Assembly (NCBI RefSeq): GCF_000315625.1
Contig: NW_005434609.1
Location: forward strand, 419,503 to 476,957
Length of the DNA: 57,455 bases
Reading direction: 5' to 3'
Origin: Guillardia theta CCMP2712
Lineage: Eukaryota > Protista > Cryptophyta
Shown here: piece after piece, positions 1-57,455 of the stretch
Numbering within the stretch: the first letter of the stretch is position 1
Layout of the letters: each line of letters opens with the position of its first letter
Position numbers and translations under genes: made by a program
The notes under the pieces: model-generated
Told to the model about the DNA's origin: nothing
Databases searched by the model: none
Seen by the model: the letters and a program-made list of their open reading frames with translations, nothing else

Positions 1-419
1 CGAATTTGAATATTTCTCAATCGTTCTGCATGATTCACGCAAAAGCTGAATCTCTTCCAACCACCCACTACACCATCGTCTTCACTTGTTTCGTTTTCCT
101 GCAGGTTAACCTCTCCCTTCCCCCCATCCCTTCCTCCCCTCCCCTGCCACTTCCTCCGCTCCATTTCTCCCTACCTCTCTGTCCTTCCCTCTCCCTCCCC
201 TTCCTTCCTCCCCTTCCTTCCTCCCCTGCGGTCCCCTTTCACACTTTCTCTCCCTCTTCCTCCCTCCCTCCTCCCTCCCTCCTCCCTCCCTCCCTCCCTC
301 CCTCCCTTTCCAACTCCCTCCCTCTTCCTCTCTTCCTTCCTGCTTCTCGGTGGCCTCAAGAGATTTGATTTGTTTGCGTTCGATCTATGCTGACTGTGGC
401 TGCAGCTGTTCAATCAGAT

Positions 420-10039
<9,620 letters not shown>

Positions 10040-11413
10040 GCCATGGGAGGAGCCTGGAGCAAGGAGGTCTCAACAACTGGGAGCAGTAGACGGGAGGGAA
10101 CTTACTCGTGCGATGTACGTGAAGATCCTTTCACCTCGCTCTCTCTCCTTCCAGACTTTTTGGGCATGAAGGCAGGCAGGTCGATACCCTCCTGTCTTAC
10201 CGCATCCTTCTCGTCTACTCTCCTCCTCCCCTCGTCTCTCAGTCTTGTTGCTGCCTGCCGTTGGCCAAGCTGTCAAGTTTGTCAAAAATCAAGCGGCTGA
10301 GGCGGATCCGCCATCATCGGACCGCGGCCGGGGGCCCGGGGCCCGGGGCCCGGGCGGTCGCCCGGCCCATCGGACCGGGTGGACTGATGCTCGGGGCTAT
10401 TGATCTGACTGGCCCGGCTGGCACTGCCGGGCATGCGATCCCCCCCGAGTTTCTGAAGTAGCACAAACAAGAGAATGTTACCAGAGTTCCAAGTCAAGAT
10501 ACTAGTACATCCCGGAGTCCGAGTCGAGTCCGACATGATGAGGCCGGGCCGTCTGCCGCAGTGCGTCAAGTTCACAGTTATGTTGACGGTGGGCAATAAC
10601 CGTTCAAGGATTGTCTATTCTGAAGAAAATTTTCATGCAGGGCTATTAGAAGCCTCAGGAACTTCGCTGGATGCCGCTCAGGCCGGCGCGGTTGGCGACG
10701 GCCCCCGGCCCCGGCGTTACTTGCCACTCTTGAACTCGGCGCTATCTGACTGACCGCATGTACACCTGCATGTACACAGCCTCAGGCTTTCCTCCGGCAG
10801 GCCCGGCCCCCCGGGCCCCGCGGCCCGGCCAGGCCGGAACGGTGACTCCGCAGGCTCGGCCCGGCCGGCGGGCCGACAGGAGTGAGCCTGCCTCGGATTC
10901 TGGCCTCGGAACCTCGACTCGGAGTCGTTGTTTGTGCTGCCTTTCGAAAAAGGTCCATATATTATTCTGGGGCGGAGTTTTACTATCTATGTCTCCTACC
11001 TTGAGAGTACCCGCTACTGCTATTTGAGTAAAACCAATAAGCCTCCTGATCTGATCTACAGGAGGAAGGGAAGGTGGAGGAAGAGGATGAGGCGGTAGCG
11101 GTGACGGAGGAAGCAGAGGAGGAGGAGGAGGAGGAGGAGGAGGAGGAGGAGGAGGTGATGGTGGTGGTGGTGATGATGATGATGACAACGACGACGACGA
11201 CGACGGGAGGCACAGAGAGGCACGTGGGGAGAGAAGAAGCATCGAAGTCAGGTCTCGAAGTTTGATATGACCACAATAATGATAGCGGAAGAGAAGAACG
11301 ACAAGCCTCGCAGACAGAGACTGAAAGCTTTGGTCTGCTTTCATTGTCCTCTTTAGTTTTTTCGAAAAGCAAGAGAATGTGTTTGGTAGGCTAACCATAC
11401 AACCATCGCAACC

Positions 11414-14400
11414 ATGAAGGAGCTGGTTGGATTGAGCCTTAGCCTATACTTATGGCTAGTGTGTCAAGCATGCGCAGTAATCAACACGAATAAACATAGC
11501 AGCGCAAGAAACTTTGTGTCCTCCAAGACACCACAGAGAGCAGCTGGCTACATACGACCTGTTGGCAAACTGTTGATTTCAGGCAACAAGACGGGCGTTG
11601 GGACAAGAGACCTTCTGGAGTTCTTCGGTAGGTTTGGTACAGTGTTGGACGCCTACGTGCTGAACAATCCCTTCTCGCGATCCAAATGGATCGGCTCGGT
11701 GACATTCAAGCACGAGTCAACAGCACATGACATCTCCGACAAGGTCTCAAGGTTTGGAAGCCAGATGGAGATAAAGGGATGCCCGATCATGATCAACCTT
11801 TGGGGAGAGGAGGAGCAGGAGGAGAGGAGAATAGAGCATTCGCTGGCCTCCGACCAGTACAAAGAGCAACGGCAGAAGATGGAGGATGAAGCCGAAGACG
11901 TCGAGTTCAAGTTTCGGAACCGCTGGACAGACCTGCAGTTGGTCAAAGTTGGAGCAATGGATCCAAAACAATTCTGGAGGAGGCACGGGGGGGATGACGA
12001 TGAGAACGAGTCCTGGGAGAGGAGGCTGATATTCAGGCAGACAAATCTCCCAAACTTCCTGCGAGGATCGAACTTCTCGATCGATGCGGTGAAGAACACT
12101 TCCTCTTTGCTCGACATGTATCTGAACCCAGCGATGGGAATGTCCAAAGTGTGCATGAACGGTTGCAACTTGGTTAAAATATGGAGGGAGAGATTGTCGG
12201 CGGCGGCGGCGGCGGCTCATTTCTTCAACCCTTTCAACCCTGAGGTTGTTCGGAGCATGGCGCAAGAGAAGCTGGGAAAAGGAAGGCTGCCGGAGGGGAT
12301 TGAGATCGAACAGAACGAGGGGTTCACCAAGTTTGCTACGGCAGCGAGCGAAAGGAATGAAACGTCGCACCGCAAGACCAGGACCGATCTCCTGCCCATT
12401 CAAATGATGAAGTCCAAGATCTTGAACCTCCTGCGAGGTAACAACATCCTTGTGGTAGTGGGAGAGACCGGATGTGGCAAGAGTACCCAACTGCCCAAGT
12501 ACCTCCTGCGCATCCTTGGAACGGGGAGAGGCCGAATTGCATGCACGCAGCCCCGCAGAGTCGCAACTGTGTCTCTCGCCAAACGAGTCTCGGACGAGCT
12601 ACATCAAGTGATACTCATGAAGTTCAGAGCTCGCTGGCGCTGACGTGCTGATGTAGAGGGTCGGGCAGCTCGTCGGCTACTCCATCAGGTTTGAAGAGGT
12701 CGTCAGCGATTGGACCAGGATCAAGTTCATGACGGATGGGATACTCATCAGGGAGGTCATCGGTGACCCCTGGCTCGAGCAGGAAAGACCGCCCCTTGCT
12801 AGAAGGATAACGTCCCAACTCTTCCATCCCTCCTTTTCATCGATTCATTCGCGATTTCTTGTCTCCTCCTCCTCCTCCTCCTCCTCCTCCTCCTCCTCCT
12901 CCTCCTCCTCCTCTTCCTCCTCCTCCTCCTCCTCTTCCTCCTCCTCCTATCTGATTCATTTTCCTGTCCATGTCTCTTTGCTTGCATCCATCTCCCTGTG
13001 CACCTCGCCTGTGCGGTCTGTGCCTTCGCCTTGAAACTTGTTCTTCTCCCTTGCTGTGCTGTGTTGACTGCGATCACAGTATTCTGCTGTGATCATGGAC
13101 GAGGCGCACGAGCGGAGTATGCATACAGACATCCTCTTTGGTGTCTTGCGCAAGGTTGCGACGAGGAGGAAAGATCTCAAGGTGATTTGTCTTCGTTCTT
13201 TCCCTCTGCACGTAATGCTCTCTGTTGTACTTGCCTTCTACTAGATCATTGTGACTTCTGCCACCATGGACGCTCAAAAATTCTCTTCTTACTTCTGGAA
13301 CGCTCCGATCATCGAGGTGCCGGGGAAAACTTTCCCGGTCGAAATCGACTACACAGCATGTCTGGTGGAGGACTATGTCGAGAGGGTGAGACCAGAGGTA
13401 CTGCGGAGCTGCTGGACGTCTGATGGAGATGGTGCAGGCGATCTCCTCTGTGACCGACATCCATCTAGGAGAGTCGGAGGGGGACATCCTGGTGTTCATG
13501 CCGGGACAGGAGGAGGCAAGTTGTAACGGGGTCAGAGAGTCTTGGCTCACCTCCCCTGCTGGCCGCAGGTTGAGAGCACGAAGTTCTGGCTGGAGAACAG
13601 AATCGACTACCTCAACAGCACCGGAATTGACGTTCCTCCCCTTGAGATCATCCCCGTCTATGGCACCTTGCCAGCTGAGCTGCAGCTGAAGATGTTCAAA
13701 TCAGGTTGCCCGAGGAGAGACGAGGATGTGGGGCTGAAGAGAGTCTGTCAGACCAGGAAGGGAGGAGGAGAGTGATCATAGCAACCAACATCGCAGAAAC
13801 TTCTCTCACTGTCGACGGCATCGTGTTTGTGATTGATTGTGGATACTCCAAGATAAAGTGCTTCGACCCAACCCTGGGTGAGTGATGATGAGCTAGCGAA
13901 AGATTTTGTTGGTAGAAAAGAGGAGGAATCTGACTTGACAGGCCAGGTATCGACGCCCTGCTAGTCGTTCCTGAGAGCAGGGCGAACGCGAAGCAGGTCG
14001 ATCGCAAGTTTCGTCTGCTCATGTGAGGGTCGTGAAGTCACTTGCAGAGAGCTGGAAGAGCAGGGAGGACGAGACCAGGAAAGTGCTTCAGACTGTTCAC
14101 CGAAGAGGTCAGGAGCCGTCAGCCGCGCCAGCTCGCTGACTTGGCCGACGCAGTCGCTGAAGTTGGAGATGCTGGAGGCTCCAGTGCCGGAGATCCTGAG
14201 GAGCAACCTGGGCAACGTAATTCTCCTCCTCAAGTCGATGAACATCGGCAACCTGCTGCAATTTGACCTGATCGACAACCCGCCCAAGGAAAACATCTTG
14301 AATGCCATGTCTCTGCGCCTCCTCTTACATCCCCCTTCCTCTTACCCTCTGCGGTGCCCAGGTATCAACTTTGGATCCTCGGGGCCCTGAACACCGAGGG

Positions 14401-15873
14401 CAGCCTCACGTACCTGGGTAGGAGGAGGAGCAACGGGCGGGTCGGGAGGGGGAGGATGAGAGGAGGTGACAGTGGATGGAGCAGGTCAAGAGATGATTCG
14501 ATTTCCTGTGGAACCCGCCCTCTCCAAACTCGTTTGCGCCTCCAGAGACCTGGGGTTGTCTCCTGCCCTGTGTAAGCTGGGAGCTGAGAAAGTTTCAAGG
14601 TGCCAGTGGGAGTCCGTGGCTCTCGTCTCCCTCCTCTCTGTGGGGGGCCTGCAACAGATCATGTTCTTCCCCGCTGACAGAAAGGTTTGCTCCCCTTCCT
14701 ACCGATCCGTCTGAGAGGGCCGCAGGAGGACTATCAGACTGCCCACTCAAAGTTCTTCCTCTTCGACAGCGATCATCTCACCCTTCTCCACATCTTCAAC
14801 TCGTCAGTCCCAACTTCACTCCTCCCTAACAGATGGTGATGGTGCATGCAGGTGGAAACAGGCTGGAAAGAGCAAGTCCTGGTCGTTCTTCCATTACCTG
14901 CAACACAGGAACCTGCACAAGGTACGGCCGGACCCCGCCAGCACTAGCAAGTGAGAGTCTGAGCAGGCAGCCAATATCGAGAATCAGCTGCGCACAATCT
15001 GCCAGAGGGTGGCCATGGGGAAACCACCAGGGAGGAGCGAGGACGTCCAGGGAGTAAGACAAAGACGTTCACCTCCTCCTCCTCCTGACCTCCTCCCAGT
15101 CGATCAAGAAGGCTCTCTGCAGTGCTTTCCCTCTCAACTTTGCTCGGTATGAGTTTGATCGCCACGCCGCCCCTTCACGTTTCATAGCATGAAGGTCATG
15201 GACCCGTCCATGGAAGAGATCGAGTCGAGCAACAAGCATGCAGACCATCCTTTCTTCAGGTCCTTGCACTCCTCTATTGTTTCCCTACCCCCCTCCTTCT
15301 CCTCCTCCTCTTTCTCAGTATTCTTTCGACAGGATGAAAGCGGACAGGAGCGATCCCGTGCTCGATAGCGGCAGGAGGAAAGGGAATCGTTTCGTTTGCT
15401 CCTTTCAGTGTGTGACCTCCGGCCTCCTCGCATACATACATCCGCAGGTAACGCCCTCCCTGCTTCCGTCTCGTCACCTTACAGCGACTCTCAGAGCGGG
15501 CTGCAAGGGGTTGGGTTCTCCTTGCAGTATGTCATCTACAACGACATCATCTTCACCTCCCGGCCTTACATGAACCTTGTTACTTCGGTTAGTGACTTTT
15601 CTCCGATTCTTTCCCGTCATGTGCTTGCAGATCGACCCCAAGTGGATCATGGAGATGAACCCGAACCTCTACGCCCTCCACAACGTGAACAAGTGGGAGG
15701 AGGAGCAGGAAGCGCAGGACAGAGTTCGCAAGCCAGGGCACGACGAGAACGAACAATCCGAGGGGAAGAAGGCCAAGGGCCCGATCATCTGCCCTGCTGC
15801 ACCTGCGAGGCGGTCGAGGCTCACGAGGGTGCAAGCAGTGTTTCACCAGCTGACAACCAAGGAGAGGAGATAA
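11414..15873 (+). CDS. PRP16: Prp16/DHX38-like DEAH-box splicing RNA helicase with N-terminal signal peptide and RRM-like domain; multi-exon
   Basis: Spliced motifs [56 protein letters not shown] and QRAGRAGR. Prp16-like segments [19 protein letters not shown] and [10 protein letters not shown]. Hydrophobic N-terminus [21 protein letters not shown]. Confidence 0.85.
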
Positions 15874-15940
15874 CGGGGCCGGCATCGCGAAGAGAAAGTA
15901 CTGAGTTTACTTGATCCAGCATGCGGTGAGAGCGCTGCGC

Positions 15941-16159
15941 TTATCGGGTGTACATGGCGATGATGTTGTTCATCTTGTCAGCTCCCTGGCGCGCCTTCTC
16001 AGCGGAGAAAGGATCGTAGAAGCCAGCCTCGTCGAGGGACGCGATCTTGGCCTGCAGCAGCCACGTCAGTGAAGCCCTCCACCCTCGCGCGAGACCCACC
16101 GCCTGCTTGGAGGAGATGGGAGCAGAAGCAAGAATAGTGGTGAAGCACTGTGCGAACAT
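15941..16159 (-). CDS. Small hypothetical protein (about 55 aa, one intron)
   Basis: MFAQCFTTILASAPISSKQA, then a GT..AG intron, then AKIASLDEAGFYDPFSAEKARQGADKMNNIIAMYTR*; coding-like composition. Confidence 0.45.
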   Translation of the reverse strand: MFAQCFTTILASAPISSKQAVGLARGWRASLTWLLQAKIASLDEAGFYDPFSAEKARQGADKMNNIIAMYTR

Positions 16160-16973
16160 CTGCAGCAAGCAGGTCAAGACGAGCAGATTAGGGGCAGAAA
16201 GGAATATTGCTCAGGTATTTGCTGGTGACAGATCGAAACAAACTAACAGAACTCAACAAATGACCAGAATATTTCTCTGCAATGAAGCGACATTTCTAAC
16301 TCATCCAAACCATCTCTTCCAATGAATGTAATGAAGTTGAACGAATACAGTGTAAAGTTCCTTTCACAACTCTTTTCCCCATCCCGTAAGTGTTATCACG
16401 TTCACTCACACAATCACATTCACTTTCTCCTGTCAAGAAAGGAGACAACCTTTGTTTTGTTCATTTGTATACTTCTGTGATCTGATCGTGTACCACCGAA
16501 ATTCTCTCCCTCTGTTCCTCTCCTTTTGCACACTGCTTCTACTTCCATTGTCATCCCGAGCTTTCTCTCTGTCTCCATCTCCCTTCCTTCTCGCCCTCAT
16601 ATATATCACGTCGCTTTCCACACGCCCTGCATTATCCCCATCTCTCTCACTCTGTTTCTCATCCTCCTCACCCACACCTTGTCTCCTCGTCCTGCCAACC
16701 TGCCTGCCTGCCTGCCTGCGCATCTCTATCTCCTCCCGTCCCTTTCTGAGCACTCTCTATCTCACTGCTATGAGCTCTTTCTCTTTCTCACTTTCTGTCT
16801 ACCCGCTACCTCCCTCTATCTTCTATCTATCTCTCTCCCTCTATCTCTCTCCCTCTATCTCTCTCCCTTCCATCTCTCTTCCATCTCTCTTCCATCTCTC
16901 TATCTCCCTTCCATCTCTCTTTCTCTCCCACCCCTTCTGAGCTCTCCCTCCATCTGCTATCAACTTCCGATGA

Positions 16974-17660
16974 CGTCGCTTCGACATGGCCTTTCGAAAT
17001 AGAGCCCCATCCCCACTCATACCAACAAAGTTACATCCTCTCCTCCACATCCCCACTCATACCACCGTCCACTGAAACGGGGGCCTGGAATGGGCTGGTT
17101 CTGGACTTCACGATGACACATCCCTACAACAGCAGCGGCAGCCCCGTCGGACTTTCTGCTCTCTCCGGCCCCGCCCAACAGAAGATTTCCGATCATCGTG
17201 CAAGTTATGGCACCCATCACCCGCCGAAGGCCTTTCTTCCCTTCTGAAGTTCACTGCAGGTACGGATGGTCTTCTTCATGCTGACGCTTTGCGGTTTCTC
17301 TGGTACCTGGCGGATCACCATGGAGCTACGCTGACAGCGGAGTGGGATGGATGCGCTCAGGAGGCGGTGTATGGGGACCCTGGCTTTCATCGCAAGTTTG
17401 CGTGCTCGCCCGGTGTTTCGGCACTGTATCGCTCTCGCATGGGTCTTGCCGTCCTCCTCGCAGGGGCCTTGCGCTACTGCTCTTTGTCCTGATCCTTGTT
17501 CCCCTGCTTGTCGTGCATGCCGTCGCTTACGTGGTTGGAGTGCCGGTTTTCGCTGCCTCCTTCGTTTCCTAGTATTTTATTGAGGCGGGTTTGTTGGCTC
17601 TATCCTCCCCCTCCTTTGTTTGCTCCGGTTTGTCCTTCTTTTTCAGTCAATAAAGAGAAA
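16974..17660 (+). mobile_element. Fossil 3' fragment of an RLE-type (CRE-like) non-LTR retrotransposon
   Basis: Frameshifted reading RRFDMAF...GLVLDFTMTHP...AQQKISDHRASY...AFLPF/TAGTDGLLHADALRFLWYLA resembles an RLE endonuclease C-terminus. It is followed by a T-rich 3' region with AATAAA at 17649. Confidence 0.65.
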
Positions 17661-17913
17661 CGGGTTGAACCCAGCGCCGGGCCCTGGGGCCGTGCCGGCA
17701 GCGGCAGCCGGGGTCGGGCACTGCAGCCGGACCCGGGGTCGGGCCCGGGCACTGCAGCCCGCCCCGGGGCCCAGTGGCATCGGGCGGCCACGGGCAATCA
17801 TTGAATCGATCTGAATCTAGGCTGAGCTGTTCATCACCTGGCTCAGAAGCCCCGATCACACTGCCGTTACTGAGACAGTGCTTAGAAACAAAGAGAGAGC
17901 AAAAGGAATTGCC

Positions 17914-20840
17914 TTATACAGCGTGCACATGGCGTGCTTGATCTCCAGCGTCATCTTCTGGAAAGAGGCTCAACATCTTTGGGCCATCATGGTGCCACAC
18001 TGAAAGAATAATCTTTGCTATACAGAGGAGTATGTGTTGACATAGGCCCAAGATCACCGAGAACTGCCGCGCGTGCATGACGGTCGGACTGCTTTGGCCG
18101 CATGCTATCGAAGGTTCTTTTTCATGTTGGCTAAACGTCTCAGCGCGTTTGTGTCCTTCCTCGGACATGGCCTTGTGGTTGAAACAGCACTGTGACAAAC
18201 TTGGGACTAAGCCCTGGGGAACTTGAATTTACTGAAGAGATTGTCAAGATGTGGAAACAAGTATCGGAGAGCATGAACAAGCTACGCGTTTGACTCGATC
18301 GTATCCATGAGAACATCTCCTGCGTCCGGGGACAGGGACAGAACGAACAGCGCGAGCGATAAAGCACAGGCGATTGCAATGAAGGCCCAGCCCTCCCTGA
18401 GTGCTCCTGTGAGCCTCGAGCAAGCGCAAGAGGAGCTCTCACCAGACTGTGATGATGGTGACGATCACGAAGGCTGCAGATAGACCGACGAGCTTTGAGA
18501 TGCCGTTGCCGATGGCCATGCCTTGGTTTCTGTGGGAGGTAGGGAGGATGGAGGGAGCATACACGTACATCAGCTGGTAAGAGGCCTTCAGACAAACACA
18601 CAGGATCTGCACTTCAAGTCAGCAGTCAGGAGCAGTGGGCTGATAGAAGACGTGCCATGTTGCCAGAGTGAAACAAGGCGAGGCCATGATTGAGCAAGAG
18701 GATGTTCGAGACCGCGATACAAGCAGCTATGAACGCCATGGTCATGATAGCGTAGCGCCGGCCGAAAGACTTATGCCTGCCCCATCGTCAACTCCTCCTA
18801 GCCGTCAATCAAGAAGCTCACTTGACAAGAGTCATCGACACGAGAACAGTCGGAAACTCCGCGAGAGTGAGAGTGAGCATGAGCGCGAACCTCCACCACG
18901 CGTCGAGCCTTACGAGAGAGTGAGGAGGGAGAAAGTGAGTCGAAGACAGGTACTTGAAGACTTGGTGCTCCAGCAAAATGGGATACCTGGGAATGTTCAG
19001 ACCCTGCCAGCAAATGGTAGAGGCAGCCTCACATGTAAACATGTCCAAACATGCCGAACGCCAAGAAGCTCCAGACACAGACCAAGCATATGATGATTCC
19101 ACGCAAAGGCTCCGAAGTTATGTCACGAATCTTTAAACGAAGTTCAGGGGCCTCTGAGGTTGAGAGACGTTTCACCTGCTTCCTCCATGACGACTTTGAA
19201 GAATCAGACTTGTCGCCGGCGCTCTCGATCTTCTTCACCCTTCCCCCCTTTGCACCAACATCACGCAGAGCTAAAAGATGAGGTCGAGGTACTTTGATCA
19301 ACTTGTCGCTGGCTTGATTGGTGAAGGCGATGTAGTTCAGCACTTTGTGCAGCTCGTCTGTCCTTCCCTTGTACAAGAGGAAGAACGGCGACTCAGGCAC
19401 AAAGTAGTAGACGAGAATCAGTCCAATGATATCCGGCAACACTCCTGCAGCAAGAAAGACTTGGTCAGGTAGGGAGTTGAGAGATGCTTCACATGAGCAG
19501 CTTTCATGCTTTCATCTCGTGGACGCCATCGCATCAAGACTGGTATCTTTGTAAGATTGTCTGGACCTCACCTGCAAGGAGAGTTCCTCGCCACCACGGA
19601 CAGTTGGTGGTGCACGAGTATCCGCTCATCAAGAACATGCCCCAAGTCAGAACAATCGTTGATCCTAGCGGAAACGCGATGGCAGGGATGACGAGGACAG
19701 ATCTTGCGTCAAGCATGGCACATCAGAGGTTGTCCTCGGAAAGACTTCACTTGTTTCTCACCTGCTCCTCTGCTTTGATGTAGAGAATTCAGCCATGAGT
19801 ACGACAGCTGTGGGAAACACAAGGCCCATGGAGAACCCAACAAGGCATCTTGAAAAGAGCAGGGTGTACTTTCCTTGTGAAAAGGCTGACAAGATACTGA
19901 TTGGGACGAAGATGGCTCCGTGAATGTAAATCACAGCAAGTCTGAAGGTCGAGGAAGAACATCTCAGATCATATGGACGGTACAACAAAGTCACTCACCG
20001 CCCTATGATGTCGCCGACCCACCCACCCACCAGTGCACCGAAGAAAAACCCGAAGTTCGGCCCTGCTCATTTTGTGAACTTGAAGTTCCAGTGATTGAAG
20101 CGACTTCATACCGCTGATCAGCAGCGAGCGAAAGCTATCCTCCATCTTCCATTCTTCCTTCGGCAGTGCCTGCACAAGTGTGATTCTTCCTTGGAGCCAG
20201 CAAGCACTCTGCAGTCAATGATTGAACCTTCCAGGCAAGGTTGATGATATTCATCTCCATTCCATCCGAAACAATAAACAAGACAAATGCCGTCAAAGAT
20301 ATCAGCTGAAATCTGCAGCCCATGTCATCCCGCTCAAGGTCTCATCTTGAAACATCACCGTCCCCATCCGCATGCGTCGATCTGATCGTGCAGCGTCGGG
20401 TCCTCTACGTCACCGTCCTCCTCTACGCATTTGCTCTTTGGCAAACTGTCTGGAATTTCAGCTAGCGACGGATTGCTCGCTTCAGGATGCAAACGGGAGC
20501 TTCCATTTGCCGTTCCCTTGAGCGCGACTTCTTTTCGATAAATATTGACCAAATTGCAGCGCAAACCAGCTCGAGGAGCTGATCTATGCTTGTGTTGCGG
20601 GGAGTGAAAAGAAATCGACCTGTCCCTGAAGATCTCAGAAACCAGAAGTGAAGCAACCTCAAAACTAGTACGCAAGAAGATCGAATCACATTTCACACTG
20701 CCATTTTCCACACCTTTTCTAGTTCAGCAACCCAAAAACCCTCTCACTAACTTGAAAACGCCTCTGCAGAAGTATGGACTAGACCGAAATTCTCTCATGA
20801 TCCTGGTCTTTTGAGAGCTCATACTCATTTCTCTTTTCAT
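17914..20840 (-). CDS. Major facilitator superfamily transporter, SV2/SVOP-like; multi-exon
   Basis: DQIDACGWGR-FQLISLTAFVLFIVSDGMEM, LLFSRCLVGFSMG...VLMAEF and YYFVPESPFFLLYKGR, plus many hydrophobic exons. Start uncertain. Confidence 0.85.
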
Positions 20841-21616
20841 TGACCATTCTCTACTGTCGCCATATACTTGAAATGAAAAGAGCCCACCATTTCCTGGCGA
20901 TCGTGCGTGATTTCTCTCCACGTGATTTCTCGCCTACTTTCAGGGTTTCACTGGAATCTCCCTTGCCCCCCATGTCATGTTTCAACTTGTCTTCTCTGCT
21001 ATCTCCTCTCCTTTCTCGTTTCCCCTGCTACCTGCTTCCTCTCCTCTCATCTCTTCCCTGATGTTCTCTGTTCGCTTTCGATGCTCGTCGACATTTCTTC
21101 CCTCATTGGCCATGCTTTCGCTTCACGTTCTCGACATCTCCAGCAGGGTCCTGATCGCTACCCCAACCACGTTACCACCCCACCCACCCCACCCCACCCC
21201 CTATACAGCAATATTTCTATTAACCCCCACCACCACTTTATGTATCCACTACCTACCCTTGACTCAACCAGGTTTCTCCACACCACCCCCATGTTGGCAA
21301 AGTCCGTCTCCATGAACCCACCCCTGTATCATCCCAACCGTGGAAGTACCTTGTAGTACCCCACCCCTATGATCTTAAGTCTCATTCATCGAACCCCTAC
21401 CCACTTTTGGTACTGTAAATACCCCCTTCATTCACGTAACCTGCCCTTGGTCCATCATCACCCCTACCACCCACGGCGATCGACTACCCCCTCCTCTCCA
21501 TCTGGTAGGAGAATCTTACACTCGACCCTCATCCCCGCTCATCGATTTGCCCTCATCCCCCAAACTCTCTGCTACGCCTCCCCCCTACAACTACTACTTA
21601 CTTCCCGTGCAAGGCC

Positions 21617-23480
21617 ATGGCAGGGTTGCGGCTGTTGTTGCTCATGTAAGCTTCACAGTCTGAAAGCAGCAAGTGCTCCTCGTCCTAGTTCCTCTGTCTT
21701 CCCTTCCTCAAGTTGGTTTCCTGTCTCAGTCTTCAAACCTGCAGGCAGACTTTGCTGCTCGCATCTGCAGATTTCTGCGACGACTTTGACGGTGAGGGAT
21801 CGAATGGAGTGAGTCCGGCGTAACGAGGGTGCGGCAGTCAGTCAGCTTGATGGCTCAGACCCGCTTGACTACTGCAAGGTTTCGCTTCCTACACGCGCCT
21901 TGCATGGTTTCACGGTGAGAATTACCAGGCTCAGTTCATGATGGGACATCCTCCCAAAATTGGAACAGTTTGCCTTGCTCGCCCTCAGGATGCTTTCCCT
22001 ACCCAGGTGTGCCTCCTCGGCTTATCGTATTTTCAACTAATTTTAGCTCTATTCCATTCACACTTCTCTTCACTTGTAGGCTGCCTATGGCGAGGTAGAT
22101 GCCGGATGTGTTCAGAGAGAGATCGAGGCTCTCGCAGGTCTGCCTGATTCCGTCGTGACCTGCTTGTCCCTTGACTCCCCGCCTGATCTTGTCAGGCGAG
22201 AAAGATGGCAGCCTCAGAACTTATCTCATGTCCAACACCGGTATGTAGAAAGATCTATCACTCAGGAAGATCACGTTCTTCCTTCCAGTTCCCACCGTCA
22301 TCGGACCCAGTGGCAAGCTTTACATCACCGACCATCATCACTTGAGCAGAGCTTTGCTGCAGGTGAGGTTGTTTGTATACCTACATGTATGGTGACAGAT
22401 TGCTTTGCATCAGTCTTTCTTGCCATACGACAAGCCCTACATACACCGACTGCTCTACTTGTGCATTAACGAAGTAAGAATTCTCATGTCCCTTCGATTC
22501 CTCACGTGACCGGCTGCCGTCAACAGGACTTGAGCAAATATGATGAGCAAGGGTTTTGGGATGAGATGCAATCCAGGCAATTAGTATGGCTCTACGACAA
22601 TGAGGGCAACAACATCACAGTGGTACTCGTGATATGATTCTTAGTTGAGGTTTGTTTGACCTTGATCGCAACAGCATGACTTGCCACAATCCGTCAAGTA
22701 CTTGAAAGATGATCCTTATCGCACTTTAGCGATGTATGTTCGCCAGGTGAGCCTTTGTTTTTTGTTTTGAGAGGAATCGATCTTCTTGAGGTTTTGTTGA
22801 TCATTGACGCGTCAGTCATACGGTTTCATCAAGTGCGGCTCCAAGAGCGCAAATTCAAAGTTCCCGCAATGCGAGGGAGGTCAGTTTGTTCGACTTCTTT
22901 TTCCCTCTCGCCATCAGCGCAACTTGTCAGTGCTATTTGTGAATATGTTGGACAGGAAATGTGACAGCCAAGCCTTACATCGAGTTCAAGTGATCCTTCC
23001 TACCTCACCTCTCAACCCTCTCAAACTTTCTCATCAGATGGGCCAAACTCTATCGCGCGCAGTTTCCTCTTCCTGACATCTACGATCAGTCGGACCAAGT
23101 GACGTCACTGACTTTGCGGCTCCGACTTGACACGTCATGTAGGCTCAAGTTATTCAGCTGCAAAGCGTGTTGGGCCAGGCGATCACCATCTCTCTTGGTC
23201 AGTAGACGCTCCTCAAGCTCCCTTGTGCTCCTATACATGATGTCTGACAAGCTCTCGCAGACCCACGCAATGCCGGTCAAGAAGGTTTCAACCGTCTCGG
23301 CCCCAAGGTAGCGAGGGCGGGAAACATGCCAAGAGGCGTTAAGACTGTTTGCAGTCTGCCCAGCAGTGACTCTCGATGACCACGGATGTGTTGCGGAAGA
23401 CGACAAGAAGAAGAAGAAGAAGAAGAAGCAGGTGATGAAAGATCAGAGGAAAGCGTTGTTTTGTGACACATGCGTCAGTA
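21617..23480 (+). CDS. ParB/Srx-like putative nuclease (ParBc_2 / PF08857-like) with hydrophobic N-terminus; multi-exon
   Basis: Spliced pieces VPTVIGPSGKLYITDHHHLSRALL, GFWDEMQSRQLVWLYDNEG, LPQSVKYLKDDPYRTLA and PYIEFK-WAKLYR match the family pattern as I recall it. The 3' end is approximate. Confidence 0.75.
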
Positions 23481-23637
23481 CTTCATGGTTGAGGAAGAGA
23501 ATCTTTTCGAGAAGATTCAGTGAAGTCTTGCTGCTCGTTTGCTTGAGCTGTTCATGGTGTAGCTTCGTTCTGTTTTCTCTATGTCTCGAATTTCGTCTTC
23601 ACTCCCTGTCGCCCAGTCAGAGCAAACCAGTGACTCC

Positions 23638-25391
23638 TCAGCCTCTCGCCTGAAACCCAGGGCTTTGAAACCTCGAGGACCCGCCGGGACTGCGGAACCC
23701 TCCTCCCCTTGGGCTCATGTTGGACCGTCCAGGGCTCGCGAAGTCTTTCTTCTCCTGATCACTCTCGTCAACGCCTGTAATCTATCGCTTCTGCTGCCCT
23801 TACCATCGCATAGTCTACCCTCAGGATGCGACCCATCACCTGCCGCAGGCTCTCACTGCCTTTCTCCACCCCTCTCCTCATAGTCTGCTCCCTCTCCATC
23901 CCATCCCTCCTCTTCCTCTATTATCCCCATCTCCTCCATCCCTCCCCACCTTCGTTCCTCCCAGTGCCACAGCCTTCTCTGTGCTCTCGGTATCAAAGAA
24001 CTCGACGTGACTGCCATTGGAATGAGCACATGTCGCCGCCTCTCCCTCCTTCACCCGAAGCCTTTGAAGCGTCCCGTCTCTCTGTCCGTCGCCAACCGGA
24101 TGTTCTTGACCTCTCCGCATCTGCGAGACGCTCAGCAGGAGCCCAGCAGCTTGTCGTATCTTACGGCTCCATGACCTCTCGAAGTGCCTGCTCGTCGATA
24201 TCAAACGCCAAATTTCCGCAGAAGACGGTCGTGCATCCAGGCGGCTTCTCCTGCATCCAAGTCACTCGGACATCGTCCACGTTGACCGCCTGCCTTGGGT
24301 TGAAATGATTCTCTTGCTTGATGTGAAGGGCTTTCCGGTCCCGATCTCCTTCCTGCAGTCTTTGATACCGCGTAGTCCACGCGCAGCCTCCTTCCCATAA
24401 ACTGTTGACCTACAGCTAAATCAACACACCAGCTGGACTATCAGGTGGAAACCCACCTGAGAGAGCCACTGCCGATCGGACTGAGTCTGGATTTCTGAAC
24501 TGAACATGAGCGAAGCCTTTGAAGTCTCCCTGCGGATACTTGTCAGTCAGATGAAGCAGGCGGCTAAATTTACAGTCTCCTTATCCTCTCCCCATCGAAT
24601 TTCAACGATCTCTCCGCACTCATGCAAGACTTCCCTGTCAGTGGGTGAGCGAGAGGGACAAGACAATTGTCTGATGCCTCAGTGCTGCTTCATCGATCTC
24701 AAAGGGAAGGCCCCCAACGAAGACCGTGTCGCATCCCTAACGAGCCTGTGAGCACTACGAACAAGTTCTGCTCCGAAGTTACCGAGGGCGCTTGCGACTT
24801 CTTCACTTCGTTGACCTTCACCCACCTGTAGCTTGTCATCAGCAATGGCTGAGACGACTGCAATGAGTCAGTTCACCTCCCCAGAAGGTCTTGACCGCTC
24901 TTCTTCACGGCATTCTCCATTGCCTCTTTGGTAGCGAACGTGACATGTCCGTACCTGCCCATCGTCACAAGTAACACAAATTTTCAAGTCGTGCGGAACC
25001 CTTGGGGCCTTCCATCAGAACGAGTCTCGAGCTGCAGCTGCAGAGCGAGTGACCTTGCTATACTGAACGAGTCGACGTTACCGAGACTATGTCGCCACAG
25101 TCCGCAAAGAAGTTCCGAACATCGTCCTGAGGCGGAGAAGTGAGAGTCAGCAGATTCATAGCAAACATTCTCAAACACAAGGAGAAAGTTTTACCTCCGT
25201 TGCATCGTAAGACAGCCCACCAACAAACACTTTATGTTCTCCACCAACTGTCTGAAGGGCTAGTCAGTTCAAGTTTAAACTAAACATCCTGAACCTCGAT
25301 CTTCCGCTTCTTGTTGTCTACTTCGGGCTGCTCCACTTGCTCTTCAGGCCGATTTCGTTTCTTGGCGTCCAATGCAGACGGTCGCTCTTGA

Positions 25392-25426
<35 letters not shown>

Positions 25427-27416
25427 GGAGGAGGAGGAGGAGGATGTAGAAGATTCTTTCAATACGAGAGAGTCAGTTTGCACTATTGAGATTAGAAGGT
25501 CGTTTGACAATCAGAGTACCAGAGGAAGATCCAGAAGATGAGCTGCTGGACGAGTCTGACGAGTCTACATCAAGTCAGATTTAGAATGAGAAAAAAACCT
25601 TCCGACCTGAAGATGATTCATCAGATGAAGCTTCCCCTGCAGGAATCAGGAAATCAGGTGAACAAAGCAAGGCATAAAAAATCAATGTACCTTTTCCTAC
25701 TTTTGTATCCTCACTGGCTACCTTCTTGACCGGGGTTTTCGTTGGCGTCTTTGCCGGGGTTTTCGCTGGCGTCTTCGTCGGCGTCTTGCTTCCTGCCTTC
25801 CCTCCGCTGCCTGTCGCCTGTCCCTCCTGCTTGCCCTTGCCTTTCCCTGGTGTCGTCGTGACCTTGGCCGTGCTCGCAGCCTGTTGGGCCTCCTCGGACT
25901 CGTCGGACTCGTCTGAGCTGGACTCGTCGGACTCTTCTTCTTCCTCCTCCTCGGATTTCTCCTCGTCCTCGGACTCCTCCTCCTCCTCGGACTTCTCCTC
26001 CTCCTCCTCGGACTCCTCCTCTTCCTCCTCGGACTCCTCCTTTTTGGTTTCTACGATTCCTGCCGTACCCTTCCCCCCGGGCTTGGACGGGCTTGTCTTG
26101 GAGGGTGTCTTTGCCGGGCTTTTCGTTGGCGTCTTTGCCGGGGTTTTCGCTGGCGTCTTCGTCGGCGTCTTGCTTCCTGCCTTCCCTCCGCTGCCTGTCG
26201 CCTGTCCCTCCTGCTTGCCCTTGCCTTTCCCTGGTGTCGTCGTGACCTTGGCCGTGCTCGCAGCCTGTTGGGCCTCCTCGGACTCGTCGGACTCGTCTGA
26301 GCTGGACTCGTCGGACTCGTCTGAGCTGGACTCGTCGGACTCGTCTGAGCTGGACTCGTCGGACTCTTCTTCTTCCTCCTCCTCGGACTCCTCCTCCTCG
26401 GATTTCTCCTCGTCCTCGGACTCCTCCTCCTCCTCGGACTTCTCCTCCTCCTCCTCGGACTCCTCCTCCTCCTCGGACTCCTCCTTTTTGGTTTCTACGA
26501 TTCCTGCCGTACCCTTCCCCCCGGGCTTGGACGGGCTTGTCTTGGAGGGTGTCTTTGCCGGGGTTTTCGCTGGCGTCTTCGTCGGCGTCTTGCTTCCTGC
26601 CTTCCCTCCGCTGCCTGTCGCCTGTCCCTCCTGCTTGCCCTTGCCTTTCCCTGGTGTCGTCGTGACCTTGGCCGTGCTCGCAGCCTGTTGGGCCTCCTCG
26701 GACTCGTCGGACTCGTCTGAGCTGGACTCGTCGGACTCGTCTGAGCTGGACTCGTCGGAACCAGACTCATTCTCGTCTGACTGGTCGTCTGAGTCACTTG
26801 ATTGTTCGGAGTCTGAAGAATCTGTCTCAGCTTCCGAATCCTCAGTGTTATGGCGAGCATTCTTTCCCTTTTGGGAACTTTTCGAAGATGAGTTCACCGG
26901 ATTGCTCTTGGCTGCTGGTTTGCTGGGTTCCTTTCCATTCACCATGCCAGCAGGCTTCTGCTTACCTTCAGCCTTTGGTTTCGATGCTGATGTTCCTGCA
27001 GAGTTGCTAGGTGGAAGTTGAGGTTTTCCGAGCACGTTGGATTTCTTTCCTGGGGATTTTCCCTTGACAAGCTCTTTCTCGGCACTCTTTTTGCTATCTT
27101 TGCTATCCACACTTTTCAACGACTTCACATCGCCAACCTGCGGCTGTTTCCTCGCGGCTCCTCCTCTCAACGACAGACATCTCCTCCCTCCTCCCACGAG
27201 CGGCAACCATCGCTGAGGCCCATCAGGTGAACCATGCGACGTTTCGTGAAGAAGACCCATCCTCAAAGTCGTGAATGGTGTTGAAGACCGAGGTTTCATG
27301 ACGGCCCCATGCTCGATCCCGTCCATCTCCCTTGCATCTGCGTACAGCATGCTATGCGGCCTCGACAACCCGCTCACCGCGACCAAGACGAGCAATGATG
27401 GCATGGCAGTTGCCAT
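23638..27416 (-). CDS. Nucleolin/Nsr1/gar2-like protein (acidic-Ser and TPxK repeats, three RRMs, short RGG-like tail) with signal peptide and LRGG presequence
   Basis: Alternating SDESSSDE and KTPAKTP blocks. RRMs with VFCGNLAFDIDE, RETGRFKGFG-HVEF and GRRLRVDYA. Ends SPRGGGFRSPGG...ARG*. N-terminus MATAMPSLLVLVAVSGLS...CLSLRGG. Confidence 0.85.
25740..26760 (+). repeat. Coding tandem repeat, about 2.5-3 near-identical 384-420 bp units inside the nucleolin-like exon
   Basis: The unit beginning CTTTGCCGGGGTTTTCGC recurs at about 25749, 26132 and 26552. Confidence 0.95.
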
Positions 27417-27629
27417 TGCGCGAACTGGATGCAGGAGCCTCTTCGTGCTCGGGGCTTCTCTCTCTCCGTCTCCCTCCCTCCCTCCCTCCGCTTCTCTCCG
27501 CGTCGCCCTCTCCCCAAACAACATGCGTCTCAAAGGCGCCATGCCCCGTGCGCTGTTCGCAGAAGACAGCAAATCATTGACCCTTTTCAATTATTCCAGC
27601 ATCGTTTGCTGCCCTCCAGGACTCGGATC

Positions 27630-28600
27630 ATGGCCGGCAGGGGAGCCGTAATGGTCGTGGGAGCGCTGGTGCTGGGGTTGATAGAGGAAGGGCGCGGGTT
27701 CCCATGCTCGTTGAGGAGCTACTTGCATGTCGTAGGTGGATCCAGGCGTCATGTTCAGTCGCTGCATACTGCAAGACCGCCATTCAACTCGAAACGCGTG
27801 CATATCCTCGCTATGTTGCCCAAGTCCAACGGCGAAGTCCTTGCTGCCATAGAGGAGGAGGACGTCGGTTCGCTGAAGGAGCTCCTCGTGCAGGGAGTAG
27901 AGACGAACTTCTCAGATGAGTGGGGCACGACCGTCCTGCAGCTCGCCGTGAAGCAGGGGAATGTGGAGGTGCAGCTATTGCTCCATGTCGATGTTTGACC
28001 CGCTTACCAAACTCTTGCTGATGCAGGCAGTGAAGCTGCTACTGGAGCACGGAGCTGATCCCAATGTGGCATCATCGTCTGATTCGGAGACCACTCCCCT
28101 TCACACGGCGATCATCAAAGGGAACCCCGAGGTCGTGCTGAGTCTGATCCAACATGGCGCGGACTTGACGCGGCGAGATGAGTTCGGAATGACACCGAGA
28201 GAGCTTGCAATCAAACGAGGAGGAGCTGAGATCTGCAAGATGGTAAAAGAAGCGCATCGGCAGGAAGACGAGATCGAATCCTCTGCTCCAAGAGTGATGG
28301 AAACAAGGAAGATGTGGCAGGGCCCAGCAGACCATCAGGGTCAGAGCAAAGTATCCCAGGACACTGTGAAGCGGGTCCGCGAGGTGCTGATCTTTGTGAT
28401 CTTTGTGATGAGATGGAGGATGGAGCTCACTCTCCTTGTACTCGTTGCAGATGGCGGCGGATTGGGAAGCGTCCGAGTTAGGTAGGGATGGAGATGGAGG
28501 AAGTTTGGTAGAGCTAGTTGTTGACAGCGAGACCGGAGAGCAAACTTTCCGTCGGATTCCCTTGAAAGGAGGAGCTCAACATTTGTACGAAGACTTGTAG
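27630..28600 (+). CDS. Ankyrin-repeat protein with signal peptide and Phe (plastid-type presequence)
   Basis: DEWGTTVLQLAVKQGNVE-AVKLLLEHGADPN and TTPLHTAIIKGNPEVVLSLIQHGAD. N-terminus VMVVGALVLGLIEEGRG-F. Two short introns. Confidence 0.85.
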
Positions 28601-28964
28601 ATAAAATGTCATTCATAGATGTATCGAGTCACAGGCAATGCCATTCATATTGCACTGGCAAAGGAGGGCCAGTAAATCGGAGAGTGACCAACGCCAGTGA
28701 ATGAGAAACTTGCTGAGTCGGCAGCTGAGTTATGGCCCAGGGCCCTGGGGCGGTCTGAGCCAGCGGCTCGCACTCGAGTCGTGACCGTACTGTCAACCGT
28801 TCCGAAGTTCACTACTGTCAAACGGGCCGGATCAGATCAAGTTCCGAAGTTCCGTTTGCCGCGCCGCGTGCCGACAGTCACACTGTGAGCCCGGCGGGCA
28901 GCGGCCGGGCCGCAGAGCGGACTCTGGGGCGGACTCAGTCTGTTATTCGGTGAAGAGACACTGC

Positions 28965-29744
28965 ATGGCGAAGCGGGCGGCGGGGAGATGGGCTGGGGCC
29001 TCTGGGCTGATGGCGCTTCCTCTAGCGATAGCGATGTCATTGATCATCATCTTGTTACAGTCAAACTCGAGCAGAGAGGTGAGGAGAGGAGAAAGCATGG
29101 TGAAGGAAAGAAGGAACCACAGCTTCGTTGACGTCTTTCTGCTCAGGTTAGTTTGGCAGCTCGTGTAGCCAAGTCGGAACACAAGATGGTGAGCGCCGCT
29201 GAGCATGCCACGGAGAGCTTCGCTGATCATGATGTTACAACTGCGGTACTTGTACTGACGCTGTGATCCTTCCAACGTGTGATTGCTGTATAAGGTGCTG
29301 CGGGCTCAACAAGCCGCAAAGGCAAGATATCAGAAGATGATGGCCGCGGCTCTGCAGGTGACGAACGGAGAGATGAAAAAATGCACACATATCCAGGGAG
29401 ACAGTTGTCTTGTAGGCAGAGCAAGAAAGATAGACTCGAAAGACATTCTTGTCCGACAAATTGTATCTACAGCTGAACTTGGGTTTCAGGCAGAAGCTCG
29501 TGCACACAAGGAGGGTGAGGTAGCAACGGCAAAGGCCATGTCGTATCAGCAGAGTTTGGAAAAACGGATGCTTTTTGCAAGAAGAAGGCGGGATATGATG
29601 TAAACTCTCCACTGGCATGTCGATTTTTGTGATCATTTCTCCAGGGACGAGGCCCGCCAAATCAGGAAGGATCAGTACTTGGAATCGCGAATGAATCAAG
29701 AGCTTTCAAGGACATTAGGAAATCGTGTAATTTCCGGGCAGTAA
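28965..29744 (+). CDS. Hypothetical protein with N-terminal transmembrane anchor and helical domain; multi-exon
   Basis: LPLAIAMSLIIILL, followed by Ala/Arg/Gln-rich exons separated by ~50-nt introns. Confidence 0.5.
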
Positions 29745-29748
29745 ACTC

Positions 29749-31574
29749 TTAGCCTCCAATTCATTCTCAACCAAATCGCACTTGACGAAATTTTCCTCGG
29801 TGTCAAAATACTTCTTCACCTCCTCTGGTGAATAGTGTCGCACTGCTGCCGTCATGGTAGCCGTGGCGCCTCAGGTGGTCTCACGGCTGGCCAGCTTCAA
29901 GCTTGTTTTCAAACCCTCGATCTCGCGATCTTTCGTTTCGAGCTTGTCATAAAGGGAATCGATCAGTTGGTTTGACTTGCTCTTGATGTCCGCCTCGGAC
30001 TTGCTCGCTGCTTCTTTCATCGACTTGATCTGATCGTGCAACTTCCGTATGTTGTTGTTTGCCTGATGTGAATGTAAATTAGAGGAGTCAGAATGAGATA
30101 TTAGAAACCTCTTCAAGCTTCTCTTCGCAGCGAAAAGTGGCCTGTGCAGCCTCGAGCACATTATTTTTCTCCTTGTCTATCGCAATTCTGAGTTCTTTGA
30201 TGCATTCGTCCTTCTTCATGCAAGCTTTCTCGGACTCGCTCAGATTTGAAACCAATTCAGCGATCCGCTTCTCTAGCGAAATGATTTTCGTGTTGCTCAC
30301 TGAGCATTCTTTCTTCCATGTCTGCATGTCTTCTTGCAGCTTTCCGATTTCAGTGTCTCGCGACCTTCGCAAAGTCTCCAGTTCTTTCTTCGAGCTTTCT
30401 TGCGCTTCTTCGCACTGACGATTCACTTTTTCCAGAAGAGCAATCTTGTCGTGGAGTCCGTCAATGATCTTGTTTGCTTTCTGTTTGACGGCTTGTTCTA
30501 CCTCGGATATCTGTTTGTCTCGCGCTTGTATTTGCTCATGAAGGGAGCTGATGATTTTGTTTGCTTTTGTTGTCTTCTCTTCAACAGTTTTTTGAGCAGT
30601 TGCAACTCTGTCCTCTAATTCGTCGCGTAAGATTGTAATTCGCTTTCCAATCGCACGTCATTTACTGTCTGTCAGAAGTGAAGTCCCTTACCTTGTTTGC
30701 TTGCTGCAACTTGTCGTCCTGTTCCTTCTTGCTGTTTTCAACCCTTGAAATCTCTCCCTGGAGTTGCTTCACTTGATCCTGAATGTGTGTTTCAATAGAG
30801 ATGTGGATAAAAGTGGTGTAAAGAAAAAACCTGGAGCTCTGAGACAACGCAGTTTGCTTGAGCCTCTTTCTTTTGACTATTCTTCAGATCATCGTACAAT
30901 CTGCTACTGTTCTGCTGCTCCTTTTCAAGTTTCTCCATCAAAGAACCAATCATTTCATTTGCCTTTGTGATTCGTGCATTGCACTTGGTGATTGCGTCCT
31001 CCAATTCCCCGTTCTTCTTCTTCTCGTCAACCAGGAACTGTGCTTGGACTGACACTTCCTGCTCAAGATTCGTCACTTTCTCCGATGCTTCTTTCAGTCG
31101 CTGCTCAGCCAGCATCGCATAGTCTAGAGAGTCTGCCGTCTCATTCTTCTGTTTTGCTTCTGTTTGGGCTTTGGAAGTCTGAGTATTTTCGGCTGCAGCT
31201 CCAGGCATGACAAGTCACTGGATCCGGGAGCCTGCAAACACAAGGTCAGCATGGTACGAAACCAGTTCTCATCTCCCTCGTCTCCCTCGTCTCCCTCGTC
31301 TCCCTCGTCTCCCTCGTCTCCCCTCCTCGTCTTCCTCGTCTTCCTCGTCTTCCTCGTCTTCCTCGTCTTCCTCGTCTTCCTCGTCTTCCTCGTCTTCCTC
31401 GATTTCCTCGTCTTCTTCGTCTCCCTCACTATCCTTCACTCTTCGCAAAACATTCCTTTCCTCTGCGTCTGATCAGACTCTATTCTTGTCATTCTTGCCA
31501 TCCCCTTTTTTTCGATTGATGAGTCAAACCGAGTTCGCCTCAGAGTATTATTTGTTGCGAACTTGCCCTCCCCA

Positions 31575-31642
<68 letters not shown>

Positions 31643-31651
31643 TATTTACCA
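29749..31651 (-). CDS. Coiled-coil protein; multi-exon
   Basis: E/K/Q-rich heptad ORFs at 30792-31208, 30088-30426 and 29871-30161. Start uncertain. Confidence 0.6.
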
Positions 31652-31847
31652 TGTTATTTCTGCCAAGCCCTTCGACTCTCTTTGCAGGTCGCGAGCGCTT
31701 TACTCCCTGCACACATCAGTATGTGAATGGCTGTAAACAAGTACAGCCCCATTCACATTCATGTTAGCAAGTAGATCAGATTGGGAATTCCTTGCCAGAC
31801 TAGGGGCGTCATCATGAAGCTCTTGAAATATCATCGGTAGCACCACG

Positions 31848-34800
31848 ATGTGGGGCAAGGCTTCGCTCTTCTCCTCCTCCCATCGCCCGAAGCATCTCAA
31901 ACTTCGCAGTAAGATCAACCGAGCGAGAAGCATCGGGGACTATCCCAGTGCCCGAGAACTCTTGCGCAAGTATGCCAAGGAAGTGCCGAACTCAGGGTAC
32001 GAGCAGACAGTTCTAGCCGAGTGCATGCTGGATGCAGGAGGAGAAGCCGGTTTACAGCAGGCCCTCCATCACATCGACCTTGCCGGCAAACTTCACTGCG
32101 AGCCACAAGACCTTGTCGAGAACCGCATCCTCCGAGGAATCGTCGGCACATGTGCGGGTGATCATTCGGGCAGTCTGGTTTTCCTTGAGGGGTTGGAGGA
32201 AGCGACAGTCAGGATTTTTAACACACATGGAGCAGAGGAAGAAGACAGAGTTGAAACGTACTACCGCATGAGATTGTTTATATCCGCATATGCTGCAAAG
32301 CTGTCAGCGCTCCAGTCCTTGGGGAAAATTGAAGAAATAGAGGTTTGCTCAAGAGCACTTGTAGAATTCGTGCGATCAGAGCGGAAAAATCTGCTTGACA
32401 TTCTTGAAGAAGAAGACACGATAAAGGGCTGCCTCGACCACCTCATGCTGCTTCGGATGTTGCGAGGGGTTTTGATGCGACCATTCATGGTCAGTAGCGG
32501 TCGAGGAGAGATTTGTGAAATGATTGATTCGCTTGAGAGCGTCTTACTGTCTTGCCACTTCCAACTTGGTTCCTCCTTCCGACGGATAGTCCGAGCTTCT
32601 TTCACCAGACTTGTGTGCGCAGGCGCGTTGATGCAGCATGAAGCTGCTCCTTCGCGCGGCCTGTTGGTTGAGGGAGCTCAGAAGAAGAATCTGTCGAGAG
32701 CTGTTGAGCTTGCAGTCTCCATTGCGATGAAAGAAGACGATGCAGCTGAGGCAGACATGATGGACGAATGCAGCGATCATGATGTTGTGTCTGATGGACC
32801 TTCGCTGCTGCCTTGCCCTGTTGACGAGTTGGCCATGCTCACTTGCTCACTGGATGTTTTCTCAATGCTTTCTCGGCGGTTTCCCCACTTGTTTGTGTTG
32901 CTTGATGTCTTACTCTTCTGATATAGGTATGCCCGCCAAGCCTTGCTGAGCTCAAATGTGCCGAAACCTCTTGGCAATCATCAGTTCAGATTGCCCCATC
33001 AGTGTCGACTGTACTTCTGCTCGTTGTTGGCGTCCTCACGCTGTAAGGATTATGAATCGACGTTGAATGCCGTGCAATCATTCATCAGGACCTTGAAAAT
33101 GGAGAGTCTATCCTTGGAGCATGATCTCAGAGGCCATCCCGAGGTGCAAACAGAGGATCCCGAGGGGTTCAACTCAAAGAACAAGGTCAGGTTATTGATG
33201 TCGTCAGGAAAATATTTGTCTTCTTCGAACATCCGGGATTCAATGCAGGTCTATATCAGCAAGCTGATGTACGTGAAGGTGACACAGCTGCGTTGGAACG
33301 AGTTGTAGTTGTGACGATGATGTGACAGGCTTGCTATCACAGGCCACGAGACGTTGGTAAGGGGCTCGAAGTTGCTCGAGCGCTGCTGGAAGAAGGAGGA
33401 GCAGCAAGAGTGAAGGCACTGGAGGCTGTCGTGGTGGGGAACCTGCTCCGTCTGAAGCAAGGGATGCTGCCCTGCTCCAACGCTCCTGGGGGTTGCCTTG
33501 CGCATGTCGAGGAGAAGCGAAAAGTGTGTGGAGAGAGCGTGAAGCTGTTGGAAGAAGCGCAGGGGCTGGAGCCTATGGACGTCAAACTGCGCGTGCTCGA
33601 GGCGTTGGCGCTTGCCTTGTCTGATCAGGTGAGCTGAGAGAGATAGCCGGGGGGTGGGGGGGTGGGGGGGGGGAGGGTTGGAGGAAGAGGGTGAGAGGGA
33701 GAGAGAGAGGGAAAGAAGGGAGAGGGAGAGAACTTGAGAGAGGCAGAAGGAATGCGAGGATCGGAATGGAGGAGGAAAGAAACGGGAGAGAGGAGGGAGG
33801 GAGAGAGAGACATCTTGACACGTCAGTGCGAAGATGAAAAGGGCGGAAGAAGTTCTTACAGACTGTATGGGATGGATGGACGTAGAGGACAAGGAGTCGC
33901 TCTCTTTTGCTTGTCTGTTTGCCATGGTCTTGTGGTCCAACGGTTCATCTCTGCTCTGCTATCCTTCCCTCTTCTCTTCTCTCCTCTCCTCTCCTCTCCT
34001 CTCCTCTCCTCTTTGCTCTACTCCTCTACCCTACTCTACTACTCTTCTCTCCTCTCCTCTTCTCCGTTTGCTCCTCCTCACGTGAAGTATATCAGGGAAC
34101 GAGAAGCTCGCACTTGATGTTATGGATCAAGCGCTCGCGACACCTTCAGGTCTATCAATGTTTTGGCTCTTCTCGTCTCAGCTTCTATTAGCGGAAGCAC
34201 TCGGTCCTCTTGTTCTCTGGGCGCAGGTCCTGCATGTGAAGCTTCTGACCGCGAGCATGCAACGTCCTCAAGGTCAGAAGACGAGTGGAAGAGCCTGCGA
34301 ATGACATACGAATGACATACGAATGACCTGGGAGGCAGCACTCAAGCTTCTCTTCGATGTGATTCACCGAGCTAGCCGACAGGACCTTGTTCTCGCACGC
34401 GATTCCACCTCCTCCCAAGACGCGCTTGTCCACTTTCAGCGCCTTCTGCAGGACGTCGAGGCCGGGCGAGGAGGTTGCAACGTGCAGACAGCAGGGCTGT
34501 GGGTGGCGTGCGCTGAGACATACGTGCTGGAGAGAGAGCTTGAGCACGCGACTACCACCATCGCAATCGCAAAGAGGTTGTCGCCCTTCCTCCCAGACGT
34601 CGCTTTCCTTCAGGTAGGACGGGAGGAAGGCGTGCAGGAGCAGGTGACTTGGCTACTTTCAGGGGCTCATCGCGAAGGAGCTGGGGAAACCCGATGCAGC
34701 GCTTGAATATTTCAACAAGGTCTCCGTCACGTTCCCCTCGTCCTCGTCCTCGTCCTCTCGTCCCACTCATTTCATCCTCGCTGTCGCCCTCTCCCTTGCT

Positions 34801-36536
34801 CTCTCGCTTACATTCAACATTTTGTACGATGTCTGTCTCCTTTCCTTTCATCTCCTCCACTTCCTCCCCTGTGCTCACCTCAAGTTTATCTCAGACAATC
34901 GCTCTCGATCCCCAGCATGTCCGAGCTCTGGTGCAGATAGCTGAGATGCAAACGAAGGAAAGGTAGAGCCTCTCCATTTCCAGCTCCCTCCCTAGTCCGT
35001 GTTTGCCTTGGATTCCCTGAGTAACTTCCTTTAGACTACTTCACGTCGTTTTCGCTGCCCCCCTCCTACTCCCTTCGATCCGCCTGTTCACTCTCCTCGC
35101 AGTCCCCGCGAAGCTGCTGATCTTCTTCGTCGGGCTGTTGCGAGCGACAGCAGCGTCTCCTCCAGCTGGAAGCTTCTCGGGCATTCGCTGAGAGAAATGG
35201 GAGACGAGGAGGGAGGACGTGAATGTTTTCAGCGGTACATGGAGCTTGAGAGGTCTACGCAAACCATTCTGCTCCCTGCTGTCTCTTCTTACATTCGCTC
35301 TCAGGATTTCTGTTCCTGTCTCCTTCCTGCAATTTCCCGTGCAATTCGGCAGCTGAAGAGGAGGGAGTAAAACACATTAAGTTTATTCACTCAGAGGATA
35401 TTTTACACCCAAGGCTTACTTATCTCACACCCTCGCGCCCTCTCAGGACGGAGTCATCAACATTGGCTGCGGACTTGCGTTGAAGAACGTGAGAGGCGAA
35501 CTGAGAGGAAAGCGTCACGAGGATTGCAAGCAGATGTACTGGAGGCGGAAGCGAACAAAAGGAGAGAAGAGGAGGAGGAGGGAGCTAGAGGCATGAGCAG
35601 GAGGAGGAACGAGGAAAGGAGGAAGAGGAGAGGAGAGGAGAGGAGAGGAGAGAAGGATAGAAGAGGGGGAGGGAGGGGGAAGAGGAGGAGATGTCAGCAG
35701 ACAGGGACCAGCGAAGAAACCTGCAGGATGATGCTCGCTTGGCATCCTTGGCGGCTGACCGGATCATTCTTTTTGTCGATCGCCTTCCCTTCAGCTGTCC
35801 CTGCATTCAACGTAACATTAGCTGCCGACGGATGGAAGGCAGGGGGAAGAAGGACGAGGACGAGGACGAGGACGAGGACGGGGATAAGATGTCTGTGTGT
35901 TGGGGGGGGAGAGAGCGGGCGGACGGGGGCGGGGGGGGGGGGGGGAGGGGGGAATGTCCGGGACTGAGTCACCTCAAGAATGCTTGAGACGGGAGGAGAA
36001 AGGGCCTCCCTGCATCCCTCCCTCCAGTTGGAGATTAGTGAGCTCTGCAGCAGAGGGTGAGCTGAGAGGATAGATGGGGTAAGTCTCTCACGCTCTCAGG
36101 GGTCGAGAGCAGCTTGCTCTTAGCGTTGAAACTTGAGTTGTGAGCCGTGCGGGGGGAAGTGGTGTCAAGATCGTCCAGGAAAGTCCTGCTCCTCGTCACT
36201 GACTTGCTCTTTCACCATCTGCCTCACCTGTAACCATACTGCTCGTCCTCGCCTTCTCGAAGCGCCATCTCGTCCCTCATCCCTCCTCCGAATGACATGT
36301 TTGACGCCTTGTCAACAAATAAGAACAAGAATGTCGTCCTGGTCCCTCTCTACCTGACTCCCGCTCAGGTCCAGCGATATTTCTCCAATGTCCTTCTTCC
36401 ACGCGTCGTCGCTGACGTCACAGATGCCAAGCTCGTCGCTCTCAAGCTTGAAGTGAGTGTCTTCGAACTCCGAGGCCGTGACCTGCACCAAGTCAGCCTC
36501 TCCTCTCGCCCTCTGTATATAACTGCATTAACCTGA
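31848..36536 (+). CDS. TPR-repeat protein (TTC7/NPG1-like); the 3' part may be a separate gene
   Basis: 357-aa first exon, then TPR-like pieces LLEEAQGLEPMD, LWVACAETYVL...AKRLSP and TIALDPQHVRALVQIA. Confidence 0.55.
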
Positions 36537-36779
36537 TCGAAAGAGTTTAAGTCCGATCGCGGAGCGTCAAAGGAGTCGCACAACTCGGGCACTGGATCGC
36601 AGAGTCAGGTGGGGCGAGAAGTGGAGGGAGGAGGGAGAGGGGGTGAGGGAGGAGGAGGACGGGGGAAAGTAAACCTGCAGCATGCGTGTCTGATAGCATC
36701 CTCTCCATCTCAGTTACCAGCGCTCCTCCTAGCTCGCATGATTCGAGTCCTGCAGACAAATGTGTGAAGGTCGGCTAAA

Positions 36780-38750
36780 TGATTGATGTGATTGAGAGTT
36801 TGATGACGATGACGATGATAACTAAGGATGAAGATGTAGAAGACGGAGAAGGACCTTCGTCGTCGAAAATCTTCAAATTGATGCGTTTGGTCTCATCAGG
36901 AGCTGATAGAATATCACCACGTCAACAGAAACTTTCTCATTTCTACCAGGTTTTAGCGGGTCTGCCTCGGTCTTGACAGTCTTGGTCGCAGGAGCTTTCT
37001 TTGCTGGCAAGGCGAGTGAGTTCAGACACGTTGGTAGTCAAATGACTCACCAGCTGCCTTCTTGTTTTGTTTTCCTGACTTGTCGGATGACGGCGGCAAC
37101 ATGTGAGAGCTGTTGCTGTCATGTATGCCGTCAGTGATACCCTGCTGCTGCTGCTGCTGCTGCTGCTGCGCTTGTCAGAGGCATTGGGGGTACGAAAAAT
37201 TCAAGAACCAGGAATGCCGTGTTGGTAATATCAAGGATGGGAGCCATTTGACTCGACTGCCCGCTCTTCTTTGATACCTCCGGTTTCTTGCAGAAAAGTC
37301 AAAACCCTCTAAGAGTCCACCTCTCTCTTCTCACCTTCGTCGAGCTGTTCTCAGCGGTTGACTGGCTTGTTTTGGGGTTAGGAACAGTTGTGATTTTCTT
37401 GCTCAGCTGAAAGTTGATGTTCTTGTCCATCTCAACGATAGAGAAGGCAGACTGCATTCCGCCATGACTGAAGCTGTAACTTCCATACATGCTGCTTTCC
37501 CCCTTCTGCGCAGCCGTTGATGTGGCAGCGCTGCTTGTTTTTCTCTTCTTCTTTGGTCCTGGGCCGGATTTCGCAGCAGAAGACATGGAGGAGTTGCAGA
37601 GAGAGAGAGCAGGCGATGGGGCAGGGGCAGGGGCAGAGGCGTGTGGATGAGCATGATGGGCATGAGGAGGGATCCAGTAAGGATGAGGGGGATGAGTAGG
37701 AATGTTTGCTGTCCTTGCTCCCCAGCCGTTGGGAGGATTTCGATGATGCATGTGCGTCTGTTGGAGCATAGTGTTGGCTCCGCTCATGCTGAAACTTTTC
37801 TCCATCATGTCGCTGTGAACACTGAGTGAGGTTGTTGTGGAACCAAAGCTGTACGCTCACCGATCTCGTTTCTTCTTTGAGCATCTGACGGGAGTGCCAT
37901 CGGGGTTCAGCTTTCCCCTGCTTTTCATCAACACTTTGAGCAGGTGATCAAGAAGAAGCTTACATGGCGATGTTCTTTTCTTTTCGCATCTTCCTTCTGA
38001 TCGTTGAGTTCCAACGGTTCTTGATCGCGTTGTCAGTTCTTCCCGGAACCTGAAGTCACATCTCAGATGTCACACCATGACATCGCTCTGATCACACCAA
38101 TTTGGCAATTTCTGCCCACTTATTTCCGTGGATCTTTTGAGCCTCCATGATCAGCATGTCCTCCTCCTCGGTCCATGGACCTTTCATGATGTTTGGATCG
38201 AGCTGGTTATGCCACCGCTCTCTGATCTGCTTGCCCGTTCTGTTTGGAAGGAACGAGGCGACGAGGACCCAGGACTTGTCTCCATGCTTATCTACCAGTT
38301 TCCTGACCTCCTCGTCCTCCTAATCTCATTCTCAGCAACAATCAAACGATGACAGTCAAACTTTCACCTCAGGAGTCCAAGGGGCCTTCTGTCCATTCTT
38401 CTGATTCATTTTCTTCTCATTGTCCAACCTCCGCAGCTCCTCCTCCTTCCTCTGCATTTCTTTTGCACTCATTCGCATTGCTTCAGCGGCTGACATTGAA
38501 GGGAACGAGAGATAAGTGCTTGCGGGAATCCCGACGGACCGGTTCATCTGCCTGGAACAAAGCATTTCTGCTCCTTCAGATCTTCCAACCGACGTAAGGC
38601 ATGAAAACCTGCCAAGAAGGCAAACAGATCAGAATGATCGTATAACAGATGATTCATGCAAATGATCTACCATCACAGAGCTCAAATATCAGATTCTCCG
38701 CTCACGTCTGTACAAATGTTATCAGTATCCGCTCATACGGTAATAGACAG
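36780..38750 (-). CDS. R2R3-type Myb transcription factor; multi-exon
   Basis: WTPE-EDEEVRKLVDKHGDKSW...RTGKQIRERWHNQLDPNIMKGPWTEEED...[30 protein letters not shown] (about 38000-38400). Ends approximate. Confidence 0.9.
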
Positions 38751-39913
38751 GCAAAACATGAACAACAATCATCTTCTTGGTCGGATATTCACGCAGAAGG
38801 ATGACAAAGGATCTAGAAACATTGCAGAAGTCTTGAGGATCATATTCGCTAACGGCTTTCGCAATAACAAGTTGTACGAATCAATGCTGTATGTTTACGA
38901 AAAATTGTTCCGAGCGAGCAACAACACAAGAGACCAGGGGAGGAAGAGAGGATCGTCCTATCAAAAGTGAGGCTCAGATCATGCGAAGTCGATGTATAAC
39001 GTTGGGGACATGAGATTGAACTTGTATGCGCAAGAGGGGCAGAATGCAGGATGCAGGAGGGCAGGTCGGTCAGTGCAGTCGGTTCTGGGGAGAACCTTTC
39101 TAATCCGTTTTCCGCGAAGAGAATAGGCATGCTCGGATTTTCTAGAATATTTAAATCTACTTGACTATTGTTCAAATATTTATTTACATTTGTTTATAAT
39201 TTTTAAATGTTTTGTGGAAATAAACTTTTCCTAAAGACCCTAGTGAAAAAGCAAACACCCTCTTTAACGGCACAAACCTACTGGGGCCGACAATTTTTAC
39301 TTAACGACACTATGGCGAACATCCGGGTGCAAGTCAAGTTCCGAAGTTCCGGGGGTGGCGGGCCCGCCGAGTTGCCGCAGTGCCGGGAGCCGGGGCCCGG
39401 GAAGCGGCGGTCACGTTGGCGGTGGGCCCTGAGTTACGGTCCCCGGCACCGTACGCCGTGACGGCAAAACTTTCAGCAACGGTGTAAAAATCAGTGACAC
39501 TGTGGACGGTGAAGGCCCGGCGTGGCAGCTGAGCCTGAGTGTGCGGTCACCGGGCGCGGCCGCCAGGCCACGCCGGGCCGCCGCGGCAGCCTGTACTGTG
39601 AGTGACTCTGTGATCTTCTTTACTCAAAGTTAAGTTAAAAATCAGTACGAGGACAATCAGGAGACTTTACTCAAAGTTAAGTTAAAAAGCCGGGGATAGT
39701 GACTCGTGTGAGTAAAGAACACCACTCAGCCGAGTGGCATGCCACGGTGAGTTGTCGGGCAAAAAATTGAATTATTGGACTTTTGTCCAGCTAAAAACCT
39801 TTCCAGGAAGAGATCGGTGATGAGTAAAGGTTAGTACGGTCGAGCCAAGAAATGGACCTAGGCTGTATAATGGTCATACAAGTTGACTAAAGTTGTTGCC
39901 CTCTCACTTCGAC

Positions 39914-41243
39914 ATGCAAGTTCTGTACTTTAGTACTGATGTTCTATTTTCGGTGTTGACTAAACTTCTCTTGGTACAGAGGTTCAATTTCATGACCAAA
40001 AACTCCGCCTCATCCGGAGTTCGCAATGTAGGAAACTTGTGGCGGTGATTGGCGGGATTATGGTTGTTGCGCTTGACTTGGCGGTGTTAACGTTAGGCTG
40101 CAGGTTTGAGCTCATTCACCACTTCACTCAGCTCCATGTCGACTTCGGAGCTACTCAAATCGGCATTACCAATGGCAACACCAATGTAAGTTGAGTATCT
40201 TGACTCCTCTTGATCGTTGTGATTTTGTGTCGTCTTAGAATGGCCTTGACCATGCCGGAACCAGTTCCACCGACGAGGTTGGGACCATCGGGTATGCGTC
40301 TGGTTGTATTATCCGTGCATTTCTTAGTTTCGGAATCATTGACGAATAATGACTGACCTCTGCGTGTACTAGTGTTGGAAATGTCTCAGGAGGTGGAGAG
40401 CTTACCAATCACCTTCACAATGGAGGCACCAGTGTCGGCGGCTTCATCCATGACTTCGGTCACAACCACATCGACAACGTGACAGGCAGTGACGTGAATG
40501 GATCCGACGGCATCTTCGGTTAACAGAATCGGATGTCAAGATCATGACATAACGCTGCCCCGCTCAGGCAATGGAGATGACATCAACCAAGGCAACTGGT
40601 TCGAGCATTCCCAGTACCTCAGGACCGACCAGGTTCATGTTTTCGTTCATCTGCACTTGTGTTTGATGATATTCCCTTCAGATTCCATCTGACGACTTCG
40701 TCGTTGGAGGACGCGTATGTTCACGAATGTTTAGCTTTGCTGCTTGTTGACTCATGAATCAGGGCATGTATGGTGACTACGCCATCCACGCCTTGTGGAC
40801 GGACACCACCAACATGGACAACCTTCGTGCTGGAGCATTCGGAGGCCAAATTGAGAGTGAGGATGGCAGATTCAGTCGAAGGCGAAATTAACAGCTTCGT
40901 TGCAGCCATGCCCCTCTCCAAGCATATCAACTCGTCGTATGCCAACAACGACACCGACAACAACAAGTACTGGGGCGGCGCCTCTGGTTCCGGCTGCAAC
41001 CCCAACGGCTCTGGCATCAGCGGCTGCACTGCCGGCTCTGCTTCTGGCTACGACAACGGATGGCAGAGGTGCGCGGGACGAGTGCCGGGCATGTCGAACT
41101 GATCGTTCACAGGGATCCCCTCACCGGCGGTTACATCACCTACGGCATGCACAGCACTGGCCCCATCAGTGCCGTTGGAGGAGCTTTGAAGTGGCCCCGC
41201 TGGCCCGACGCTCCCAACACTGACTCCTCCAAGTACTACTAGA
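39914..41243 (+). CDS. Gly/Asn/Asp/Ser-rich type II membrane or secreted protein; multi-exon
   Basis: Spliced reading RKLVAVIGGIMVVA (TM), then DFGATQIGITNG, GNGDDINQGNWFEH, NDTDNNKYWGGASGSGCNPNG and KWPRWPDAPNTDSSKYY*. Confidence 0.6.
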
Positions 41244-41389
41244 TGTGAGAGTGGAGCCTCAGCTATGCCATCTGTTGGCCCCAAGACAGATTAACTAAGG
41301 GAAGAGTCGATCGAACTCAGTGCTGAGATTACAAACCGTGATTATCCTGGTTAGCGATTCAATTATTCAACACATTGTTGTCTGGGAAG

Positions 41390-43435
41390 CTAATCGTCAT
41401 TGCTATCTGTTGTTTTCCTTCGAAAATTTCGCTGTCAAAGATTTCAAATACTTGATGTGGCCATGAAGCAAGTTAACCTTATTGGAGTTGGATTTGCCTT
41501 CGCGTCCCCTGGTGGCAACCGTCAAAGTTGAAATTTTCTTTGTTGATGCAGACCTTTTGAACTGAACGACACCGGGTTTGGCTATTTCTTCTGTGATGTC
41601 TCCCTGCTTGCATCGTTACATGCGCGAGCTCTTGTTGAAATTTGTAATCACTGTCTCTTCCTCCTCTACTTTGAAGATCCCTTCAGCCTCGTCATCTCTG
41701 ATTCCACTGAACACCTGCATGGGTGTCAAAGCGTTTCAAGCGGCTCACAAGTCGCACGTTGTGCTCCTCGTCGCTGTCGTGGTCAACTTTCTGCTCGTAA
41801 TATTTCTTCTGCTGACTTTCCATCAGCTTGACCTGCGCACGCCTTGTCACGAATCCTGGCAGAACAAGACCAGACACCTTGAGGTCATTTTGAATCCGTT
41901 CCTCCTCCACATTGATAATACGAACTGTTTCCCACTTGCCATAGCCAACCTCCAGCTGTGGCACTCGGATGGGCTCTTGTTCTTAACTTGTGTCATCATC
42001 AGTCAGAGCTGCAAGTTGCGCACCTTCAGTCGATGTTGTTACTTCTGCTTCTTTGCGTTTGCTCTCCATTTTCAATAGTTTCTTTTCATTCATTTCCTGT
42101 CGAACAAAGCAATTCAGCTCGAGACAATTGTATCGACATCATCAGACTCCGACCTGACCGTTGAACAGCATCTCAAGCTCGTAGGAGTCGAAATCCTGAC
42201 AGATTCATTTAGTTTGTTTCAAGACAGAGATTTCTCTTTTTTTTCACAATCGTCTTCTCCCACGACGAGATTTTGAAAGTCCCGCAAGCAGTGGTCTATC
42301 ACATTCATGTCAGTCAAGGAGGGCCTTGAGTCTTGATTCATTGTTCTAGATCACCAACCTTGCGCACCAGCGCACCAAGACCAGACGAGAAGTACCCTTC
42401 GTTCGCCCAGGAGACCATCTGACAAATTGCTAAAAAGAAGGGAAAGCACAACGACAGCAATCATGCAAAGAGGCTAAACCCACCTGACTGGAGGGGAAAG
42501 GACCAAATACCTTTTCATGCTTGTTCTCTGCTTTGCTTCCGGGCTTCCTTATCTTTGACAATTCCTCGATTTCTTTGTCGGCATCTTGTTCTACCGGCTT
42601 GTATTCCCACCATCTGAAGAAGCGAGCATGAGACGTCGGGTTCTGGACTGGGGCACCCTTACATCTCTCGTTTCTTGGTTCGTGTACGACCATGAGTGCT
42701 GCTGCCTTCCGTTCCTTGCTCATCTTGTGCTTCTTCATCGATCTCCAAGACAATTCCTTGTAGACAAGATCAAATGAATCATTCACGTAAGGCAAGTTTA
42801 CCCTCTTTTGCGAGTTCGTCTGCCAATGCCTTATCTTCTGTGGTCGTCTTCTGCAGCGGAGTAGGTACAAAGACTGATTCATTTGGATGTCGATCAGTTG
42901 GTTTCGGTGGTGGAGGTGGCGGAGCCTGGGCTCTCAAATTTGCGTCTGCTGGAAAGAAGGCTGAGGAAACATTCATTCTGCCTGCCGCGTTCACTGGAGC
43001 AACATGCACTTGTGGATGAAACTTAGCTGAAGGAAACAACTCAGACCTCACACAAGACTGCAAACAAAGACGACAGACCTGTACCGATCCCTACATCTGT
43101 GAGAAACTGCTCTCGTGCTTTCCTCTCAATTTCTCTGTGCAAAAAGATCAGCAAGACTACTCTAATGCTACACGCTTAGTCCACCTCATCTCCTTCTCCA
43201 TCTGTGCCTTCTCGATCTCCTCATGTCGCTTCTTTTCGCGGTTGTTTCGGACAAATCTCGCAACAGCTTCTTTGTGTCGGTCGCCTATTAAAATGTTAAG
43301 TTTGATGTCCACTCATTAGCCATTGCACATGCTCCTACCACTCTCATGCTTTGTGATAGCCATCTTGCTGTCATTCATCCAGCATTTGCAGTATTTGCAC
43401 CAATGCTTCGCTTTCGAGACCCAGAACTCCGTCAT
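41390..43435 (-). CDS. U1-type (matrin) zinc-finger protein, WBP4/FBP21-like
   Basis: MTEFWVSKAKHWCKYCKCWMND...KHE..G.RHKEAV followed by a coiled coil. A later KVFGPFPSSQ...W..EGYF segment looks GYF-like. Confidence 0.8.
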
Positions 43436-44049
43436 CTTGGCAACGTTTTACAGTTTCTGAGACAGTTCAAATGTGAGTCTTGACATAAAGGCGGTAACAA
43501 CCATATGACGACCCTGTACCATCCAAGGTTCTCCACCTTGTTCCCTCACACCATTCACGCCATTACCCTCTGCCCCCTCTCCTTCCATCACAGCCTTCGC
43601 CCTCTCCCCCCTGCTCTGCCCCCCTCCCTCCCCTCGCCCTCCCAGAGATTTTACAAGACTTTTAATTGAAATTCCTCTCCCCATCGCCCCTTGCTCTTCC
43701 TTGCTGCCTATCGCACGCACTCGTCCTCCTCTCCTCGTCCCCCTCCCCCCTCTCTGCATCTTCGAAAGGCGTGCACCCTCCGTCCCGCCCATCGATGACG
43801 AGGGGGCGATGTCCTGCTTTCTGATCTTGCAATGTATCAAGAGGTGAGATTCAGGAGGATACAGGATAAGAAGTTTAGGATGAGCATATTAAGAATAAAA
43901 CGAAGAGCAAGCGTTGGGAAGGAGCAAGAAGAACAACGGTTTCCATCACTCTGTGGTAACAACTTTTATGAAACGAAGGTAACATCATGAATTCATCTCA
44001 AGCTGAAAGAAAAGCGTCATGTTCATAAGACAAGGACGACGTGACTTAC

Positions 44050-45212
44050 ATGACTCAGCAAGCCATCAATGTCATGTAGCATCTGTTGTATCCGCTGCTC
44101 CTTCTCTTGTTGGGTGGCGTTCTCCGGTATCGTGAAGGAAGGGACAGCAAGGGCCTTGTGGGGCAATGAAATCAATCAACGGCAAGTGCTCCCCCTAGAT
44201 CCCTACCTCAGTGTTGCCAAGCACAGGCTGTGAATTACTATCACACGGCTTCAGTTCACTCTGCGGTGCTGGAAAGCTAGACGGTCCCCTTCTCTGCATG
44301 TCGCGTCACTATTATGGCATCGTGACGGTAAGCCAAGTACATAAACTTTCGCTTTCACGACTCCCCCAACAATTCCCATCTCCTCTTCAAACTGCTTCAA
44401 CTCTTCTGGTGAAACCTGCTGAAGTATCAGACATCAACATGCTGCTTACACAACATTGGTCACCTCGAGCTGTTGCTGCAGCAGTCTCGCGTCTTGTGTC
44501 TTGGCTGTTAAACTTTGCTCTGAAGCTGGCTGAATAGTCTGATCATGTTGGCGTGAAGTAATGGTCTTTTTGCTAATAACCGCTTCTGTGCTAGAGTTGT
44601 TGGCAAGAATTTCCGCCTGTTCTTTGTCTAGAACTTCAACCATTTCATCCAACAACTTCGCTATCTCATTTAGATCTGTTCAAATCGTAAGGTTTCCCAC
44701 AGAACAAGGAATTGCTCCGAGACAAGGCAAATAGAAGAACAGAACATACGAGGAAATCACTCAAAAAGCTTAGCAACCACTGAAAATATGATGATATTGA
44801 GCTAGAGAGATGTAATATCTCCCCACGAGACACTTCAGCGCTTCTTTGACTTGATCGTCTTTGCTTTCCAACAAGCACTTGTTCCAAGGGGTTCAATATC
44901 ATCATATTCAAAGTCCATTTTCGTTCTCTTACGGCGTTGCGGAACAAGAATTCTCTCTGGATACTTGCCTTCATTCACGTGGGCTGCTGTCTTGCCATTG
45001 CTTGTGCTAACATTTGTTTTGGGCTTTGATAGATCTGCAGTGTCGATTGTCACACGCTTTCCTTGCGCTGTTTTTTGTGCTCTAATCGGGGACGGAGGGT
45101 CAGGTGAAACCCCGTCTAATGGCATGTTCGAGGCCTTTTGATCTGCCAATTGCACTGATCGCGTGATTTCGTCTGCTTCTGCCTTTTCTCTTGAGGTCAG
45201 ACCATCGAAAGA

Positions 45213-45256
<44 letters not shown>

Positions 45257-46356
45257 CCTCGTTGCCTTCGTCAATCTCGCCGTGGTTGCTTTCATCGAAC
45301 ATTTTTGACTGCATCATGCTTTCAAGTCTCCTTTGAGTCTGCCGAATCTCCTCCAGCATCTCTACCGTACCTTCGTGCACTTCAGGAGTTGTTTGTTCGC
45401 AACTTTTAGATGCCATTGCCGGCGTAAAATTCATTGGTTTCCCAGCCTCTGCAGATTCGTTTTGGTTTTCCTTGTAAAAGCGATCTAGGAATCCCTTTTG
45501 GAACATGTCGTTCAAGTGATCTCCACCATATTCCTGCGAGGGTTGAGGTGCAGCCGCTGGCTTGTTCATTTGCACGAGTGTAGAGTTGTGAATAGAGAAG
45601 CCCAAGTCTTCTAGGTGAACACCAACGGTTTCCGAATCCGTGTCATCAGCCAACGCAGGGCCTTCGGCTCGCACAGGGTCTAAACCATCATTAGGAGACA
45701 TCCTCTGCGATGACTTTGCACTCGAGCCCTCTGTCACTTCCATATGCTTGTCTGTACATTTCTCCTGTACCTGTTCACCGGTGTCCTCTGCTTTGGATTG
45801 CTTCAAAAACCATCTTGACAGCCAGAGAGCTGCATTGTCCGGTTTGTACCTTATGATATCCTGCACCTGCATCATATCAAAGGCTCAGTCTCAGTCCCTT
45901 GGAACCTTAAATACATACCGCATGTCGGAACAAAGGAAGCACGTTTGAACGAAGATAAGGTAAGGATTCTACAAACTGCTGGGGGATTTCATTATCTAGA
46001 TCTTCCTTTCCGTTGGGATTTTGCAGGGAAGATATGATGTCTGACATTTCCATGGTCCGATTGAGAAGCATTTGCAGGGCTACATCCTCTCCTGCAATTT
46101 TCTTCTCGTACTCTCCATGTCCCCCGCGCAGGCATAGCGCTTGGGCGCATCCCCTCGTACTTGGACTTGGCTGAGACAAGCTTAGCATGATCAGAGGAGA
46201 TGAACGTGTGGGAGGAGAAGAGAAGAGCGTCTGATCTGTGGGAGGAGAAGAGAAGAGCGTCTGATCTGTGGGAGGAGAAGAGAAGAGCGTCTGATCTGCT
46301 CGTTCCAAGCGAAGGAGGAGCGACATCACCCCTAGAATGCGACCCATAGACAGCAT
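44050..46356 (-). CDS. Protein with Dpy-30/RIIa-like dimerisation motif; signal peptide and LRGG presequence
   Basis: LPYLRSNVLPLFRHA-VQDIIRYKPDNAALWLSRWF. N-terminus MGRILGVMSLLL...ALCLRGG. The 3' end is approximate. Confidence 0.55.
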
Positions 46357-46470
46357 GCTTCCACGAGGCCTCGTGGGAAGACCTGACAAGCCCCCCTCAG
46401 AGGGCCGGTTTCAGCCGGGGCCCGGGCCCCCGGGCAGCAAGCCTGACAGTGAGGCACTGCGGCCGCGTTG

Positions 46471-46965
46471 AAGAAGGGGCAGCGCGTTCTCGCCAGGTAA
46501 GGAGCTTTACTCAAAGTTAAGTTAAAATCAGTACGAGGACAATCAGGAGAGTCGAGGAGAGAACCGGGTAGGAGGCAACCGAAGGCCAAGGTGAGGAGAG
46601 GCAACTCTTCTGACTGAGTACTCGCGCGCCTCTTAAGAGCACTAGGATTGCTTGGTTAGGAGCGCCGGTTTCACGCAGCGCCGGTTATTTCACGAAGCTG
46701 CAAGCAAAGGTTTGGTATAATGATGAAAACGAAGCGTTTTCCTAACAGCAGGACAGCTCAGGCTTGCAAGCCTTGAAGGCTGTAGAGGCCGGGATGCACC
46801 CCGACGCTATCGCAGAAGCCATCCGCTCGACATGTCAGCAGGCGCGACGGGAGCGCATTGTCTGGATGGAGCGATGCATCCAGAGATTGGTTTATGCAGC
46901 AGATGGAGGAAGCTAAGAAGATGAATCGCCTCGGTGTATGTCAACTTCGAAGAGATCGGACTGAT
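46471..46965 (+). repeat. Deletion-riddled mosaic copy of the 50.0-52.6 kb module
   Basis: Blocks match 51931-51954, about 52228-52279, 52598-52611 and, in colinear pieces, 50016-50514. Confidence 0.85.
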
Positions 46966-47562
46966 CCGACTCAGCATATTGGGATTAGGGGCGCTGCAGC
47001 GGAATATGAAAATCCAGGATTGTTGATTAGCGCTTTTCATGACCGGTACTTTTGACTGCACTTATACGGGTACTTGCCCTCGCACAGAAGCACCCTTTTA
47101 CCCCCATTATCATTGAGTAATAGGGGGTGGGGTATTTGAATTGGCATGGGCGGAAACCTTCAAGACCACCCCACTCCCCTCGACACTTTTAACAGACGAC
47201 ATGTTTTAAGGCTGCGAAAACGTTTTAGAAAGATACGAATAATCATAAAATAAATATAAATTGGAAACACAGTAGAAAAGACTTAGAAATACAATACAAA
47301 TGTTCGAATTTTTTTGGTACCTGATTCAATTTCAATGTGTACTGTGTTTCTGGGTTTGGTACAAGAATGAAGCCACCGGGTCCTTTTCTGCTAGTGCTTT
47401 CACAAAACGGGGGTAGGGTAGTCCCCCCTGTCCCCCACCCATCCCTATTTCAGGGATTTGAATTTTTCCCAGAGGCAAGTTGCCACGGCACAAGTTGAGA
47501 CACATGCCAGTGTGATCTTGAAATTTGGCTTAAGATTTTGAACATTGAAACGTTGATTAATC

Positions 47563-49977
47563 ATGTCAGGACCAAATCTATCAAATTCGTCATCCCCACC
47601 TTTGCAAGGAAGTTCCTGCAGACGAAGCAAGCAAACCATTACCCTGGATGATCATCGGAGGAATTGCTCACCTGGGAGTCTCTGGCAAGTCGAGCGGGCT
47701 TCCTCTATAAACAAGGAAAATGGCAGGGACAACCTAATGTCAATGCTTGCCTGAAGGCCATAGGTTTGAAAAGAGATCATTTGTAAAATGCAAATCTTTG
47801 TAACACCTGGGATGCAGGTAGATCTCCTGAGTTGTTGCTTCGAATCTTACAAGAGTCTGAGGAGCAGAGAGGTTTTAGTCATCATGTGGATGAAGCCAAA
47901 CGCGAAGGGATTATTTCCCCTCACTCCGATGAACCAATTCCGGCTTGTTACGATGCTATCAAAGATCCAAAAGTGAAAACAGCGATTCTGAAGAAGATCC
48001 AGGGTGACACTGATGAGGCCCCCTTCTAGATGTGGTCACGAAGAAGGTAGATCGGCACTTTGCGTCACACAAGGCCAATTGTCGAGTGAAATGGGGACAT
48101 TTTGCTGATCTATTTCACCACAAGTGTGAGGATGACTCTGGACAGGAAGCGGCCGAGGGGCCTCGAAAGCAGAAGAAGTGCAAAACTTCGAAATACGATA
48201 GCCTTACGTTCTTTGAAGGCATTCTGAGCAGTCAAGCCTTCAAGACAGTCATAAAAAATGAACTTGCCACGAATAAGGAGCTTCAAAACTGCCTGAAACC
48301 TGCGGTCAGGCAAATGATGCCGAGCGCGCGAGAGGCAGCAGTTGCCCTGACAGCAAACGGTATAACGAAATCGCAGTACCAAGGATTCTGTCGTGCAAAC
48401 GATAGCATGGCTGGCTGCTTTATTCCCATGCCAAAAATATCACGGGTTACTACTTCGGAGTGGAAGAGAAGCATGCGTTGTGCCAAAGATTCAAACTGTT
48501 CTGTTTGCCAGATGGAACACATTGCCTCGGCCTTCTTCAACTTGTCGAAGAGTGGATTGATATCTTCAAACTTCACGGGAAGCATCGCCTTGTTATCACG
48601 ATCAACTATGACTGTGCAACAATGACATTCTCGGCTGGCAATCCTAAGAAGGCAACTGAAGTCACCATTTCCATTTTCCCTTACGGCGTAGACTGTTCGA
48701 GGAAAGAATGGAAATTCTGGCAAAAACTCGTTAGAAGTTCATCGTGCCTTATGACGATGTCCTACATTCCATATGGAGACAGTCCTGAGGTTTTTCAGAG
48801 GACTGTGAGAGCTGGATATGATGAAGTTATTGATCTCTTGAAGGAGAAAGGTATTCACATCTACAACAATCAAGCAGTCGGGGGACTTGAAAAGACATTA
48901 GCAGGTGGTCAGCCTGACAAGATTATCCAAGTGGAGTTCGTCAAGAGATCTGATTTGCAAGGGCAATGGAATATGTACGGCATTGGTGGAATGACCGACA
49001 AGGAGGGCAAGTTCTGTCTCCACTGTAACGAACTCCTCAAAGATCACAAGGCTGGGAAATATTTCGAAATCGAAACAATCGTTTCCAACGAAACTCTGTC
49101 CCAAGTTTGTGAAAGACTGGACATGTCTACGGAGGGCATCAAGTTGTTAAACAGAATGTTGAAAAGTCCCGATGCTTTCGAACGAATGTTCGACACCTCG
49201 GAAGGAGAATTCCAAGAGTTATTAGCTGAAGAAAATCAGACTCGACTCCAAAATTATCTGCAAGACCCAGAGTTGATCATGGAGATGGGAACAAAGATCC
49301 CAGTGATTCGTTTGATCGAAATGGACAGATGCAGCGGCGAAGCAGCTTGTTGCTCGTTTCATGCTTTCATAAGAACGACGAACATGATTATTGGATGCCT
49401 TCAAGAGAAAGCGGCGCAGATGAGAAAGGTCGCGACAGTCAATTTTCAATTACAAGAGCAAGGAGTGAATGTCCAATTCACCGAGAAGTCTCATAGCAGG
49501 AAGCTGAACGGTGAACAATGCGACAGATTCGTCAAAAAGGCATCAGTCGTCATCAATACCCTTTACAGCGATCCTGCCTATGCAGATGACAGAGAACGAT
49601 GGATAGGCGTAATGGAAGAATGGGACCTCTTAAGCACCATGCTGAAGTGTCAAGAACTTGACAAACTTGAAAACCTGGATTTTCAAATCGGTTTAACCCT
49701 TCCTGTGAGGCTACGAACGCTTATGCTGAATATTATCGACCTGGTTGGAGATCCTAGTTTGATGCAGTCATTCTACTTCCACTCGCTCCTTGTTGGGCAC
49801 ATTGGCCAACAATTCTACGACCGTTTGGTACAATATGGGATCCCTCTTGGATTACTGAACATCAGTAACGTCGAAAATCGCCACAGACATTTTGGAAGAC
49901 CTTCGTATTTGCAAGTCCAACCAGAGGTAAATGCATTCGTCTCAAAAAAAAAAAACGTCGAAGGGTTTAGGGTTTAG
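47563..49977 (+). mobile_element. RAG1/Transib-like DDE transposase; N-terminal part frameshifted (possible pseudogene)
   Basis: AVALTANGITKSQYQGF (RAG1 LAIRVNTFLSCSQYHKM); ITINYD, D at 48610 (~D600); VKRSD, D at 48952 (~D708); FCLHC; FHAFIR; KLNGEQCDRF (RAG1 RMNGNFARKL); FYFHSLLVGH; LGLLNISNVEN, E at 49873 (~E962). Confidence 0.8.
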
Positions 49978-49982
49978 GGTTT
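49944..49982 (+). repeat. A12 tract followed by (AGGGTTT)3 telomere-type repeat
   Basis: AAAAAAAAAAAA-CGTCGA-AGGGTTTAGGGTTTAGGGTTT; this tract supplies the TAG that ends the transposase ORF. Confidence 0.9.
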
Positions 49983-52203
49983 GCCAGGTGTAGGGGAAGC
50001 CGCCAGGGCGCCAAGGAAGCTGCAAGCGAGAGGTTTGTATACTTCAAATAGCTTTCTAAGTATGGTTCTTCAGTATGATGAAAATGTTCGCAACCTGCTG
50101 TATCGGAGATCATGCCAATACACGCAGAGCGGACTTGTGGATGCCTCTGTCCTCGAAGCTGATCTCGTCGAGAGGGTGAAGAGCTTCGCGAAGCGTTATC
50201 CTAACAGCAGGACAGCCCAGGCTTGCAAGGCTGTGGAGGGATGCACCCCCGACGCTATCGCAGAAGCCATCCGCTCGACATGTCAGCAGGCACGACGTAA
50301 GCTTCTACAAGAAGCAATGACTGGATGGAGTGACGCATCCAGAGAGTGGTTTATGCAGCAGATTGAAGAAGCCAAGAAGGAGAAGGTCGAGACATACACC
50401 GCCTCAGCAGGCAACGAGGTGACTTCCTTCATCTCCATGACTCTCCTGGGCATCTCCTCGGTGTATGTCAACCATGAAGAGAAGCTGAAGAAGAAATTCG
50501 AAGAGATCGGACTGGTCGTAGACTCAGTGCAAGAGAGTAAAGCAATCATGTGGAAGGCTCCGTATAGACCCGAGATAGCGAGTGCTGGAGAGATCCCGGT
50601 GACTGTTTCCTTCCTCCGCAATGCACAAGCGGAGAAGCTCTGGCAGGGAAGAGAGGACTTCGCGATCGATGGTCGCAAGTTCACAGCTGTACATGTGAGC
50701 ATCGTGCACGATCGATCTTTCAAGATTCGAGCCAAGAGAGGACCCTGGGGCAAAGGGGGCAGCTTGGCAGAGCTGACCCACCTGCTAACCTTGGGCGGCA
50801 TGACAACGGCTGAGATAGCTGCCGTCTATCGCTATCAGCTGCTGCGCCAGTCCCTTGCAGCGGTCCAACTCCAGCCGCTGGCAGGCATGCTGGTCGCTGG
50901 GGCGCCAGGACAGCAAGTCCACAAAGGCTTAGGTCAGAAAGGCTTCGTCGCTGTAGGGGCCAACGTCATCTGGAGACAGAGGGAGGTGGAGTGGATCGTC
51001 TCCTCGAGCTACCCAGAGGCGAATGATACAGCATTTCGAGCTTTCCGAGAGAGCGAAGCGATGGAGGGAGTACACCTGACTCTGTTCAGCGAGGACCCGA
51101 AGATCAGAGAGGCGCTCGCAGTCGAGTTGACAGCTGATCGCTTTGTGTCCAGAAATAAGTTGAAGAAGGCATCAAGGATGCAGAAGAAGGCAGGCGGCAA
51201 GGACGGCAAGGAGATCAAGATCATCATCAAGTCGACGGCGGCATCTGGTCGCTTCACGAGGAAGGAGATGGAGGGGCTGTGCAACGGCGGCAACACGTCC
51301 ATCGCAAGAGTCAAGAGAGTCTTGTTGGAGATCGCTAACAGGCTCGAGATCAAAGTTGAAGGCATCGACATGGAGGAGGATTTGAACACCAAGTCCTGGA
51401 ACGGGTCCAAGCTATGCATCCTCCTCGGCTCCACGGAGGATGCTCGACGCATGATGAAGGAGCAGCCCTTCTATCTCGAAGGCGCAGCAACCAAGCTCGA
51501 AGCAGTCGGCTTCGACAAGGAGCCTGAGGCGGCTGGTCAGCGGGGCACCAGCGACGCAGCGCAGCGACAGGAGGAGAGCGAGGGAGAGTGGCTGGAGTTT
51601 ACAGACCTGGAGAGGATCACAATGGAGGCAGCATCTCCGTCAAGCCAAGAGGACATGCAGCTTGTCAGCGAGCTGTCAGCAGTCATCGAAGATGCAGCTT
51701 CTTTGAACGAGGCGGGGACGAGCGAGCCAATCAAGCTGGTCCTGGACAAGGCCGTTGGCAACCTCCACGACACCTTCTACTCTCCGGGGAGCCTGGAGTT
51801 CATGTCGCTGGGAGAGTGGGCGAAGACGCCAGAGGAGCAGGGAGTGGGACGCAACGTTCTCAAGGAGAAGCTGGGGGAGTGGCTGCAGAGCAAGCGCTGG
51901 ACTCGCGTGCAAGGAGAGAGCAAGAAGGCAAGGAGGGGCAGCGCGTTCTCGCCACGGGCAACGGCAGCTGCTGAGCTTGAGCAGGAGGCGGAGAGCGACG
52001 ACATAGAGCGTCGATCTCTTAGCTTCCTGTTCATAGCACTGAGTAAATTCGCAGAGATGCATGTGCTGGCCTGCTCGCTGAAGGTGGACAAGAAGGACCG
52101 ACTGCGGGTGGAGATGAGGGAAGATGACGAAGAAGAGGAAGACATGGAGGAAGAGCAAGGCGAGGGCGAGGAAGAAGACGGGGCGAGCCCGTACCGAGCT
52201 TGA
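49981..52203 (+). CDS. Intronless 740-aa ORF, same frame as the transposase; RRM-like segments and acidic tail (possible gag/ORF1-like protein)
   Basis: Long intron-free ORF in an intron-rich genome, with no ATG for the first ~27 codons. Beta-alpha-beta-beta-alpha-beta-like patterns (MTLLGIS...EKLKKKFEEIG...VTVSF...AEKL...AIDGRKF; KLCILLGSTEDARRM...FYLEG). A partial second copy lies at 46.7 kb. Confidence 0.6.
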   Translation: MPGVGEAARAPRKLQARGLYTSNSFLSMVLQYDENVRNLLYRRSCQYTQSGLVDASVLEADLVERVKSFAKRYPNSRTAQACKAVEGCTPDAIAEAIRSTCQQARRKLLQEAMTGWSDASREWFMQQIEEAKKEKVETYTASAGNEVTSFISMTLLGISSVYVNHEEKLKKKFEEIGLVVDSVQESKAIMWKAPYRPEIASAGEIPVTVSFLRNAQAEKLWQGREDFAIDGRKFTAVHVSIVHDRSFKIRAKRGPWGKGGSLAELTHLLTLGGMTTAEIAAVYRYQLLRQSLAAVQLQPLAGMLVAGAPGQQVHKGLGQKGFVAVGANVIWRQREVEWIVSSSYPEANDTAFRAFRESEAMEGVHLTLFSEDPKIREALAVELTADRFVSRNKLKKASRMQKKAGGKDGKEIKIIIKSTAASGRFTRKEMEGLCNGGNTSIARVKRVLLEIANRLEIKVEGIDMEEDLNTKSWNGSKLCILLGSTEDARRMMKEQPFYLEGAATKLEAVGFDKEPEAAGQRGTSDAAQRQEESEGEWLEFTDLERITMEAASPSSQEDMQLVSELSAVIEDAASLNEAGTSEPIKLVLDKAVGNLHDTFYSPGSLEFMSLGEWAKTPEEQGVGRNVLKEKLGEWLQSKRWTRVQGESKKARRGSAFSPRATAAAELEQEAESDDIERRSLSFLFIALSKFAEMHVLACSLKVDKKDRLRVEMREDDEEEEDMEEEQGEGEEEDGASPYRA

Positions 52204-52227
52204 GCTGAGCTCAAGGTAAGGAGAGAA

Positions 52228-52518
52228 GGTAGGAGGCGACCGAAGGCCAAGGTGAGGAGAGGCAACTCTCCTGACTGAGGCTGAGGAAGCTGAATGGAGG
52301 AGGAGTAGGTGGCGACCGAAGGCCAAGGTGAGGAAAGGCAACCCTCCTGACTGAGGCTGAGGAAGCTGAATGGAGGACGAGTAGGTGGCGACCGAAGGCC
52401 AAGGTGAGGAGAGGCAACTCTTCTGACTGAGGCTGAGGAAGCTGAATGGAGGTAGAGTAGGTGGTGACCGAAGGCCAAGGTGAGGAGAGGCAACTCTCCT
52501 GACTGAGGCTGAGGAAGC
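52228..52518 (+). repeat. 76-bp tandem repeat x~3.8
   Basis: YGACCGAAGGCCAAGGTGAGG recurs at 52237, 52313, 52389 and 52465. Confidence 0.95.
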
Positions 52519-52609
52519 CAAGAGAAGACAGCAGAAGTAGAGAGTAGAAAGACGCCTCAGAAGCAGGGTTCGCATTATAGGCCGTGTACTCCCAATGCTC
52601 GCGCGCCTC

Positions 52610-52671
52610 TTTAGGGTTTAGGGTTTAGGGTTTAGGGTTTAGGGTTTAGGGTTTAGGGTTTAGGGTTTTAG
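52610..52671 (+). repeat. Interstitial telomeric repeat (TTTAGGG)8 + TTTTAG
   Basis: Eight perfect Arabidopsis-type units directly visible. Confidence 0.97.
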
Positions 52672-52932
52672 ACTAACTTGCCAACTTCCTCTCGGCATGC
52701 TGGTGGCAGCGCCCGCAGCACTTCGTTCGAAATGAGGTCAAGTCCTGCAGCCTTTCGTCTCGGCGCCGAGGCGAGCCAGACATCAATCTCTCCCGGTGCC
52801 AGGGGTCTGGTGATTTCCTGTTGTTGTCTCCTTGAAAGCTGCACCCCCTCAGGCGGTGTGATCCGTCTTGGGGCCACGGTTGTGAACGACTTACATTTTG
52901 TGCAGTACGGGGTAATCCCTCCCCCTCCGATG

Positions 52933-55900
52933 GTTGGTAAGTTAGTCAATGCAGCCCTAGAAGGCAAAGCTGAGGTTCTCAACAAGACAGCGAGAGTACG
53001 CCTCCTGCCAAAAAATCAATTCTGTCACATTCTCGAAAACATGCGGCCAATATGCGTCATGTCAACGCTTACTCGACTAGTTCAGGCAATCCTGGCGCAT
53101 CGTCTGAGTAAGACAGTAGAAGCAAATAACGTCCTCACAAACTTCCAGGAGGGGTTCCGTCCAGGCAGAAGCACAAGTCGGCAGGCTCATCGACTGATCT
53201 CGATCGTAGAAGAAGCAGAAGAGGCCAAAACGTCCCTCATTCTCTTGTACCTGGACTTTGCGAACTTCTTTAACAATGTGGCGATCGAGGTGGTCGAGCA
53301 GGCAATGAACAGCCTAGGCTTCCATCCTGAAGACATTAGAACTGTGATAGCCTGCAACAGTGGAGTCGAACTGCAAATACAAACAAACGAGTTCAACACA
53401 GGGAAAATACCTCTAATGATCGGGCTGCCACAAGGTGGAGCAAGTAGCCCACAACTGGCCAACTTGGTGCTATGCATCCTCTCTAGGCAATTGGACAAGT
53501 GCAGCACAGGAACAACAAACAACCTGTCCTTCGCCGATGACATGGTACTCATCGCACACACGATGAAAGAAATGCGAGAGTTGGTAGCAGTGGTGGATTC
53601 CTTCTGCAAATGGTCAGGACTGCAAATCAACAATAAGAAATCAGAGATAACCAGCTTCGACTATGCTCGCAAGGGAGAGGTTCCTGGTGCGAACAAAATA
53701 ACGGTCATGGGGGAACCTGTCGAAGCCCTACCGGCTACTAAACCGTTCAAATATCTCGGCTATCGCATCTCTCTGTGGAAGGAAGAAAGACGAAGAATAA
53801 AGGGCTGCCCTTTCACTTGGGGAGAACGAGCATACGTCTTTGAAAAAACCAAAGAACTGATCAACAATATCAGCTCGTCGAGTTATACTCCTGCGCAAAA
53901 ATTTTACCTGGTGAAAGTTGGAATTCTCAACGTCTTTCGCTACTCCGCAGTCATGACTGGATGGACTTGGCGAGACCTACAAGAATTAGATCAACTGTGG
54001 ATACGAGCTTTTAAAAAAGCGTTAGGCCTAAGCAAAAGTACAGGGAATGGTATATTCTACCTGCCAACAGAGAATGGAGGGCTGCAGGTCCCTCATCCTG
54101 CCCCAATCCTAGGGAGAGCAGCGTTACGATACATCGAACGAGAAGTGAATAGTAAGCATGGTGGAGACATCCAAGATAGACTGATATCTAAACTCAGAAA
54201 CTCGTGCGTAAAATGGGGGTGTCAAACAATGCTCGAGCTCCAAAGAGAAATGAATTTTCGAACTATGGAGCGGGATGTGGTGCGGGGACCCGAAGCTTTA
54301 GCAGTCTGGCTGACGGAAAAACTAAACACGAGGATCAGCTGGGCCCATATAGAAGCAGGTCACCTACCTGGAAGCATCTCCCTCCTTCATAGGATGGAGG
54401 ATATGGTGGCAAACTTGAACGACTGTAACAGACCACAAGGCTGGACGACCTTCCAAGCCTTATGGAGGCAACTCCCGAAACTCCAATTCTCCTTGCTACG
54501 CAATGTACGACCTATCGCGGACGAAGAACTGCATTTGCCAAGGAAGCTCTGGCCTTTCCCAAGGCAACGCGAGGAGGCGGAGGGGATCGTAATGCAATTG
54601 CTACAAGAAAATGTCATCTGGGTAAGCAGCGTCAACAGAGCATCGGGAACAAAGAGGAAAAGACGAGAGGTTGTCACACAGGATAGTGCTACAACCCGAA
54701 AACGAAAGTCACACCCGCAATCAGAGGAGGACCGGGAGGAGACATCCAAAAAGCATCGGGAAGCAGCAGAAGAGAGAAGGCCACACCCAGCTCATGCAAA
54801 CACAAGATCCCTCATGGCTAAATTACTAGGCAATCTGGATCAACAGGAACACCTTATCCTAAAAGGTAAGGAAAGTTTCAAAATCAAGGGCGACATAGCA
54901 ATCATGGACCGGCCCAGAAGTCACACGGGCCAAGAACAAGACATCAAAGAAGCCGAACCTTCCCTTCGCTCGGCGCCATTTGCGAGGAAAGAAGATGAAG
55001 ATGGCGCCAAGAACCCAGAGAAGACAGAGATCCTACTGCAAATTGCTAAGCATATCAGCAAAAAACACAACAGCTTACTCAACTCGCAAGCTTGGTGGGA
55101 ACATCTAACCACCGCCATGGCTGAAATTCGAGATAGACAACAAGGCCTTCCGCTGTCGTACGAATTTCTAGAACACTTGGGGATGCTCGCTGAAACAAAA
55201 CAGTTCAGCAACTGGCCCACCCTCTATCACCCGACAATCCAGGCCGCAACAGACAGCTTGCAGGACGACGAGGTTCGACGTGAAATAATATGGATCGACC
55301 AACAGGAGCAATACCTCAGCCACGCCGCATGCGAGTCCGGAACAATCATGATCGGATGGAACCAAACTTGCTTCAGGAAAGAAATCCCTGACGGCTTCAT
55401 GCTAGTCGGTAAGGTACCTAAAGGATCAGAAATATGTTACGCTGCAAATTTCTGGAGGACGGGCGATCGGAGCCTCAGGAAGTCACAAGACGACCTGATT
55501 GTCTACTGCAAAGAGTCGGAACAAGAGAGAATAATTGTCCAACTCACAGTACACCTGATCCCTGAACGGGAGGAGCTACAAGAATACCGAAGGAAGCAAA
55601 ACGAAAACTATCAAGCCTCGGCCAAACAGGAGAAGAACAGGAACCACGTGTGGTCCGCAATCCACGGCGACATATCACGAAACAGGAAGGGTCGATCAAT
55701 GTCGATAGGATACAGCACGCAAGAAAAGGAAGGAGAGCAGGAACGCGGAGCGATCAAGATACACGGAAAATGTAGCGTCATCAGAGCACATACCATCGCA
55801 CTCTGCATACTCCTACAAGCGATTTGGGAACAAAGAGGCAAACAGAAAACAATCAGGAAAATCTTCGTCCTCTTTAAATCAACCCGAATGCATCGCTTTC

Positions 55901-57018
55901 TTACGGACACCCTCAGATGGTCTACCATGCAGTATGAAGACGAGCTCGTATACGACTTGGCAGGAAGACTGCAGGAATGCCTGAGCAAATTTCAGCGGGA
56001 AGGCATTGAGATCAACCTCTCTCTGATCGCAGACCACACCGTAGTGCAAGAAGCTGCAGAGGAAGCTCGCAAGGGAAAATCCTCCTTCTCCTCCACGTGG
56101 GAAAGGGCCCTCATCGACAGCGACTTGGGATTCTGCATTGCAGACGAAGAGAACTTCAAGCCGGGGATGGATCGACTGAAAATATGGGATAAGATAATCA
56201 GAGAAGAACAACTGGAACTGAGGAGGAAAGAAGCCCCCCTTACCTTGACGGAAACCTTTCTCCTGGAACCACAAGTGGGCAGAAGGATCCTAGGTCGAGC
56301 CTTACAGAGGTGTCGAGGATCAGTACTTCGGACAGCCATCCAAGCTATTACCTGGTCAGCACCTACGAGGAAAAAGCTGTTCCAGTGGAAGAAGACGACA
56401 TCCCCCTGTTGCCCATGGTGCGAAGGCAGGGAAGAAAGCTGGGTGCATATCCAGCTAGCCTGCAAAGAATTTGAGCTCATGATCGCTTTGGCACACAACA
56501 GAGTAATGGAGACAATCAAGGGATGCCTGACAGAAAGCTGGAAGAAGAAAAGTGTTGAACAGGAGAGTTGGTGGCAAACGCCAATCAACTCTATGACAGG
56601 GCTAGGACTGACTGCACCAGAGCACGGCAATCTTATACCAGATGGGCTCTGCTACTTCAGAGGGAGCAATCGCATTGTGCTGGTGGAGATAGCAAGAACT
56701 TCAGAGTTCACGGGCGAGGGAAGCAGTCTGGCAAACCTGAAAGCAAAGTTTCAGGAGAAAGAACAGAAATATGCAGCACTGCGGGCAGAGATGACAAGTA
56801 GGAGCGACAACACAGAGGTCATACAAGCCACGTTCATTGCAGGAGTGAGAGGCAGTATTATGGAGCGGGAATGGACCACAAATTTCCGGAACTTGCTCAT
56901 GGACGAGGATATGATTGACAGAGCCATGACCAAGATAGTCATCCAGCTGCTCGAAGTGCAACACATGCTGTGGACCTCAAGGAGACGAGGAGACACGACC
57001 AACAGAGAACAAGCATGA
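52933..57018 (+). CDS. Reverse transcriptase - unknown domain - degenerate RNase H - CCHC - RLE polyprotein (true sense portion of ORF 52678-57018)
   Basis: NMRPICVMS, QEGFRPGRS, LYLDFANFFNNV, GLPQGGASSP, LSFADD, GLQINNKKS, FKYLG, LPTENGGL; CPWC..EESWVHIQLAC; AHNRV; IPDGL..VLVEIAR; EKEQKY. Confidence 0.93.
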   Translation, partial: VGKLVNAALEGKAEVLNKTARVRLLPKNQFCHILENMRPICVMSTLTRLVQAILAHRLSKTVEANNVLTNFQEGFRPGRSTSRQAHRLISIVEEAEEAKTSLILLYLDFANFFNNVAIEVVEQAMNSLGFHPEDIRTVIACNSGVELQIQTNEFNTGKIPLMIGLPQGGASSPQLANLVLCILSRQLDKCSTGTTNNLSFADDMVLIAHTMKEMRELVAVVDSFCKWSGLQINNKKSEITSFDYARKGEVPGANKITVMGEPVEALPATKPFKYLGYRISLWKEERRRIKGCPFTWGERAYVFEKTKELINNISSSSYTPAQKFYLVKVGILNVFRYSAVMTGWTWRDLQELDQLWIRAFKKALGLSKSTGNGIFYLPTENGGLQVPHPAPILGRAALRYIEREVNSKHGGDIQDRLISKLRNSCVKWGCQTMLELQREMNFRTMERDVVRGPEALAVWLTEKLNTRISWAHIEAGHLPGSISLLHRMEDMVANLNDCNRPQGWTTFQALWRQLPKLQFSLLRNVRPIADEELHLPRKLWPFPRQREEAEGIVMQLLQENVIWVSSVNRASGTKRKRREVVTQDSATTRKRKSHPQSEEDREETSKKHREAAEERRPHPAHANTRSLMAKLLGNLDQQEHLILKGKESFKIKGDIAIMDRPRSHTGQEQDIKEAEPSLRSAPFARKEDEDGAKNPEKTEILLQIAKHISKKHNSLLNSQAWWEHLTTAMAEIRDRQQGLPLSYEFLEHLGMLAETKQFSNWPTLYHPTIQAATDSLQDDEVRREIIWIDQQEQYLSHAACESGTIMIGWNQTCFRKEIPDGFMLVGKVPKGSEICYAANFWRTGDRSLRKSQDDLIVYCKESEQERIIVQLTVHLIPEREELQEYRRKQNENYQASAKQEKNRNHVWSAIHGDISRNRKGRSMSIGYSTQEKEGEQERGAIKIHGKCSVIRAHTIALCILLQAIWEQRGKQKTIRKIFVLFKSTRMHRFLTDTLRWSTMQYEDELVYDLAGRLQECLSKFQREGIEINLSLIADHTVVQEAAEEARKGKSSFSSTWERALIDSDLGFCIADEENFKPGMDRLKIWDKIIREEQLELRRKEAPLTLTETFLLEPQVGRRILGRALQRCRGSVLRTAIQAITWSAPTRKKLFQWKKTTSPCCPWCEGREESWVHIQLACKEFELMIALAHNRVMETIKGCLTESWKKKSVEQESWWQTPINSMTGLGLTAPEHGNLIPDGLCYFRGSNRIVLVEIARTSEFTGEGSSLANLKAKFQEKEQKYAALRAEMTSRSDNTEVIQATFIAGVRGSIMEREWTTNFRNLLMDEDMIDRAMTKIVIQLLEVQHMLWTSRRRGDTTNREQA

Positions 57019-57049
57019 AGGATATAAGATGGTTGGAAGATGAAGGGGT

Positions 57050-57305
57050 AAATATCAACGAGGACAGATCACAAGGGAAGCCTCAAAAGCTAGCAACCAG
57101 GATCAGCATGGCTGGGAAGGGGCAAGGACACAGAAGACAGATGAAGACGAAAGGGCAACGGTCAACGGACAGACCGAAGGTAAAGCCTCATAGGCGAAAA
57201 ACAACCAACATGGCAAGGAAGGGGCAAGGACACAGGAGACAGATGGATGACGACAGGGGAAAGGTCAACAAGGACAGACTGACGGGGAAGCTTCACAGGC
57301 GGCAG
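57050..57305 (+). repeat. Degenerate ~102-bp direct repeats in the retroelement 3' UTR
   Basis: CATGGC..GGAAGGGGCAAGGACACAG.AGACAGATG at 57107 and 57209, with a partial earlier copy. Confidence 0.8.
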
Positions 57306-57455
57306 GCGGGGAAGGGACATGGACTTAGCGCAAAAACTGGACAGGTGGGACGGTTACACTGAAACCGTCAACCCGGGCCCGGAGGAGACACGGCCGCACC
57401 GGCGGCTCGGAACTGAGGACTATGGAAACAACAGAAACAGCGAAACAACGATAGA

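What the first reader, a model, noticed from the sequence alone, without database searches (positions are those of the whole stretch)
46471..57455. Telomere-repeat-punctuated array joining a RAG1-like transposase, an RRM-like ORF and an RLE retrotransposon
Seen: host genes stop at 46.4 kb and three long, largely intron-free, co-oriented modules follow. The order is [RAG1-like]-A12-(AGGGTTT)3-[740-aa ORF + 76-bp repeats]-(TTTAGGG)8-[RT-RNH-RLE], with both telomeric tracts on the same strand. Inference: a subtelomeric mobile system in which a telomere-targeting RT deposits its own and passenger RNAs into TTTAGGG, or a composite element coupling a DDE recombinase to chromosome ends. I know of no described system with this combination, but I cannot search.
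Basis: partly seen in the sequence, partly recalled or inferred. Interest (0 to 1): 0.85.

Follow-up and report, generated by a model that had tools for sequence, protein, structure and literature searches.

The report
Telomere-repeat retrotransposon array in cryptophyte alga
This likely chromosome end of the alga Guillardia theta is a pile-up of three separate mobile pieces rather than one composite element: a dead RAG1-like transposase cut off by telomere repeats, a many-copy gene unit, and a partly inverted retrotransposon that likely inserts into telomere repeats, an arrangement known from silkworms and fungi.

Summary
The layout is real, but it is not one element. The window is Guillardia theta, probably a scaffold end. 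(1) The RAG1-like gene folds like RAG1 (Z 17.9). Here it is frameshifted and cut about 45 codons short where TTTAGGG repeats begin. A paralogous locus reads on with A7 and no repeats, so A12 is a slipped lysine-codon run, not a poly(A) tail. (2) The 713-aa ORF belongs to a family of at least 60 gene models; 10 of 12 testable copies on large scaffolds sit at scaffold ends. One RRM fold is weakly supported. (3) The RT-zinc knuckle-RLE copy is 5'-truncated and its first 264 bp are inverted directly after (TTTAGGG)8. All 4 runs laid hold the un-inverted form. One contig shows telomere repeat joined at the element's only 7-nt telomere-complementary site. Two guessed-RNA runs show 13 introns antisense to the RT, as in Drosophila TART/HeT-A. 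Best reading: a telomere-repeat-targeting non-LTR family with SART-like polarity and a likely ORF1-only partner, built up on a telomere-healed break in a dead transposon. The telomeric junctions were not checked against reads.

The parts
46471..46974 (+). Decayed relic of the ORF unit: pieces of its 3' part ending CTCGCGCGCCTCTT, then pieces of its 5' part (two units head to tail, heavily deleted)
   Evidence: blastn pieces 81-96% identical to 51930-52614 and 50016-50527
46978..49963 (+). Fragment of a multi-copy RAG1-like (Transib/RAGL superfamily) element: about 585 bp of 5' non-coding DNA plus a broken transposase gene from ATG 47563, cut about 45 codons before its normal end
   Evidence: 93% identical over 2998 columns to L001; 83-91% aa identity to intact 838-aa P0005 in four frame pieces; P0005 model matches RAG1
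49944..49955 (+). A12: expanded lysine-codon run (A7 in paralog L001), not a poly(A) tail
   Evidence: P0053 reads AFVSKKRRREGEHEP here
49962..49982 (+). (AGGGTTT)3 telomere-type tract starting at the transposase break; its first AG is shared with the transposase sequence
   Evidence: absent from L001
49983..52609 (+). ORF unit, 2.6 kb, flanked by TTTAGGG on both sides, no poly(A): ORF 50062-52203 (713 aa) plus 3' region
   Evidence: 40 hits, 37 of them G. theta models; 23 further accessions; scaffold-terminal
51205..51519 (+). Predicted RRM-like domain (model residues 382-487); a second beta-alpha-beta-beta-alpha-beta region at about residues 121-216
   Evidence: model mean pLDDT 45; best Z 9.0, rmsd 2.5, 79 aligned, 49 or so of the 50 rows RRM-type; no Foldseek match at E<=0.001
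52220..52518 (+). 76-bp tandem repeat, 3.9 copies, 93% matches, in the unit's 3' non-coding part
52610..52668 (+). (TTTAGGG)8.4 tract between the ORF unit and the RT copy
52671..52934 (-). Inverted 5' piece of the RT element (region before RT domain 1, including the EIDVWL...KAAGLDLI motif); 9-nt overlap (AAGTTAGTC) with the sense part and 5/6 microhomology at the inner junction
   Evidence: opposite-strand joint in 4 of 4 runs and natural upstream loose end behind 52934 in 3 of 4
52935..57018 (+). Body of a non-LTR retrotransposon ORF, open to its stop: RT core 53008-53769 (FADD at 53530), degenerate RNase-H-like stretch 55642-56085 (unverified), CCHC knuckle from 56410, RLE-type PD..EIAR 56638-56697 and KEQKY 56758
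   Evidence: (best PDB hits R2, E 1e-21; L1 6e-13)
53738..53744 (+). CTAAACC, the only 7-nt piece of the C-strand telomere repeat in 4080 nt of RT sense strand; one X6 contig joins telomere repeat and foreign DNA exactly here
   Evidence: (table 7)
52856..56638 (.). 13 GT-AG introns (41-341 nt), all on the strand antisense to the RT; spliced product has no long ORF
   Evidence: 13 skip rows shown (6 more joints hidden): in guessed-RNA runs X6 and/or X16, 11 in both, 0 in X5 and X3; longest frame 146 aa with the 12 introns of the sense part removed
57019..57455 (+). 3' untranslated part with about 102-bp repeats; the element runs past the window end, so its 3' terminus is not seen
   Evidence: an X3 contig continues 99 nt beyond 57455 (table 8)

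Best explanation
This likely chromosome end of Guillardia theta holds three separately derived mobile pieces joined by TTTAGGG tracts: a dead RAG1-like transposase cut where the repeats begin, a many-copy gene unit with a predicted RNA-binding fold, and a 5'-inverted copy of a non-LTR retrotransposon that likely targets telomere repeats. Proposed order of events: (1) A RAG1-like transposon lay next to, or had inserted into, an older array of the ORF unit; the relic at 46471-46974 abuts it (adjacency shown, insertion inferred). (2) The chromosome broke inside the transposase gene, and telomerase added TTTAGGG from a 2-nt AG seed (break and added repeats shown by L001; telomerase inferred). (3) An ORF unit entered the new tract three repeats from the break (position shown; route inferred, most likely retrotransposition in trans as a HeT-A/MoTeR2-like non-autonomous partner). 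(4) The RT element inserted eight repeats beyond it. Its RLE would nick the C-rich strand to prime cDNA from the RNA 3' end, and the freed G-rich strand would prime a second cDNA inside the RNA (twin priming), leaving the inversion (inversion shown; enzymology inferred). Sense runs along the G-rich strand towards the end, the polarity of SART and the opposite of MoTeR. Multiply spliced non-coding antisense RNA covers the RT and likely serves or reflects silencing.
For: Organism and copies. Break: L001 reads through with A7 and no repeats; P0005 and P0053 have the C-terminus. Dead copy. Scaffold-end position from accession order: the window's transposase model EKX40756 is within 9 models of the next scaffold's block; 10 of 12 non-anchor ORF-unit models on scaffolds over 350 kb lie in the outer ~5%, p about 5e-6 against uniform; model-free pairs 105802/105803 and 114138/114144 straddle scaffold boundaries. 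Head-to-tail arrays: models P0031, P0082 and P0097 run from one copy into the start of the next, and the relic has the same order. Inversion: un-inverted joint in 4 of 4 runs from 4 studies; adjacent breakpoints with 9-nt overlap. G-strand priming: X6 contig joined at the single CTAAACC site of 4080 nt. TTTAGGG is the inferred cryptomonad telomere type (PMC3622300, passage). Precedent for arrays spaced by short telomere tracts, a non-autonomous partner and 1-7 nt healing seeds: PMC7367193 (passages). Polarity: PMC7265360 (passages). Antisense introns without ORF: PMC1636488 (passages), PMC2615633 (abstract).
Against: No 3' junction of the RT element was seen, so target specificity rests on two 5' junctions, one of them a single contig of a guessed-RNA run. 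The window's own primer junction shows no microhomology beyond 1 nt. Three X5 loose ends near 57003-57177 run into non-telomeric sequence. The ORF unit has no poly(A), no recognised target duplication, and no similarity to the visible part of the RT 3' UTR, so retro-mobilisation of it is not shown. Scaffold ends also collect repeats for assembly reasons, and the position test assumes that accession numbers follow coordinates. 2 of the 12 tested copies are internal (0.74, 0.78). The second RAG1-like/ORF-unit adjacency (rough chance about 0.02) is not explained by pure accident. Reads across the two telomeric junctions were not examined.
Confidence: 0.62

Rival explanations
1. The ORF unit is a Y'/Sultan-type subtelomeric repeat spread by recombination or break-induced replication, and only the RT element is a retrotransposon, inserting into the interstitial telomere tracts between units.
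For: No poly(A) and no shared 3' sequence with the visible RT UTR; full-length units in tandem. Sultan elements carry telomere-like borders and spread by segmental duplication (PMC8287924, abstract and passages).
Against: Intronless 713-aa ORF with predicted RRM fold, typical of LINE ORF1 proteins (recalled); two subfamilies and a Hanusia homolog; same polarity as the RT; P0014 joins a second copy that starts mid-ORF, as a 5'-truncated insertion would (may be a gene-model artefact).
Confidence: 0.3
2. The RT element is not telomere-specific. Short TTTAGGG tracts are filler added by telomerase at double-strand breaks, including those made by retrotransposition, and the cluster is a gene-poor sink for elements.
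For: The first tract is new relative to L001; telomerase filler at breaks is described in mammals (PMC2246262, passages); the X6 junction has only about 2 repeats before foreign DNA.
Against: Strong scaffold-end bias of the ORF unit; both tracts on the strand expected for a right-hand chromosome end; no other tandem TTTAGGG in 46 kb of host DNA.
Confidence: 0.2
3. One reading: the RAG1-like transposase, the ORF unit and the RT work as one system, with the recombinase making or targeting breaks at chromosome ends.
For: Second adjacency EKX43360/EKX43361; the window's transposase is flanked by ORF-unit sequence on both sides.
Against: The window copy is dead and truncated; L001 lacks the other modules downstream; two other RAG1-like models map to about 0.73 and 0.82 of their scaffolds; the RT copy is an independent inverted insertion.
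Confidence: 0.08
4. One or both telomeric junctions are misassemblies at a contig end.
For: Repetitive modules at a record end; the junctions were not checked against reads; the window-specific inversion is not among the listed joints.
Against: The inversion has adjacent breakpoints with a 9-nt overlap, too short to drive an assembler join (inference); the relic repeats the same unit order; a similar telomere-to-antisense-RT junction occurs in an independent run.
Confidence: 0.07

Closest known systems
MoTeR1/MoTeR2 (Magnaporthe) and FoTeR (Fusarium)
   Same: RLE-type non-LTR elements in telomere repeats; head-to-tail arrays spaced by 0.5 to over 20 repeats; a non-autonomous partner; breaks healed from 1-7 nt seeds; internal relics (PMC7367193 passages; PMC12857005 abstract).
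   Different: MoTeR 5' ends face the chromosome end, whereas sense here runs towards it. MoTeR2 shares termini with MoTeR1 and has no clear ORF; the partner here encodes a 713-aa predicted RRM protein, and shared termini are untested.
SART1 / TRAS1 (Bombyx mori)
   Same: Insertion inside telomere repeats, with SART inserted in the G-rich top strand; short RNA-telomere pairing can set the priming site (PMC7265360 passages).
   Different: SART and TRAS are R1-clade elements with an APE endonuclease, both ORFs in one element and a poly(A) tail (APE and ORF layout recalled). This element has a C-terminal RLE, and the ORF1-like gene is a separate unit.
HeT-A / TART (Drosophila)
   Same: Terminal head-to-tail arrays; multiply spliced non-coding antisense RNA with mostly 50-100 nt introns (PMC1636488 passages; PMC2615633 abstract); an ORF1-only partner (HeT-A; recalled).
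   Different: Jockey clade, added to chromosome ends in a telomerase-free host, opposite polarity (recalled), no telomere-repeat spacers.
Dualen/RandI and other RLE clades (CRE including Zepp and GilM/GilT, R2, R4, NeSL, Hero)
   Same: RT followed by zinc knuckle and RLE. Dualen/RandI is the RLE group listed with an RNase H; oomycete Utopia has its RNase H upstream of RT (PMC4640811 passages). Zepp and Gil are telomere-associated CRE elements (PMC10088271 passages).
   Different: Clade not determined. The N-terminal part (APE in Dualen) is lost in this copy, and the RNase H is unverified and lacks catalytic residues.
RAG1 / ProtoRAG (BbRAGL) / Transib; AanRAGL of Aureococcus
   Same: Fold (RAG1 Z 17.9, rmsd 4.2, 429 aligned; BbRAGL Z 17.1; HzTransib Z 11.5); DDE triad and zinc ligands conserved across distant relatives.
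   Different: 10-13% identity; no Pfam or PDB sequence hit; no RAG2-like gene and no terminal inverted repeats found in L001 or the window. Guillardia is not named in the main text of PMC9435367; its supplement, which lists RAG1L fragments in other protists, was not seen.

Membership tests
RLE-type non-LTR retrotransposon | non-LTR RT domain | tested here: met
   PF00078 E 1.7e-35; best PDB sequence hits R2 then L1
RLE-type non-LTR retrotransposon | C-terminal CCHC knuckle and PD-(D/E) restriction-like endonuclease | tested here: met
   CPWC..HIQLAC, PDG..LVEIAR, KEQKY, conserved in 44%-identical P0011; zf-RVT E 0.004, below cut-off; motif definition recalled, no fold run
RLE-type non-LTR retrotransposon | multi-copy, with 5' truncation or inversion | tested here: met
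   un-inverted form in 4 of 4 runs, variant letters and a second junction
Telomere-repeat-specific non-LTR element (MoTeR/SART type) | telomere repeat at the 5' junction | tested here: met
   2 of 2 RT junctions seen: the window and one X6 contig
Telomere-repeat-specific non-LTR element (MoTeR/SART type) | telomere repeat at the 3' junction | not testable with these tools
   3' end lies beyond the window; no genome held; no metagenome locus found
Telomere-repeat-specific non-LTR element (MoTeR/SART type) | copies confined to chromosome ends | tested here: inconclusive
   shown indirectly for the ORF unit (10 of 12) and for this window; not testable for other RT copies
MoTeR family proper | 5' end towards the chromosome end | tested here: not met
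   sense lies on the G-rich strand here
Dualen/RandI | RNase H between RT and RLE | tested here: inconclusive
   no Pfam or PDB RNase H hit; hhalign to E. coli RNase HI probability 0.1, E 0.48, though in the expected register
Dualen/RandI | APE endonuclease upstream of RT | not testable with these tools
   5' part absent from this copy; only 30 nt of the natural upstream sequence shown
HeT-A/MoTeR2-like non-autonomous partner (ORF unit) | 3' terminus shared with the autonomous element | tested here: inconclusive
   no match to the visible 437 nt of RT 3' UTR; true 3' end not seen
HeT-A/MoTeR2-like non-autonomous partner (ORF unit) | nucleic-acid-binding ORF1-type protein without RT | tested here: inconclusive
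   RRM Z 9.0 on a low-confidence model; no Pfam hit; no usable Atlas hit
RAG1/Transib superfamily transposase | RAG1-type RNase H fold with zinc-binding insertion and DDE triad | tested here: met
   D344 15 of 15, D458 16 of 16, E765 13 of 15, C479 16 of 16, C482 18 of 18, H734 15 of 17, H740 15 of 15 rows with a residue (RAG1 numbering equivalents recalled)
RAG1/Transib superfamily transposon | terminal inverted repeats and 5-bp target duplication | tested here: inconclusive
   none within L001 or L002, which may not hold whole elements
RAGL transposon proper | linked RAG2-like gene | tested here: inconclusive
   no long ORF upstream in the window; only about 1 kb downstream seen in L001
Retroposed passenger (processed RNA copy of the transposase) | poly(A) tail at the transcript's 3' end | tested here: not met
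   the A-run is internal coding sequence and the gene breaks before its stop

The most novel reading that the evidence does not exclude
Cryptophytes carry a split telomeric retrotransposon system: an RLE-RT element plus a separate ORF1-only RRM unit, convergent with Drosophila HeT-A/TART down to spliced antisense RNA but working alongside telomerase with SART polarity. RAG1-like transposons prefer these arrays, and their breaks seed new telomeres that the pair then colonises, so a RAG1 relative drives chromosome-end turnover.
Probability: 0.12. Interest if true: 0.82.

Novelty: new variant of a known kind. Interest (0 to 1): 0.52.

Why it matters
It would add cryptophytes to the short list of lineages with telomere-repeat retrotransposons (insects, fungi, green algae, Giardia, rotifers, a lizard), in a combination I did not find described: RLE endonuclease, SART polarity, a separate protein-coding ORF1-like partner and TART-like antisense introns. 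The inversion junctions suggest that the telomeric G strand itself acts as second primer, which makes second-strand priming in RLE elements testable from sequence. At least 60 'hypothetical proteins' of G. theta become one subtelomeric mobile family. The RAG1-fold transposases, invisible to Pfam, extend the RAG1/Transib superfamily to cryptophytes and bear on RAG origins. Five literature searches naming Guillardia returned no description; Repbase and subscription journals were not searchable.

Tried and rejected
Intron reading of the A12/(AGGGTTT)3 stretch, splicing the transposase onto the 713-aa ORF: rejected, because homologs continue directly through this point. Protein-coding antisense gene over the RT: rejected, longest frame 146 aa with all 12 introns removed and 237 aa for the best subset, against 219 aa unspliced. 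Relic as a spliced retrocopy: 0 of 7 deletions have GT-AG or CT-AC ends. Relic spacer as decayed telomere repeat plus unit start: shuffle p 0.06, not used. Terminal inverted repeats in L001/L002: none found. Structured RNA in 46000-57455: 0 Rfam matches at E<=1. Pfam and PDB sequence searches for the transposase and ORF: nothing. RT loci in metagenome contigs: 0 of 52 candidates. ORF unit and transposase in viral contigs: 0 of 57 and 0 of 62. RNase-H-like stretch against plasmids: only 2 chance-level hits. Protein Atlas: no usable hit for P0016; not answered for other queries. No listed run is on record as RNA; X6 and X16 are guesses, supported by their GT-AG skips. Summed contig depth against the lowest-depth rows would suggest about 20-30 RT copies, but the tool warns that depth is no copy number, so this is not used. 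Earlier findings: five look-ups, nothing returned. The original twin-priming, Dualen and Giardia papers were not held; what I say of them is recalled. No complex prediction was run.
Full report
Source and observation. The 523-aa frame at 48406-49977 is 99% identical to Guillardia theta model GUITHDRAFT_142617 on a 476,957-bp scaffold. The two TTTAGGG tracts are the only tandem telomere repeats in the window (8 matches, 0.01 expected). TTTAGGG is given as the likely ancestral cryptomonad telomere type (PMC3622300, passage).

Module 1, the transposase. An intact 838-aa relative (P0005) was folded with a 28-row alignment (mean pLDDT 75). It matches RAG1 (Foldseek E 1e-9; Z 17.9, rmsd 4.2, 429 aligned), BbRAGL (Z 17.1), P element (12.4) and HzTransib (11.5), well above unrelated rows. 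The DDE and zinc residues are conserved in distant relatives. The RAG1-like call is therefore right, although Pfam and PDB sequence searches see nothing. The window copy is dead: it aligns to P0005 in four frame pieces and ends at about residue 794. Paralogous locus L001 is 93% identical from 46978 to 49963 and then carries on into the C-terminus, with A7 where the window has A12 and no telomere repeat (L001 is itself interrupted). The A-run is thus slipped coding sequence, and the repeats were added at a break, sharing only AG with the gene. Four G. theta models in two subfamilies are on record. No terminal inverted repeats or RAG2-like gene were found.

Module 2, the ORF unit. The ORF is 713 aa from ATG 50062. 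It has 40 hits, 37 of them G. theta models, plus a 37% Hanusia phi homolog; cluster look-ups add 23 accessions. Several models run from one copy into the next, which implies head-to-tail arrays. A deleted relic at 46471-46974 shows the same 3' end followed by 5' pieces. I estimated scaffold position from the two numbering systems of the annotation, assuming that numbers follow coordinates. Of 31 rows, I used 8 as anchors and left out scaffolds under 350 kb, the RAG1-like rows, one duplicate end and models without a looked-up accession. Of the 12 remaining, 10 fall in the outer ~5% of their scaffold (p about 5e-6) and 2 are internal. Two pairs need no model: 105802/105803 and 114138/114144 lie on different scaffolds, 1 and 6 numbers apart. 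The window's transposase model is within 9 models of the next scaffold block, so the window is probably the scaffold's right end, with the G-rich strand pointing outward. The structure model is poor (pLDDT 45), but residues 382-487 match RRMs (Z 9.0, rmsd 2.5, 79 aligned), with a second RRM-like region near 121-216. This is weak support for an ORF1-type RNA-binding protein.

Module 3, the retrotransposon. RT is clear, closest to R2 among solved structures. The zinc knuckle and RLE motifs are conserved in a 44%-identical relative. The RNase-H-like stretch lacks the expected catalytic residues and could not be confirmed. Contigs of all 4 runs laid, from 4 studies, join the two pieces in the natural orientation, and 3 show the natural upstream sequence, which is not in the window. 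The breakpoints are adjacent in the RNA with a 9-nt overlap and 5/6 microhomology at the inner joint, the pattern I recall for twin priming (mechanism named in PMC8219666, passage; original paper not held). The primer for the inverted piece would be the G-rich end of (TTTAGGG)8. A second case supports this: one X6 contig leaves the RT at 53744 into C-strand telomere repeat and then foreign DNA, exactly at the only 7-nt telomere-complementary site in 4080 nt. This is a single contig. The element's 3' end lies outside the window.

Antisense splicing. Runs X6 and X16 (RNA by guess) show 13 skips of 41-341 nt with GT-AG ends, all antisense to the RT, including the one inside the inverted piece; X5 and X3 show none; 6 further joints were not displayed. 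The spliced product has no long ORF. The RT antisense strand is pyrimidine-rich and offers twice as many possible short introns as the sense strand (127 against 63), so opportunistic splicing is a sufficient cause. The parallel with TART and HeT-A antisense RNA is still close.

Synthesis. The simplest history is accretion at a chromosome end: a RAG1-like element beside an old ORF-unit array, a break in it healed with telomere repeats, then an ORF unit and an RT copy entering the new tract. I put separate origin of the three pieces at about 0.85, telomere-repeat targeting by the RT at about 0.7, and mobilisation of the ORF unit by that RT at about 0.45. It works like MoTeR arrays with the polarity of SART, but is a member of neither family. 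With about 60 such models among roughly 24,000 genes, that has a chance near 0.02 for three other RAG1-like models (rough calculation, orientation unknown). Shared preference for subtelomeric, repeat-rich DNA would also explain it.

Limits. Reads across the two telomeric junctions were not examined, so misassembly is argued against only indirectly. Clade placement of the RT and of the transposase was not tested by tree. Five searches naming Guillardia found no description of these elements; Repbase, subscription papers and the supplement of PMC9435367 were not seen and may hold them.

Verdict. A real and apparently undescribed telomere-repeat-associated retrotransposon array in a cryptophyte, a new variant of a known kind; the RAG1-like gene is most likely a broken bystander. 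Interest 0.52.

Noticed in passing
window 39618-39687 and 46500-46550: A 47-bp motif occurs once inside the relic and 1.6 times at 39.6 kb, each time after a GC-rich stretch; not part of the ORF unit; possibly a small repeat element.
   Followed up: no
P0024: A protein labelled Heterocapsa arctica is 98% identical to the G. theta ORF unit; likely contamination or mislabelling of that transcriptome.
   Followed up: no
P0059, P0061, P0076 and others: Distant unnamed RAG1-like proteins of 816-931 aa (about 20% identity) keep the DDE and zinc residues; a wider family of unknown hosts.
   Followed up: partly
GUITHDRAFT_110778 (EKX43360) and 153336 (EKX43361), 592,829-bp scaffold: An intact RAG1-like model of the second subfamily is numbered directly beside an ORF-unit model.
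   Followed up: partly
window 56333, 57003-57177 (loose ends): Other RT copies diverge or end here: a 5' loose end at 56333 in both X5 and X3, and variant 3' regions after the stop, suggesting truncated copies and subfamilies with different 3' UTRs.
   Followed up: no
window 25584-27590 (-): Host ORF of 669 aa with a 420-bp internal repeat and alternating acidic and Lys/Pro/Thr-rich blocks.
   Followed up: no
window 11390-12640 (+): Host ORF with an RRM-like start followed by a DEAH-box helicase Walker A motif (GETGCGKST) (motif names recalled).
   Followed up: no
window 52605-52614 and 46628-46640: The unit's 3' end reads CCTCTT-TAGGG before the telomere tract but CCTCTT-AAGAG (a 10-bp palindrome around TTAA) in the relic.
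   Followed up: partly

Follow-up and report, generated by a model that had tools for sequence, protein, structure and literature searches.

Evidence for a multi-copy algal DNA element with a RAG1/Transib-type transposase core and a likely LysM-type insert, represented by a frameshifted remnant in Guillardia theta

Overview

The stretch of Guillardia theta CCMP2712 DNA analysed here (the window, 57,455 nucleotides) probably carries a damaged representative of an algal DNA element that occurs in multiple copies. The element encodes a DDE enzyme predicted to have the RAG1/Transib fold, RAG1 being the protein that assembles human antibody genes, and likely bearing a LysM-type domain; in a fuller copy, the gene of this enzyme faces a second gene of non-kelch type. 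The window copy itself is frameshifted and 3′-truncated. An earlier reading of the letters alone (the sequence-only reading) had proposed a RAG1/Transib-like recombinase core in a cryptophyte. The type of the core is upheld by its predicted fold and its conserved residues, but the locus holds a transposon remnant and not a host recombinase. What is unusual about the element had been missed, namely a LysM-like insert and a second gene in convergent orientation.

Extent, gene structure and lesions of the window copy

The remnant occupies positions 46978–49963 (all features of the element in the window are on the + strand) and comprises the left part of the transposon and most of the transposase gene. 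It matches positions 89–3062 of L001, a metagenome contig that served as the reference for the window lesions, with 93% nucleotide identity over 2998 columns, and matches to contig pieces of the runs X11 and X7 start at 46980 and 46982. The start codon of the transposase gene is the ATG at 47564, 5′ of the region flagged earlier. Exon 1 (47564–47763), whose N-terminus resembles those of P0006 and P0007, is followed by a GT-AG intron of 54 nt (47764–47817) with a stop near 47785. Three raw RNA reads from two starts (run X24), which may derive from another copy, skip this intron; splicing it out restores an open frame, the junction is that of the gene model P0006, and at the corresponding position L002, which belongs to the second subfamily, carries a GT-AG stretch that contains an in-frame stop. 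Exon 2 (47818–49963) is broken and lacks about 50 last codons, and P0007 follows it in tblastn through three frames at 87–91% identity. The approximately 50 lost C-terminal residues include the last helix of the structural model (residues 805–837), aligned to the C-terminal domain of RAG1. The 523-codon ORF of the window (48406–49977) equals, from its residue 190, the first 297 residues of the Guillardia theta model GUITHDRAFT_142617, and the identity stops where that model splices.

Four frameshifting lesions separate the window from L001, and all of them are insertions: 5 bases within exon 1 (47653–47657), 2 bases at 48019–48020, 8 bases at 48450–48457, and an A-run expanded by 5 at 49944–49948 (12 A vs. 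7 A in L001). The insertions at 47653 and 48450 consist of mixed letters, and the other two are situated in single-base runs. One additional base at 47785 falls within the intron, and in-frame differences from L001 are present besides the frameshifts. A check of the reads at the frameshifts, as had been advised, found the 2-base insertion missing in L001 and in contigs of the three runs X1, X7 and X11, and the 8-base insertion missing in L001 and in a contig of one run (X1); none of the window's own insertions was seen in any run contig aligned to the window. The 2-base and 8-base insertions are thus copy-specific lesions or assembly errors and not recoding, and real lesions are favoured because the 5-base and 8-base insertions are mixed letters. 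Programmed recoding was considered and ruled out, since other copies are without the insertions. The frame breaks reported earlier near 48030 and 48450 correspond to the insertions at 48019 and 48450, whereas the break near 47800 is the intron, and the recoding suggested there is unneeded. The insertion at 47653 also creates a palindrome of 10 bases, of a kind that excision can leave as a footprint.

The match to L001 stops at 49963; there, telomere-type TTTAGGG repeats (49963–49976) interrupt the element, and an unrelated high-copy element follows. The poly-A at 49944 was rejected as a retrocopy tail, because L001 shows a run of 7 A at this place, past which the match continues for 8 bases. 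Judged from its sequence, the remnant in the window is a dead transposon copy, unable to make the full enzyme; it would have been disabled by small insertions and cut by a telomere-repeat-associated element. L001 has different lesions, namely a stop at 2563–2565 and a broken second gene. Over 494 codons, the window and L001 differ synonymously in 42 and non-synonymously in 39, which shows purifying selection in the past of the family, and not at the window locus. RNA depth is near zero over 48392–49761 in the one raw RNA run used, of which 6/100 was read, a depth that does not speak for silence of the gene, and the run search listed no RNA run.

Several other features were observed in the window. 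The ORF at 49978–52203 (+; 741 codons) has no Pfam match, carries TTTAGGG repeats on both sides and is followed by 76-base tandem repeats, and its first 300 bases have very deep coverage in all four runs; it may be ORF 1 of a retroelement associated with telomere repeats, or else belong to an element of its own. At 46471–46974, directly next to the left boundary of the transposon, there are degenerate, scrambled fragments of the 49978–52600 element (81–96% identity). The 1448-codon ORF at 52672–57018 (+) starts right after eight TTTAGGG repeats (52610–52665) and has a reverse transcriptase match (RVT_1, E 1.7e-35) together with the motifs C-x2-C..H..C (56410) and PD..E (56638); it likely represents a non-LTR retrotransposon with a restriction-like endonuclease. 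A short high-copy repeat (39618–39688 and 46505–46550) occurs three times in the window and has extreme depth in DNA-type runs. Farther upstream, the ORF at 11390–12643 (+) has an RRM match (E 8e-5, above cut-off) and then the start of a P-loop domain, and looks like an ordinary host gene.

Relatives and conserved residues of the transposase

Open-frame relatives of the transposase include P0007 (838 aa), which is 91% identical to the window over residues 294–794, P0008 of G. theta (826 aa), which is 43% identical to P0007, and P0020. A profile search of 1.84 billion representatives returned 31 matches at E ≤ 0.001, and the named family members (clusters of 18 of the 28 new matches were looked up) belong to Guillardia theta, Hanusia phi and the green alga Cymbomonas tetramitiformis. 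In a quick tree without an outgroup, made from 19 family members selected by hand and showing lineages only, there are several deep lineages, two of them pairing G. theta with Hanusia. Pattern searches, which find close relatives only, gave no relatives in viral contigs or prokaryotic genome contigs, and viral structures gave only a weak hAT-type match (E 1.4e-3).

The motifs listed in the sequence-only reading are present, ITKSQY in the frame 48017–48625 and the rest in the ORF 48406–49977. Their agreement goes beyond chance: a profile made from 12 distant relatives alone gives 216 bits for the window ORF and −0.5 for the reversed ORF, a control that is not fully independent, since the 12 relatives came from searches started with this family. 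The proposed D/D/E and zinc ligands are kept in the window and near-invariant in the family. Specifically, D344, D400, D458, C479, C482, C591, H594, H734, H740 and E765 (P0007 numbering) are near-invariant in the 33-member alignment, across family proteins that are only 21–43% identical.

The first predicted catalytic Asp (D344; 48610–48612) follows the region of model strand 336–349 and is D in 21 of the 25 spanning rows, with 4 gaps; the second (D458; 48952–48954) is D in 23/25 rows (2 gaps), and the predicted catalytic Glu (E765; 49873–49875) is E in 19/23 rows. Another conserved Asp, D400 of the DSPE motif (48778–48780; D in 21/24 rows, 3 gaps), likely corresponds, by its position, to the second acidic residue in the DEDE tetrad of RAG1. 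The predicted zinc ligands are provided by a CxxC (49015–49026; C in 22/25 and 24/26 rows, the rest being gaps) and an HxxxxxH (49780–49800; H in 21/24 rows per position). Between them is situated a CxxH (49351–49362; C and H each in 24/27 rows, 3 gaps), whose His likely corresponds to RAG1 H795. The D-D-E spacing is 114 and 307 in P0007 numbering, compared with 108 and 254 for RAG1 (PMC13056857). The two His of the pair, which also sets the family apart from Transib, have 5 residues between them in the window and the cryptophyte branch and 4 in Cymbomonas, the former being one more than in the published motifs of the CACTA-Mirage-Chapaev-Transib (CMCT) group, C(2)C and H(3-4)H. At the N-terminus, a motif of about 35 residues (47658–47763) is kept in cryptophyte lineages (P0007, P0008, P0045, P0050, P0025) and has no Pfam family match; it is a candidate DNA-end-binding domain.

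Predicted fold of the transposase

The AlphaFold2 model of P0007, built from the 33-member alignment with no templates, has a pLDDT of 75 and a pTM of 0.68; the core is mostly above 85, and residues 1–233 are largely below 50. Foldseek against the PDB gave 49 matches at E ≤ 0.001, all of those listed being RAG1, BbRAGL or HzTransib (best 8.7e-10), and the next family, the P element, followed at E 1.8e-2. The structural check proposed in the sequence-only reading, which allowed for another fold coming out best, thus places RAG1/Transib at the top, at the level of the fold. VIA comparison of the model gave Z 18.6 with RAG1 (rmsd 3.9, 426 aligned), 18.1 with HzTransib (rmsd 4.3, 418 aligned), 17.1 with BbRAGL, 12.5 with the P element and 8.4 with Hermes, and a Foldseek-free search of 48,161 chains agrees with the RAG1/Transib fold. 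Residues 249–831 of the model align to residues 461–1004 of mouse RAG1, and the identity to RAG1 is 10–13% in structural alignments. For P0008, the top Atlas clusters score 0.96 and 0.95 and have RAG1_RNase_H in 38% and 28% of their members; a Cymbomonas protein gave a weaker result, with top matches at 0.92 without a family and RAG1 at 0.90. Pfam and PDB sequence searches gave no match to RAG1, Transib or any transposase family, and Pfam gave none to Transposase_21 or related families. A RAG1/Transib-type fold of the transposase core is supported by the predicted model.

LysM-like insert between CxxC and CxxH

The segment from CxxC to CxxH measures 110–180 residues in the family; the CxxC-to-H segment of RAG1 has about 65 residues (727/730 to 795, converted from pig numbering). 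Within the family segment, a predicted LysM-like β-α-α-β domain, interrupted by a helical insertion some 45 residues long, is located at 49063–49308, as indicated by Pfam, LytE, the model and OsCEBiP. The model forms a strand (495–499), two helices (506–512 and 517–526) and a second strand (572–576), with a block pLDDT of 86–96. Pfam LysM (PF01476) scores 15.6 bits (E 0.016, below cut-off) on a hand-picked piece of the window, 22.4 bits on the homolog P0033, above the Pfam cut-off of 20.9, and 13.4 on P0039; at E ≤ 0.05 it is found in 1 of the 33 aligned members. Among PDB sequences, the family profile matches only a LysM repeat, that of LytE (E 0.12), and the LysM protein OsCEBiP of rice aligns to model residues 477–585 with Z 4.6, within background. 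Furthermore, four Cymbomonas members are named 'LysM domain-containing' in UniRef. Five partly independent and individually weak lines, which fall on one position, make it likely that a LysM-type domain sits after the CxxC in the model.

Bacillus LytE and rice OsCEBiP share the β-α-α-β topology and give weak sequence and structure matches at the matching position. Unlike in these proteins, the LysM-like domain here is single-copy, split by the helical insertion and placed inside a nuclear transposase. In RAG1, ZnC2 (719–791) projects toward RAG2 (PMC13056857); among Transibs, the portion of the zinc domain that binds RAG2 is variable (PMC9435367). From the order of the motifs, we infer that the insert occupies the RAG2-facing position. 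Most likely, the LysM-like module would have a structural or docking role rather than a role in chitin binding.

Convergent second gene

The sequence-only reading had seen no convergent RAG2/kelch gene. This holds for the window, which has lost this part of the element with the second gene cut off, and also as far as kelch is concerned, but L001 does have a convergent gene. On its minus strand, downstream of the transposase, P0052 (433 aa) maps in four pieces at 3963–3289 with 38–62% identity, and the stop of this second gene is 82 bases from the transposase stop, in a tail-to-tail arrangement. P0051 and P0052 were found by a search with one second-gene piece, and the second-gene proteins have about 350–450 aa. 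One X11 contig covers both gene ends, and contigs of two runs have approximately 526 extra bases where L001 has 3438–3447. The second gene lies directly beside the transposase in one locus only, L001, and is broken there. The second-gene proteins P0053 and P0056 have longest contigs of 6258 and 4658, lengths shared with the transposases P0010 and P0012 of the other subfamily; indirectly, the pairing of transposase and second gene appears to predate the split of the two subfamilies.

At the level of the sequence, the GG doublet is missing in 3/3 second-gene proteins checked, Pfam matches at E ≤ 1 include neither kelch nor RAG2 families in 4/4, and there is no PDB sequence match. The AlphaFold model of the second protein is unreliable (pLDDT 32), and its best matches are small SH3/Tudor-type barrels at background level (Z ≤ 6.0); the protein may resemble Tudor/BAH domains, to which no family match points. 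Complex prediction for the transposase core and the second protein was uninformative, with a score of 0.00 and an uncertain fold of the partner. The second gene would most likely be an accessory factor of the element, and possibly a chromatin-binding one.

Element ends and mobility

The left boundary is common to four sequences within 5 bases (window 46978–46982). It has no CAC start and no CACAATG-like heptamer; Transib ends start with a CACAATG heptamer (PMC1131882). A CA dinucleotide is located 3–5 bases to the left of the boundary in the window and in L001. The search for intact copies with terminal inverted repeats, suggested earlier, succeeded for the open frames, found in P0007, P0008 and P0020, but not for the repeats: L001 yielded no terminal inverted repeat, with scores at shuffle level; the right end of the element is probably beyond the contig, and run contigs extend past L001 on that side. 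No target duplication was seen either, no locus showing both ends. For these two reasons, cut-and-paste mobility of the element is something that we infer. Several lineages of the family are present in G. theta, with near-identical copies on different contigs. Contigs of two runs also join across L001 1781–3051 and 1568–1617, with few other letters between, and these joins are internally deleted copies of the element.

A non-coding stretch at 47279–47527, mapped via L001, is kept between L001 and L002 of the two subfamilies, whose proteins are 43% identical. Comparison of the approximately 250 bases 5′ of the start codon gave a score of 77, which 0/200 shuffles reach (maximum 41), and the stretch likely contains a promoter or subterminal binding sites. 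Nearby, an internal 11-base inverted pair (47264–47274 and 47340–47350) contains the heptamer-like word CACAGTA; its right arm (47340–47350) is partly kept in L002, and GTAC words cluster nearby in both subfamilies. The heptamer-like inverted pair at 47268 and 47340–47346 was rejected as the element ends, being internal and having flanks that are inverted and not direct repeats.

Classification and alternative readings

The family is best treated as its own lineage in the CMCT group. It is not filed as Transib or RAGL because the RAG1 fold is common to the wider CMCT group; for other CMCT lineages, PMC12730594 reports the same motifs and an HHpred match to RAG1. Compared with the CMCT lineages named there (EnSpm/CACTA, Mirage, Chapaev, Plavaka, ESTA, Lanisha), the present family has no Pfam Transposase_21 match. 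As regards the 5′-CA..TG-3′ termini and 2–5 bp duplications of the group, what was seen here is the CA 3–5 bases outward of the left boundary. The main text of PMC12730594 does not contain 'LysM'.

An ordinary Transib (e.g., of subgroup I) that has acquired a LysM insert and a passenger gene, with CAC ends and 5-bp duplications, is unlikely but keeps an appreciable chance. HzTransib (PDB 6pqx) ties structurally with RAG1 (Z 18.1 vs. 18.6) and the CA near the shared boundary in the window and L001 would suit it, yet the boundary itself starts neither with CAC nor with a CACAATG-like heptamer, profiles of RAG1 and Transib give no sequence match, and the top structural match cannot discriminate, since other CMCT lineages have no solved structure among the matches. 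Transib also differs from the present family in the LysM-like domain of the long CxxC-to-CxxH segment, the convergent second gene, the one intron and the ends, for which no CAC heptamer was found here. A true RAGL transposon, with a RAG2 that has diverged beyond recognition as the convergent gene, is the least probable of the readings, hardly to be expected at all. RAG1 and RAGL (ProtoRAG/BbRAGL, AanRAGL of Aureococcus) are the best structural matches, RAG1 being at the top (Z 18.6) with BbRAGL at 17.1, the tail-to-tail layout of L001 is that of RAG1/RAG2 and ProtoRAG, and a partner of 350–450 aa has a suitable length. Against these points, the GG doublet and the kelch/RAG2 families are missing from all partners checked (3/3 and 4/4), and the region of ZnC2 that faces RAG2 is filled by the LysM-like insert. 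No RSS-like ends were found, and the N-terminal 240 residues, where a nonamer-binding domain would lie, are poorly modelled here.

It is also very unlikely that the cell has an unbroken form of the window copy, the breaks being assembly errors or recoding, in which case it could be a domesticated host recombinase. The retained catalytic residues, the two insertions in single-base runs and the lack of the 2-base and 8-base letters from all run contigs aligned would agree with intactness, but the mixed letters of the 5-base and 8-base insertions, the replacement of the 3′ end by telomeric repeats and another element, and the separate lesions of L001, as decaying copies should have, argue for decay. 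Intact open frames exist elsewhere (P0007, P0008), and the purifying-selection signal (42 synonymous/39 non-synonymous) belongs to the past of the family and not to this locus. The multi-copy algal element with its own two-gene arrangement, present in the window as a broken remnant, remains the reading that we consider probable.

Proposed mechanism and implications

By analogy with RAG1/Transib, an intact enzyme of this family would dimerise, bind the element ends and cut with the metal site of D344, D458 and E765 through nicking and hairpin formation, after which the element would be pasted elsewhere. The CxxC and the His pair would hold one zinc, and the surface by which RAG1 meets RAG2 would be where the LysM-like module sits.

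Relatives of RAG1/Transib from outside the animals have been published before, and their rarity there had been overstated earlier: RAGL is present in Aureococcus, and Transib-like proteins are found in bacteria, fungi and plants (PMC9435367). The LysM-bearing two-gene form was not found in the literature searched. In this literature, which comprises neither Repbase nor subscription journals, no paper joining 'Guillardia theta' and 'Transib' was found, no paper among the matches listed combines LysM with RAG1/Transib or DDE transposases, and the supplement text of PMC9435367, picture pages aside, mentions none of Guillardia, Hanusia, Cymbomonas and LysM. The lineage is apparently undescribed so far, and Repbase may contain the family.

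A further and improbable proposal is that a two-component transposase of RAG1 type arose a second time in the algal elements, independently of RAG2: a captured LysM domain would have rebuilt the partner surface, and the convergent gene would provide a chromatin-reading cofactor with a small Tudor/BAH-like barrel. If this were true, unrelated parts would take over the function of RAG2 with its PHD finger.

Being dead, the copy in the window is itself hardly useful; the open frames of P0007, P0008 and P0020 make the enzyme expressible and assayable, either alone or with its partner, and either with its insert or lacking it. The family extends the transposase group to cryptophytes and a prasinophyte. 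Models of the origin of RAG hinge on the gain of a partner by a one-gene Transib and on the RAG2-binding zinc region, and the deep algal lineage, with a likely different domain at this site and another convergent partner, may offer a natural comparison for asking whether the surface of the zinc domain is a repeated site of partner or domain capture.
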